From assembly GCA_001599295.1 (NCBI GenBank), contig BCGN01000006.1, forward strand, positions 248,001 through 312,000: a stretch of 64,000 nucleotides of DNA. The letters run 5' to 3'. Origin of the DNA: Sporopachydermia quercuum. Taxonomy: Eukaryota. Position 1 is the stretch's first letter. Every line of letters begins with the position of its first letter. This document shows, one piece after another, positions 1 to 64,000 of this stretch. A model generated the notes under the pieces. The model was not told where the DNA came from and searched no databases. It saw only the letters and a program-made list of their open reading frames with translations. The translations under genes and the position numbers were made by a program.

Positions 1-661
1 AATCATTGTTGGAGAAGCCGTGGCTTTTGTATTCAGCCAGATCGTCAGGAAACGTAAGGAGAACTTGGCTGTCAGTGTGATACTGATTTCTTTCGGAGAA
101 ACTGAGGTCGTCTTCATCGCTGCTTGTCTCTGAATTAGATTCTGATAAGGTGATTTCTCTCTCTTCTGGTTGAATATCGTGCTGATGATCTGCAGCATAT
201 AAACCATCGTCAATGTAATGTGCTGCTCCTGAAAGATTTGGGGTGTTTGAAGAACCTGCTACGGGATTCACATGTGAGTTCGGTCCAGAGCTTACTGGGT
301 GCAGGTCTGGTTCTGGTACTAGTTCTAACACTGGCCCTAGTACTGACCCTGGTAATGGGTCAGAATGTGAATTTGTTTGGCTCAAGCCCAAGGGTTGAAG
401 AGGCACAACTAGTAATGGTGACTGAGCGNCTTCCCGAGACGGTGACTCGAAAGAAAAACGGGAATTGACATTGCTGTCGTGTGATATTACAGTATGATAT
501 GACTCTGGGACAGTGTATTGGCTGTTATTCTGATGCTGTGTTTCTCTAGAAGATATCACAGGAGTTCTTGTTGGTGGAGGTTTCCTTCTCAGAGATGGAA
601 GCCTTTGTTGGTATAAATATTCACCAGGCGGTGGTGAACTGACCCTTTTTTGGTCAGCCAT
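1..661 (-). CDS. 5' part (220 codons) of an unknown protein with a Pro/Ser-rich, acidic, probably disordered N-terminus; runs off the window start
   Basis: Manual translation from the ATG at 661-659 gives MADQKRVSSPPPGEYLYQQRLPSLRRKPPPTR...SSDEDDLSFSERN...FSNND with no stop before position 1. It is absent from the ORF track because the stop lies outside the window. Confidence 0.75.
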   Translation of the reverse strand, partial: MADQKRVSSPPPGEYLYQQRLPSLRRKPPPTRTPVISSRETQHQNNSQYTVPESYHTVISHDSNVNSRFSFESPSREXAQSPLLVVPLQPLGLSQTNSHSDPLPGSVLGPVLELVPEPDLHPVSSGPNSHVNPVAGSSNTPNLSGAAHYIDDGLYAADHQHDIQPEEREITLSESNSETSSDEDDLSFSERNQYHTDSQVLLTFPDDLAEYKSHGFSNND

Positions 662-2028
662 AAGTGTGTGTTAGTTCGCGTAGAGAGATTAAATTGACGA
701 ATACTACCAGACGGTCTGCAAAATACCAAATTCCCAAACCTTATGTAAGAGAAAATTGATTTTATAGATAACATAGATAAGTGAGTTAATTGAAAATATG
801 GTAAAGCATCAGAAACCGAAGGTACATACTGAACAAAATAGTTGATTAATGCTATGAAAATGTGTGGAGGAGTGTGTGGATTTCAATGTGGGGGAAGCTT
901 ATTTTTCCATTGTAGATCACGTGGTTCAGAACGAAGGGAAGAGCGATGCAGACGATGGAGAAGTAGAACAGTCTACTACAAGTATAATTTCTTGTCCTTG
1001 GATACAAATCATTTATTTGTATTTTTTCTTTATACGAGAAAAGAATAAATTGAGGGTTTAGCCAAGTAAAATAATAGGTTAAGGAAGCACAAGAAAGCAC
1101 GTTTTCATTCCCGAGAGTACTAGACAGATAATATATGGGACGGAAACGGTAGAACATTTTTCAGGGAAAGGCGGAACGATTGACAGTGACAATATATTCT
1201 GGGGTTACAGGGGACAGTTTGATGTTATACAGTAGCATACACCTATTATTGGTGTGTTACACAAATTCCGGTATTCCACAGTAAATTCTTCAATTCCGTT
1301 ACAACTGGCAACAGTTTCTTCTCTTCTTGACCTACCTGTCTCTCTCTCTTTCTCTTTATCTAGTCACACATCATTGGCGTCCGACCCATGCACTTCACAA
1401 CGCTATGCATAAATCTTGCATTAACTGCAATCATTTATAAATACGTCATCATAAATAAGTATGTGAGTTTTGGATTGGTCATTTTCCCTGGCAACAACAT
1501 TTATTATGTACATTCACTATATACAAACATAAGAGTCAAACAAAGAAATCAAAACAATCCATTTTTATTATATAATCAACAAATCCCACCTTTCCACTTC
1601 CGCCCTTATTCGCTCCTCCTGCTTTCATCCATTATTACGTTAACATTTAATCATTGTTTTGATTTTCAATTGTTATGAAAAAAGAATGCAATAAACCGTC
1701 TTATCTACAATATAAGCACGAAAGGCAGATTTAATAAAATAAACGGTTAATTGGTGGATTCAATTCAATCAAAACTGAAATGTAAGTACATGCTTTGTGG
1801 AGCCCTTGTTGTTGTTTACTCTATATGTGAAATGTTAGAATGTAAACATCGATTATAAAAGATGGTGTACAGTGATTCATGGCGCGTTGAGTAAAAAAAT
1901 GATGATATATAAATTATCTGTGATTGATATTACTGTTTTTCGTTCGTGGAAGATTTGTGAGTGNGCGAAACAAGAAAGCTAACTGTATACTTTGTTTTAG
2001 ACATATCTCGGCAGAAAGAATAGGAACT

Positions 2029-3516
2029 ATGGTTAAGCAAACTGCGCAGCCAGGATCGATTGATTCTGACTCTGTTGTTTTGACAGGCGACGATGTTGAT
2101 TCTAATATCAGTCCTGAACTTGAACTAGCATCTGCAGCTGTTTCAGCGTCCGTAGGCACTGGTGATAACGCTCTGATGCATGATTTACCTCCTGCTCCTA
2201 TGGATGTCGAAGGAGATAAACATACAAACGACTCAAGCTCTCCAACGGCGGAAAAAAGATCAAAGAGAGGAAGACCCAAGATTGAATTGGACGAAGACAA
2301 GATCAAGGAAAGAAGAAGAGAGCAGATCCGGCTGGCCCAACGAAGCTATAGAAAGAAAAGGGACGAAACTTATTCTGATTTGAAGAAGAAAGTAACAGAT
2401 ACTGAAAACAGTTTACAAGAAATTACCTTCAGAACTGTCAGTTTACTAAACAAGTTAGCTGGTTTAGCTGCTGTTAATGAACCATGTAATACAGCTGTGA
2501 CACAGCTTCTTAACGATGAAGGAAAAGCTATTGCTGAATTATTAGACATTGTGGTGACATCAAAGGAGATTAATAATAATACAAGTGGTGATACCATTAA
2601 AGCAGGAGAATTGACAAAGAACGGTAATGTTATCTCTGACATTAAAGGGAAGGCTTCTATTGACCCTTCGTTATCTGATTCAATGGGAAACGCAGTCTCT
2701 GTTATTTCTTTCTCTACTAATACTGCTCCTAAGAATAAATTCAAGAGAAGACGTGTTGATGAACTTGGCCACGAAGTATTATCAACAAGTCCTATTGTTT
2801 TCAGTTCTATTCGTATGTTGCCTCAGCAATACGATGGATTATCAAAAATGGTTGGTGGGTTCTTTTCTATTAAAGAAGATGACCCAAAGTTTTTTGGTGA
2901 AGAAGATAGCGCTGAATTGCTTGAATCATTACATACAGCTGCCATTGAAACATTAGCTAACTTGAGGCCTATTGACATTCTTAAACGTTCAACTGGCGAA
3001 GGATTTGCTTTGAGATTCTTAAAGTTCACTTGTATGAGGGCACTACGTGTTTATTCTAAAGGTGAGTACATTCGATTCAGAAATATCTTCAAGAAAATGA
3101 AAAACATCAACCCTGCAATCAAAGCCCTGATTGCCATTCTTACTGGTAAAGTCGAAGTGCATGATAGTGACTTAAGCGTTGGTGGATTAGTTAGTACTAT
3201 GACCATTGAACCCCTTAACACTACTCCAGAAATAAATATACCTGGCTCTAATTTAGTAGCAAGTGATCTACAAACNTCTGACGAATCTATAAAGACAAAT
3301 AATCCCAATGAATTTTCNGTTAAGAAAGTTGGTGATCTGGTTGTTTATTGCGGTGGAAAGTATATTGAGAATTTAATGAGATCAGATCCTACATCATTGT
3401 ATGATGAAGAAATATTACTATATATGCTCAGTCCTGGTGTTGCTTATGTCGCCAATCAACCAAGAGTTGAGAAAGACGTGGTTGATTTCAGTTTGAAGAT
3501 GTCTCGATTGAACTAA
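2029..3516 (+). CDS. bZIP transcription factor (fungal YAP-like basic region preceded by KRGRP)
   Basis: KRGRPKIELDEDKIKERRREQIRLAQRSYRKKRD followed by a heptad zipper (LKKKVTDTENSLQEI). The first in-frame ATG is at 2029; the ORF track starts at a TTG at 1924. Confidence 0.85.
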   Translation: MVKQTAQPGSIDSDSVVLTGDDVDSNISPELELASAAVSASVGTGDNALMHDLPPAPMDVEGDKHTNDSSSPTAEKRSKRGRPKIELDEDKIKERRREQIRLAQRSYRKKRDETYSDLKKKVTDTENSLQEITFRTVSLLNKLAGLAAVNEPCNTAVTQLLNDEGKAIAELLDIVVTSKEINNNTSGDTIKAGELTKNGNVISDIKGKASIDPSLSDSMGNAVSVISFSTNTAPKNKFKRRRVDELGHEVLSTSPIVFSSIRMLPQQYDGLSKMVGGFFSIKEDDPKFFGEEDSAELLESLHTAAIETLANLRPIDILKRSTGEGFALRFLKFTCMRALRVYSKGEYIRFRNIFKKMKNINPAIKALIAILTGKVEVHDSDLSVGGLVSTMTIEPLNTTPEINIPGSNLVASDLQXSDESIKTNNPNEFXVKKVGDLVVYCGGKYIENLMRSDPTSLYDEEILLYMLSPGVAYVANQPRVEKDVVDFSLKMSRLN

Positions 3517-4316
3517 TTTCTATTTCTCTCTTGTGAAGTTTTTGCACTTCGAGTTGTGTTGTATATTACATTGTATTCTATTGTTTGTTTAATTGTTAGG
3601 TTTTACCAATATTATTAATATAATTGTTTTGTTTGGTTAGCATTTAATAGTGGTTACCTAGTGCCCATACATAGTAAAATCGTGGTAAAACTCCCATGTT
3701 TGGTAACTAAGAACCCTTTTCTGCTCAGTTGGCATTTACAGGACTTCCAAACTGTATTCACCGCACGTCAGAAAATCCTCTTTTCATCAAACTTGAATTT
3801 CCAGNAACAGAACCAAACATTATATATATCCCTTCTTAACTCTACCCATTCTCTTGCCTGTTTCCCGGTCAATGGCATGAAAGTCATTCATTCATCATCG
3901 CTCTAATCCCCTCCCAGACATCATGTATCACCCCACAANCATCTCATGTGAACCCCTTCCAACAATATTACTTTGTTACCCGCACATTCATATCCCCTTG
4001 ATCACGTAACCACAAATGTTCACACAAAACTAACACTCTGTCAATGTATCCCAATTGGTGTTTCGGCTGTCATCGTCCACAACTCAAACACGAGAATCAA
4101 ATCACCAAGATCTTATCCTGAATGCACTATTGGAGGCTGATAGAAATAAAACAGTATTTTTTATCGAAACAACCTCAATCCATTTAACCGTNAGGGGTAA
4201 TTGATCTTTCACTGACAAGGATTAATTCACTAACCGTTCAAGAGTTAATTTAACTAGTGATTTGATCNCTATCCACACAACACGCAATTGAATAGGTTTG
4301 GTAGTATCCAGAAACA

Positions 4317-7196
4317 ATGTCTGCTCCTGCTTATACAATTGTCAATGAGACTGACGCGGGGCATCCGTCAGTCGAAGAGTTCAAGAAGTTGTTAGAAAAA
4401 CCCAGAGATGACGTGAAGATTGAAACTTTGAAACAAATTCTTATTGTGATGCTCAATGGTGATGCTATGCCAGGACTATTGATGCATATCATCAGATATG
4501 TTATGCCTTCAAAAAATAAAGAACTCAAGAAGCTTTTACAATTCTACTGGGAAATTTGCTCTAAGACTCAAGCTGATGGCAAATTGAAGCAAGAAATGAT
4601 TTTGGTTTGTAACGCCTTGATGAATGATTTACAACATCCTAATGAATACATTCGTGGGTCAGCATTGAGGTTCCTTTGTAAGATCAAAGAACCAGAACTA
4701 TTGGAGCCTTTAATTGCCAGCTGTCGAACTTGTCTTCAACATCGACATTCTTACATCAGAAAGAATGCTGTACTGGCAGTTTATTCTATTTTCACGGTAT
4801 CTGAACATTTAATACCTGATGCCGTTGAATTGACTGTAGAATTCTTGGAGAATGAAACAGATCCTACTTGTAAAAGAAACGCATTCATGGCGTTAACCAA
4901 TCTCAACAAAGATGAAGCATTTGTATATGTTAAAAACAATCTTCATAACATCAATTCAGCAGATAATTTATTGCAATTGGCTTTCATTGAATTTATCAGA
5001 CGTGATGCTTTGACAAGAGTTGAATTCAAATCTACTTACTTAAGAATCATTTTTGATTTATTAGAGGTTTCCTCTAATACTGTTATATATGAAGCTGCCA
5101 CAACGCTTGTAGTCTTAACAAATTTACCTGCTGCTGTTATTGCTGCTGCTGGAAAGTTCATTGAATTGGCTATCAAAGAATCAGATAATAACATCAAATT
5201 GATTGTCTTAGATAAAGTACAAGAATTAAACAAACAATTCCCAGGTATCTTACAGGATTCAGCGTTAGAAATCCTCAGAGTATTGTCGGCTCCTGATTTA
5301 GATGTACGGAAAAAGGCTTTAGACTTGTCTTTATCAATGGTCAATAGCAGAAATGTTGATGCAATGGTTAAGGTATTAAAGAAAGAGCTATCAAAGACAT
5401 TAGGTACTAGCTATGAGAAAACCAATGACTATAGAGCTCTATTGATTCATGCTATTCATACCTGTGCTATTACTTTTGCTGAAGTTGCTACTGATGTTGT
5501 TGATTTATTACTGGAATTCTTAGCTGAACTATCAACTGTTGCTGCTACTGATATCATTATGTTTGTCAAAGAGGTTATCGAGAAATACCCTGAGATGAGA
5601 TCCACCATGGTTTCAAAACTTGTTGATACATTACCAGATATAAAAAGCGGTAAAGTTTCAAGAGGTATTTTATGGATCATTGGTGAATATTGTTTGGATG
5701 ATTCTGAAATTCTTCAAGCTTGGAAGGCTATTAGAGCTTCTGTAGGTGAGGTTCCTATTGTTGATTCTGAAAAAAGAGCACTTAATGGTGATGACGCTAC
5801 TAATGATACTTCCAATGGTGATTCTTCAGCTGCTGGTGGTAATGCTGGTAAGAAGTCGGCTACTCCAAGGGTTCTTCCTGATGGTACATATGCTACAGAA
5901 TCTGCCTTATCAGCTGATTCTAGTAAGTTCAACGCCAATCATGAAGCTCCTAGACCTTCTATCAGAGCTCTTATACTTGAAGGAGATTTCTATTTGGCAT
6001 CGGTACTAGCATCAACATTCACTAAGCTTGTTGTTCGTTTATACGGCATTGATACTCTGGATAGAAGGATCAAAAATTCAGTGAAAGCTGAAGCTATGTT
6101 GGTCATGGTTTCTATTCTTCGTGCTGGTGAATCTGAATTTGCTAAGAGGAAAATCGATGAAGATTCAAGTGAAAGAATCAACTCATGTATCACATTTTTG
6201 GCTGAATTAGATAACAACCATTCACAGCACTTTGAAAATGCTTTATTGAAAGACACCAAGGAAGCATTCAGAGCTCAATTGGCTGCTGAGGAAAAGAAGC
6301 GTGACCTGAGCAATCAAATAGCAAAGGAAAAATCTGCTTTGCCTGTCGACTCGGGCATTTCCTTCCGTCAATTCACTAAACTTAGTACCTCCACCACCAA
6401 GGACGTCTATGACGAAGATATCAAATTAGCATCAGGCTCAGTTATCAAGACCGAAGCTTTGTCTTCCCGTTTGAATAAAATTGTTCAATTGACTGGATTT
6501 TCAGATCCGGTTTATGCTGAAGCCTATGTGAGAGTCCACCAGTTTGATATTGTTTTAGACGTGCTGCTTGTGAATCAAACTACTGAAACCTTACGTAATT
6601 TATCAGTGGAATTTGCTACCTTAGGAGACTTGAAGGTTGTTGAGAAGCCTACAACTCAGAACTTAGGTGCTCATGGATTCCTGAACGTTCAATGTACTAT
6701 CAAAGTTTCTTCAGCTGATACAGGGATTATCTTCGGTAATATTGTCTATGATGGTCAAGCAGCTAACGAACATAGCATTGTTATATTGAACGATGTTCAT
6801 GTCAATATTATGGATTATATAAAACCAGCCAGTTGTTCAGAAGCTCAATTCAGAGTAATGTGGAATAAATTCGAGTGGGAAAACAAGGTGAATATTTCAT
6901 CCAAACTTCCTTCATTAAAGGAGTATCTTGATAGATTAATGAAAGTCACCAATATGGCTTGTTTGACCCCAGGTGCTGTTGTCGGTGATGAATGTCAATT
7001 CCTAAGTGCCAACTTATATGCTAGATCATCATTTGGAGAAGACGCATTAGCTAATTTGAGCATTGAAAAAGATGGTGATGGTCCAATCGTTGGCCATATT
7101 AGAATTAGATCTAAGGGACAAGGATTAGCTCTCGCGTTAGGAGAGAAGATAGCATCAACTGAGAAGGTTGCTCAAGGTATAACAAATGCTGTGTAA
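4317..7196 (+). CDS. SEC26: Coatomer (COPI) subunit beta
   Basis: 959 aa with DLQHPNEYIRG adaptin-N repeats, VLPDGTYATES, and the QLTGFSDPVYAEAYV / LYARSSFGEDALANLSIE appendage. Confidence 0.97.
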   Translation: MSAPAYTIVNETDAGHPSVEEFKKLLEKPRDDVKIETLKQILIVMLNGDAMPGLLMHIIRYVMPSKNKELKKLLQFYWEICSKTQADGKLKQEMILVCNALMNDLQHPNEYIRGSALRFLCKIKEPELLEPLIASCRTCLQHRHSYIRKNAVLAVYSIFTVSEHLIPDAVELTVEFLENETDPTCKRNAFMALTNLNKDEAFVYVKNNLHNINSADNLLQLAFIEFIRRDALTRVEFKSTYLRIIFDLLEVSSNTVIYEAATTLVVLTNLPAAVIAAAGKFIELAIKESDNNIKLIVLDKVQELNKQFPGILQDSALEILRVLSAPDLDVRKKALDLSLSMVNSRNVDAMVKVLKKELSKTLGTSYEKTNDYRALLIHAIHTCAITFAEVATDVVDLLLEFLAELSTVAATDIIMFVKEVIEKYPEMRSTMVSKLVDTLPDIKSGKVSRGILWIIGEYCLDDSEILQAWKAIRASVGEVPIVDSEKRALNGDDATNDTSNGDSSAAGGNAGKKSATPRVLPDGTYATESALSADSSKFNANHEAPRPSIRALILEGDFYLASVLASTFTKLVVRLYGIDTLDRRIKNSVKAEAMLVMVSILRAGESEFAKRKIDEDSSERINSCITFLAELDNNHSQHFENALLKDTKEAFRAQLAAEEKKRDLSNQIAKEKSALPVDSGISFRQFTKLSTSTTKDVYDEDIKLASGSVIKTEALSSRLNKIVQLTGFSDPVYAEAYVRVHQFDIVLDVLLVNQTTETLRNLSVEFATLGDLKVVEKPTTQNLGAHGFLNVQCTIKVSSADTGIIFGNIVYDGQAANEHSIVILNDVHVNIMDYIKPASCSEAQFRVMWNKFEWENKVNISSKLPSLKEYLDRLMKVTNMACLTPGAVVGDECQFLSANLYARSSFGEDALANLSIEKDGDGPIVGHIRIRSKGQGLALALGEKIASTEKVAQGITNAV

Positions 7197-8190
7197 TCGA
7201 TGGGAATGATTTGAACGGTGAATAAAGCATAAAAAGCGGTGTGGTACGATTATGATGTAGTATTTGTTGTTCTTTAGTTATATACAAATATGTGCGAGTT
7301 TAACAATTGAAAAAGGTATTTAATAAGATACATACCATGTTGAAAGTGCTTATAATGAAGTGGAAGCATTGAAAAGAATCCGTAGATTGTGTTCTGTAGG
7401 ATTGAAAAGTTCATTCTAGTTGTGTAGTTGTTTAACCATTTTGTTAGTGTTCTGTATTATGTTATATTATGTTCAGTTGGCTGAGCGGAGAACTGTCATT
7501 GAAGGAAATACAATCGAAGAGTAGTCTTTTGTTTCGCTAATTGAGCTGTCTGTTTCATAACTGTTTAAGTAAGATAAGTATTTAATATATCGTGGATAGG
7601 AGTTACTATTGAGTTGGTTATTACAAATTATTATTATAATCAATATTACTGCTTAGTTCTTATTAGCTGACGATATTTGAACACAATCAGAAAATCAATC
7701 TCTAGAATGGTCATAAGTAAAGGATAGTCAGGAATTTTGACAAATCATCAAGGCAAGCATAAAAAAGTTGACTGGGTGACTGGATAATTGATGAGAACAG
7801 CGTTTAGGTGAACATAAGATAGTCCCTGTAAGTTTCTTTATAAATTGACCTCTGAATCGATTTGAGTTAATTATCTGATTTAGCTATATTATAGGTATGA
7901 GTTGATATTATCTTATTNAACTACTGTATACAGTTTATAAACAGATATTCAGCAATACTCTAGAAGTATCACTATGCATCACAGAATAAATCGTTATCAA
8001 CAGCTAAGAACCTACTGTTTTCTTTATTCACCTTTTGATTGTATGACTGGGTTACAATTAGCTCATGATTANCTCATAGCTTATACTATGCGAATTATCC
8101 TAGAAATAGATATATTAAAATAAGTTTTGACCATAATACTATACATAATCCCTCTTATTCACTGCACAGATGTATCCATATCGAACATTC

Positions 8191-9960
8191 CTATCCTCTC
8201 TTTGAATATTTATCACTATCAAGAATAGAATACAACATAGATAGTGCAGTTCTATTCGCTTCCGGTGTACCAGTAACGGCTATCAGTCGTTCTCGTGATG
8301 CTCCAGTATCGTATCCTTCAACTATCTTAACATCGGCACCAGATAATCTCTGGATCTCATGAATTTTGGATCCTCCTTTACCTATGATTGATCCTATCAT
8401 ATCCCTAGGAATAGTAACGTTACGCGTGACGATCTTTGAGGAGTCATTGGATGTACCATTATCAGTAGCACTGTTATTATTAGCACCATTGTTGTAGTTA
8501 CTGCTATTAGCAGTACTATTGTTATTATTATGATTGTAATAGTTACCATTGAAGCCGTCAGCAGAAGTACCGTTGTTGCTATTAATGCTATTGTTGCTGT
8601 AGGTATTACTATTCACTTCGGCTGTAAAATCACCATTTACATCTGTCGACTGGGAGTTATCAACATCCATCTCATTGCGATCACCAATAGACGATCTACT
8701 CTGCTGTAACAAGCTATTATCCTGCAGCATTCTTACATTGATTGGCTGTCTGTTGAAAGAATAAGGATTTCCGTATAAACCAGTCACCGGTACTGGATTA
8801 TACATAGAAACTAGCTCATTGTTTGAATTATGATCAGAAAACCTTTGGAAAAGAGCCAACAAAGACTCCACAGCTTTTGCTATTGATGTTTGAGTGCCAG
8901 TGATGGAAATTGATTGATACGACGACTGAAATAAAGGTGTTAAAGACAGATCAATAGAACAGCCTGTCTCAGCAGCTATAGTCGTGATTAGATCAAATTT
9001 ACTATTGAACTTCAGCTGGTGGATCTCTGTAGTTGATACTAATACTGTAATTGAGAATCTGGATTTAGGATCAGAATATGTAACAATAGGGTATTTGATA
9101 ACCGTAGCTATGACAGATGCTGCTAGTGATACGTTCGTAGTCGATCCTGTGATTGCTACTAATCGATCAACGACTCCACGGGCTTTATCGCTGACAGAAA
9201 TAGATGTGGATGATGTGTTCATGATCTCTGATAGCTGTAAATCATCTCTTCCAATGATGAGGTCCCCTTCGCTTGCTGAGACTAATAGAAGAAGCATTGT
9301 TGTTTGCAGGGATAATTCATTAGAAAATAAAAGAGCTTTCAGTTTATCAGGAATAAATGATTTCTGTTTAGGTTTCTTCCTTGGTTTCAAGAGATCGGAC
9401 GCAGCACCATCCATAGCAGAAGTTGTTTGTTTCGTTTGTTTAATACGCTGCTTGTCTGTTTGCTTAATTGTCTCTTTGGTTTGTTTCGTTTGCTTTGACT
9501 GTTTGATAGGTTCAGTAGTAGCAGCCAGTTGGGGTTGGAGTTCGTTAGAACCAACGAAGTTTGCAGTTTCGTTTTTGCTTTCGGTTTCTTTCGATTTTTT
9601 CAAATCTTGTAGAGTGGAATCTTCTTCCTTGTTAATAGGAGTATCTGATTTGTTCTTTTCAGCGTTTTCTGTTTCGTTTTGTTTTTCATTTCCGGTGTTT
9701 GTTGATTCATCATTTGTGCTGGCTTGGGTAGATGCACCACTGGCCGTTATCAGTTCAACTTCAGACCGTTCTTCCCTATCAATAGCATTATTTGATGGCT
9801 TTGTTTGTTGCTCTACAGGTTTGGGTTGCTGCTCGGTTTGTCCTTGGTCCTCTTGATGTTCTGAAGCCTGCTGTACGTCACCACCTGCCTCAGCTTCTTT
9901 CTTTGCTTTCTTTCGGGCTGCTGCTGCCTTAGCAGCCATTGACCGCTTCCTGGACACCAT
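8191..9960 (-). CDS. KH-domain RNA-binding protein (hnRNP K/Pbp2/Hek2-like) with one canonical C-terminal KH and degenerate N-terminal KH domains
   Basis: C-terminal IPRDMIGSIIGKGGSKIHEIQRLSGADVKI...ERLIAVTGT is a canonical KH. Upstream KH-like segments are LLVSASEGDLIIGRDD and TIAAETGCSIDLS...ISITG, with an Asn-rich linker. Confidence 0.85.
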   Translation of the reverse strand: MVSRKRSMAAKAAAARKKAKKEAEAGGDVQQASEHQEDQGQTEQQPKPVEQQTKPSNNAIDREERSEVELITASGASTQASTNDESTNTGNEKQNETENAEKNKSDTPINKEEDSTLQDLKKSKETESKNETANFVGSNELQPQLAATTEPIKQSKQTKQTKETIKQTDKQRIKQTKQTTSAMDGAASDLLKPRKKPKQKSFIPDKLKALLFSNELSLQTTMLLLLVSASEGDLIIGRDDLQLSEIMNTSSTSISVSDKARGVVDRLVAITGSTTNVSLAASVIATVIKYPIVTYSDPKSRFSITVLVSTTEIHQLKFNSKFDLITTIAAETGCSIDLSLTPLFQSSYQSISITGTQTSIAKAVESLLALFQRFSDHNSNNELVSMYNPVPVTGLYGNPYSFNRQPINVRMLQDNSLLQQSRSSIGDRNEMDVDNSQSTDVNGDFTAEVNSNTYSNNSINSNNGTSADGFNGNYYNHNNNNSTANSSNYNNGANNNSATDNGTSNDSSKIVTRNVTIPRDMIGSIIGKGGSKIHEIQRLSGADVKIVEGYDTGASRERLIAVTGTPEANRTALSMLYSILDSDKYSKRG

Positions 9961-10795
9961 CGTTTCTGTTTATAATTACAGGATAATGGGAATCAGCTGA
10001 ATGCATGGATTCGATTGACTTTAGTAGGTTAGAGGCTTTATCACGGTATTTTCGCTGTTGGCATCCAATAAAGCTTTTGTTACAATACTAAGGAGCAAAA
10101 TATATGTTGTTTGGAGAAAATACAATGAATTTCGGAATTTATATTTAGTGATGATTTCCGGTATGTTTTTAAATATTTCCAAAACGGGTGTACGAGATTG
10201 AATGTCAAAGCATAGAGTTAAATACTAGACAATTATGACCAAAATCTATTATTACTCTCAACAAGAACTGAATAATACTTTTACAGCAAGCTACCTGATT
10301 GAAAATTCACCGAACTTTTGCTTTTTCGACATCTTTTCCCATTATCAACAATCTTTCCTTTCTATCTTTTGTGCTCATTTCCTCCTATCTTCCTGGCTTG
10401 CCCTCCTTNCCATTTTGCATCGCGTATTCAGTATTAAATGCTGATTCTCAATTCCTCCCTCGGATCACATAATCATTAAAACTTCTATTCTTGATTACCA
10501 AATGCATTATTTGATTGGCGGTGAAAATTTTTCCCTTAACGTAGAAACATTAATTCTGATCCATTTATTGATTATCATACCCCGCTATAAATGAATAACG
10601 GTTGTCACATAGTTGCGAAGTCTTAACATATAGTAGAAATTGGTTCTACTAGGCTGTTGACTTGATATCATAGCTATTGGTAATTTAACACTATCAATAG
10701 TGCTGATTATCTTTACTTATGTTTATGTATATCTTATCCATATCGCTTCTCTAACTATTTCGTGAAGATTACATAGACACCTAATCTACAGCAAG

Positions 10796-12892
10796 ATGAG
10801 GTTCAGTAACACTGTTAGCAATCTAAGCGTTATTATGAAGAAAACAATGCTATTATACACAAGCCGAACGATGGCAACAGCTGCGAAGCGAATTCCTCAA
10901 AATTTGACTGAGAAAATTGTTCAGAAATACGCTGTAGGACTGCAACCAGGGAAAGTTGTTCAATCAAGCGACTATGTGTCCATCAAACCAGCACATTGCA
11001 TGTCTCATGATAATTCATGGCCTGTGGCTATGAAATTCATGGGTTTAGGTGCTAAAAAGATAAAAGATAACAGACAAGTTGTCATGACACTTGATCACGA
11101 TGTTCAGAATAAATCTGAAAAGAATCTAACCAAGTATCATAATATTGAAGCGTTTGCGAAGAAACATGGAGTTGACTTCTACCCAGCTGGTAGAGGCATT
11201 GGACACCAGATTATGATTGAAGAGGGCTATGCTTTCCCATTAAACGTTACCGTTGCTTCAGACAGTCATTCTAATACATATGGTGGTATTGGTGCGCTAG
11301 GTACCCCTATTGTTCGAACAGATGCAGCATCTATTTGGGCTACAGGTCAAACATGGTGGCAGATTCCTCCCGTTGCTAAGGTTGAGCTTCAAGGTAGACT
11401 TCCAGCTGGCGTTACTGGTAAAGATGTGATTATTGCATTATGTGGTGTTTTCAACAACGATGAAGTGTTGAATCATGCCATTGAATTTGTTGGAGAAGAA
11501 TTAACTGAGTTGCCAATCGATGCTAGATTGACCATTGCTAATATGACTACTGAATGGGGTGCTCTCTCTGGTTTATTTCCTGTTGATGAGGCATTGATCA
11601 ACTGGTACAGAGACCGAATCAATAAGCTGCCCCAACCTCATCCTAGAGTTAATAAGGAAACTATTGATCACTTAGAGGCTAATGCATTAAAAGCTGATCC
11701 TGATGCCAAATATGCCAAACATTTAACACTCAATCTTGAAACATTGGCCCCTTATATCTCAGGACCAAACTCTGTTAAAGTTTTCAACTCATTGGCTGAT
11801 TTATCAAAGAAAGAAGTCAAAATCAACAAGGCTTATTTAGTATCTTGTACGAATTCTCGTTTGTCTGATATTCAGGCTGCTGCCAAGGTAATTAAGGGTC
11901 ATAAAGTAGCACCTAATGTTGAATTCTACGTTGCAGCAGCTTCATCGAACGTTCAAAAAGACGCTGAGTCCGTTGGTGCTTGGCAAGATATCCTAGATGC
12001 TGGTGCTATTCCTTTACCAGCAGGCTGTGGTCCATGCATTGGATTGGGCAGTGGATTGCTAGAGGATGGCGAAGTAGGTATTTCTGCTACCAACCGTAAT
12101 TTCAAGGGAAGAATGGGAAGCAGAGACGCCCTGGCTTATTTGGCATCACCGGAAGTCGTTGCCGCTAGTGCTGTGACTGGTAAGATTGCTTTCCCTGAAG
12201 AAGTTGAAGGAAAGGAACTCCCATCTTTCAAAGGTATCGAAAGCAGTGTTACTATACCTCAAAGAGATGCCGGAGCTGAAAGTACAGAAGTTACGGAAGG
12301 TTCAGTTAATATCTTGCCAGGATTCCCTGAAGTCATTGAAGGTGAATTAGTACTCTGTGACGCTGATAATATCAACACTGATGGTATTTATCCAGGTAAA
12401 TATACTTACCAAGACGATGTTTCCAAAGAGAAGATGGCTGAAGTTTGTATGGAAAACTATGATACTGATTTCGGCTCTAAGACAATAGCTAGTGATATTA
12501 TAGTCTCTGGTTTCAATTTTGGTACTGGTTCATCAAGAGAACAAGCAGCTACATGTATACTAGCTAGAGGAATGAAGATGGTTATTGCTGGATCATTTGG
12601 TAACATTTTCTCTAGAAACAGTATTAATAATGCATTAATGACATTGGAAATTCCTGCGTTGATCGAAAAGCTGAGAGCTAGATATAAGGATGCTGAGCCA
12701 GAACTTACTAGAAGAACTGGTTGGTGGGTCAAATGGGATGTTAAAAAGTCATTAGTGACAGTGAGAGATGGACAAGAAGGTCCAGTTGTTTTACAACAAA
12801 AAGTTGGTGAGATTGGGGAAAATTTACAGGAGATAATAGTTAAAGGAGGATTAGAAGGTTGGGTGAAGGCTGAGTTGGAAAAGGGTAATTAG
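10796..12892 (+). CDS. LYS4: Homoaconitase, mitochondrial
   Basis: [38 protein letters not shown] Fe-S ligands and [11 protein letters not shown]; basic N-terminal presequence. Confidence 0.96.
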
Positions 12893-13500
12893 ACCAACGA
12901 ATAGGCATAATAATAGGTCATAACTATGATATGATAATGTACATAGGGCTGCTGTTACTACATGAAGTGTAGTTTATGTATATATGTATTTATGAATAGT
13001 GAGTAGATATAGAATATACCATATATGATTATTCGAGAAAGCAGTAGCGCATTGATAGAATATTTTTCAAGAATTGTATATGGTTTAATACCAAGCGAGC
13101 AATAATAAATATATCATCATTAATGAAGTGTCGCCTGTTGTTAATTAACAGTGAGAATAGTGGCACTTCTGACTTGATTAGCCTATTGATATACAGTACA
13201 TCCCTGAAAGCTCTTACTTCTTATACAGTCCGTTGTCAATTGAACAAGTATTAAAGTCTATCAATTTTCATATACACAGTAGATATTCTTGTAATGATAA
13301 ATTAGATCCTCAAGCAATTTCCAGTTTATATGGCGATTGCTTTCCTTTCCTACTCATATCATCACATCTCCTATCAGTTCATTTGCTAAACGTATTTGAA
13401 GTAATCAAGCAGCTCCAATGATCTGCTCTTAATGTCATAACGGGAAAAAATAATACCATCATACCAATATAAGCAAGAATATATTCATTTCATAATACAC

Positions 13501-13989
13501 CTAAATAGTCTCTATATCCTTAACAACCTCATCGTAGTTCTCCTTATATTCTTCAGTCTTTGAAGAATCACCCTTCTTACTTCCACCAGGAACAATCATC
13601 ACACAACTGGTTGGTCTTTTAGTAGCTCCAGCAGATCCTAAATCTTCCTTAGAAGGAATGAAAACATATGGAACACCATGATCTTCGCATAAAACTGGAA
13701 TATGAGAAATGACATCAGGAGGAGAAATGTCACCTGCTATCACAACAAGTCCCTTTTCACCTTTTCGTAGACTCTTGACAACTTCCTTAACACCCCTTTT
13801 AACATGCTTGGCTTTTGATGCTTTCTTTACAGTTTTTAGTAACTTNTTGTTTAACTTTTTTGGTGCAAGAGGTTCAGCGAATGGTAAAACGGCTACTAAT
13901 CGTTTTTCATAGTTATCCTCACCAGACTCTTCCTTTTCCTTTCTCACCTTCTTTGGTGAGTCGTCCTTCTTGCTCTTATCCTTCGCCAT
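13501..13989 (-). CDS. NHP2: H/ACA snoRNP subunit (L7Ae family)
   Basis: KRGVKEVVKSLRKGEKGLVVIAGDISPPDVISHIPVLCED...LGSAGATKRPTS. Confidence 0.96.
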   Translation of the reverse strand: MAKDKSKKDDSPKKVRKEKEESGEDNYEKRLVAVLPFAEPLAPKKLNXKLLKTVKKASKAKHVKRGVKEVVKSLRKGEKGLVVIAGDISPPDVISHIPVLCEDHGVPYVFIPSKEDLGSAGATKRPTSCVMIVPGGSKKGDSSKTEEYKENYDEVVKDIETI

Positions 13990-14181
13990 TATGTAAAATC
14001 TTGTGGTTATGTTGATGGTTGAAATTTGAATATGTGGATTAAAGAAAAACCCAAGAAACAGTTTCTATCTTTGTAACTATTCTATTTGTTAATTGTGGTA
14101 GTCAATTTTGTGTGATTGTCCCAATCCTTCTGTGAAACTTTTCTCTAAATGTCACAAATTTTTTTACTTGGGAAGATGAAC

Positions 14182-14443
14182 TTACCCGGATGTGACTAAC
14201 ATCAGGTCTCGTCGTGAGAAGAACTTGACTTCTCTTCAATTCCAAGAAAAGGCTTCAAACAGATTTGTTGATTGTTTCTTTCTACATTGAAGTACATTGA
14301 TAGAACTAATTCCTTTCTCATCTTGGTTGTCAATAGAGTTTATGGGATATATGAAACTAGAATGTTGGATNNCTTTGGCTTCACAGGAAAATATTAGCAT
14401 GATTCGTCATATAGTGTGGAAGGAATATTGGACTTGTCACGTG
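14182..14443. promoter_or_regulatory. Divergent promoter elements between NHP2 and the DEAH-like gene: Reb1-type TTACCCGG (14182-14189) and Cbf1-type GTCACGTG (14436-14443)
   Basis: Exact matches to known yeast general regulatory factor motifs in the roughly 500-bp divergent intergenic region. Confidence 0.45.
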
Positions 14444-14490
14444 GCTACTCTACATTGTACGAAAAAAATACACATAGATAATGGCTCATC

Positions 14491-16701
14491 ATGAGTAGTA
14501 AGAAGTCAGCTACAAACAGCATTGGAGAAGCAAAGCTGAAATTTCAATATTTAGCCGAAAAGTCCAATGTTTTAATCGTGGGAAGTACTCAGGAAGTGAT
14601 TGTCAAAGAGCAGCTTCTGCAATGGTTATTTGAGATTGGATGGACACATATTTTGTGGGCACAGTCTGATGACTCTAGCTCAAAATCATGCTTTGACTAT
14701 CTTTCTCGGGTTAATTGGAAGATACATGCGAACAAGAATGTAGAAAATGTTAATGCTGGAACTTCTAATGAACAGAGGACTAAGCACAGGCTTCCTGTGA
14801 CCAAGGGGGTTAAATTTATGACTCATAATGAACTTTTGGAGGAGGCTCTAGGTGATCCTCTTTTTCGAGATACTGACGTATTGGTGCTTGTTGAAGGTTT
14901 GGAGCAAAGGGCTGATATGGAAATTATGGTGTGCTTGTTGAAAAGGGTCGTGAAAATACGTAAGACTCTACGAGTCATTGTTGTGTGTGGTCTCGATAGT
15001 AATTCTATCGAAACGTATGTAATGTACTTTGCCGATGGTGTCAACAAAGATATTAAAGACAAGAGGACGACTGAATCCAAAGAAATAGATGATAATGTCA
15101 AAGTGGGTGTTGAGGTTAACAAAATGGTGATCCCAAATTTCAGAGGAAACTTATCTAATATTGAAGTGATGCATCTCCAAGAATCATGTGAGAACTACAT
15201 TCTAAAGTGTCAGGAACTAGCCTTACATATACACAACGAGGAGAGTTTGTCAGCAGGCAGTATAATAGTTGTTTTACCAGGTAAACAGGAAGTTGAGAAA
15301 GTCTCTTCAGGAGTTTTGACGCAATTGGTGCTACAGAATAGAATAAGAGGGGTAGATGCTATCAACTATGATTTTGAGGTCGTCTCCCTTTATAAAGGCA
15401 TCAACAAAGAAATTTTATCTGAATTATATAAACAGGAAGAAAATAAGTATTCCAGTTCTCTCAGAAGTAACAGACGTTATATAATAATATCCACTTCTTT
15501 GGTTGAAGATCTTGACCCTTGTATTCCTAACACTGGTTTTGTTATTGATAGTGGTAAAGTCAGGATACCCTTCTATGATTACGCCATAGGAATAACAAGA
15601 GTGAAAGTTCTCAATGTTTCTGTAGCTAAAGCTAACCAAAGAGCACAATTAATTACGGCAACTGCAGGTGGTAAATGCTATCGGTTATATTCTTACATAA
15701 ATATGAAAGACATACAAGGCGAAAACCTATCGGAAGTAAGCAGAATTGAACTGAGTGGTTTAGTTTTGAAGATGAAAACTTTAGGGATTCAGAACTTCTC
15801 CCAAGCAAAATTACTGACGAGATATGATCTCGAGAGACTTCAGAAAAGTTTGGTTTATCTGTACCAGCTTGATTGCTTGGATGGTAATGGCAAGCTTACA
15901 CCGTTAGGTAGTTTGATAGGAAGGCTAATTTATGCTGCTAGTAGTAGATCAGGATCCATAGAAGATACGGACTTCAGCCAATATATTGACAGAACAGACA
16001 TCAATGCAATTAGAATGGCAACATGTGTGGTTAAAGCAAAAGGATCAGATGTATTTGAAGAGATGCTTACGCTGTATGGTTTACAACAATTACGGACAGA
16101 GATGTTCAAGCAACAGGGTAAAAACGTGAGTCGTGATAATGATAACGATGACCCAGAAAGCCTGAAACAGGTCAAACTGAAATATGAACTCATTTCAGAG
16201 GAGGGCGATCTTTTCTCTAATTTGAATGCTGTTACAGCATACGAAAACGAATTCCGCGATTCAAAATATAGTGACATCGCAATGTATAGATGGTGTCAAA
16301 AGAGAGGAATCCATCATCAAATTATTAAACAGACTCTAAATATTCGCAACAAGCTTCAATATGAGTTAGAGAAAGACTCTTATTTCCAACAGCAGCCAAT
16401 CAATAAAACAGATGAAGATACTGATTCAAAATCAACTAAAATCACCAGACTGCTCGTGAATGCTTTCAGAAACAATATCGGAATGTTTCAAAAGGTAGAT
16501 GGCTCTATAAAACTTTCAAATAAGGCTGCAAAAGATTGGAAAGCATGGATATATCCCAAATCCATTCTATTCGATCTTCCTATCAATAATGATGACGTGA
16601 TCATATACACTGAGTTAATTGAAGCTAATGGAAAGATATATGCAAGGAATCTACATAAAGTAGACCCAATTGTTTTTAATCAATGTATACTAGATAGCTA
16701 G
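14491..16701 (+). CDS. DEAH-box RNA helicase-like protein (DHX35/Gih35-like) with degenerate catalytic motifs; probable pseudo-helicase
   Basis: Colinear with the DEAH fold: VLIVG..QWLFEIGW, VKFMT..EALGDPLF, IIVVLPGKQEV, FVIDSGKVR, ANQRA, GKCYRLY, LKMKTLGI, HA2 KLTPLG and EEGDLFSNLN. It has no GKT, DEAH, SAT or QRAGRAGR. Confidence 0.88.
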   Translation: MSSKKSATNSIGEAKLKFQYLAEKSNVLIVGSTQEVIVKEQLLQWLFEIGWTHILWAQSDDSSSKSCFDYLSRVNWKIHANKNVENVNAGTSNEQRTKHRLPVTKGVKFMTHNELLEEALGDPLFRDTDVLVLVEGLEQRADMEIMVCLLKRVVKIRKTLRVIVVCGLDSNSIETYVMYFADGVNKDIKDKRTTESKEIDDNVKVGVEVNKMVIPNFRGNLSNIEVMHLQESCENYILKCQELALHIHNEESLSAGSIIVVLPGKQEVEKVSSGVLTQLVLQNRIRGVDAINYDFEVVSLYKGINKEILSELYKQEENKYSSSLRSNRRYIIISTSLVEDLDPCIPNTGFVIDSGKVRIPFYDYAIGITRVKVLNVSVAKANQRAQLITATAGGKCYRLYSYINMKDIQGENLSEVSRIELSGLVLKMKTLGIQNFSQAKLLTRYDLERLQKSLVYLYQLDCLDGNGKLTPLGSLIGRLIYAASSRSGSIEDTDFSQYIDRTDINAIRMATCVVKAKGSDVFEEMLTLYGLQQLRTEMFKQQGKNVSRDNDNDDPESLKQVKLKYELISEEGDLFSNLNAVTAYENEFRDSKYSDIAMYRWCQKRGIHHQIIKQTLNIRNKLQYELEKDSYFQQQPINKTDEDTDSKSTKITRLLVNAFRNNIGMFQKVDGSIKLSNKAAKDWKAWIYPKSILFDLPINNDDVIIYTELIEANGKIYARNLHKVDPIVFNQCILDS

Positions 16702-17315
16702 TTTTTAAAAACTAATNAATTTTAATGAACCAAATGATTTTGTATTATAATCATCTTATCATTTTCTTCCTAGTTCATCTAATTATATAATCTCCTATCG
16801 TCTATCTTACATTCTCAATTACAGATTACATCATACCTAAATATTCCTCTAATCAGCATCATGCATAATCTTGCATAAATATTGCATTTTCTTTTTTCCT
16901 TCTCTTCCTCGGCGGGAAAATCATGACATAAACCACAAACAGTAATTCGAATTTCAACCACAAAGTACGGAAAACCCCACATATACAAAACCTTCTTTGT
17001 TGAGGATTTTGGCCTCCTGTCTTCTTCCTCATAGAATTCAATGAATTAATGAATGCTTGTTAACCGACCTATTGATATTATTGTTTTACTGTTCGTAAAG
17101 TCATGTGTATAATATTGATATCATAGCTTTTACCAATTTTTTGCTGGAATTACTAACATAGTCTCTCAACCTACCGGCAAATCAGAAACTGATCCATCTG
17201 AAGTAGCTAGTGGCACTGCATACTTCGTATACATTCTCATTCTATCACACTATACAAATAACAACCCTTTACAAAACACCCTTCTTGACCTCTGTTTTAA
17301 TTCGATTTCAGCACA

Positions 17316-19172
17316 ATGTCTTTCATGGCAGGAGGAGCAGAATGCTCTACATCAAGAAATCCTTTGACCCAATTCACCAAACATGCGAATCAAGACACAT
17401 CCTTACAACGGCCGGAGTTCATGGCCAATAATAATCAGGTCCATCAAAGATCTATGCGAAGCACAACTGCTGGTATGGGCTTGAAAGATCAGGAAGTACT
17501 AAACCAGTTCAACCAGGGACAAATGGCAGGACCAAATAGTTTCCAGTTTGATGCCATGCGCCATGAACTTACTAGGGTACAGGGCCTTGAAAGCGCGGCA
17601 CAGCCAGGATGGACCAATGAATTTGCTTCGGCTGGCCCCTTGATGTCTTCTTCAAATTCTTCCATTTCCTTATCAGCAGCAGGCACACCTGTTACAGCTT
17701 CTAGCAACAACTGGTCGTCCGAATTCCATTCCAGAGGTTCCACTCCCTTGCAACAGCAGCCTGGCCAACCAATGATGAATATGGGTGGTGGGTTAGGATA
17801 CACTCCACGATTTGTTAGTCAGTTTGCTAATGGTGGTGGTATGTATGCCAATATGCCTATGAATCAGCAAAACATGAATCAACAAGCAGGAAAAATTGTG
17901 GAACTGAGCGACAAAAGCTGGGACGATGAATTCAAGAAGATGGAGAGCACTTTGTCAAGCAAAGGTAAAGAAAAAATTCAAGAAGCTGTAGCATTAGGTC
18001 CAGAACCTGTTGGAAATATACTCACTGACAATCTACAACAGGATCAAGTACTTGAACAAGCAGAAGAAGGCGTCTTGGATGAGTCAGCTGCTAAGGAAGC
18101 CTTTGAACATGATGAGTTTGAAAGAATTTGGAATAATATTAACCAAAACGAGGAGTTGAATGACCATTTCTGGAATCAAGACGATGTTCCTGATTGGGAA
18201 AGAGATTATGTCGAACACAGTCAAAACAGAGCCAATTATGGTGACTACAGGTTCGAAGAAAACAACCAGTTTATGGATATGCCCGATGCATTTGCTATTG
18301 GAGTTCAGTTACAGGAATCAGGGGCAAAGTTAAGCGAAGCTGCTCTTGCATTTGAAGCGGCCGTTCAAAACGACCCTAACCATGTTGAAGCTTGGTTGAG
18401 ATTGGGTAACGTTCAAACCCAGAACGAAAAGGAAGATGCGGGAATCAGAGCCTTAGAAAAAACCCTTCAACTAGATCCTGATAATCTAAACGCTCTGATG
18501 AATTTAGCAGTATCATATCTCAACGAGGGATATGATAATGCTTCATATGCAACACTAGAAAAGTGGATATCAGTAAAATACCCTGACATTGCAGCTCAAG
18601 CTCGTAGAGAAGAACCCCAGTTGTCTGGTGAAAATAGATTTTTATTGCATAAGAGAGTCACAGAATTGTTCATGAAGGCAGCTCAGCTATCACCAGATGC
18701 TGCTAGTTTGGACGCTGATGTTCAATTGGGATTGGGTGTTTTATTTTACGGTAATGAGGAATACGATAAGACTATTGATTGTTTCAGGACAGCCCTTGCC
18801 ATTCGACCCGATGATGCATTACTATGGAACAGATTAGGTGCATCATTGGCAAACTCTCAAAGAAGTGAAGAAGCATTAGAAGCTTATTATAAAGCATTGG
18901 AACTACGGCCTAGTTTTGTTAGGGCAAGATACAACTTAGCTGTTTCTTGCATCAATATCGGTTGTTATAAAGAAGCGGCAGAACATCTATTAGGGGCTTT
19001 GANCATGCATAAAGTTGAAGGAGCAAGGGAAGACAAAATCGCCGCTAATCAATCAACATCATTATATGAAACTTTGAAACGTACATTCTTAGCTATGAAT
19101 AGAAGGGACTTAATTGAGAAAGTAGGTGTGGGAATGAATATTGATGATTTTAGAGGCGAATTCAACTTCTAG
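17316..19172 (+). CDS. PEX5: Peroxisomal targeting signal 1 receptor
   Basis: N-terminal conserved Cys (GGAECSTSRNPL), several WxxxF/Y motifs and C-terminal TPRs (WNRLGASLANSQRSEEALEAY). Confidence 0.97.
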   Translation: MSFMAGGAECSTSRNPLTQFTKHANQDTSLQRPEFMANNNQVHQRSMRSTTAGMGLKDQEVLNQFNQGQMAGPNSFQFDAMRHELTRVQGLESAAQPGWTNEFASAGPLMSSSNSSISLSAAGTPVTASSNNWSSEFHSRGSTPLQQQPGQPMMNMGGGLGYTPRFVSQFANGGGMYANMPMNQQNMNQQAGKIVELSDKSWDDEFKKMESTLSSKGKEKIQEAVALGPEPVGNILTDNLQQDQVLEQAEEGVLDESAAKEAFEHDEFERIWNNINQNEELNDHFWNQDDVPDWERDYVEHSQNRANYGDYRFEENNQFMDMPDAFAIGVQLQESGAKLSEAALAFEAAVQNDPNHVEAWLRLGNVQTQNEKEDAGIRALEKTLQLDPDNLNALMNLAVSYLNEGYDNASYATLEKWISVKYPDIAAQARREEPQLSGENRFLLHKRVTELFMKAAQLSPDAASLDADVQLGLGVLFYGNEEYDKTIDCFRTALAIRPDDALLWNRLGASLANSQRSEEALEAYYKALELRPSFVRARYNLAVSCINIGCYKEAAEHLLGALXMHKVEGAREDKIAANQSTSLYETLKRTFLAMNRRDLIEKVGVGMNIDDFRGEFNF

Positions 19173-19805
19173 ATACGGATAAAATGAGGTGAATGAATAG
19201 TACATGATCTGATGTGAAAGTAGAAATTAAGTAATCGTGCTCTGCATTTTTTGTTTGGTGGAATCGTAATTGATTAGAGAAAAATAATAGGAGAAGCATG
19301 TGTTCTAATATGTCTGAATTTGAAGTGTAAGGGATGCTATTATATTAATATATGATATTGAATACTTGAGCTATACGTTTCAATCTCTATAGAACGTGTG
19401 ACGTACATGGTTTACTTTGTTTTTGGTATTTAGATAATTTGATGGAGAATCTATCAATAATAAGCTCTCCAAATAAATAAAGGCAGATTTGTCAACGTTA
19501 GAATACAACTATTGATTAAAAAAATATACCTAGGATTTAGTGAAAAGAGATTTAAGATGTGTCTAGGGAATTACTGGAATATGTACTTCTTCCATATGAG
19601 CAGCGTGATAGGATGGTCGTCTACCCAACAGTATTCTGTCATACACAAGTATCATCTAATGTCTATCGCCGTCTACTGGTTCTACATTACTATTGCTATC
19701 ATCGTTTCATTACAAATATAAAATATTATTATTTATCTATTTACCTAGTTCTAGACTAACTAGCTTTAACCCTTCAGTCATAAATGCTATCATAAAGATA
19801 ATCAT

Positions 19806-20478
19806 CTATAGACAACATTTCTTACCGTCATCATCATGCACATTGTAACCACCTAATGGTTCATATCCAAATAGGAACTTACCGAATAGAGCACCTAGAA
19901 TACAACAGATAATGATATATCCATTATAATACATGAACAACAACATGATAATATATGATGCACCCCATTCGATGGTAAAAAACCCGGTTCTTATTAAATG
20001 TTCAAACAATGTTGGTCTGATCTCTGTAGACGAAGAAGAGAAGTTCATCAGCCATTCATGCTTAATGGTAGCCCATAATGGGTTTTCAATCTTGACAGGG
20101 TTTTTGTCCAATTCAGAGCTGGAATCACTTGATTCACTTCTGGGAGGATCGAGACGAGTTTGTCTCCTAGCTTTATGAGCTTTGATTAATTGGTTATCAT
20201 ATTCCCTGGAAAATCTATGGAACCATTGAAAAGCTAGAACAAAGAAAAAGACACCAATACAAGAGCCAGCAAACATGCCTCTGGAAGTGTTTCTCCATGA
20301 TTTTGCGATAAAACATGTGTCTATAGTGTACCAGTTCCATAACATCTGTAATTTGTTAGTATGGTCTTTATNGAAGATTCTTGAGCTTCAAGTTTATACA
20401 TACGGAAATCTTGCATTTACTAGCTGAGCTTGCGCTTGCGCTTGCTGTAGCATTAGCACTCATTCCTCCCATATCCAT
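19806..20478 (-). CDS. CTR3: High-affinity copper transporter, Ctr3-type; exons 20478-20404 and 20345-19806, intron 20403-20346
   Basis: Spliced product MDMGGMSAN...CKIS|MLWNWYTIDTCF...YIIMLLFMYYNG (MxxxM)...KKCCL. The 58-nt intron reads GTATGT...TACTAAC AAATTA CAG and keeps frame. Confidence 0.92.
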
Positions 20479-20565
20479 TTTTGAAGATGTTTTGATTATT
20501 GATTAGCTTTGTCGACCACCCGTAAACTTATATGAATATGTGTGGCAACACAGGTGACCGTTGCT

Positions 20566-20583
20566 GTTGTTGTTGTTGTTGTT
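20566..20583. repeat. (GTT)6 microsatellite upstream of the copper transporter
   Basis: Directly visible tandem trinucleotide. Confidence 0.8.
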
Positions 20584-20832
20584 GATTATTCTCTATCCTT
20601 TGCCGGACAATTGAAATCAAGAAAAGAAATATGATTGATATCTCCGAGAACCAAGAGTGAATAGCAGAATCTGAATGATTTTGATGATCTTATATGTAGC
20701 CAATCAACAAGAATATTAGACAATACTAAATATTCTAAAGAAATACTGATGGAAATTCACTGGTCCTTATATAGTTGAACTATCCGTCAGTCTTTCTCTC
20801 ACATTCAATAGATACGAAGGTCTGCTGAAAAA

Positions 20833-20840
20833 TGAGCAAA
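20833..20840 (-). promoter_or_regulatory. Copper-responsive element (Mac1-type TTTGCTCA)
   Basis: TGAGCAAA on the + strand reads TTTGCTCA on the gene strand, about 355 bp upstream of the CTR ATG and just upstream of a TATATAA near 20770. Confidence 0.65.
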
Positions 20841-22067
20841 TTAACTGTCTCTTCGATGAGCCAAGTCAGTAAGGCCGCTTAAAGTTCAGAATTTAGAGTG
20901 GAATAAAATACAGTTTAGCCAATACTTTAAACTTTATTTGATTAAACATCATTTCATTTTACTGTTGAGAATGCATTTATTAGTTGAAGATGTGTAAAGC
21001 GATATGATAGATCCAGAAATACAACAATTGTAATTTTGAAATATAGATCATATCAATTCTGACAACCTATAATGACTGAACTGTCAAAAAATTCCAGGTA
21101 AACTAAGATTCTCATTCTATTTTGTTTTCTCAATTCCTCCCACCGTAGCAAAATACAGTTACAGTTTTATAATAACTTTAATAAACCACTTGCTCTATTA
21201 GTCAATGGCAAGCTGCAAATCTTATTTAACTTAACTTTCAGGGCTGTTAAGTTATGTTTCTTCTAAACCCTATCCCTAAATGAAATTCAGTTCTCAGCAC
21301 TTCCTTTTACATTTTTAATGTGCTCATCAAGAAGTGATTTGATAGAGAAAAAAAGAACAATTAAATATATCATGGCTTTTCTGGAAAAATAATCCATCAA
21401 ATTAGCTGAAAATCATAAGGTATAAGCGCTCTGTCATCCTATGTCTATCTAACACTTCTGGCAGGGTAATTGTATCTAATCAAGCGTGGGATGTTTTGTT
21501 GCTACTTCTCTATTAGCTAATAGTTGAAATGCCCAATTCCTACTGTTTCCTCCACCGTTCCCCTGCGAGTTTCTCCTACATCTAGAAGTCTTTCTGTTCC
21601 AGTATATCTCAAAACTCGTACATCAAACAAAATGAACAATAGGCGTACCAATACACTTTGTATAGTGAACTTTATTGGTTATCTGCACTTCTTTATAGAC
21701 CTGAACTTCGAGTCTCGCTTCGTAAAATTCCCGTGATAAGTCAGATGACTTTTCCTTACTACCTACGGCTTCCGGATTTTCATTACTTCGTTTCCTTCTC
21801 CTTATCAACAAGCAGGATATCCTTATGATCAACCAATCGAACCTCCATCACCAACTTAGATTNCGAATGCAATCAATCAAAAACGAATCTCAGCTGGCTC
21901 CAGTTAACTTATTTCTATCACAGGATTTTGCGGATATTACTTATATGCAATCGTGTGCAGCATCAAATCTAAGTCTAGAATTGCTATCCATCAGACCATC
22001 AGCCATCTATATAGATAGATATATTGCAGACAATCAGTTGTTATCGTCCCAGATATAAACGATCAGA

Positions 22068-22949
22068 ATGTCTTTATTTTTCAAATCTCCTCTAGATATT
22101 GACATACGTCTTGATAATGAAGAAAGCAGAGAGTTTGTCGATGTCAAATCTGCAAAAGGAAGAAGAGAGAAGTTTCCTCTTTATCTTGATGGTGAGTCGG
22201 TAAAAGGATCGGTAACTATCCGAGTAAAAGATGGTAAAAAGCTTGATCATACGGGCATAAAGGTGCAATTTATTGGTTCTATTGAAATGATTAATGATGC
22301 AACTCAACATGATGATTTCTTATCCTTGGCACAAGAATTGGCTGCCCCAAGTGAATTGAGACATCCTGAGACTTTCCAGTTTGAATTCAAGAACNTCGAA
22401 AAGCAATTCGAAAGCTACAACGGTATAAATGTTAGATTAAGATACTATATAAGAGTGACAGTATCACGACGTGCAACAGATGTTATTCGAGATAAAGATA
22501 TCTGGGTATATTCATATAAGATTCCTCCCGACACTGTTAACTCTGTTAAAATGGATGTTGGTATTGAAGATTGTCTCCACATCGAATTTGAGTATTCAAA
22601 ATCCAGGTACCACTTAAAGGATGTTATTGTTGGTAGAATTTATTTCTTGCTAGTGAGATTAAAGATTAAACATATGGAGTTGTCGATTATACGAAGGGAA
22701 ACGGTTGGAGTGCCACCGAATCAATTGAACGAGTCAGAAACTCTTGTTAGATTTGAAATTATGGACGGAGCGCCTGTTCGTGGTGAAACTATACCTATTA
22801 GATTATTTTTAGGAGGATTTGATCTTACACCTACGTTTAGAGATGTTAACAAGAAGTTTTCCACGAGGACATTTCTATCATTGGTGTTAATTGATGAAGA
22901 TGGAAGAAGGTATTTTAAACAGAGTGAGATTATTCTCTATAGAGAATGA
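22068..22949 (+). CDS. PEP8: Retromer subunit Vps26
   Basis: KMDVGIEDCLHIEFEYSKSRYHLKDVIVGRIYFLLVRLKIKHMEL, FEIMDGAPVRGETIPIRLFL, RRYFKQSEI. Confidence 0.97.
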   Translation: MSLFFKSPLDIDIRLDNEESREFVDVKSAKGRREKFPLYLDGESVKGSVTIRVKDGKKLDHTGIKVQFIGSIEMINDATQHDDFLSLAQELAAPSELRHPETFQFEFKNXEKQFESYNGINVRLRYYIRVTVSRRATDVIRDKDIWVYSYKIPPDTVNSVKMDVGIEDCLHIEFEYSKSRYHLKDVIVGRIYFLLVRLKIKHMELSIIRRETVGVPPNQLNESETLVRFEIMDGAPVRGETIPIRLFLGGFDLTPTFRDVNKKFSTRTFLSLVLIDEDGRRYFKQSEIILYRE

Positions 22950-23640
22950 AAGAATATGAATAGAAAACAAAAGAATGAAAATCGGTGTGAGTTTGTAGGA
23001 ATGGAATTGTAATAAACATATTTGCATGTATGAATGTCTCAGCTTTTATCTCAGATGTAACTGTACGTCATAAGCAAGCATGACTTCATTTACGGTTATT
23101 GATATGATAATAGCTCAGGTATTTGCTGATAAGTAATTATCAATAAGTCGCCGATGATACTTTTCAGTATTCCTAGTAATATTCCTAATCAGTTGCCCGT
23201 ACAATTATTGTTGTGGAGAAAAGCCTTGATTGAAGATTATCTGTGATGCTTACATTAATTGGATCTATTAGATGAAAGACTGGAGTTAGATTTTCTAGCT
23301 GACAGATTTGAGTCATGTAGCAAACTTAACTGTGGTAAATCTGATTTTAATCAGATAACATAATTACTTCTGTTAAACACATATTTTCATTATCACAAGA
23401 AGCAATCTTGCAATGATCATCTGATCAAGAAGCTTTACTACAGAAAAGGGAAAACTCTTGTTCCGTGTCATGTGATCCTGTACAGAATTTTATTACCCTT
23501 TCCCGTAAAGTCATGTGATCTCATACGGGCCTTCGTCACTTGTCAACCCCGAAATATTATACAAACTACTGCTAACGTTATACGCCAGAGTCCTACATAA
23601 CAAGAGTTGATTAATATTAATCATTAGCTATTGACATTAT

Positions 23641-26115
23641 CTATGAAAGCAATCCTGAAATGTTCATATTAACATTATTAGCAGCTTCGTCTTTCTTCAT
23701 AGAGCTGTCAATTCCACTACTTTTCATATTATTATTGTTGTAATTCATGAGAATTGCTGCTGCTTCAACAGCTTCAGCCTCTGTTGCATTCCCTGAACCA
23801 TTTTCTGTTGCAGCTTCAGCTTCAACACTTTTCATTTCCTTATCCTCATCCTTATCCTGAGCCTGATTTTCTTTCCTATTCATATACATATCCTCCTCCT
23901 GTTGACTGCTTTCCACTACAATATCTGTTTCCTGTTTGATGGGAGGCAGCATACTATCGCTTCCAACAGGAGATGCAGAAAAACTATGTCGATGAGAAGG
24001 AATTCCTTGTTTTATGATAGAATTTATATGCGGTAGCTGACAATCAAACGGTTTATCTTGTGTTCCTGTCGTAGGACCTGATATCGAGTATCTTTTGAGT
24101 ATATTAAAGCTTTCAGTTTCATTACTAGTAACACCTCCAGCACCATTACTACTACTATTACTGCTACTAATACTGTTTCCCGCGTTTTTGAAAGCAGGAA
24201 ATAAAACATCTGCACCAGGCAGATTAGAACTGGGGTAATTATACCCTGAACCATTTATTGGTGGGATAGCGAAAGCTGAGGTCCGTCTTGACTGAGGTGT
24301 AATCATCACTGGTGAGCCTCCGTTGCCAGAGTTTGATGTCGATGTAGTACTGAAAATAGAATTCCGCTTTGAACTTGGGTTAGAAAATGTACTGCAACTG
24401 TTGTTATTATTGTTGCTGTAGACTATGCCAGGAAGTTGATGGGTGACATTGAAATTATTGTTATTACCACCAAAACCGTTGTAACTGTTGATTTGATGAT
24501 AAGCGCTAGATGAGCCTGTGGCNTTTGATACTGCGCCTGCGCCTGATTCGTCCAATGAAAAAGAAGGATCCATGCTAATACTGGAGGATCTTCTTGAGGA
24601 AGAATATGCAGAAAACGGTGGAGTAGCAAGCATACTACTAGTAGTTGTAGCATTCAGATTATAACCATGAGTACCGGAAAGCCCTCTTTTATGATTAGCT
24701 AAAGAAAATCCACTGAGATTAAGACCTGTGATGCCACCAGTTGTTGAATGCCTTCTTAAAGGCGGTTCAGCTTCAAAACTATCACCGGGAGTAGTATTGA
24801 GCTTCCTTTTATTGATATTGATGGTGGAAGGTATTAGCGGCGGCAGCTGGGGAATAGCGTTATTGCCAGTGATACGAGAATGAGGATCAATTGAATTTGC
24901 TCCCGTTGAATGGCCGATTGGTATTTTTAAAGCATGGTTTTGTTGGATACTCGGTAGAGTAGTAGCCTTTGGTATGTCTTGGCCTGAAGCAGAGCGCGTT
25001 GATAATAGCATGGGAGATTTTAAAACAGGTTTTGTAGGGTCCGAAGGGTTATTGTTAGAGTTCTGCTTGGCGAAAATGTCGATATTGAACATTGGTTGCG
25101 CAGTGTTCCAATTTCTGGAGTCGGGTTCTGTTCCTGATGCTGGTTGCGGCGGTGGTAGCGGCAGTGTCGTTGTAATTGTGGCTGCTGATGGTATCTTTCC
25201 AGGAGGAAGCGTTCCCAGGTTTCCTTTACCTTGCAAGTAGCTGGTATATGCTACACCTGAAGCAAAACTCGTACTGACACTCCTCCCTTCTCCCATGTAA
25301 GAGGAAACTGGAGGAATATTCAGTGCTAACGACGAACCAGTAGAGGATGTATTAGGTCCTCTATGTTCTGAATACTCCGAATTAGATCCTATTATGCTGA
25401 TACTATTGGTTGCATTAGGTCCATAGCTTTCCAGGCCCTTACCATTCTTCCTGCCAATACCATTCAGTTTTGACACTGAACTACTATGACGATGGCCCTT
25501 AGGCACTGGGCCAGGATTCGTATTACCTACAGAACCAGTAGAATTACTGTTGCTGTTGCTACTACCACCAGTACCAGAAGTAGCCTCTGTCAAGCCTATT
25601 ACACTACTTCTTCTCCTTCTATTGGCACCACCGTTCCACCAATTCTTGACAGTATTATCACTGCGTCCTTGTAAATGTCTTGCAATCTCGGCCCATCTTT
25701 TACCATATCTGGCAACAAGCTGCTCAATCATTGCACCTTCTTCCTCACTGATAGGAGAATGGTTCAAAGTCGGCTTCAAGTTCTGATGATATCTTTCTCT
25801 ACACTGTTTTGCATTTCGAGAACCTAAAGCAGCGGATATTTTAACCCAGTTACTGGCACCAAGGGTCTTAATTAATGTTAGCAGTTTTGAATCCTCCTCT
25901 TGAGACCAGGGGCCTCTTCTTATAGTTGAATTTGAAGGGTTTGAAGGAGATTTCGACTTTATTTTGTCATTAGAGGTGGAGTTTGAGTTAATGGTGCTGA
26001 TAGTTGAGATGCTAGCTGATGATTCCCCACTTGAATTGTTATCGTCTGACCCATTCACACTTGGTTGAACTTTCGGCTGAGAATCCCTTTTTTTGATGAC
26101 AGGTTCATTGTTCAT
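23641..26115 (-). CDS. R2R3 Myb transcription factor (FlbD-like)
   Basis: RRGPWSQEED...NWVKIS...KQCRERYHQNLKPTLNHSPISEEEG...KRWAEIARHLQGRSDNTVKNWWNG, followed by a long Ser/Asn-rich tail. The first ATG is at 26115. Confidence 0.92.
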   Translation of the reverse strand: MNNEPVIKKRDSQPKVQPSVNGSDDNNSSGESSASISTISTINSNSTSNDKIKSKSPSNPSNSTIRRGPWSQEEDSKLLTLIKTLGASNWVKISAALGSRNAKQCRERYHQNLKPTLNHSPISEEEGAMIEQLVARYGKRWAEIARHLQGRSDNTVKNWWNGGANRRRRSSVIGLTEATSGTGGSSNSNSNSTGSVGNTNPGPVPKGHRHSSSVSKLNGIGRKNGKGLESYGPNATNSISIIGSNSEYSEHRGPNTSSTGSSLALNIPPVSSYMGEGRSVSTSFASGVAYTSYLQGKGNLGTLPPGKIPSAATITTTLPLPPPQPASGTEPDSRNWNTAQPMFNIDIFAKQNSNNNPSDPTKPVLKSPMLLSTRSASGQDIPKATTLPSIQQNHALKIPIGHSTGANSIDPHSRITGNNAIPQLPPLIPSTININKRKLNTTPGDSFEAEPPLRRHSTTGGITGLNLSGFSLANHKRGLSGTHGYNLNATTTSSMLATPPFSAYSSSRRSSSISMDPSFSLDESGAGAVSXATGSSSAYHQINSYNGFGGNNNNFNVTHQLPGIVYSNNNNNSCSTFSNPSSKRNSIFSTTSTSNSGNGGSPVMITPQSRRTSAFAIPPINGSGYNYPSSNLPGADVLFPAFKNAGNSISSSNSSSNGAGGVTSNETESFNILKRYSISGPTTGTQDKPFDCQLPHINSIIKQGIPSHRHSFSASPVGSDSMLPPIKQETDIVVESSQQEEDMYMNRKENQAQDKDEDKEMKSVEAEAATENGSGNATEAEAVEAAAILMNYNNNNMKSSGIDSSMKKDEAANNVNMNISGLLS

Positions 26116-28996
26116 TGTCAGGGTGAGAATATAGGATAACAACTACGACTACTATAAAACTAAAATGGTGATGTATGGCGCGATTTGGTGGAAATCGAAA
26201 TATGATACAAATGAGATTTTCCAAGGAGTCGTATGAGATGAATTGAAGACCCCTTCTTGGTGATGGAAATTATCGGTGAATGAAAAAAATGCATATGGTA
26301 GAATTTTCAGAAATTATAGTGAAATAGTTTCATGAAGTAAAGAATTTGACAGGCAAATGATATAAAATGATTGAGGAAAAGAAGAGGATTGAGAAGAAAC
26401 TGGAGGATAGGTTGGCTCTGATTAAGGTTCACTGAGTTGAAACAAAGTTTTATGAGTATGAGGGTCTTTGTAAAATAGCGTGTCAGGGTTTAGTCAAGGT
26501 TAGATGTTTATGGGATTTAGTAACTAGAAAACGAACTAGTCAACTTGGACATAACGGTTTTGAAGAGATGAGGGAAGGAATGGTATTGCTTGACAATAGC
26601 TTTTTTGGTAGGTTGTTTTGCTATATAGTAAATGATAGCATCCTTCAGTTTGTTTTAAAATTATCTANTTTTTAGAAAAAGTTAAATTTTTTATGTAGTG
26701 GCGTAGCAAAGCCACTCTATTGAAAGTCTGCCTTTGCATAGCTACGTACTTAATTATACGAGGCGCTTGATGCAAGACAATTACTTGTCTGATATTGAGG
26801 GGTCTAGCTATCTCAGTTGACAATAACATTAAAGTTATTACCGTTTGTCATAAGCCTTGGTGCCTCTTAAACATGGGTCGAATGGAAGTGTTCACTTGTT
26901 GAAATTTCAAAATAATTAGAAGCTAAATCGAAGAACGTTTTTTCAAATTTGGTATCAACAAGAATTTTCAAAGGTGAAATCAGATTATACTTTTAGTTCG
27001 TCATCGATCTTTCAACTATTTTCCCTCGGTTTATCCTTCGCGAAGCACGTATCAACGTTACGTCTAGTTAGTCAAGTTGACCAACCTGACAAAACTTCAT
27101 TAGTCTGGGATCCTCTCATTCTTGTGTCGCTGAAATGTAGAACCAACTATCCGAAGGCTCTAATAAACTTTAAGGGTTTTGAACTCTATTTCTGATTTGG
27201 GAAATATAACGGAATCATTTTTCTCAAGTTATTTGCTAAGCAGTTGAGAAAGCTACTACTGGTAATTAAGAAACAACTGAGGATTGAGAACAAGAACAAG
27301 AATAGCAACTAGTGGGAATCTTACCAAAAGAGATATTAAGGTTCTTCAGGTGTCGAAAGATATAATAGAACTTGAGAAAACAACATCAGTATAATTCATA
27401 ATTAACTCTTCATTTCAGTCCATTGTAGTACTTTTGACTATAGTTCACCTAAATTATATATCTAAATGATTAGATTTCATGCTAAATATACCAGAGTTTT
27501 TCTCCAAAAACCTCTCAACCTAACCTATATTATATACGATGCGCAGGTCAGTTTACGTAATGATCTATCGGACCCGGTTGATTCTTGTTCAGGTTTCAAT
27601 AGAAGCAGGGAAAGTAAATACTCGGAAAAACATCCCTCACTTTTTGCCGTTGGCTATCGCGGACCAAATATTGAACTTTGAGTTCCAGTTGATGAAACTA
27701 ACTGTGCGTAGACAATTTGGGAAATATTCGTGGTGTTTTTACTATATACGGGGGTATGACAATCTTGTGTCTTGATAACGGTGAGCCAGAAATTTTTCCG
27801 ATAAGATATAAAGTAAAAGGTGTGTGTTTTAATCAATGTAATAAGTGAGACATATATATATAAGGAGCTTCATAGTCTGTATTGAACTGTAAACTTTTAT
27901 TTTCTATTACATTGTCCTAATTCGATACAAGGATCTTTGGTTAGTCCTTTGAACTTTATAATACAAAAGTAATAATATCTTTTTTCATCATTTCAAAAAA
28001 TTGTTGGCGATGATTGCCGTTGCTAGAATGTCTTTGTAATTACTTATTTGGAGAGCTGGCAGAAACATGCATCGACAATGCATAAACTCTATTGTTTTTG
28101 AGCCGTTATCTTTTCGAGAACCTGTTATACAAGTTTAAGCATTACGCATTACGCATTGCGCCGTTGCCCTATAAGAGAAAAAGCATAATCTTAAGATCTC
28201 TTAAAAGAAATATATAAATCGAAGGCTGTCTGTCGTTCTGCCTACAAAGGGGCCGTAGAAGTATGGAAGTAGATACTATCAGAATCTGACAAGAATTATA
28301 TCTTCAGGATTTACCGTTTCCCTAATCATTCTAGCTGCGTCGGTGTTACTAAATATATCATATATATTGCATACTAGTTTAGCCGGTTTCACTACTGATT
28401 ATGAGTGCTATCTCATATGTACGTACACCTCACCTCCTGTTATTCGGATTAGAGTAGATTTATCTTCCTGAAAAAATCTATCTTCTGGACTATGGCAATT
28501 AATCGTTTCTTCCGATCAATTATGCTTATAGCTGTAGACGTTGATTGACATTTATGCTTTCCTAATGAAAAAATCTAAGATAATCCGAAATAGTGAGATT
28601 CAACCCACAAAATGATCTCAAACACGGGTAATTTATTATANTATCTTGTACTATCGTCATACTTTTAAACAATGGAAATAGCTCTTGCACACCTGATCGC
28701 CGAATAAACCCGTGAAATTTGCTTGCTGAATAATGATAATTTCATTTCATTCATGAAACTACTCAAACAGTATTGAGGAATTACAATCTTTTTTTTTTTT
28801 TGGTTGCACTTTGTCTTGGTTTAGATTTTGAACATCAATTAATCGATACTCATTATTATTCACACAACATTTTTAAATCGCTTGCGTAATAAATCCTACT
28901 AAATGTCAAATGCGATTTTCATTTAATTATACGATGACCTGAGTTACCNAGGAGAAATAACCCTACAAACATGACATCTGTGTCAGATTGGGGTAG

Positions 28997-29081
28997 AGTT
29001 GTGAATCGTCTGTAAGAAAGTTAGTAGCAATTTTCCTCCGGAGTATGAGACTGATAACTTTCTTACAGACGATTCACAACT
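28997..29081. repeat. Perfect 27-bp inverted repeat with 31-nt spacer
   Basis: AGTTGTGAATCGTCTGTAAGAAAGTTA (28997-29023) and TAACTTTCTTACAGACGATTCACAACT (29055-29081). Confidence 0.95.
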
Positions 29082-30029
29082 ATCATGTATGATTCTAATA
29101 TACTTTTCTTTGTAATATATATAAATTATCTTTATCTTGTGTAGTGTCTTCTCATGAGATAAAGATAACTTGTCACCACAGATAACGTTAATGTTCAGCT
29201 ATGTCAGATTATCCAAACTTAGTTAAATTCATTAAGTAGCACGGCTATATACAAATTTTAATTATGTGTAAGTCCCCACAACTAATCTTATCTCCTCTGC
29301 TCTATAGAGATATCCTGACTTTTTTATGCGGCCTTAGACATCGTTAACTGTTGTTGGATTCAAATTATGAGGGCTAGACCCTTTGTTATGACATGGGCGA
29401 AGAACACCAAAATGTCAGAAAAATATTTGATGGAGCACAATCCCTCACTACAAATCTATGGCTCATTAGGGCTCAGAAGCTCATTATTTGTTCTTACCCT
29501 CGCATAAAAAGTATACGTCAATAATTTATTCTCCTTTCTGTATTTGATTTGCTATAACAGGTAAGTGTACTAATCTAATTCCATTCACATCCAAACATTC
29601 ATTCCCAGCCGTTCTCATGTGACAAATCTTCCAATTTCTCTCCTGAATGCCCCGTTCGGTGGGACATGTTTTCATTTTCATTTATCTAATCAGAAGTAAA
29701 TACGTATCTCCCGAACCACCTTTCATCACATGACAATTGAGGTTTCTCCAACAAGTCTCCCATAGTAAACTNATTGTCATTCGGATCATCAAGCTACATA
29801 TCTATTAGATTTCCTATCATACGGTAGTCTCATTAATCACTATTTAAGTCAACCAATCTGAACATCAGCATTCTTATAAGCTAAACTAAATATTGTTCTG
29901 ATATTTGTTAGCTGGCGAAAGATCAATTTATTTATATCGTTGTCATCGATTGCATCAAGAGCCACAAAAGCTTCCAGCATCAACTATTTGTCAAATCAGT
30001 CAGTTTGATGAAACATATCATATTATACA

Positions 30030-30659
30030 ATGGAGCTATCAACAATACTATTTTTTGCATTTTTAGCTGTTGCTTTTATCACTGTCAGATTTTTGCTCTC
30101 TCCAGCTTCGGCACCAAACAGAAATTCCTCCAGAAGTTCTGCTAGTGCCACCAGTGTCAGATCAGCTAGAAGTGGCCCCAGCAGTACAATCCGTCATAGA
30201 AGAACTCAAATCACTGACTCAATGATTGAGGTGGTGCAAGCAATTGCTCCAACAGTCCCTGTGGTAGCTATACGTTACGATTTGGAAAAAACAGGCAACG
30301 TAGAACAAACTATCGACAATTACCTTAATAACGGATCCCTACCTCTGCCTCCTGGAGTAAGCGCGGCTGACTCATCTACGTCTTCGGGCTCAAGCTCGAA
30401 CAGAGCTAGTGCCAGTACAGAAAACATATCAGCGGGAGATTTNGTCAGCGCTGCTGCCAGTATGAGGTCAGATAAAACTGCAGATCTGGGACTAGAAGAT
30501 TTAGCAAGTGTAGAGTTACCAAAGATGAAATGGAGCAGTAGCAGGAACGAACGTGAAGAGCAGTTGAGGAACTACCAAAATGCTTTAAGACTAAAAGCAA
30601 AGAAAAGACTGCAAGAGAAATTAGGAAAGCAAGGAAGCAGTGGTGATAAAAGTAGTTAA
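30030..30659 (+). CDS. ER membrane-anchored CUE-domain protein (Cue1/Cue4-like)
   Basis: N-terminal transmembrane segment, ITDSMIEVVQAIAPTVPVVAIRYDLEKTGNVEQTIDNYL (CUE) and a C-terminal WSSSRNERE...KAKKRL helix resembling the Ubc7-binding region. Confidence 0.88.
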   Translation: MELSTILFFAFLAVAFITVRFLLSPASAPNRNSSRSSASATSVRSARSGPSSTIRHRRTQITDSMIEVVQAIAPTVPVVAIRYDLEKTGNVEQTIDNYLNNGSLPLPPGVSAADSSTSSGSSSNRASASTENISAGDXVSAAASMRSDKTADLGLEDLASVELPKMKWSSSRNEREEQLRNYQNALRLKAKKRLQEKLGKQGSSGDKSS

Positions 30660-31612
30660 TAAGAGAGAATCAAAGAGAAAAGATCAATAGATCAAGGCTG
30701 ATAGATAGTGATTAATGATTAGGAGATTATTATAGGTAGAATCAGTAGAGCTGAATCAAGTAGATTAGGAGACAAATGTGTGAGACGAAAGTGTTAGATG
30801 ATGCTACAAGTAAGAAGTCTGAGATAAGAGTCACCTGTTTGGGTGCTTTCGTATTAGATATTTGGCGTCAAAAGTAGTTGTGGGCTGAAGAGAGACGATA
30901 ACTTCAATCCAGCTGTTATTACAATGATCACAACCTCAAAACTGACCCTGCTGAATGCTTTTTTTCGTTGAAAATGAAATCTAATGATGCTGAATCTAAC
31001 TATAATGGCAGTAGCACTAATTGAGACAAGATACAGCAGATGAAATGATTCATTATTGTATACAAATATATCGGGTATGATATATAAACGAAACCANTTG
31101 GTGTCTCAATCATATCNACTCCTCAACAAGNNCATTATATATATATATTCACAATGATGTTTCCTACCTATCTAATAATCAATTCAACTATTTATATCAG
31201 CTGAACTGGGTAAAAATGTAAGCAGCAACAAACTGTAAGTACCAATTAAATCATCGGATAGCAGAAAGTTGAAATTCTTTTATTTAGACTTAAGTATCCT
31301 TACTCTTTAGCACATACTTGTTACCTACTATTTACTGCAAACGACAAAGTACCAAGGATTCGTGGGAATCGAATAGTAATGCGTTCATTCTATAAGCTGT
31401 AGGTACTACCTGGCCGCAGATCTATTAGCCCCCAATGCATTATAAGTACTATGACAAATGTATTATAGATGGATGTGCTTGATTCACATATTCCTATTTT
31501 ATGTTACTATTAGTACCACTGAATGAGGTAAATTAGTATTATGTTCTCTAGTAGTACATCAGTTCCAACTGAGTACCAGCGATAATCTAGTTTCACTATG
31601 CATCTACCGGAA

Positions 31613-31877
31613 CATTCTAGCTTTCAATTCAGCAACAAAAGCACAACCAACTAAATGAGCTGTTCTTCTCTGGCTTATCTAGTATTTAATAAGAGAAAAT
31701 CAAAGCTGGAAGTTGTTTTGGCTACTCCAACACTTGNATTGGTTGTATCTCCGTCGGGATTGACATTCCTTTAAAATTTCACAGCACCTCTTCTTGTTGC
31801 TGCATCATTATCAATACCTGAAGGTGTTCCATGAAGACACTTTCTCCTATAAATGGTCATTCATCAATGAAATCGAG
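31613..31877 (-). pseudogene. Decayed fragment of mevalonate kinase (ERG12-like)
   Basis: The minus strand reads LDFIDE*PFIGE / (frameshift) KCLHGTPSGIDNDAATRRGAVKF* ... FLLLNTR* / RRTAHLVG...VAELKARM. This is colinear with the fungal Erg12 WAFIGEKCIHGTPSGIDNAVAT region and carries stops and indels. Confidence 0.75.
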
Positions 31878-32706
31878 GCTCAAATTGCGTTGGCTGTGTC
31901 ATTACCAATTTTTACAGCTGCATAAATTAGTAGTTATTTGCATAAATCAGTAACACCANAAGCTCATATATCCACTCATTTATTCGGGTGCAACGTGATC
32001 CCATGACCGTTGTTAATCCGCTGTGAAACAATACGTGTTTTATTCACCACTAAATATTCAGCTTGCAGTCTTCTTTCGATCTGTTTTTTACTGCTTCTAA
32101 CTCTAGGATAACAACTCTTCTGTCACCACCGAGAGCTACTAGAATAGATTTCCTTTATTTTAAGACCCAGCAAACCCTTCCACCTAGATAATCATCGACA
32201 TCCAACTAAGAATATTTTTCTAATGTCTTTTTACTGATCTTTAGGGATCAGATCATCTTCTCTATCAGCCATTTCTTTCGGTGATCAACGAATCAGAACT
32301 AGAAAAATTCCCAGGATATACTTACCGAATTGAATCATATGATAATCAATAATGCAAACGATATATCGTTAGCTGTAGTCTTAATGAACGTTTTTTTTGT
32401 GTTTGACCANATCATACAACGAATTTCTTGTAATTTGTTCCTATTATTCATAGGAAGAAACTAGCATGACAATGGATATTTCTATTGGTGAAGCCACGGT
32501 GCCCTGAACAAACTGAACATAATTGAAGGTTGAAAACAAGAGCGACGGTATTAACGCGTGATAATTGTAATGATAGGAGGAATTACCGGTAATAAAACGG
32601 TTGTATACAATAGTAATAGTGTGTGCTGTAGTAACATAGTGAAAGAGCATTAATTATTATATCTTTTGTCATTTCCTTGTCATCTATCATTTATTTGTCA
32701 TCTCTC

Positions 32707-34812
32707 CTACTCCTCTTTCTTTTCCTGAGTAACCAGTATTGGGGCAACTCTTCTTTTCTTTTTCTCTGGCATTTTGATCGTAACTCCTCCAATTACAGTA
32801 GTGCTCCCACCACTATTTAAATTCATGCTACCTGCTGGCGTTTGAGGAGGTGTTGATAACGTTGCAAGCAATGAAACTGCGGCAACCTCAGGCACCGGAG
32901 AAACTGTAGGCAACAACGTTTCTAGCTCCTTTTCGTTCCCCGCATCAATCACCTCAGGATTGGTAATGCCGTTGGAATTCGTCTCCTCGACCAAGTCAAC
33001 CACACTCATAGGACTGTTAGTAGCATTGTTGGTAGGACTACTATTAGGTATAGAATTGATGGTGTTAACAGCACTAATGGTATCGTATTTACTGCTATTG
33101 TTGTTGGCAACTCTTTCTGTTTCCACGAACTTTGGAGGTGTAGGAGGCGGAGGAGGTGCTAACGATGTCCTTCTTCCTGTTTTAATAGCATTCGATTTGG
33201 CAGCATCACAGGCCTCGCCCAGTTCACCTTTGTCAAACGTTACAACAGAACAGAAGCCATCAGTTGATGTTATGAATAGTGTGTTCCCATCAGGACTCCA
33301 AGCTAGATCCGTGAACGTTGCATAATGTAGATTGCTGATTACTGCCTTTGGCGATCTCTGCTGGGTGTCATAAATAATGGCGGAATCCTGAGTGGCCACT
33401 GCATACACCATGCGGTAATCGAGGTCGAAAACAGGAGCGTCTCCTTTGATGGCTGCATTACTGGTGCTGCTGCCGGTGCTGGCGTTACTGGCGTTGGTTT
33501 TAGGGGAAGCAGTTCTAGAACTACCGGTGTCCACTGTTAGATTGATAGTATCACTACCACTAGCGTTGCTACTTCTACATAGTTTGTAAATAACAGGAGA
33601 AAAGCTTACTGCTAATGAAGGCTTCTTCATTCCAGGAAGATGTGCTATAGGCGACCGATTCAGACCTGTCCTGGAATATATATAAACTGTGTTGATCATA
33701 TCATCGTTGCCAGCACTTCCTGTGCTGCCTGCAGTAGTGTTTCTAACACTGGTGGATTTGTAAATACCAGAAGGAGTGAGTAATAAAGCTCCGTCGGGCG
33801 AAAATGAAAGCCTGCGAAAAAAAGAAGCAAGTGTTTCGTTGTGATATTGCATGGAAAGCTTCGTAGCTGCTGGGATATTGTCCATGGGCTTGACAGCAGG
33901 CAAGGGAGCTACTGAAGTAGTTATAGGACTAGGGGAAACAGATCTAGCAGTGAAAGACCCAGCAGAAGAGGTAGAGTGTTTCCTGGTATGGCTAGGAGGG
34001 TTCATTGCTGATATCCCTAATGTTGTGGACGAAGTGTTGCTGTCTACCGATGCTGAGATGGCCAGCTCAGCTGAGAACAACTGTGGGGAACTTGTTCCTG
34101 TGCTGGCTCCTGTACTAGTGCCAGAGCTAACTCCTGTAGAAGATCTTTTGATCACTTCAAGCTTGCTAAATTTATTATACGTATTCAAGATAAACTGGCC
34201 TTCTTTGGTCTTTAGTGTATATATATGAACAGATTTATCACTACTTTGAGTAGCTAAATACTCGTTCAAAGGATCCCAACAGACCCCTTGAACATAATGA
34301 TTATGTTCAGCTATCTGACGTACCAACTGGCCTGTAGAAGCATTATATATCCTTGCTATGTTATCCATGGAGCCCGCAAGAATGAACTGTGAATCTGGTG
34401 ACCAACAAAGATCGTATATCTCTGATACTGACAAATGGCATATATGTTTCACTCTCCATGATTCTTTTTCATCTAGATCCTCTGACCCGAATTCTTTAGT
34501 AACAGAAGACCCGTTTAAAGTCCATATAATCACGTTTCCATCATCACCAGCAGACGCTAAAAACTCACCTTTGGGATCAAATCGCACGACGTTCACAGCT
34601 TGAGTGTGTTTAGCTAATGTGCATAGATAAGATACAGATCGCACTTCCTTCTTGTCGTTGGAATATACAAGCCTCCAGATACGTACGTTATTATCACCAC
34701 CACCGGTAGCAAGTCTTGGATTCGATATACTATGAGTGCCTGGTTGGAAGTGAGCTGTATAGATTGGTTGGTTATCGTTGTGCCAATGTACTGTCAGTGT
34801 GGTAGCTTTCAT
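32707..34812 (-). CDS. CAC2: Chromatin assembly factor 1 p60 subunit (WD40)
   Basis: MKATTLTVHWH, RLATGGGDNNVRIW, EHNHYVQGVCWDP, SFFRRLSFSPDGALLLTPSG, NLHYATFTDLAWS and a C-terminal KKRRVAP B-domain-like motif. Confidence 0.95.
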   Translation of the reverse strand: MKATTLTVHWHNDNQPIYTAHFQPGTHSISNPRLATGGGDNNVRIWRLVYSNDKKEVRSVSYLCTLAKHTQAVNVVRFDPKGEFLASAGDDGNVIIWTLNGSSVTKEFGSEDLDEKESWRVKHICHLSVSEIYDLCWSPDSQFILAGSMDNIARIYNASTGQLVRQIAEHNHYVQGVCWDPLNEYLATQSSDKSVHIYTLKTKEGQFILNTYNKFSKLEVIKRSSTGVSSGTSTGASTGTSSPQLFSAELAISASVDSNTSSTTLGISAMNPPSHTRKHSTSSAGSFTARSVSPSPITTSVAPLPAVKPMDNIPAATKLSMQYHNETLASFFRRLSFSPDGALLLTPSGIYKSTSVRNTTAGSTGSAGNDDMINTVYIYSRTGLNRSPIAHLPGMKKPSLAVSFSPVIYKLCRSSNASGSDTINLTVDTGSSRTASPKTNASNASTGSSTSNAAIKGDAPVFDLDYRMVYAVATQDSAIIYDTQQRSPKAVISNLHYATFTDLAWSPDGNTLFITSTDGFCSVVTFDKGELGEACDAAKSNAIKTGRRTSLAPPPPPTPPKFVETERVANNNSSKYDTISAVNTINSIPNSSPTNNATNSPMSVVDLVEETNSNGITNPEVIDAGNEKELETLLPTVSPVPEVAAVSLLATLSTPPQTPAGSMNLNSGGSTTVIGGVTIKMPEKKKRRVAPILVTQEKKEE

Positions 34813-36017
34813 TATGGATGTTTATTANTAATACCTGAGAAAAGGATGATAGAGCAATAGACTACAGTTTTGTCGTTGTTGCAGTTATAGATATTGGACC
34901 TGGCAGTCTTTATTGGAAAACTAGGAATGTAATCACAAGGATAAAACAGGTGTTTATGTTTATGGTTGTCTATGTTTGCTGTCTCCTGTTCGTNGTTTAA
35001 AATTGTTATTANTTTGCAATTGCTGTTCAGTATGCGATGGATACTACCAACGAATCTATNAATTGTACCGCTAACTGTTGCCAGTTTGATGTCACACTGA
35101 TTGGAAGTTTGGCAGCTGACAAATAGCTTGGCTGAATGTCCAATTGATGCTTTGTCAATCTGGCTATCGTTTTTTGTACTGTTATTCTTTAATGATGAAG
35201 CAAAAAAGTATTAATTGATGTATCTATTACCAGAAGGTACCGTACCATAAGAAACAAGGTAGGAGCGCTTAGAGAGTGAGATAGAGCGATGAGGAAGATG
35301 ACAGGATTCAATGCCGAGTTTTACTTGATCACGTATATTTGAGTACACAAGATGTCAGTCAATTACTGATGATATAAGGGAATTCCAAATTGGTTATTTT
35401 TTTCTTCTTGAACACCAGACAATGATAGAGACGGTATAGACAAAGACTTATATCGTGTTCTTTTCTGTTGAAATCAAAATAATTTTCGATTGTCCAAGTA
35501 TTATTTTTAATCTAATGCTAGATGTTTTGATATCAATTTTTTTTTTAATTGCATTCTTTTGAAGTCTTCTTATGAGGGAAGTCTTTCGTGTATACGGAAG
35601 TAATAGATGGAGATTATTTATTATATTAGTCAGTTTTATGTTCAGTTCATGATTTTTTATGTATTATTTAGTCAATTCAGCACGCTTGTCAAATTCCCGC
35701 TGGATTGAACCTACAGTCAGCGGTGCCGATGCTAGTGCTAAGAAAAAGTTATTATCTTGAAGATAGAAGGAATAGTCTTAGTGCCATGACGATGCTTTGT
35801 ACCGNAAAGCGTTGTTGGCCGGGGTGTTCCAACATTATACAATCGTCACCTGTTTATAGTAATTTCAATGTATTTAAAGTGGAACTTGGGATAGAAAAAA
35901 GTGTTCAACGATTCAATTGAAAGAATGAAATGGTAGAAGAACAAAAAAATAATNTATTTATATATCGTAGTTAAGATGTCTAACGTTAACATACCTATCT
36001 CAGGTGATAAAAACATA

Positions 36018-36090
36018 TGCCTCGAGCCGGAGTCGAACCGACGATCTTAACATTACTAGTGTTACGCCTTACCAACTTGGCCATCAAGGC
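36018..36090 (-). tRNA. tRNA-Thr (AGT)
   Basis: GCCTTGATGGCCAAGTTGGTAAGGCG TAACA CTAGTAA TGTTA AGATCGTCGGTTCGACTCCGGCTCGAGGCA: cloverleaf, A/B boxes and a downstream T-run. Confidence 0.95.
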
Positions 36091-37214
36091 TCGTGGAACA
36101 ATTTATGATACGGGAATATAAGTGTAGGTAATGAAAATAATAATTGAAGTATTCGTTTTTGTTAAGTTACTTATTTGAATATAAACAAGATCATTCAATA
36201 AGATTTTATCAAGAATTTCAATTCAATCTTTCTTAATAAACCTGCATTTCTTAGTCCCCATTTTCTGTTACTTATCCATCCCATAGTACCTTTTTCCAAC
36301 TTGGGTTTGGTACCAGCATACTCTCACTTAGAGAAGATCTCTCAAACCAACGTAGATCCATGAAGAGCTGGGCATTGTATTAAATAGGATATATGCTGAA
36401 TAGCTGGATAGGTCTAGTTCATATATAATCACGATATCGATTGTTTGGTGTGAAAAATTGGGTATTCATTTGTTTCTTCGAGTGAATTATCTACTAGTGC
36501 TTGATGTTCTTTGATCCTGCGTATATCTCGGATAATATTTCAGTGACATATGCACTCAGAAAGCAATTGTCAATAATAAATTCCAAATCCGAGCAGTATT
36601 CATCAGTCGCTTAATACAATTACAAAAATCCACATTGATCAAAAATTTCTATTCGGTAATTAGCATCTAAATTGTGCAAAACAACCGGCGCGGTTACTCG
36701 AGTTGAAGAAAAAGTAAACTGACTTTGCACAATTAGTATTACTTGTAATGCACCCCGTACGGCCTGCTGTGAAAGAATAAACAGATCCACAAACGAGTGT
36801 TTTTACTCTTATAAATGGTTCCTAGAATAAGTTCGGTTATTGTATTTGTCTAAGTAGCTCCAAGAATAGAATCAGAAGTACGCCAGAAAGCAAAAACATC
36901 TACCGAATAGTAATTTTTTGATTCAATTTCTTTCATAGGCAATTCAGGCAAAAACTTCTGCCAGGACTTTCACATGCAAATCAACAAAAAACTGCCAAGT
37001 ATTACGTGTTTGTATTACACATTATTCTACTATAAATAACCTAGCGTCCAGCTGCTTATCTTGCTTTATTATTCCTCTTATATATCATTAGATAGGTATA
37101 TAGCACTAATGGCTTACGGAGAAAAANAACAGTTAATCACTAATAGGACAAAANTAGAAGAGTCTCATTACTAGAGAGAGTTATAAGGTATATTTAGCCC
37201 GCAACTGCTCGTAA

Positions 37215-37308
37215 GCCCGCGTGGCGTAATGGTTAGCGCGTCAGACTTCTATAGGAGTTTCTTGAGATTGCAATCTGAAGATTGTGGGTTCGACTCCCAC
37301 CGTGGGTG
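37215..37308 (+). tRNA. tRNA-Arg (TCT) with a 21-nt intron at about 37252-37272
   Basis: GCCCGCG...TCAGA CT TCT A [intron] A TCTGA...GGTTCGACTCC...CGTGGGTG, followed by an oligo-T Pol III terminator. Confidence 0.93.
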
Positions 37309-37982
37309 CATTTTTTTCTTTTTTCATTTCTTCTAATACCTATCAATTTTTTTCTTCTATATCTTAATAATTTCGAAATAGTCACTCTAGCTTAAAACTA
37401 TACAAAAATTTCGTCAAACAAGCAATTACTGCGGTTATTCGATGCATAAATCTATGCTAATATGTATGTTCCGTGCAGAGTCTCTGTTCACATCTCTCCA
37501 TGATCTTGATTCATGAGGTTATAGCCTGGAGATTATAATTACCGTAATCTCGTCCTCCGACGATCAAATCAGATTTCCAGGCAAATCTTATAGTTCATAT
37601 ATAAGATGTTTTATCAAAAATCTAGATTACAAGCACTCTGAATACTTTTTCATAGGACTGTTATTCTTTCAATTTTATCATTCCCCATAGGTCTCTGCCG
37701 CTCAATTCCTAGATTTACGCTGCTCCCATTTCTGGTGTAATTTCAAGCATTAAATTATTTTTCTTTCCTTTTCCCTCCCAACTCCCAACATGAGACGATT
37801 CTGTTATCCCTGTACATTACTATGATCAATCGACACAATCTCTTGAACAATCCCATTGACATTGATAACTTATAAATCATTAATATATCGACATATTGAT
37901 AACAATAGCATGACATAAGTATTTCAACACATTTGCGATTTACTACGAACTTGAAACTGCATTACATAACATTACACACATT

Positions 37983-38519
37983 ATGAGGTACGTATGCGTC
38001 TTCACTATTTATTCATTTTAAGAACCATCAATATATGTACAATTGTGCAAGCAATCATAATGATATTTTCGAATTGACTAACAAGAATAATAGCGAACTA
38101 CTGAATAAGCCGCGATCAGAGCTAAGCGAGGAAGAGCTAGCAAAATTGGAAGAATATGAGTTCAAGCATGGTCCTTTATCAGTGCTACAGTATGCAGTGA
38201 AAAGCCGGACTCAAGTATTAATTTCGTGCAGGAACAATAAAAAGCTGCTTGCTAGAGTTAAAGCGTTTGACAGACATTCAAATATGGTTTTAGAGAATGT
38301 AAAAGAGGTATGTTTGATTGCACATTACGAGATTAATAGACATTGGTTACCATATTATGAACGTCCATTTCATGTTTAATACTAACAAAGATATAGATGT
38401 GGACAGAATATCCTAGGACGTCAAAAGGAAAGAAAGGGAAGCCTGTAAATAAGGATAGATTTATCAGCAAAATGTTTTTGAGAGGCGATTCAGTCGTTTT
38501 GGTGTTGAAGAGCACGTAA
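37983..38519 (+). CDS. SMD2: Sm D2 snRNP core protein; exons 37983-37987, 38094-38307 and 38397-38519
   Basis: Spliced MSELLNKPR...GPLSVL...[31 protein letters not shown]...[18 protein letters not shown]. Introns are GTACGT..GACTAAC..TAG and GTATGT..TACTAAC..TAG. Confidence 0.95.
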
Positions 38520-39328
38520 TTAAGAGCTCGCTGCACTTCTCCACTCATCCAGTCATACATACATTGTAACAATAGTTTAATCATCATTTCGGTATAACAC
38601 ATGAGAAAGAAAATGAGCCACAAAATTTTAGGTCTCTCGAAGTATAAGTGTAGCAGATAATAGCAATCAGCGCCTTAATTTTTAATATAATGATCCAAGA
38701 AATGGCTCATCGCGGAAGGATTTGGTGTTTACCAAACTAAGCATCACTACTATCCAAAGATTGCGAGCCTCGAGGTTTGCAATTAATTGAATATAAAATA
38801 CACTTTCCAGTATTAGAACGAAATTCGTTCAACATTTCATCTGCTTTTTGATTTTATGTTGCATAGAGTATCTATAATATGTTCTTCTCACACTGCTAGT
38901 TTTCCAGCTACCTTTGTCATAGAATTCGCAACTCCCAACTGCCACNTTTTAACAAAACGTAAAACAGAAGCGTTTTCAGTTTTCAGCTTTCAGTTCTTTC
39001 ACTTTTCAATTTCCACCTAATAATCAATTGATCGGTTCATTTATTTATCTTATTATTATAAGAATTCCTACTTATAACCCATAGACAGACCCTTCTATGT
39101 CAGCAGACCCCAGTGAATAGACCCTCGATCAAACTCTCGTTCTCTCCTCCATCAAACTGTTTCTTCCCTCTCATTTACTATTCATCAACTACATATTAAA
39201 AGTGCCCTTCAAACATATGAATGCTACTAGTGAATCATTAAATTATCCTAGAAACAACCCATATAAGTAGTGTATACAAGCCAGTTTTTTCTGGCCGCGG
39301 AGGAATTATATTTTCTTGTATTCCTTCA

Positions 39329-41498
39329 ATGCGTAGCTTACGCTCCACATCNATCTCTGTCCTACCAGCTACAACAGTAGCTATGAACACACCAGCTAGG
39401 CATATTTTCACCAGTTGTTTGCNGCAAAGCAGAAGAAAAAGGGTTTCTAGAAGTTTTGATGACGGAAGTTCATTTCTAAGGGTTCCAGCACACACGAGCA
39501 CTAAACATATAAAGAGGTTTTCTACTAGCTGCTTATTGAATGGTCCGGGTGACAAAGAGGTAATATCACAGGAACTACAAGACAAAATAGCAAATATTCC
39601 TGCTGAACGCTATAGGAATTTTTCAATCGTGGCTCACATTGTAAGTTTGAGATTTTAATACGTGTTTGGTTGTGTTAATGATAATTGATTGTTTATTGAT
39701 CGAAGCACATCTGAGTATTTCGTCCATACTAACATAATAGGACCATGGGAAATCTACATTAAGTGACAGACTATTGGAGCTAACAGGTGTGATTGAACCA
39801 GGATCTTCGGGACAAGTCTTGGATAAGCTAGAAGTTGAAAGAGAAAGGGGGATCACTGTTAAAGCTCAAACATGTTCTATGATCTACAATTATAAAGGGC
39901 TTGACTATCTGCTTCATTTGGTGGATACTCCAGGCCATGTTGACTTCCGTGCAGAAGTTTCAAGATCCTATGCTTCCTGTAAAGGAGCTTTACTATTAGT
40001 TGATGCGTCACAAGGTATTCAAGCTCAAACAGTGGCTAATTTCTTCCTGGCGTATAGTATGGGTTTAAAACTGATCCCAGTTATCAATAAGGTNGATTTA
40101 GATTCAGCTGACATCCCCAGAGCTATAGAGCAGATTGAAACAACATTTGAGCTTGATCCAAAGGATACGATACCTGTTTCTGCAAAAACAGGCTATAATG
40201 TAGAGAAATTGTTGCCCGCAGTCATAGAAAGAATACCACCACCAGATTGCAACCTAGAGAAACCTTTGAGATGTCTATTAGTTGATTCTTGGTATGATTC
40301 ATACCAAGGTGTTATCCTCTTAGTACACGTTGTAGATGGTACCTTAAAAAAGGGTCAAAAGATTGTTTCAGCTCATACTCAAGCTAAATACGACGTGAAA
40401 GACGTGGGGATTATGTATCCCAATCCTGTATCAACAGACGGTATAAAAGCAGGCCAAGTAGGATTTGTTGTTCCTGGAATGAAAGAAAGTACTATGGCTC
40501 GAATCGGTGATACGTTTATGCACGTTGGCAAGGAAGTTGAACCTTTACCAGGTTTCGAGGAAACAAAGCCAATGGTGTTTGTTGGAGCTTTTCCTACTGA
40601 TGGCAAAGATTTCAGAAGCTTAGATGAGAGTATCAATAATTTGGTATTAAACGATAGAAGCGTCACGATTCAAAGAGAAACATCAAATGCCTTAGGNCAA
40701 GGCTGGAGACTGGGTTTTTTAGGCTCATTACATGCTGCTGTTTTCAAAGAAAGATTGGAGAAAGAATATGGTGCCTCTTTGATCATCACTGCCCCAACAG
40801 TGCCATACAAAGTGATATGGAGAGATGGTACTGAGACTGTATTACGGAACCCTGATGATTTCCCTGACTTACAAGCTATTTCAACAAAGGTGCAGCATCT
40901 ACAGGAACCATNTGTCGAAGCTATTNTAACTATTCCTCAGGAATATTTAGGAGCAGCTATAAAAGTATGTGATGCTGCCAGAGGTGAGCAAATAGAAATT
41001 CAGTTTCTTAACGTTCAGCAATGCCTATTAAGATATTTAATCCCAATGTCTCAATTAGTTGACGATTTATTTGGTAAATTGAAAGGCGCAACTAAAGGAT
41101 ATGCTTCTTTAGATTACGATGATGCCGGATATAGGACGTCTGATTTAGTTAAGCTGGAGTTATTGGTTAATGGACAAGGGATTGATGCTCTGGCCCAGAT
41201 TATGCATAGATCAGAAGTTGAACTGAAAGGAAGGGAATGGGTAAAGAAGTTTAAGGAGTTCTTAAGGTACCAATTGTTTGAAGTCATTATCCAAGCAAGA
41301 GCCGGAAATAGAATTATATCTCGTGAAACAATTAAAGCTAAGAGAAAGGACGTCTTGGCCAAGTTACATGCTGCAGATATATCAAGAAGAAAAAAGCTAT
41401 TGAAGAACCAAAAGGAAGGAAAAAAGAATTTACAGAACACAGGTAAAGTCCTTATACCTAACGAGGCTTACCAAGGGTTCTTGTCAAGAAATAAGTAA
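39329..41498 (+). CDS. GUF1: Mitochondrial translation factor Guf1 (LepA/EF4); intron 39641-39740
   Basis: Splicing GTAAGT...TACTAAC ATAA TAG restores [20 protein letters not shown]. Also has [20 protein letters not shown] and the LepA C-terminus. The exact start ATG (39329 vs 39383) is uncertain. Confidence 0.95.
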
Positions 41499-42410
41499 GG
41501 CAAGAGATAAGTTAGATGGAGAAAAAGAGGGTGAGGAGAGGAGTATGTTTGATCTTGTGAATGCTTTAAAGCACTGTTCAAGAAAATTAATAAATTATAG
41601 GTGGTTAGGACTGTTGTGATATGATAGTGGTAATTCTTGTATATATAGAAAATGACAACTTTGCATATAATAATAATGGACAGGTCTGAGTTCCAGAAAA
41701 CTTTGGATTAATCTCAAGGAATATANTATTTAGTATTATTTGTAGGTTGAGCATATGTTGGTGTTACATCTTATTTATTAATTAGNTTCTAAAAGTGCAT
41801 TATTAGCATTATTAATGAATAGAGTTGGTGATACATTCTTTTAGTTATCTCATTTTATTATTTATTTATAAATAAAAGGGGGTTGATATAATATTTATGG
41901 GTAAATATGAAATGTTGAGAATCGAAATGGTGTATATTATCACTCGAAAACTCATCCCGTAATTGGATTATTGATCGCGAATGTCCAACGTTAAGTAAAA
42001 AATCAGATGAATACTTTCATTGCAGTGCTAATAGTAGCAAGACATCAATAGCTTCCTAACTACAAATTCAATTCATTACCAACATCTAACTACAGCACAG
42101 GCTTACGACAACTTTGAGAGAAAGCAGCCACACATTTTCTATTTCCATTCTCAGGCGTTTAGTTTTGGCATTTAACTTAGGCACTTAACTCACTATCCAC
42201 AATGGACCGCCATAGAATCTAAAAGAACCATCATCAAACGTAACAGCTGATCTGAAGTTGATATTCCCGAACACACTGCCATTCCTTATCNATTCCTTTA
42301 TTTTTGTCTCATATTAGGGGTAAGCAAACAAACTACAAAGTCTCTCAGCATTACCCTCCAAATTAATTGTGCTCTACAGTTTTTCACACTGACATCAAAA
42401 ATTTATAATG

Positions 42411-42430
42411 TGACTGATTGTATGTGACTC
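42411..42430 (+). promoter_or_regulatory. Gcn4-type TGACTC (42425-42430) plus TGACTG upstream of SER1
   Basis: Motif match about 270 bp upstream of an amino-acid biosynthesis gene. Confidence 0.45.
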
Positions 42431-42650
42431 TTTACATTCCAGCCATTACTTTCATGTACTTTGAACATTCATTGGCTTCATATCATATTAGGTCATTCCT
42501 CCTGAACTATCGACTGTTTGTTCACCATAATAACAGAAGTAATTGACCATAAATACATTGTTTTTAGTTGGTGATTGTCTATCTACTGGCAGAAAAGTTT
42601 GAAGCATCAGATTAAGACTTATCCCAGGCTGATCATTATCAACACAATCG

Positions 42651-42683
42651 TATAACACTACTATAACGCTACTATAACGCTAC
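42651..42683 (+). repeat. Three tandem copies of an 11-bp unit (TATAACRCTAC) just before the SER1 ATG
   Basis: tataacactac tataacgctac tataacgctac. Confidence 0.8.
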
Positions 42684-42695
42684 AAAGTGTTCATA

Positions 42696-44008
42696 ATGTC
42701 CTTGGAAAGAAGCGAGCCCAACTATTTTGGTGCAGGACCAGCATTACTTCCTACAGATGTTTTACAGCAAGTCGCTGCTGACCTCATAAACTACTCAAAC
42801 CAAGGAATTGGAGTAGGTGAAATCTCTCACAGATCTGGACCTGCTACTGACATCATCAACAATGCTAAAGACAGTCTGAAATCATTATTGGATGTCCCTG
42901 ATACTCACGAAGTGTTTTTCTTACAAGGCGGTGGCACTGGAGGTTTTTCCTGCGTTGTGTATAACTTGCTTGCTTCATTTGCTAAGAAATCTGGTAAAAA
43001 GGGTAAAGTCGATTACTTTATTACTGGTGCTTGGAGTAAAAAGGCATACGAAGAAGCGGTTAGATTAGGATGTGATGCTCACGTCGTCGCTGANTCAAGA
43101 GAGTTCAACGATGGTAAATTTGGTATAATTCCTGATAAGAAAGAATGGAAGTTTTCAAACCCNGAGGAAACTGCATATGTTTATTATTGTGATAATGAGA
43201 CCGTTGGAGGTGTTGAATTCAAAGAAGTTCCAGAAGTACCTGAAAATATTGAGATTGTCGCCGATATGTCTTCAAACATTCTTTCAAGAAAGGTCGATGT
43301 CAGTAAATATGGATTAATATTGGTAAGTGTTTTTTTGAAATAGTTGAACAGGAAGGTTAAAATAAAAATAGATCAACAATGAAAACATAAAGGGGATGCT
43401 TTCTATCTATCCTCTCTGTTTTTAATCNTATAATATGATATAATATTAACATTAGCAAGGCCGGAGCCCAGAANAACGTTGGTATTGCAGGAATTACAAT
43501 TTACATCATCAAAAAATCTTTACTAGAACAAGCTTCCGAAGAAGAAAGGAGAAAACTGTCCATTCCATTACCTCCTATCGCTTTCGACTTTCCAACTGTT
43601 GTAAAGAATAACTCTGCGTACAACACTATCCCTATAGTGGCTATCCATGTGATTCAATTGGTATGCGAAAAGCTGATCCAACAAGGAGGCCTTGCAAAAC
43701 AAGAAGAAATTAGCAACAGAAAAGCAGATAAGTTATACAGTGTGTTAGATAAATACCCAAGTGTTTTCAACCTCCCTGTTGAGAAGTCAGTTAGAAGTAA
43801 GATGAACATTGTGTTTACATTAAAAGGTGATGATACTATTGAACAAAAGTTCCTTAAGGAATCCAGTGATAAGAATCTCAAGGGTCTCAAGGGTCATAGA
43901 AGTGTTGGAGGTATCCGTGTCAGTAACTATAACGCGGTATCTGAAGAGAGTATTGATTTGCTAGTTGATTTCATTGAACAATTTGCGAAAGAAGTATCTG
44001 GAGCATAA
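42696..44008 (+). CDS. SER1: Phosphoserine aminotransferase; exons 42696-43322 and 43460-44008
   Basis: [41 protein letters not shown]|AGAQxNVG (PLP-lysine motif; that codon contains an N) and [15 protein letters not shown]. Confidence 0.95.
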
Positions 44009-44482
44009 GTGAATGTCATCTTATAGAGAGCTAAGATGTTTGTATATCAAAATAATAATCAATGTATAGTGAGAAAACCAAGTAGACTTCTAAGAATTGA
44101 TCATTGAAATAGCACGAAAAGGAGGTTTGATGGAATTATATATAATCATCATCAAAACCTTTGTATTATGTAATATGCTAGCTTATTAGAATATGTGAAG
44201 GGTTTCTCTATCGTTTCCAAAGTTTGTAGTAACGTTAGCATTAGCATCAGCATTAACATCTTCTAAATATACAGTAAATTTTAATTCAACGTGCAATTCA
44301 TCATAAATTTCACATTTACAAAGCTTTCATGGCAATTATGTTACCAATACTCAACCTGTACACCCAGCATGCATATCTCCTATATATCACCCATTCTCTA
44401 TTATACATTCTTCAACATGAAATATCAATAAATATGCAATTAAAATGAATTGTGGAGTCATCAAAGAAAACCAACTCACTCT

Positions 44483-45301
44483 TCAAGAGTCTTTTCCTCC
44501 TATAAGGAACATTCCTTCACCATAATCATTAACAGTCCTAAGTCCTAATGCTTCATTCTCAGATAGAACCATCATCAGATCGTCACTCAATTCACAAAAC
44601 TTTTGAGCGAACCTCCAGTCTTTAGAATCAACTACTACAGTGCAAACCATCAGATCGTCATTTCCTTCATAGTCCACCTGTACTTTCTTCTTGAGCTTTA
44701 TGGAGACTTTCCTGAATGCATCATCAAGCCCAATTGACAGATTGCCAAGGCTATCTAACGATACCCGTACTCTTTCGCCTTTATAACGTTCCAACTGCTT
44801 AAATACAACAGCAACATATGATGGCAATGCTGCAACCAAAGACTGATCACCAACATAAAGCTCAGGAATATTTAATTCACCATAGATCAATCTAATCGGC
44901 AGATCAAATTGGTATACTCGTGAGCTTTTAGCAAATTCGCCTGCATCTGTGTAACTCATGCTAAGACTAACGATTGTCCCCGATGAAAGTTTTCTTGCTT
45001 TCAATCTCATAGAAACAGTTTCTGCCGTTGACCTTTCAAAGTTCCTTAATGCTGTTAAAAACATGTCTATACTTAGTTCACAGTCAATTGATGGATGTTT
45101 CTTTTCGCATATATACGTGGTGAATATCTTGCTTGATTCAAATGTAAAGCAAGCCTTAGGCTGACCTAAAGCTGTTGACCAGATTATGAAAGAATCTTCC
45201 AGGAATTTGAAAACAGCTGTTTTCCTTAATCCATAAATGATTTCACAGATTGATCTCAACGACACCGATGATTCTTTGTTGATAGATGTAAGTAATCTCA
45301 T
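44483..45301 (-). CDS. MEC3: 9-1-1 checkpoint clamp subunit Mec3/Hus1 (divergent)
   Basis: 272 aa PCNA-fold size. MRLLTSI...LRKTAVFKF...QP...IFTTYIC...IDCELSIDMFLTALRNF...MRL...FDLPIRL...PEL follows the Hus1/Mec3 pattern. Confidence 0.7.
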   Translation of the reverse strand: MRLLTSINKESSVSLRSICEIIYGLRKTAVFKFLEDSFIIWSTALGQPKACFTFESSKIFTTYICEKKHPSIDCELSIDMFLTALRNFERSTAETVSMRLKARKLSSGTIVSLSMSYTDAGEFAKSSRVYQFDLPIRLIYGELNIPELYVGDQSLVAALPSYVAVVFKQLERYKGERVRVSLDSLGNLSIGLDDAFRKVSIKLKKKVQVDYEGNDDLMVCTVVVDSKDWRFAQKFCELSDDLMMVLSENEALGLRTVNDYGEGMFLIGGKDS

Positions 45302-46607
45302 GATGGAGTATCTGATAGGGTGATTGATGAGGCGATATGCTAATTGATTTGGTATCAGAATTTGAAGAAATATGCACCAAACGCAAAACTTATAGTAATT
45401 GTCTGATACTTATTAAAATATGTTCTTGGTTGTAAATTCCACTCCAGATTTTGTAGTAATCGATAGACTACTTGCTCAGCTTGTAGGAAAGCTAGCTCAA
45501 TCGCTTTTCCCAGCTTCTATAATGTAAGAAGTTCACGATAAGCAATAAATTTTTACGTCCAAAATTCTTCTCTATTTCATATAGTAACAAACAGGTGTTC
45601 CCCCCAATAATATATTAATTAGCTCTTCTAGTTATTCACCACTGCAAAACTCAGCAATCACTTTAGTATCAATGATTAGGATTCAACCATTCGTTAGCAT
45701 TGTTACCCATAGGTCAATTGCTAGAACGAGATAAATTGTCATAACATCAATATCCTTATCAACACTAAATTTGACTTTTGAATTGAGAGTTTTCTCTTCA
45801 GGAACCAATAAACATCTGCTAAATATTCCGTAATATATTATTGTAATAACTATGACTGTAACGCTTAGCAGATTATCGAAGGTAAAGCAAAAGCAAAACA
45901 AGAAGAAAAAAAAAAGGGAAGAGAGCAGTTTACGTAAGAAAATATCAAGTTATCACGCGGCAGTTTCGTGATTGTGGAAGAAAGTGAAAAATTGATCTAT
46001 ATGTTTGTTCGTGTTTTCTTTTCATTAGTAGTTGAGAAATTGATACTATTATTATTGAAATTATCCTGCTATGTTTAAGAATATATTTTACTTTTCATTA
46101 TTAGTACTTTTTACTGATTTGTTCTAACGTATAACGTAACATAATCAAATCTGAAGAGTTGAATAGGTAATTGCAAGAGATTGTATTTGAATGCTGAGAT
46201 TAAATATCAAACCATATGACCTCTATTACAATAANTACTATATATTGATCATAGGAATAGAACGGATTTGTATATTATTTAACGTATGAGAATAATATTA
46301 GTTGATACTTAAAGCTGAAAAGCGCACTATTTTTGGCTTTCTAAAGCAGAACATTAGCACTGTTGAATATAGTCAAAGCGAGGAGCTTCTCATTGTTGGA
46401 TTCATTAAACATGACGATCAGTAACATGTCAATAAGAATACTCTACTCTCATAGAACTAAGAACACAAGAAATCACCTATGTTACAACATTTCCAGTAAA
46501 TATTAGACGAAAGAAACTTTTTTAATTATATAGACCCATATTATCGCATAGGAAAACATCGTATCTCACTTATCATCCGCCATCATCATATCGTCTATAA
46601 CACCAAC

Positions 46608-47749
46608 CTAATCAAAGGTAACATCTTCAGGCTTATAGTTATCTAAGACAATTCTATACATAAAATCAGGAGAATAACCACCAATATTTGTGATATAAAT
46701 ATCAATGAACTCGGGAGGAATATAATCATAAACAGGATTGATCACTTCAACATTTTCAACGATTTCATGGTCTTCAAATGGTACTACTGAACCAGAGTTA
46801 CCGATCTCAATCAAGCTCTCAGCATCAAACGGATGCGTTGGTGATAATTTATATAATCCGCTAACGACGAAAACAGGTGTTTTATGTTCTTTAGCACTCT
46901 GACAGACAGTTGCAACTCCCGATGATGAAACGCATCCACCGTTAGCAAAGACAGCTCGTGTGCCCATTATCACTTTACCAACTCTACTCATAACTGCATA
47001 GATCGTGGTATCAGGAATGATAACGGTCTCAATTCCTGCCTTTGCAAGTTTCTTGGCAAATTCGTGCGCTTCCTTGGTCTCATTAGGAAACGATTCAGTA
47101 ATAATCACTGTAAACTTTCTCTTTTGATAAGCCTTTAGTAAGAACTTAACAACAGTTTTACTTCCAGGAGTTGGACAGAGTAACAATTCATTGTCATGAA
47201 TTAGTTCAATTGCAATTCCTGCAATCCCTTCGTCTATATTCCCTATTTCATCAATCAAATCTTGGATTCCTTCTATTATACTTGGACGTAGATCCTTTGT
47301 TGGTTTCTGAGTGTGTTTTTCATGATTTTCTGTCGATGATAATAAATTGAACATTGAGGAAATGAGCGCTGAGTCGTCTTGGTGTTTCTCACCTTCCATC
47401 TCATCCCTAATAATGGCTAGGACTCTTTTAACAATATTCCCACAGGCAAACTCTCTTGGTTGAGCCATTTGAAGTCGTTTTCCAAGGACTCTGATTTGAG
47501 ATACTAGCTGATCTATATGATTCCATCTTGCTGCTGATACTACTCTCAGCAGTAATTGGGCAGTAGCTAATGCCACAGGATAAGACCCTGATATTTGACG
47601 ACGTTTTAACTCGCTGAAAATGTTCGTTAGTAAACCAGAATTCATCAAATCAGAANAAACTAAGAAGTAATTATAACAAAATTCACATACGAAATGAATG
47701 TGTCGATTTGAATGTTGATATCTTTTTCTTTATTATGAGCCAAAGACAT
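46608..47749 (-). CDS. GCD7: eIF2B beta subunit; exon 1 47749-47691, intron 47690-47614
   Basis: Spliced MSLAHNKEKDINIQIDTFIS|ELKRRQISGSYPVALATA, AQPREFACGN, MSRVGKVIMG, LYKLSP. The intron reads GTATGT...TACTAAC GAACATTTT CAG. Confidence 0.95.
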
Positions 47750-48907
47750 CTTGATTAGTTGAGGTATGTGTCGCAGTTGGTCTGCAGCAACGGTTGCTAA
47801 CAATTCAGGTACGGGTATATAACTTGTGCCAATTTATATTTATAAGAATTGTGGGCCAAAATAAACAGACGAAACCAGATGTAACCGCGAAGATTTTCAG
47901 TGATGGCAACAAACTAATACTGATTGAATGAAGATAATGACTAACAGTCCTATTAGTCCTTAAGAATTTATGAACTTGCAGCAAGAACTAGTGCACAAGA
48001 ACCAGCTACTAAATGTGAAAGTTATATTTAAGTAATGAAAAAAATGCTGAGCAAGATCACCTATTGCTTCAATAATATCGTCAACAAAAAGAATAATGAT
48101 TATTCCTCACTGTTTATTGATCATTCTCAACTGGTTGTTGGTAAGTAAATTAGTAAAATGTTTCACCGTTAGTTTTCACATTGGGTCTTGAACTTTTTCT
48201 TCACAGAATGTACATGTGTTTTNAGAAATACTGCATGAATCGACATAGAGGTACAGGTAATGTGCTGGTAACTTACAGAGGGAGCTTATTTATAATGGCC
48301 AATTGGATGAAAATGACGTTCAGAAATTAAATTCTTTGATTAAATTGTTTCTAGCTACTGATTGGAATAGGGGCTTTCAATCGGAATTTTCCTCTTATTC
48401 TTGAAAAAGTACTTCATAACTGGATAACCTCTAAGATTGATCAATGCTGCTGTACAATTATGTAACAATAGTTACGAATGGAAACTCTAATTGGAAAACT
48501 GTTATTGGAAACGTTTACAGTCGTTTGAAAAACCAAGTTCCACCAATTGTTTATAAGAATATTCATTTCTTACATTAAGTACTCCAAGAGTCCTATTCTG
48601 CTGCATTTATTCTACCGTTCGAATATTTCTCTTAACTGAGCGATTATAATGCCAGATGTAAAACTGAGAAATTATACTAATTTCCCTTTCTCAAAATCTA
48701 ATGCATAATTAAGCATATAAAGACAAACCTAAGTATCTCAAACCGAAGCAATTGATTACTGAAGTGCGTTAATATTCTCACTCTATCTAACGTAATCGGT
48801 GGAAATTTGAAAGATAAAGCTGTTCGATATCCTACTTTTCCTCAGAGCTAGCTAGTTTCTTTCAGCTCCTATATACAGGTGTTCTACACGTTCTCTTCTT
48901 TCTTTCT

Positions 48908-49762
48908 TTAAAAGTCATCATTATCATCGAAGTAAGAAGCAAAGGATGGTTGTTTTGATGTCAACTCGCTTTTTACCTTTTCTTTTCCTTTATCGGCCTT
49001 CTCGCCTTGTTTAACACTACCATCTAATAAACTATTTGCACTTGTATTATCAGTATCAGCATCACTTGCTTCTTCATCTTCCCTTTCAGTATCTTCATTT
49101 TCAGTAATATCTTCATCGTCTTCCATTACATAATCAACAGATGTTTTGATTGCTTCAATATCTTCCTCACATTGTTCAAGGAACTTCTCGTCATCAAACC
49201 TAACAGTAACACCATTGCTACTACCCTCATCNCTTTCTAGTCTTGTTTGGCCTTTCTGGATTATTGCCCTCAGCTTAGCTTTCTTGTTTTCCAGATCACT
49301 ACTTGATTTCTCCGACGTTCTGTCTAAAAATTCAATCAATTCATTAGCCTGTCTGATAGATCTCAATCTTCGCCCATCAAGGTTCCGTAGACTATCATTA
49401 TCTCTTTCAGTCCTATGCTCCCTTTTCTTCCGAGACATTCTTCCGCCTTGAGCTCTCAACATTGACCCAAACCCACCTTTTCCACCTCTTATCCTTACAT
49501 TCAGCATCAAATCTATAGATTGATAATCTGCACAAAGATCTGTCCTTAGTGAGAACAAACTCTTCATGTTCTTTTCGCTTATGCCTGGCAATTCCAGGCT
49601 TCCGCCACAACGCGTTGAAATGTAAGTATCATTATTACCGATTTCTGCAGGTAATTCTTGCCTTATTCTTTCTGTTAAATGTTTGATTGTCGTATCTGCA
49701 CCCGCCCTCATANTAATAGGATCAAGTCCTGGAGGAGTATTCACATGAATAGCGATGAGCAT
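48908..49762 (-). CDS. SDE2: Ubiquitin-fold-activated splicing factor Sde2
   Basis: N-terminal Ubl-like region ending RIRGG|KGGFGSMLRAQGGRMSRKK, then SLRNLDGRRLRSIRQA and an acidic tail. Confidence 0.92.
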   Translation of the reverse strand: MLIAIHVNTPPGLDPIXMRAGADTTIKHLTERIRQELPAEIGNNDTYISTRCGGSLELPGISEKNMKSLFSLRTDLCADYQSIDLMLNVRIRGGKGGFGSMLRAQGGRMSRKKREHRTERDNDSLRNLDGRRLRSIRQANELIEFLDRTSEKSSSDLENKKAKLRAIIQKGQTRLEXDEGSSNGVTVRFDDEKFLEQCEEDIEAIKTSVDYVMEDDEDITENEDTEREDEEASDADTDNTSANSLLDGSVKQGEKADKGKEKVKSELTSKQPSFASYFDDNDDF

Positions 49763-50634
49763 GTTGAGGATCGGAGATTTCGTTTCTTTCCGTTTCTTTC
49801 GTTTCGTACTTAGTAATCAGAAAATACTACTCCTACTATATGTATAGTAAGCCTACTGTTCTTTATTATCCAAGAAGACAAACAACTAACTAAGGAAAAG
49901 ATAATACAGTGAGCAACTACCATTAAGAAATAGAACTTTCAGAAGAGAAGCCAACTTTCAAGTATAATGTCAGATGATTTATGATTACACAATCTCAAAA
50001 CATAACTTTTACTTTAAAGTTTGAAGAATGTCTTCACCAATCAGGTTTTTGTCATAATGGATGTCATGACACGATAGAATCAAGAAATATAAGAAGTATG
50101 TGGAAAACTCATCATATCCGGACGACGCTATCGTCCGATGCAGATTGTCAAGACAATGATAGAAAGCAACGCTTTCTATTATATTCACTTTATCAATCAG
50201 AAAATAATTATAAAGAAGCTATTTATATTTACTGGTGCAATAGTTTGGCAAGAATTAGAGCCTAAAATATTGGGTTTACTTTACAAACAATATTGCACTC
50301 TCTCCCAACAATAGTAGTTCAATTACTTCCAATCTCTCTACAGCCCCCCGACATATAGCGCAATATCTTAACAGGACAGGACATCCAAACACTCACCAAG
50401 CAAAACTTCCACTTCCTTACCGGACTTTTTTTCACTGTCCGAGTTGATTTCAACCATTTTCATTACTCTTGCAAAAAATCCTCCCACTTCTTTTTCTAAC
50501 TTATCGCAAACCAATATAATTCACTATCTACAAACGCACAGATTAGCAGTTCTGGTAGTCTTTCCATCAAATTATACCAAAAATCTAACTAGAGGTGACT
50601 CAGTTGATTATTGTATATAGCAGATTCCGACAAA

Positions 50635-51945
50635 ATGTTTACCACAACTGTGCGATCAGCTCTTCGCCTTGTCGGCAAGAGAGTTACACCAGTTTTCAGC
50701 GTTGAAAGCTTGAACTCAGTAAAAGTTTCTACTATTGTTAGAAATTACGCTGCTGCTTTTGATAGAAGCAAGCCTCACGTCAATATTGGTACTATTGGTC
50801 ACGTCGATCACGGTAAGACCACATTGACCGCTGCTATCACCAAGTGCTTAGCTGAGAAGGGTGGTGCCAACTTTTTGGACTACGCCGCTATTGATAAAGC
50901 TCCAGAAGAAAGAGCTAGAGGTATCACTATTTCTACTGCTCATGTTGAGTATGAAACCGATAAGAGACACTATGCTCACGTTGATTGTCCTGGTCATGCT
51001 GATTACATCAAGAATATGATTACTGGTGCCGCTCAAATGGACGGTGCTATTATTGTTGTTGCTGCCACTGATGGTCAAATGCCTCAAACCAGAGAACATT
51101 TGTTACTTGCTAGACAAGTTGGTGTTGAACATTTAGTTGTCTTCGTTAACAAGGTTGATACTATTGATGATCCTGAAATGTTGGAATTAGTTGAAATGGA
51201 AATGAGAGATCTCTTAACCACTTACGGCTTCGATGGTGAAAATACTCCGGTTGTAATGGGTTCTGCTTTATGCGCTCTAGAAGGAAGAAATAAGGAAATT
51301 GGTGAAGACAAGATCTTTGAACTTTTGGACGCTGTTGATGAATATATTCCAACGCCTGAAAGAGATTTAGAAAAGACTTTCTTGATGCCTGTTGAAGATA
51401 TCTTCTCTATTCCTGGTCGTGGAACTGTTGTTACCGGTAGAGTTGAAAGAGGTGCATTGAAGAAAGGTGAAGAAGTTGAAATCGTTGGTATGAATGACAC
51501 TCCTTTGAAGTCCATTGTCACTGGTATTGAAATGTTTAAGAAGGAGTTAGATCAAGCTCAAGCTGGTGATAATGCTGGTATCTTGTTGAGAGGTATCAGA
51601 AGAGATCAAGTTAAGCGTGGTATGGTTCTTGCTAAGCCTGGAACCGTCAAGTCTTACAAGAAGTTCTTGGCTTCTTTATACGTTTTGACCAAGGAAGAAG
51701 GCGGAAGACATTCTCCTTTCTCTTCTGACTACAGACCTCAAATGTTCGTTAGAACTAACAGTGTAACTGTTACCTTGAACTTCCCTGAAGGTGTTGATCC
51801 TTCTACTCAAGTTATGCCTGGTGACAACGTTGAAATGGAATGTACTTTATTACTTCCTACTCCTCTCGAACAAGGTCAAAGATTCAACTTACGTGAAGGT
51901 GGTAAGACCGTTGGTACTGGTTTGATTACCAGAATTTACGAGTAA
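50635..51945 (+). CDS. TUF1: Mitochondrial elongation factor Tu
   Basis: Presequence, then [39 protein letters not shown] and NKVD; strong codon bias. The first ATG is at 50635. Confidence 0.97.
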
Positions 51946-53297
51946 ACGCGCTTCTATTGATTTGGCAAAAGATATTGGACTTATCAGTGATTATGTTGAA
52001 ACTAGTGGCACGAATTTATCATTCGGTCTGCTTGAACACATAATTGTATTTTCATTATTGCTTTGCCGATCGTAGAAAACGTTTACTTGTTTATCTATTT
52101 ATGTAAATATTGCCTTTTATTTTGTTTTCTAGTGTTTTTCTATCTTTATACAGTTCATTCGTTATAGCGGAATAATTATATATTGATAGTATGCATCTTT
52201 AGCCATAATATCGATCAACTTTGTAGTACTAATAATTTTTCTGCTGCAGTTGAAAGATCGAACTGCAAATATCTGTATTACTATCTGTCAAGATTATTTA
52301 TGAATAGTACGTGTAAAATGCCGGTAGATCTCCCTCTGAATAGAAACAACAATTGGATAGCATGAATTGGCGTTTACTCTCAGCGGTATTTCATTAAGCA
52401 CTTGAGAAGCAACTTATATTCATGCAAGAACTCGTAAACATCAACCTTAAAAGTTATTCTGATTACTAAGCATTTATTACATCTACATTTATTGAATATC
52501 CCAGTTACATTGCAGAAGAGCTTTAAATGCTCTTTGGAAAGCTTCCCAAAACTTAGCTATAAACTAGCTAGTACTTGCAATATTTGTTATAATCAAATAT
52601 CCATTGTATGCTCTTCTCTTTTACTCCTATTAGCTAATCGCGTCGGCAGGAATTAAGGTTAGTTATCTGACATATAACTCTAACTTCTCTGCCTGTTATC
52701 ATCTTCTTTTCTTTATTTTATAGCGTTCTGTTCCCAGACTCTTCAATACTTGAATGATATCAGAAAACATTTAAACAAGTGAAACTCTCCAAGAATAATT
52801 CTATTACTAGCTCACAGCAAACCAATGTATCTGATTATTTGTTAATCATACTTATTCCAATCCTGACAGTTTCCTTTAACTCCGCTAAAGCACAAACTCT
52901 AATCCATTTAAACATTAGTAGTGCGTCAGCTACTCTAAACGTTATCAACCATTCTATTACTAATTTATATTTCTGGTACCACAGCATCATGTATATTATT
53001 AATAAACAAACAAACACACAAATTTTGTTCAAATCACTAGAAATATCTAGACGAGAGTATCTGGAAATNCCAGCATTTAGTGTAGCATAATAGGCACACC
53101 TATTGGCAGCTTTCCTACTACCACTCACTCATTTAGTAGATAGCAAATATTGCCTTGCAATCAATCGTCGATAGGTGAACGAAAGAAGATCAGGTAGAAT
53201 ATAAAGGATTCGTTCAGGGCAAAGGGTAAAGATAATTTGTCTATTACCTATTTTGTCTATTAAACTCCTATGACTATTATAACATTTTTGTATAATA

Positions 53298-55178
53298 ATG
53301 GAGAAACAAATACTAATTGATAGGAATATAGTAGAGCATCGTAAACAATCTGTGGCCAATTCTGGTTCCACCAGAAAATGGTTCAGTAGGTTGAGCTCTA
53401 GAAGAGCTATTATAACGATTGCACTACTTATTCAATTATTGATAGTGCTGGCGACAGGATATTTTCACAATAATCATTTCAAATTACCAGATGTCAGCAA
53501 AATACTAAGTAGAACTGTTATTTTGAATGGAGCTCCGTCTATCAATCCAGACTCTCAACATATGACTATTGGTTCACGTGCTATGGTTGCTTCGGATGTT
53601 CCACAATGCTCGAAAATGGGGTCTGAGATCATTGCCAAAGGCGGTTCTGCTGCAGATGCTGCTGTCACTGTTGCTTTATGTATAGGATCCATCAACTCAT
53701 TTTCATCCGGTATAGGGGGAGGTGGGTTTTTGCTTGTTCGGGATTCTAATGGCACTGCATTATCAATAGATGCAAGGGAAATCGCTCCAGAATTAGCCCA
53801 TAAGCATATGTTTGATATTAATCCGCATCTTGCACAGTATGGTGGATTAGCTGTTGCTGTCCCAGGGGAACTTATGGGTTTGTATGAAACCTATCAAAGG
53901 TTCACCAGTAGCGTTCTCAGCTGGAAGGAACTTGTTGATCCAGTAGTGAAACTGAACCACGAAGGTTTTATTGCTAATGATATTTTAGAAGTAGTTGTGA
54001 ATGTCTCAAAAAGTTATCTTGAAGATAACTATGAACACTGGAAGTTTCTTTATATAAATAGAACCAAACAAAAAGGATTAATTAAAAAGGGAGATTTGAT
54101 TAGAAGGACTGAATTTGCAAAAACACTTCAAATAATTGCAGAAGATCCCCTTTCGTTTTATAATCCTGAAGGACCTTTGGTAAACTCTATGGTAAAAGCT
54201 GTTCAACAACAAGGAGGAATCCTCCAAGCATCTGATTTCTCTCGTTATAAAGCCGTTATTAATGAACCACTAAGAACAGAGTTTCAAGGCTTGGAAGTAC
54301 TGACTTGTAATGGCACATGTAGTGGGCCAGCTATGATTCTTGGGTTGAATGTAATGGAAGGGTTTGGAGATAGCGAAAGAACAGATTTTGGAACAAGAGA
54401 AATGCAAAGATTAATAGAAACAATGAAATGGATGTCAGCAGCAAGAACTGAACTAGGAGATCCATCGGATGTTTCAAATGAGGAAAAAGTTATTGAATTA
54501 ATGTCAAAAGAATATGCTGATAGTGTTCGTATGAATATTAGTGATGAACATACATATGGATGGAAATACTATCATCCTTCCTATGATAACAATAATCCTC
54601 ACGGTACAGCTCATTTCTCTATAGTTGATGATAAAGGAATGGCAGTTTCAATGACTACTACTGTCAATTTACTGTTTGGATCGTTAATTCATGATATTAA
54701 TACGGGGATTATTATGAACAATGAAATGGATGATTTCTCTATTCCGAACACTTCCAATGCTTTTGAACTGCGTCCTTCTATCTATAACTATATTAAACCT
54801 TTTAAAAGGCCTTTGTCGTCTTCAGTTCCAGTGATTGTTTCTAATTTATCAACATCGCAGCCCGATCTAGTTATTGGTGCCGCTGGCGGGTCTCGGATCT
54901 TAACATCGGTATTTCAAGCTATTGTTAGAACATACTTGTATAATATGTCATTATTGGATACTATAGCTTTTCCTAGAGTTCACCATCAACTAATCCCCGA
55001 ATGTGCTTCTTTTGAGGAATTTGTTCCTGAAAAATTGTTAGATGCAATGAGAAAGAAAGGTCATGATGTGGAAGTTTCTATTCCAAAGACGGCAATGAAT
55101 GGTATTCGTAGAGTTGATGGTTTCTTACAAGGGGTGAGCGATTTTTGGAGAAAGCGTGGTGAAGCTTATGGATTTTAA
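53298..55178 (+). CDS. ECM38: Gamma-glutamyltranspeptidase (type II membrane)
   Basis: N-terminal transmembrane segment, GGSAADAAV, SSGIGGGGF, the autocleavage site HG|TAHFS, NNEMDDFS, KRPLSS and GAAGGSRI. Confidence 0.95.
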   Translation: MEKQILIDRNIVEHRKQSVANSGSTRKWFSRLSSRRAIITIALLIQLLIVLATGYFHNNHFKLPDVSKILSRTVILNGAPSINPDSQHMTIGSRAMVASDVPQCSKMGSEIIAKGGSAADAAVTVALCIGSINSFSSGIGGGGFLLVRDSNGTALSIDAREIAPELAHKHMFDINPHLAQYGGLAVAVPGELMGLYETYQRFTSSVLSWKELVDPVVKLNHEGFIANDILEVVVNVSKSYLEDNYEHWKFLYINRTKQKGLIKKGDLIRRTEFAKTLQIIAEDPLSFYNPEGPLVNSMVKAVQQQGGILQASDFSRYKAVINEPLRTEFQGLEVLTCNGTCSGPAMILGLNVMEGFGDSERTDFGTREMQRLIETMKWMSAARTELGDPSDVSNEEKVIELMSKEYADSVRMNISDEHTYGWKYYHPSYDNNNPHGTAHFSIVDDKGMAVSMTTTVNLLFGSLIHDINTGIIMNNEMDDFSIPNTSNAFELRPSIYNYIKPFKRPLSSSVPVIVSNLSTSQPDLVIGAAGGSRILTSVFQAIVRTYLYNMSLLDTIAFPRVHHQLIPECASFEEFVPEKLLDAMRKKGHDVEVSIPKTAMNGIRRVDGFLQGVSDFWRKRGEAYGF

Positions 55179-57102
55179 TGTGGAGTGTAGATAATTTAAT
55201 ATTCTTAGAACGGTAAAGGCAGAACGAAAATGAGATACTCGAGAGAGGTTAATAGCGATATAATAATAGGAACTGATGTTTCCTTCTTTCGTACCTGATG
55301 ACTGTATTCTCACATCGGCAAAAGCGTGTATGACTATTTGTCAATGTTTCTTTCTAGATAACTCTAATATTTCCCTGTTTTATAATGCTAATCTGAAAAC
55401 CATTGATAATAAAAGTATGGGTAGAATATTAATCTAATTATTTATATCATTTTATTGCTTTCATGTAATTTATTATTACATGGAACACATTTCATGAACA
55501 ACTCCGATAGAATTTACTTTTCTGAATGAGAACGATAGGGGGGGGAACCTCTCATATTGGGTATACTGAGGTAGCTGAGGATGGAGATGGAGAAGAGTTA
55601 TAAAGTAAAAGAAGACAATTAAGCACTGCAATGAGTCAGAAAATGTAGACTGNTAAATNTCATTGAGCTTAGGTTCTAATTGAGTCAATGGGCTCGTAGA
55701 AACTATCTTCGTATTCATCAGCTCTATTATCAATATCAAACTTTGGGCATCTACTATAGTTATGCTCTTTCCATTGTCGAGATCAACTTAATTATTGTAA
55801 ATAATGAGCGACATTAATGCGAATTGAGTGCAATGAATAACTGAAATTTGATATTCTTCCAACAAGAAACTCCAGTCAACTTGTTGTTACCCTTTATTTT
55901 GTTCATGCTTCCGCTTTCATGAATAAAAGAATCGAAATTAGGTCTTTCTATGTGCTATAATGCAAGGTCAAGCGACCTGCTTAAACTTCCCATATAGCAA
56001 AGACCACCATCATAACACGCAACATACATCAAATTATAAGGAATATTTCTAATTTAATGAAGATGAAGGAGGTAAGCTAATAGCTAGTAGAAGGCTGAAT
56101 AAACTTGTAAATCGTTTACCAAGTTTTGAACCAGGTATCTATTACTTGCTCCACCCTTCTCGTAAAATACCTTCTTTCAATTATTATTAACCAGCTTTAT
56201 AGTTCTATGCTCGTAATGGTAAACTTTATTTCCAACCAGAACTCCGCCTTCTCCAACTGCCTCATTTGCTAGTATCATTGTAAGCTTTTTCGCTTTAATT
56301 CAACTCTTTTTACAACAAATATTACCCAAGTGTTTCCAAAAATACTGCTATCTTATTTTTAATCGAATAGTCGTTCATTTTCTTCTTTCTTTCTTTCAAA
56401 TCTGACCCAGACTATTCTTCTTCTTTGCCTTTCTCTTCTTTATTACTGGTTTATCGCTTATGCATATGACCTATTTTGGACACTATTCTATTTCTTACGG
56501 TTTATTTATAGGCGAAGATTTAAAGAAATACATTTCACTGAAAAGAGTAAGAAATACAGGATCAAAACTCAAGAAATACCAGTCCGAAGACGTGTGGAAA
56601 GGATATACTGAAACTAGATAATATTTATCCATTGACTGGTAAATTATAACTGTACTGTGGTCTGGGTATATCTAATCCTATATTCTTTGCATTACAATTA
56701 TACCAATAAGTTTAACAATACTACCCTGGGACATTTTTATCAGTATCAAGGAAACCGAAATTTTCTATACTGTCTCCGGTGCCATATGCGTTGCACTGAA
56801 CTATCTGTGTTTGCCTGAATAAGCTTCATTGTTTATCAAAGGGATATGCCTTACTGATATTAACTGGGTTAACGTCTTATTCTCGGTATAGGTTATTCCG
56901 TTGGACATTATTTTTGTTTGTGGATCAATAAAAAATCACAAACTGCACGCGTCTAATTGTGTTTACAAAAAGCAGAAGCGCTTAATAACCAGTGAAAACA
57001 TACAACTTAGTATTGTATCACTTTAATTTACGTGTTCCTTCTTCTTCTATCACTAAAAAAGAATTTTGATATATTCAATAGGAATTCGAATGAATCATCA
57101 CA

Positions 57103-60100
57103 ATGTCTGTTCACCCTGGTCGTGCTCAACACGGAGCTAGGCCTANGAGAATAAATCATGAGCAGGTAAAGTCGCATACCCAGTCTCCGACTCCAACGAA
57201 AGCAATACCAAATGATCGGTCTGCCAAGAAAGTCACTAGCAAAAAGCCATCAAGATCTTTTGTTAAAGATAAACCATTACCGCAACAACCACATCCTAAC
57301 GCACAAAAAATACCGTTGACGGTTACCTTCAAAGAAACACAAGAAATCATTCATGAAATAACCAGCGATATTCGCGCAAGAGCTTCGGAAACAATTCACA
57401 TATTTTTGTCATTCAGACCACAGTCAGATCCAAAGAAAGTACGCAATTTCATATCAGAATGCAACCTGGGAAGAAATATTCCTCCCTTATCAGGGCCGAA
57501 ATTACGACAGTTGATACGAGCGACAGATCAGTTCAGTCTCATGACTTGTTTGAAATGGTTGTGGGGCCATTTAGAAGCTCCAATAGTTGGCTGGAGTGTT
57601 TATGACAAATTTCGCGACTTAGAACGAAAAGAAGGATATCCCAAAGCGGCATTCGTAAATCTTTTTCCAAAGTGTCTCACCAGTTCAGCACAAGCATCCG
57701 TTATTTATGACTTTTTTGACTTGATGTACTGTTTATCAGGAAAATCAACTGTCAACCAAATGAGTGGGAGAAAGATAAGTAAAGTAGCAGGTATATGGGC
57801 ATTTGGCGTTGATGAGTCAAAAAGAACGTTTACATTTGAAGATGGTCTGAAAGAATGGATCTCCAGTGCAACAGCATGTTTTCACTTGTTTATTTCATTT
57901 TTGAAAGCTAATTTACCAGCAGACCTTCAAGATCCAGAAGTTCCTAGACCGCTAAAAGCTATTTTAAGTAGTGAGGTATATCCTCCTAGCGGTACGGCAA
58001 ATGCTCGTTTAGTTTCTGTACCTGTTGTCACAATGAGATCGCCTTCTATCAGTAGAACACCAAATGAGTTGGTGGAAAAAGCAGCCAAGGTTTTATCCTT
58101 CGAAAATCCGAGTTTGTTTCCTGATCAGGAAGACTATGAAATACTGAAATGCACCTTCGATGGAAATCCAATAGAAACATCAATCATTTCTCAAGAGTCA
58201 AAACGATTGTTGAATTTGATTTCAGATGAAATTGTGCAGTACGAAAATAGCCTTGAAGTTGTCGATAACGGAAGCGGTAAGCCATCAGGTGATGTAATTG
58301 ATGAGAATGAGTTGAACGCTTGGAATGTGAGTTCCGTCGATTGTAGAAAAAGACCATCAATATATAGGAAGCAAGGTGGGAACGGTAGCGATGATGTGTC
58401 AATAAACACTACAGCTGATGTTTCACGAATACTTATTGATGATTACTATTGTTGGGTTTGGATGTCTTCAATATCGCCTGAGCAACCTGATAAGTTGAAG
58501 TCANTATTTGGCAGATCTGTCATCATAGAAGTTGTTATTGATCCGTATGAAAAAGGGTTTAGATCTGAATTTTTTCGGACAAAAGTAGATGCTTCAAAGA
58601 AGTCCAGCCCTTCAGAGAAATTTCACCGTTGGGTGATTATTGAAGAGGTTGTGCGTAAAGCTCCTATTGATACAGAATCCACAGCTCTGGTAGAGGAAAA
58701 TTTACTATCAAAAAATGTAGATGTAATTGACAACTTGAATCGCAAAACCAGAAGGAAAAGCGATAGTTCCAATAAAGATACCAACAGAACAAAAGCCGTT
58801 CAATCTGTATGTGAACAATTATTTGATACAGAAGAGTCGATCACTGACTCTTACATAGCGGCATATATGGAATCAGACACTGAAAGTGATAGAATTATAA
58901 GTGTGCTCGTTTCCGATAATACCAGCGATTCAAGTGCTGATAGACATACTGACAAAGCAAGCACGCCAACTAGAGAGAGTAATAAGAAGCATACTGAACA
59001 ATCGGGTGGTAGGAGGAACAGCAGTATAAATATTAGTGCTATGCCGGGTAAAGAGGATTTGTCTTTTACTAAGAGTATCTCCAACAAACACAGAAATGAT
59101 TCTACTACTGGCGACGAACCGCCACCTGTTCCAAAGCATCAAGTTATTCGAAGTATGCTTTTAGATTCCGAAGAAATTGCTGACGCTAGAAAAAAATTGG
59201 GTCCAAGTGCTGAACAGGGCCCACCAAAACCTCAAGTTCCTCCATTGCCACCAAAGCCCCAAGGAGTAGCAACTCCAGAAAGATCACCTAATTCCTCTTA
59301 TGCCGATTCGGAAGAAGCAACCACCTGTTTTCCTCAAAGCCCTTGCAGTCCTAAATATGATTCAAAGTTGAAACTGAAAATGCCCAAATCCTTTTCTAAG
59401 AAAACGTTGACATCTATTATCTCAAGCCCTCCTGGTATCTTGAGCCATAAAAAGACGAAGTCCCAGAATGAGAAAAAAACCGTTAATACCAGCCCTAGTT
59501 ATCGTGATAGAGAACTACCAGACTTGCCACTACCTACTTTGAAGGCACCCGAACTGAATAGTGTCTTTGATAATAGAAGACATGATAGGCCTATCAGTGT
59601 TCTTCCGCCTTTGGAAGATATAGGCACTCTTGATATTGCACTTCCTACGCCTGTAGATGAACATTTTGCAGCGGAAATGGATTTTGAATTCCGAGCCTTG
59701 AGTTTATATCCTTCAAGTGGGGAATCTACCGACACTCTTTCATATCCTAGTAGTTATCATTCACCATGGGAACAATCAAAGCAGAGGACATTGCGTCCTC
59801 CCATCAATATGACTAAAAGAAACTCAGCTGTAGAAGATGTCACCGCAAGTAGCTCCGATGCGTCGATAGGTGACTATGATGATGAGGACACTCCAAAGGC
59901 ACCAAAAGCTTCTCGAACTCGAACTCCATCACCGGAAAATTATACAGCAAGAAGTTCCTCGAGTAATCTTGGAGTAACGCCCGTACCTTATGATTCCGGT
60001 GGTCATCCTCATTTTGAATCAACGCCTGTTAGAATTCCTGGTACGCATGCCATTGCTCCTAGTTCACCAAGACCTGCTTCAAGTCCAGTGTTTGATAGTA

Positions 60101-61839
60101 CTCATCATAGAATCGACCTATCACCCACGACAAACGCTTCTTTTCCTCATGGTAGAAATACCAGTCCTTTGAGGAATGTTATTACTGCAAGAGATAGTGA
60201 TAAAGATGATGAGTCCAGCGAGAATGAGTCCTCAAGTGAATACTTCTCTATTCAGCCATCTATTGGCTCTACTAACTCTATAACACACAGCTCTACAACA
60301 ACTGCTGTAAGATCATCAGAGGGCAAATCACTCAGTCGTAATCATGAAGTATCAGCGGGTGATGCTCTAAGTGTAGCACATTCTGACTTATCTGCTGATT
60401 CGAGTGAATATAGCGATGTAAAACCTGTAAAGCTGCCATTCACTACTTCTTTGCAACCTGAGACTAACGTTAGCACTACATCTTTACGAAGTGGTGCCCA
60501 GTTAGCAACTGAAAGTGTAAATACAATCGTTGAAAGTATAGGTATGGGTGTTGTTAACAGTGAAGAGCATGAACTAAAAACAAAGAAGCTTTTCAAGTTG
60601 GAAAAAAGACCTCCTCCTTCGATGACATCGGGTGGTGTTTTGCATGAGCTGTCAAAAATCGATAAGCCTTTACCTCAAGCACCTATTAACCCCGAATCAA
60701 GAACAGTCGAAAAATCAAGCTCGCTAGAAGTTGAGAAAAAGCAGGCTTTTGATAAAGAGCCTAGAGATGTTTCTGATTATGGAAACAAAGCAGATCTGAA
60801 TTTCGAAAACAAAGAACCTTATTACAAGGATTATAATAATGAATCTGCTAGTTTAAGCAAACGAGATGAAGAAGAAGAGGTGGAGCAAAAGCATTCAGAT
60901 GTAGACACCGATAAATCGAAGTCATTATCTAGCTCAAACTCTGATGACTATAGGAAAGAAATGGCTAAAGGATTCAATTTTCAACGATCATCACCAAACA
61001 AAAGAACTCCTGAAGGAATGTATCCTGGATCTCCTGGACCCTATGCGCCCTATGGATCTTATGGTGCTCCCGTGCCCGGTCCGCCTTATGGAGCTTATAA
61101 TGCTCCTAGTGCTCCAGGAGTATACTGGAATCCTAATCAGCAAGGGCCAAGTGCAAGGTTACAATATGGATATCCTAACAAAAATTCCGGTTCTCGCACA
61201 GCCTCACCCGCGTCGTCAAGCGGTAGTGGGCCAGACTATTATCAACAACCAAGGAACAGATCATTGCCAAATGTAAGCGATGGACTGAACTTTGGATTTG
61301 GTGTTGAATCCAACTCTGGAAGCTCGAACAGTTCCGATGAAGTTAATAGACTTTCTGCAAAACAATTGGGGCAACGTCAAAGTGCACCATTAATCTCTAC
61401 TGATAAAATGCCAAATCCTGGCCCAAGTTCTTCTCAAAGTAAATCAGCAGGACAACAAACGGTGCCACCTCCTGGCTCGTACCCACCTCAGTCCATGTAT
61501 TGGTATCCCCCTCAAGGTTATCCTCCACCACAAGGATATCCGCTTCAGGGATACCCTCCACAAAACTATCTTCCACCACAAGGATATCAAATACCGCCTG
61601 GAACTCCTGGATACCCACCACAAGGAATTCCTTATATGTATCCGCCAATGGGATATGGCATGCCTCCTGGGCCAGGTGGGTGGCCTGGTCCTGGTAGTTC
61701 GTCAGACCCAAATAACAATCTGGCAGGCGTTCCGGCAATGCCAACCACTTCCAGAGGGCAAAGAAGACATGTTCAACGGAATCCTAATAAAAGGGAACTA
61801 CGTCAAGCATTGAAAGGTGATGCATTTGGAGTTATATAG
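57103..61839 (+). CDS. MSB1: Msb1/Mug8-like morphogenesis protein (N-terminal RhoGAP-like domain, long low-complexity tail)
   Basis: IFLSFRP, CLKWLWGHL, IVGWSVY, IYDFFDL, NQMSGRKISKVAGIWAF, IDDYYCWVWMSSISPEQP and WVIIEE. Confidence 0.8.
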   Translation: MSVHPGRAQHGARPXRINHEQVKSHTQSPTPTKAIPNDRSAKKVTSKKPSRSFVKDKPLPQQPHPNAQKIPLTVTFKETQEIIHEITSDIRARASETIHIFLSFRPQSDPKKVRNFISECNLGRNIPPLSGPKLRQLIRATDQFSLMTCLKWLWGHLEAPIVGWSVYDKFRDLERKEGYPKAAFVNLFPKCLTSSAQASVIYDFFDLMYCLSGKSTVNQMSGRKISKVAGIWAFGVDESKRTFTFEDGLKEWISSATACFHLFISFLKANLPADLQDPEVPRPLKAILSSEVYPPSGTANARLVSVPVVTMRSPSISRTPNELVEKAAKVLSFENPSLFPDQEDYEILKCTFDGNPIETSIISQESKRLLNLISDEIVQYENSLEVVDNGSGKPSGDVIDENELNAWNVSSVDCRKRPSIYRKQGGNGSDDVSINTTADVSRILIDDYYCWVWMSSISPEQPDKLKSXFGRSVIIEVVIDPYEKGFRSEFFRTKVDASKKSSPSEKFHRWVIIEEVVRKAPIDTESTALVEENLLSKNVDVIDNLNRKTRRKSDSSNKDTNRTKAVQSVCEQLFDTEESITDSYIAAYMESDTESDRIISVLVSDNTSDSSADRHTDKASTPTRESNKKHTEQSGGRRNSSINISAMPGKEDLSFTKSISNKHRNDSTTGDEPPPVPKHQVIRSMLLDSEEIADARKKLGPSAEQGPPKPQVPPLPPKPQGVATPERSPNSSYADSEEATTCFPQSPCSPKYDSKLKLKMPKSFSKKTLTSIISSPPGILSHKKTKSQNEKKTVNTSPSYRDRELPDLPLPTLKAPELNSVFDNRRHDRPISVLPPLEDIGTLDIALPTPVDEHFAAEMDFEFRALSLYPSSGESTDTLSYPSSYHSPWEQSKQRTLRPPINMTKRNSAVEDVTASSSDASIGDYDDEDTPKAPKASRTRTPSPENYTARSSSSNLGVTPVPYDSGGHPHFESTPVRIPGTHAIAPSSPRPASSPVFDSTHHRIDLSPTTNASFPHGRNTSPLRNVITARDSDKDDESSENESSSEYFSIQPSIGSTNSITHSSTTTAVRSSEGKSLSRNHEVSAGDALSVAHSDLSADSSEYSDVKPVKLPFTTSLQPETNVSTTSLRSGAQLATESVNTIVESIGMGVVNSEEHELKTKKLFKLEKRPPPSMTSGGVLHELSKIDKPLPQAPINPESRTVEKSSSLEVEKKQAFDKEPRDVSDYGNKADLNFENKEPYYKDYNNESASLSKRDEEEEVEQKHSDVDTDKSKSLSSSNSDDYRKEMAKGFNFQRSSPNKRTPEGMYPGSPGPYAPYGSYGAPVPGPPYGAYNAPSAPGVYWNPNQQGPSARLQYGYPNKNSGSRTASPASSSGSGPDYYQQPRNRSLPNVSDGLNFGFGVESNSGSSNSSDEVNRLSAKQLGQRQSAPLISTDKMPNPGPSSSQSKSAGQQTVPPPGSYPPQSMYWYPPQGYPPPQGYPLQGYPPQNYLPPQGYQIPPGTPGYPPQGIPYMYPPMGYGMPPGPGGWPGPGSSSDPNNNLAGVPAMPTTSRGQRRHVQRNPNKRELRQALKGDAFGVI

Positions 61840-62809
61840 TTTATGTTTGGATTTGTAAGATAGTTGGCGTTCTCTCCTCGCATTTTTATGCCTGTTTAGA
61901 AGGTAGAAGAATGGTCCATCATGATAATTTATTCTGGTGACTACTAGGAGATTGAATTATAAAAAAGGAATCTGCAACATAGTTTACGAACCGTCGTATC
62001 TGTATTACAAAACACGAAAGAATAAATAACGAATTAATGAGATGATTCCACACTACTAGTATCTACCATCTGTGGGTAGAGATTTTGAGTAAAATGGTGA
62101 AGATATCTATTATTTTACCACTCCACCAGTTTCCATAATACTTCATCGTATTCAAATAGCTTCGGTTTCTCCTTTTTTGTCCCAGTTTCCATATGAATAG
62201 TGGTAAAACATGTTTCTCATCTAATATCATTAACATTTGCCTTACTGTTTCTATCACTGTTTTTCATTCACCTTCGGAAATTTCTATACTCTCTCCACCT
62301 TGCTTTAATGTGCGCCCAACCATGGCTCCATCCCGGATACTCTCGCGCCTATAATTTCCATTTCTAGTTCTCATCCCGGTTCGGGCCGGTTGAGCTCATA
62401 TCTTAAGAATTGCATGTGAAGGATAATAAAATTAATATGATATCCATTTGGTGTCTGGATGCAGATAGGCCAATTTAACTTTAAGCTTTAAGGTTTCTGC
62501 TGCTTGGGACAACACTAGCATTTGCATGTGAAAACTGAATTATGTTAAAACCAGAGAAAACCAGGGAAGTAATGTAATGTCAAAATTAATTAAGAATATT
62601 TCGACGTTGATGTTTCAGTAGTATTAAGAAGATGAAACATATTATAATGTGAGTTGATTAGTGAGGTAATGAAAACGGGCTACGTAATAGTTCTGTTGAT
62701 TTCTAATAGTGTCAGAAAATTCAAATGAAGATTGAATTACACGTAGTACCATTGATTGATAAAGAACTTTCTACTTTGGTTGCGTCTTCAATATTTATGA
62801 TTCCTTTGA

Positions 62810-62827
62810 TCCGCTTAATTAAGCGGA
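62810..62827. repeat. Perfect 18-bp palindrome TCCGCTTAATTAAGCGGA (CCG-N10-CGG)
   Basis: Directly visible, about 710 bp upstream of the perilipin-like gene. Confidence 0.85.
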
Positions 62828-63533
62828 AAGGTATGAAGCATTGTTATCGAAAGAATTATGGCTAGTAAGTACGTATGTTGTTTTAATTCTCTGAAGAGAA
62901 GTTAATTGTCAAACCATTAATCACATCCGTAAAAGGAAGTGAAAAGAGAAGATAATTGAAAGGAGCAATACCTTTTTTACTTTTCGGATGATTTTTTTTC
63001 CAGACTTCTTCCTATTCTTCTAACTTGATTATTTCCGTTCAAGATTAGCTACAAGATCTTTCTATTCGTGGATTATCTGTCTTTTCACAATTGTTGGCAA
63101 TGAATAGATGGACTTTGGTTAGTAGATCCAATAAAAATAAGAGAGATCATTTCAAGGTTGAATAGGCATCTTAGATAAGGTTTAGTTAAAGTTTGAGAGG
63201 CCAAAAAGTAAGTAGTAATTTCAAGCATGTGATTATCATTGATATTTGTTCATCAACAAGTTTGAATGATTAATTTCTTTTGGGAATATTATATAAATAG
63301 AAAGGATTCTTCAAACTGTTGTTATTTATTCTGTGTTTCTATGTCTGGTATATTGTGATAGGAATGAACGCAAGGGAGAATTAGCATTAAGTCCTTAAAA
63401 AGTTCTGAGCAAGTAGCCGTGGAATAAAGCAGACTGTATATTGGCGTTTTGAATTTTTTCCTTTAGACAACATTTTAATAGTGTAAAGAACAAAGAACCG
63501 GAAAAGCATAGATAGCTGTTGATCGTCGCTACA

Positions 63534-64000
63534 ATGGTATCACTTACATTGAAACATTTATATGAATATCCTGTGGTATCCAGGCCAATTGAATATGTAA
63601 AAACGTTTAGTCTTGCTAATAAGGTTATCAGCAAAGTAAATGAAGCATATATCTTGGTGAACTCAAAATATGTTCCTGAGCAAGTGAAAACACTTTTGGC
63701 AAAAGCTGATAATGTTGGGGACGCAGTTTTGACTAGAATTGATTATAGAATTCCACAAATTGAGTCCTATGTGAAGTATCCTCTTCAATATTCCTATAAT
63801 AAGTTTAACAGTACTTTATTGCATCCTTTCAATGACTATCTTGAAGGGTCGTTGAAAAGACTCAATTTGGTCGATGAAACCGTGAATGGTGATACTACAG
63901 TTGATGAAGTTGTTAGATTCAAGTATTTGATTGGAAACTCTTTTGAGAAAGCTAAACCAATTGTGAGCTCTTCTTCTAAAAACGCTAAAAAGCACGTTGA
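63534..64000 (+). CDS. 5' part of a fungal perilipin-like lipid-droplet protein (Pet10/Pln1/Sps4/CAP20 family); runs off the window end
   Basis: MVSLTLKHLYEYPVVSRPIEYV...LAKADNVGDAVLTRIDYRIPQI...HPFNDYLE...DEVVRFKYL; open to 64000 and absent from the ORF track. Confidence 0.75.
   Translation, partial: MVSLTLKHLYEYPVVSRPIEYVKTFSLANKVISKVNEAYILVNSKYVPEQVKTLLAKADNVGDAVLTRIDYRIPQIESYVKYPLQYSYNKFNSTLLHPFNDYLEGSLKRLNLVDETVNGDTTVDEVVRFKYLIGNSFEKAKPIVSSSSKNAKKHV

What the first reader, a model, noticed from the sequence alone, without database searches (positions are those of the whole stretch)
14491..16701. Full-length DHX35-like DEAH helicase with every ATPase motif erased: candidate pseudo-helicase
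Seen: an uninterrupted 736-codon ORF keeps the RecA1-RecA2-WH-HA2-OB order, but the catalytic motifs are replaced. Motif I GETGSGKT reads GSTQEVIV, Ia TQPRRVAA reads AQSDDSSS, II DEAH reads VEGL, III SAT reads CGL, V TNIAETS reads TSLVEDL, and VI QRAGRAGR reads QRAQLITA. Structural motifs (VLPG, VIDSG, GKCYRLY, LTPLG, EEGD) are retained. Established: Walker A Lys, DExH and the motif VI Arg fingers are required for ATP hydrolysis. DHX35 (S. pombe Gih35) works with the G-patch protein GPATCH1/Gpl1 in splicing and is absent from S. cerevisiae. Inference: the short N-terminus and the GW, DPL, ANQRA and EEGD features point to DHX35. An intact frame with selective catalytic loss suggests a maintained non-catalytic scaffold or decoy role, possibly an intermediate in the loss of DHX35 from budding yeasts.
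Basis: partly seen in the sequence, partly recalled or inferred. Interest (0 to 1): 0.82.

Follow-up and report, generated by a model that had tools for sequence, protein, structure and literature searches.

The report
ATPase-dead DHX35-like helicase in a yeast
A budding yeast carries an intact, well-folding copy of the splicing quality-control helicase DHX35 in which every residue needed to burn ATP has been replaced, so it looks like a rare natural "pseudo-helicase" kept for a non-motor job.

Summary
Window 14491-16701 (+) is one uninterrupted 736-codon ORF. The protein is DHX35-like. Its best solved relatives are DHX35 chains. Group HMMs score it 255 bits for DHX35, 215 for the next group and 169 for Dhr2. 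The ML tree puts it inside the DHX35 clade, on a branch about 8 times the median length. An AU test cannot exclude a position just outside that clade. AlphaFold2 gives a confident full DEAH fold (pLDDT 84.3, pTM 0.87), closest to spliceosomal DHX35/Gih35. The erosion is selective. Of strongly conserved columns, 13 of 51 motif columns are kept against 41 of 73 others. Of 165 hydrophobic core columns, 144 stay hydrophobic. A neutral copy would meet a stop after about 0.7% divergence. It is therefore most likely a maintained, catalytically dead DHX35 derivative. No close orthologue, RNA data or whole genome was available. Selection, expression, a G-patch partner and a possible second active copy remain untested.

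The parts
14491..16701 (+). Complete intron-less ORF of 736 codons plus stop, encoding the DHX35-like pseudo-helicase (P0001)
   Evidence: DHX35 homology; fold
14491..15135 (+). RecA1-like domain (about residues 1-215). It is the most eroded domain. The hook-turn region, residues 83-102, is predicted disordered.
   Evidence: Boundaries are approximate, taken from the alignment to Gih35 and the AF2 secondary structure. It keeps 21 of 63 columns that are >=70% conserved.
14581..14604 (+). Remnant of motif I (Walker A): GSTQEVIV in place of GETGSGKT. The Lys and Thr are lost, and the loop is shortened in the model.
   Evidence: 0 of 5 conserved columns kept; in the AF2 model strand 27-32 is followed by a helix starting at residue 35
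14659..14682 (+). Remnant of motif Ia: AQSDDSSS in place of TQPRRVAA. Two RNA-contacting Arg are replaced by Asp.
   Evidence: the alternative pairing is noted under the observation check
14890..14901 (+). Remnant of motif II: VEGL in place of DEAH
14983..14994 (+). Remnant of motif III: VCGL in place of SSAT(L)
15136..15705 (+). RecA2-like domain (about residues 216-405), with the beta-hairpin region VIDSG...ANQRA well kept
   Evidence: 27 of 55 columns kept; 40 of 44 hydrophobic core columns kept
15493..15513 (+). Remnant of motif V: TSLVEDL in place of TNIAETS
15637..15660 (+). Remnant of motif VI: QRAQLITA in place of QRAGRAGR. Both Arg fingers are lost.
15706..15930 (+). Winged-helix domain (about residues 406-480), the best-kept domain
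   Evidence: 14 of 22 conserved columns; 21 of 21 hydrophobic columns; Pfam HA2_N match at 454-476
15931..16425 (+). Helix-bundle (ratchet) domain (about residues 481-645) with a lineage-specific insert near 485-502
16426..16698 (+). OB-fold domain (about residues 646-736)
   Evidence: Pfam OB_NTP_bind at 653-727, 21.4 bits, below the cutoff; AF2 strands 663-724

Best explanation
The ORF encodes a very fast-evolved descendant of the spliceosomal DEAH-box helicase DHX35 (S. pombe Gih35). It probably sits at the ancestral locus next to LYS4. It can no longer bind or hydrolyse ATP, but it is still kept as a folded five-domain protein.

Shown here:
- Motifs I, II and VI lack the residues required for ATP hydrolysis, and most of motifs Ia, III and V is replaced too.
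- The RecA1 RNA-contact elements are lost or charge-reversed: Ia RR to DD, Ib R to E, and the hook-turn.
- The frame is open, the hydrophobic core is kept, and the predicted DEAH fold is confident.

Inferred:
- Selection maintains the protein for a non-motor function.
- The best-kept parts are RecA2 and WH. In Gih35 these, with OB, carry the G-patch of Gpl1/GPATCH1, and RecA2 makes the only direct spliceosome contact.
- The most likely mechanism is therefore a binding-only adaptor. It would dock, with a G-patch partner, on stalled or finished spliceosomes. It would block or mark them, and disassembly would be left to another helicase such as Prp43-Ntr1. I put this mechanistic step at about 0.35.
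- I put the core claim (dead, maintained, DHX35-derived) at about 0.6.
For: Identity:
- Best PDB sequence matches are DHX35 chains: 9l5s_z at 125.6 bits and human DHX35 at 99.1, against Prp43 at 92.9.
- Group HMM scores for P0001: DHX35 255 bits (247 without P0122); a sister group of 8 rows 257; the group containing plant DEAH4 215; Prp22/16 170; Dhr2 169. Two members of the sister group were sent to PDB and both have DHX35 as their best match.
- In the 67-row ML tree it lies inside a 29-row clade (SH-aLRT 96). That clade holds all named vertebrate DHX35 rows and rows that sources name as fungal DDX35.
- It has the DHX35 state at 3 of 4 diagnostic columns, and the non-DHX35 state at 1 of 5.
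- G-W follows motif I.

Position:
- The best hit among 1.84 billion representatives, P0122, is a bona fide DHX35 with DEAH, SAT and QRAGRAGR intact.
- P0122 and the best LYS4 hit, P0275 (78% identity), each lie on a single NCBI+Logan contig of 17,759 bases.
- In the window, LYS4 lies 1.6 kb upstream of the ORF.

Fold: AF2 gives pLDDT 84.3 and pTM 0.87. The top Foldseek hit is 9l5s_z, and Gih35 (9esh_z) aligns with TM 0.87.

Selective erosion:
- Of columns >=80% conserved, 13 of 51 motif columns are kept against 41 of 73 others (Fisher p 0.0009).
- 119 family controls keep a median of 97% of motif columns and 92% of the others.

Maintenance:
- 144 of 165 hydrophobic-core columns are still hydrophobic, against 42% hydrophobic residues overall.
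- Simulated neutral substitutions hit a first in-frame stop after a median of 16 changes (0.72% per site). The maximum in 2000 runs was 7.7%.
- The end branch is 5.1 changes per column against a median of 0.63.

Mechanism lead:
- Domain retention is RecA2 27/55 and WH 14/22 against RecA1 21/63.
- The Gpl1 G-patch runs along OB, WH and RecA2, and Gih35 touches the spliceosome only through RecA2 (PMC12086092, section 9 read).
- Engineered DHX35(K83A) still binds GPATCH1 and joins spliceosomes, but does not release them (PMC13736545, passages).
Against: - No orthologue sharing the degenerate state was found in 5.8 billion clusters or 1.84 billion representatives, nor in JGI metagenomes. There is therefore no comparative measure of selection such as dN/dS.
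- Three runs of the organism are identical over 20 kb, so there are no polymorphisms to use.
- Synonymous codon choice is weak: 0.063 per codon. That is second lowest of 18 window genes and no higher than the ORF's own +2 frame at 0.075. This fits low expression or relaxed selection.
- Core retention of 87% is near the bottom of the control range (median 98%, minimum 85%).
- The AU test does not reject holding the protein with the non-DHX35 rows (delta lnL 2.25, p 0.41).
- The PEX5 search gave no hit on the 17,759-base contig, so the synteny rests on one neighbour only.
- The G-patch partner, WDR83 and a possible second active DHX35 could not be looked for, because no genome is held.
- No G-patch gene lies in the window.
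Confidence: 0.6

Rival explanations
1. Neofunctionalised paralogue. An intact, active DHX35 exists elsewhere in the genome. This copy was freed by duplication, lost catalysis and took on some other role, for example as a decoy or regulator of the active enzyme, or something unrelated to splicing.
For: The extreme branch length (5.1-6.9 against about 0.7) is what relaxed or positive selection after duplication would give. The whole genome could not be searched, so a second copy is not excluded.
Against: The window holds only one DHX35-like locus (tblastn). The probable LYS4 linkage shared with a bona fide DHX35 suggests this is the copy at the ancestral position.
Confidence: 0.15
2. Relic on its way out. 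The gene lost its function with the simplification of splicing in budding yeasts, and the open frame is the last stage before pseudogenisation.
For: Codon-choice signal is weak. No relatives share the state. DHX35 is absent from S. cerevisiae (recalled; the preprint 10.1101/2021.03.19.436190, passages, lists Dhr2 as the S. cerevisiae counterpart).
Against: A neutral 2.2-kb frame is hit by a stop after about 0.7% divergence, with a maximum of 7.7% in 2000 runs. This protein has replaced about 75% of its residues yet keeps 87% of its hydrophobic core positions and a confident fold. The catalytic loss is therefore far older than any loss of constraint on the frame.
Confidence: 0.1
3. It is not of DHX35 origin. 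Instead it is a degenerate duplicate of another DEAH helicase (Prp43, Prp22, Dhr2/DHX33-like) drawn to DHX35 by long-branch effects.
For: The AU test does not reject a position with the non-DHX35 rows (p 0.41). The long branch and odd composition were flagged by the tree tool.
Against: HMM margins are 40 bits over the DEAH4-containing group and 85 bits over Prp22/16 and Dhr2. The PDB margin over Prp43 is 33 bits. Diagnostic columns and G-W agree with DHX35. There is the probable shared LYS4 linkage with a DHX35.
Confidence: 0.1
4. It is still an NTPase or helicase, using an unorthodox active site.
For: None from the calls. It is listed only because no assay exists.
Against: The Walker A Lys/Thr, the Walker B Asp, the motif II His and both motif VI Arg are all replaced. 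The P-loop is shortened in the model. A single K83A change already abolishes human DHX35 function (PMC13736545, passages).
Confidence: 0.02

Closest known systems
DHX35 / Gih35 (human DHX35, PDB 9s2f; S. pombe Gih35, 9esh; thermophile-fungus DHX35, 9l5s)
   Same: It has the same five-domain DEAH architecture and a similar length. These chains are the best sequence and fold matches. It shares a short N-terminus, G-W after motif I, and well-kept RecA2/WH regions, which carry the G-patch in Gih35.
   Different: The ATPase motifs are essentially gone, keeping only isolated residues (the Glu of DEAH, the Gln-Arg of motif VI), and the RecA1 RNA-binding elements are replaced. Identity is about 25%. 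The branch is about 8 times the family median. Pfam no longer detects the RecA domains. The partner and the link to the spliceosome are untested.
Engineered DHX35(K83A) (PMC13736545, passages read)
   Same: It is an ATP-binding-dead DHX35. It shows that a dead enzyme can still bind GPATCH1 and be recruited to spliceosomes.
   Different: It is a single laboratory substitution that stalls disassembly. Here the loss is natural, affects six motifs, and is accompanied by loss of RNA-contact residues.
Utp25/Def, the DEAD-box-like pseudohelicase of the SSU processome (PMC9539457, abstract and legend read)
   Same: It has a helicase fold with dispensable or degenerate motifs and is kept for a structural role in an RNP machine.
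   Different: Utp25 belongs to a different superfamily-2 branch (DEAD-box, two RecA domains only). It is ancient and universal in eukaryotes, and its essentiality has been shown experimentally.
Partly degenerate DHX35-family proteins in other eukaryotes (P0271/P0274 from Tieghemiomyces parasiticus, P0175, P0238, P0208 from Seison nebaliae)
   Same: They are DHX35-clade proteins with altered motif II or VI, for example ENVH or DDAH. P0271 keeps only 56% of motif columns.
   Different: P0271, P0238 and P0175 keep an intact Walker A, and all of them keep far more of the motifs. They are unrelated lineages and are not orthologues of the yeast state.

Membership tests
DHX35/Gih35 subfamily of DEAH-box helicases | RecA1-RecA2-WH-helix bundle-OB architecture | tested here: met
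   AF2 gives pLDDT 84.3 and pTM 0.87. Foldseek aligns the full length to DEAH helicases, with 9l5s_z on top and 9esh_z at TMt 0.87.
DHX35/Gih35 subfamily of DEAH-box helicases | Closer in sequence to DHX35 than to other DEAH subfamilies | tested here: met
   PDB: 125.6 bits (9l5s_z) against 92.9 (Prp43). HMMs: 255 against 215, 170 and 169 bits. Diagnostic columns: 3 of 4.
DHX35/Gih35 subfamily of DEAH-box helicases | Monophyly with DHX35 in a tree | tested here: inconclusive
   It lies inside the DHX35 clade with SH-aLRT 96. The AU test does not reject a position outside (p 0.41). The branch is very long.
DHX35/Gih35 subfamily of DEAH-box helicases | Functional ATPase motifs I, II (DEAH) and VI | tested here: not met
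   GSTQEVIV, VEGL and QRAQLITA are found instead. Columns kept: 0 of 5, 2 of 5 and 2 of 7.
DHX35/Gih35 subfamily of DEAH-box helicases | RNA-binding motifs Ia, Ib, hook-turn and V | tested here: not met
   Columns kept: Ia 1 of 7, hook-turn 1 of 5, Ib 3 of 6, V 2 of 8. RR is changed to DD in motif Ia. Residues 83-102 have pLDDT below 50.
DHX35/Gih35 subfamily of DEAH-box helicases | Dedicated G-patch cofactor GPATCH1/Gpl1 (with WDR83) and association with spliceosomes | not testable with these tools
   No whole genome is held. No G-patch gene lies in the window.
DHX35/Gih35 subfamily of DEAH-box helicases | Conserved genomic position with a bona fide DHX35 | tested here: inconclusive
   P0122 (DHX35) and P0275 (LYS4) each lie on one NCBI+Logan contig of 17,759 bases. 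The contig itself could not be read. PEX5 was not found on it.
Pseudoenzyme (pseudo-helicase) | Enzyme fold retained while catalytic residues are lost | tested here: met
Pseudoenzyme (pseudo-helicase) | Maintained by selection, expressed and functional | tested here: inconclusive
   Indirect support: the open frame against the neutral simulation, and 144 of 165 core columns kept. Against: weak codon choice. No orthologues, no polymorphisms and no RNA were available.
Unitary pseudogene | Frame disruptions or a neutral substitution pattern | tested here: not met
   There are no stops or frameshifts. Substitutions spare the hydrophobic core and concentrate in the catalytic motifs.
Dhr2/DHX33-type nucleolar DEAH helicase | Best similarity to Dhr2-type sequences | tested here: not met
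   169 bits against 255 for DHX35. The tree puts the JGI-named DHR2 row far away.

The most novel reading that the evidence does not exclude
This would be the first natural pseudo-helicase of the spliceosomal DEAH family. It is a DHX35 that has lost ATP and RecA1 RNA binding. It would be kept because the quality-control step it serves needs only its body, not its motor. That step is docking with a G-patch partner on defective or finished spliceosomes, so that catalysis is blocked and Prp43-Ntr1 can dismantle them. If so, evolution has separated the 'licensing' role of DHX35 from its 'ejecting' role. It would also give a living intermediate between yeasts with full DHX35-GPATCH1 quality control and yeasts such as S. 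cerevisiae that lack it.
Probability: 0.3. Interest if true: 0.8.

Novelty: new variant of a known kind. Interest (0 to 1): 0.6.

Why it matters
DHX35-GPATCH1 has only recently been placed in spliceosome quality control and termination (PMC12086092; PMC11958768, search listing only; PMC13736545). How much of its role is motor work and how much is binding is still discussed. A naturally ATPase-dead but maintained DHX35 would be a ready-made separation-of-function allele. It would test whether docking alone has a selectable function.

It would also add a DEAH-type case to the very short list of pseudo-helicases. Utp25 is described as the first fully validated one (PMC9539457, abstract). My searches for 'pseudohelicase / pseudo-helicase / DEAH' and 'pseudoenzyme / DEAH-box / helicase / inactive' found no DEAH example in the held library.

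It would show one route by which budding yeasts slimmed down their spliceosome. The same window also encodes an SDE2 homologue, another splicing factor missing from S. cerevisiae (PMC9508853, passages).

Tried and rejected
- Whole-genome search for a second DHX35, GPATCH1 or WDR83: not possible, because no genome is held.
- Exact look-up of four window proteins: none is in the collection.
- RNA evidence: no RNA holder was listed.
- Polymorphism-based test of selection: the contigs of runs X1, X2 and X3 are identical to window 4301-24300. The only difference is a 1-base insertion at 19187 in X3, outside genes.
- Close orthologues for dN/dS:
  - None in the word-indexed search. The best hit has 25-26% identity.
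  - None in the full HMMER scan of 1.84 billion representatives. The best E-value is 1.1e-35.
  - None in JGI metagenome contigs. 39 pattern matches were found and 0 were confirmed.
- Second neighbour for synteny: among the 120 PEX5 hits listed, none lies on a 17,759-base contig.
- AU test to exclude a non-DHX35 origin: not decisive.
- ESM Atlas: the nearest clusters are generic helicases. One unnamed Ascomycota cluster (190 members, about 727 aa, score 0.95) could not be examined, and the next unnamed cluster is an ankyrin/HET family. I take nothing from this.
- Earlier notes of this scan: none by place, sequence or words.
- Complex prediction: not used, because no partner from this organism is available.
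- Considered and rejected: an upstream exon or intron that would restore motifs. The ORF aligns with DHX35 from the N-terminal helix to the OB fold in one frame, and a stop lies 4 codons upstream.
Full report
**1. The observation**

Window 14491-16701 (+) is a single ORF of 736 codons. It contains none of the window's 64 isolated N letters. An in-frame TAA lies four codons upstream. With the window's composition, an open run of 736 random codons has a probability of about 2e-23 (my arithmetic).

I aligned the protein to DHX35-type helicases, using 7 sequences and 121 sequences. The canonical motifs read as follows:
- Motif I: GSTQEVIV.
- Motif II: VEGL.
- Motif III: (V)CGL.
- Motif V: TSLVEDL.
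- Motif VI: QRAQLITA.

For motif Ia the two alignments disagree. The small alignment pairs the motif with DYLSRVNW. Neither version is conserved.

**2. What family it belongs to**

Pfam barely sees the protein. HA2_N scores 21.4 bits against a cutoff of 21, OB_NTP_bind is below its cutoff, and there is no DEAD or Helicase_C hit.

phmmer against all PDB chains puts DHX35 first:
- 9l5s_z, the DHX35 of a thermophilic fungus's spliceosome: 125.6 bits, E 2.2e-35.
- Human DHX35: 99.1 bits.
- Prp43: 92.9 bits.
- Gih35: 91.1 bits.
- Prp22, Prp16, Prp2 and Dhr1 score lower.

I built HMMs from groups defined on a tree. They score the protein as follows:
- DHX35: 255 bits (247 without P0122).
- A sister group of 8 rows: 257 bits. 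The two members I sent to PDB both have DHX35 as their best match.
- The group containing plant DEAH4: 215 bits.
- Prp22/Prp16: 170 bits.
- Dhr2: 169 bits.

In a 67-row ML tree (LG+C20 PMSF) the protein sits inside a 29-row clade with SH-aLRT 96. That clade holds all named vertebrate DHX35 rows. It also holds fungal proteins, two of which their sources name DDX35; the others come from Pneumocystis, Ustilago and Pisolithus. Its end branch is 5.1 changes per column against a median of 0.63.

This placement is not robust. An AU test does not reject a tree that holds the protein with the non-DHX35 rows (delta lnL 2.25, p 0.41).

Small independent signs agree with DHX35:
- It has the DHX35 state at 3 of 4 diagnostic columns and the non-DHX35 state at 1 of 5.
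- It has G-W after motif I. That pair was found in 23 of 25 DHX35-clade rows where the pattern could be located, and in 0 of 10 rows of other groups.

**3. Position in the genome**

The neighbours are ordinary yeast genes:
- SEC26 (4317-7196).
- A KH-domain gene (8191-9960, minus strand).
- LYS4 (10796-12892).
- NHP2 (13501-13989, minus strand).
- The ORF itself.
- PEX5 (17316-19172).
- A Ctr copper transporter, VPS26 and a Myb factor.

The organism has no close annotated relative. The best LYS4 hits are 77-79% identical and include Geotrichum and Cyberlindnera. The best PEX5 hits are 50-52% identical and include Yarrowia and Sugiyamaella.

The top hit for the ORF among 1.84 billion representatives is P0122. 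It is a clear DHX35: 541 bits to 9l5s_z against 433 to Prp43. Its DEAH, SAT, motif V and QRAGRAGR are intact. The top hit for LYS4 is P0275.

Both are unnamed NCBI+Logan proteins, each seen on one contig of exactly 17,759 bases. I read this as LYS4 and DHX35 lying on the same contig in another yeast. That would make the window's ORF the positional counterpart of a working DHX35. I could not read the contig, and the PEX5 search gave no hit on it. The synteny is therefore probable, not shown.

**4. Dead but maintained**

AlphaFold2 with the 121-sequence alignment gives pLDDT 84.3 and pTM 0.87. Only residues 1-7, 83-102, 196-204 and 321-324 fall below pLDDT 50. Foldseek aligns the whole model to DEAH helicases. 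9l5s_z ranks first, and Gih35 (9esh_z) aligns at a target-normalised TM-score of 0.87.

The erosion is selective:
- Of columns at least 80% conserved in the family, the protein keeps 13 of 51 inside the helicase motifs and 41 of 73 elsewhere (Fisher p 0.0009).
- 119 other family members keep a median of 97% (minimum 56%) and 92% (minimum 69%) respectively.
- The RNA-contact elements of RecA1 are gone or charge-reversed: Ia RR to DD, Ib R to E, and a disordered hook-turn.

The core is kept. Of 165 columns that are at least 90% hydrophobic in relatives, 144 (87%) are hydrophobic here, against 42% hydrophobic residues overall. Controls have a median of 98% and a minimum of 85%.

A simulation of unselected substitutions in this very ORF meets the first in-frame stop after a median of 16 changes (0.72% per site). 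The 95th percentile is 2.9%, and the maximum of 2000 runs is 7.7%. The protein differs from every relative at about three quarters of its positions. The catalytic loss must therefore be far older than any possible release of the frame from selection. This is the main argument for a maintained non-catalytic protein. It remains an inference.

**5. Evidence on the other side**

- Synonymous codon choice is weak: 0.063 per codon. That is second lowest of 18 window genes and not above the ORF's own +2 frame.
- No orthologue with the same state exists in the collections searched.
- The three runs holding the DNA are identical over 20 kb, so there is no polymorphism to use.
- The whole genome is not held. 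A second intact DHX35, GPATCH1/Gpl1 and WDR83 could not be sought.
- The window itself holds one DHX35-like locus and no G-patch gene.

**6. How it most likely works**

In the fission-yeast discard complex, the Gpl1 G-patch region runs along the OB, WH and RecA2 domains of Gih35. A further Gpl1 segment sits in the WH-OB groove. Gih35 touches the spliceosome only through RecA2. Binding of the pair blocks catalysis and licenses disassembly by the Ntr1-Prp43 complex (PMC12086092, section 9 and passages of the discussion).

In human extracts, ATP-binding-dead DHX35(K83A) still forms a complex with GPATCH1 and is recruited to spliceosomes of unchanged composition. It cannot release them (PMC13736545, passages).

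In the window's protein the best-kept domains are WH (14 of 22 conserved columns, 21 of 21 core columns) and RecA2 (27 of 55; 40 of 44). RecA1 is worst (21 of 63; 44 of 56).

The most economical reading is a binding-only DHX35. It would keep the partner and spliceosome surfaces and have lost the motor and the RNA grip. I give this mechanistic step about 0.35, and the core claim (dead, maintained, DHX35-derived) about 0.6.

The rivals are:
- A paralogue beside an intact DHX35 elsewhere (0.15).
- A relic close to pseudogenisation (0.1).
- An origin from another DEAH family (0.1).
- An unorthodox active enzyme (0.02).

**7. Novelty**

DHX35/Gih35 is well described, and engineered dead mutants exist. 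Utp25 is described as the first fully validated pseudohelicase, of the DEAD-box type (PMC9539457, abstract).

Two full-text searches found no natural DEAH-type pseudo-helicase and no dead DHX35 in the held library. Subscription journals are not covered.

Several DHX35-clade proteins from unrelated eukaryotes show milder motif decay. Examples are Tieghemiomyces parasiticus P0271 with ENVH, and P0238 with DDAH. DHX35 may therefore tolerate such loss more than its relatives do. I rate this a new variant of a known kind.

The window also encodes an SDE2 homologue (48908-49762, minus strand). SDE2 is a splicing factor absent from S. cerevisiae (PMC9508853, passages). That fits a lineage which still keeps part of the richer ancestral spliceosome.

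**8. Verdict**

The DHX35 origin and the catalytic death are well supported by sequence and model. Maintenance is supported indirectly. The scaffold, decoy and 'intermediate in loss' ideas remain hypotheses. They need the whole genome, sister-species orthologues, expression data and biochemistry.

Noticed in passing
window 48908-49762 (-): A 284-aa ORF carries an SDE2 domain (E 8.5e-22). Sde2 is a splicing regulator reported as absent from S. cerevisiae (PMC9508853, passages). This yeast therefore keeps at least one other 'lost' splicing factor.
   Followed up: partly
proteins P0271/P0274 (Tieghemiomyces parasiticus), P0175, P0238, P0208 (Seison nebaliae): These are DHX35-clade proteins from unrelated eukaryotes with partly degenerate motifs (II = ENVH, DGIH, DDAH; VI altered). 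P0271, P0238 and P0175 still have an intact Walker A. P0271 keeps only 56% of conserved motif columns. Motif decay in DHX35 may be recurrent.
   Followed up: partly
window 14481-14498 (+): A five-codon upstream ORF (MAHHE-stop) overlaps the start codon of the helicase-like ORF in another frame (read).
   Followed up: no
whole window: There are 64 N letters, isolated or in pairs, about one per kilobase. None lies inside 14491-16701. Contigs of three runs show no alternative letters over 4301-24300, so the N letters do not look like heterozygous sites.
   Followed up: partly
window 38035-38376 (+) and 39879-41498 (+): An LSM-domain ORF matches only positions 7-42 of the 66-position model. The GUF1/LepA ORF starts at position 65 of the GTP_EFTU model. 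Both probably have an upstream exon, which means introns are present in this genome.
   Followed up: no
window 36018-36090 (-) and 37215-37308 (+): Two tRNA genes are present. The second spans 94 bases, so it probably has an intron.
   Followed up: no
window 2029-3516 (+): A 495-aa ORF has no Pfam family at E <= 0.01. Its function is unknown.
   Followed up: no
ESM Atlas: An unnamed cluster of 190 Ascomycota proteins of about 727 aa, with no common Pfam family, scored 0.95 by language-model features. It could be unrelated.
   Followed up: no
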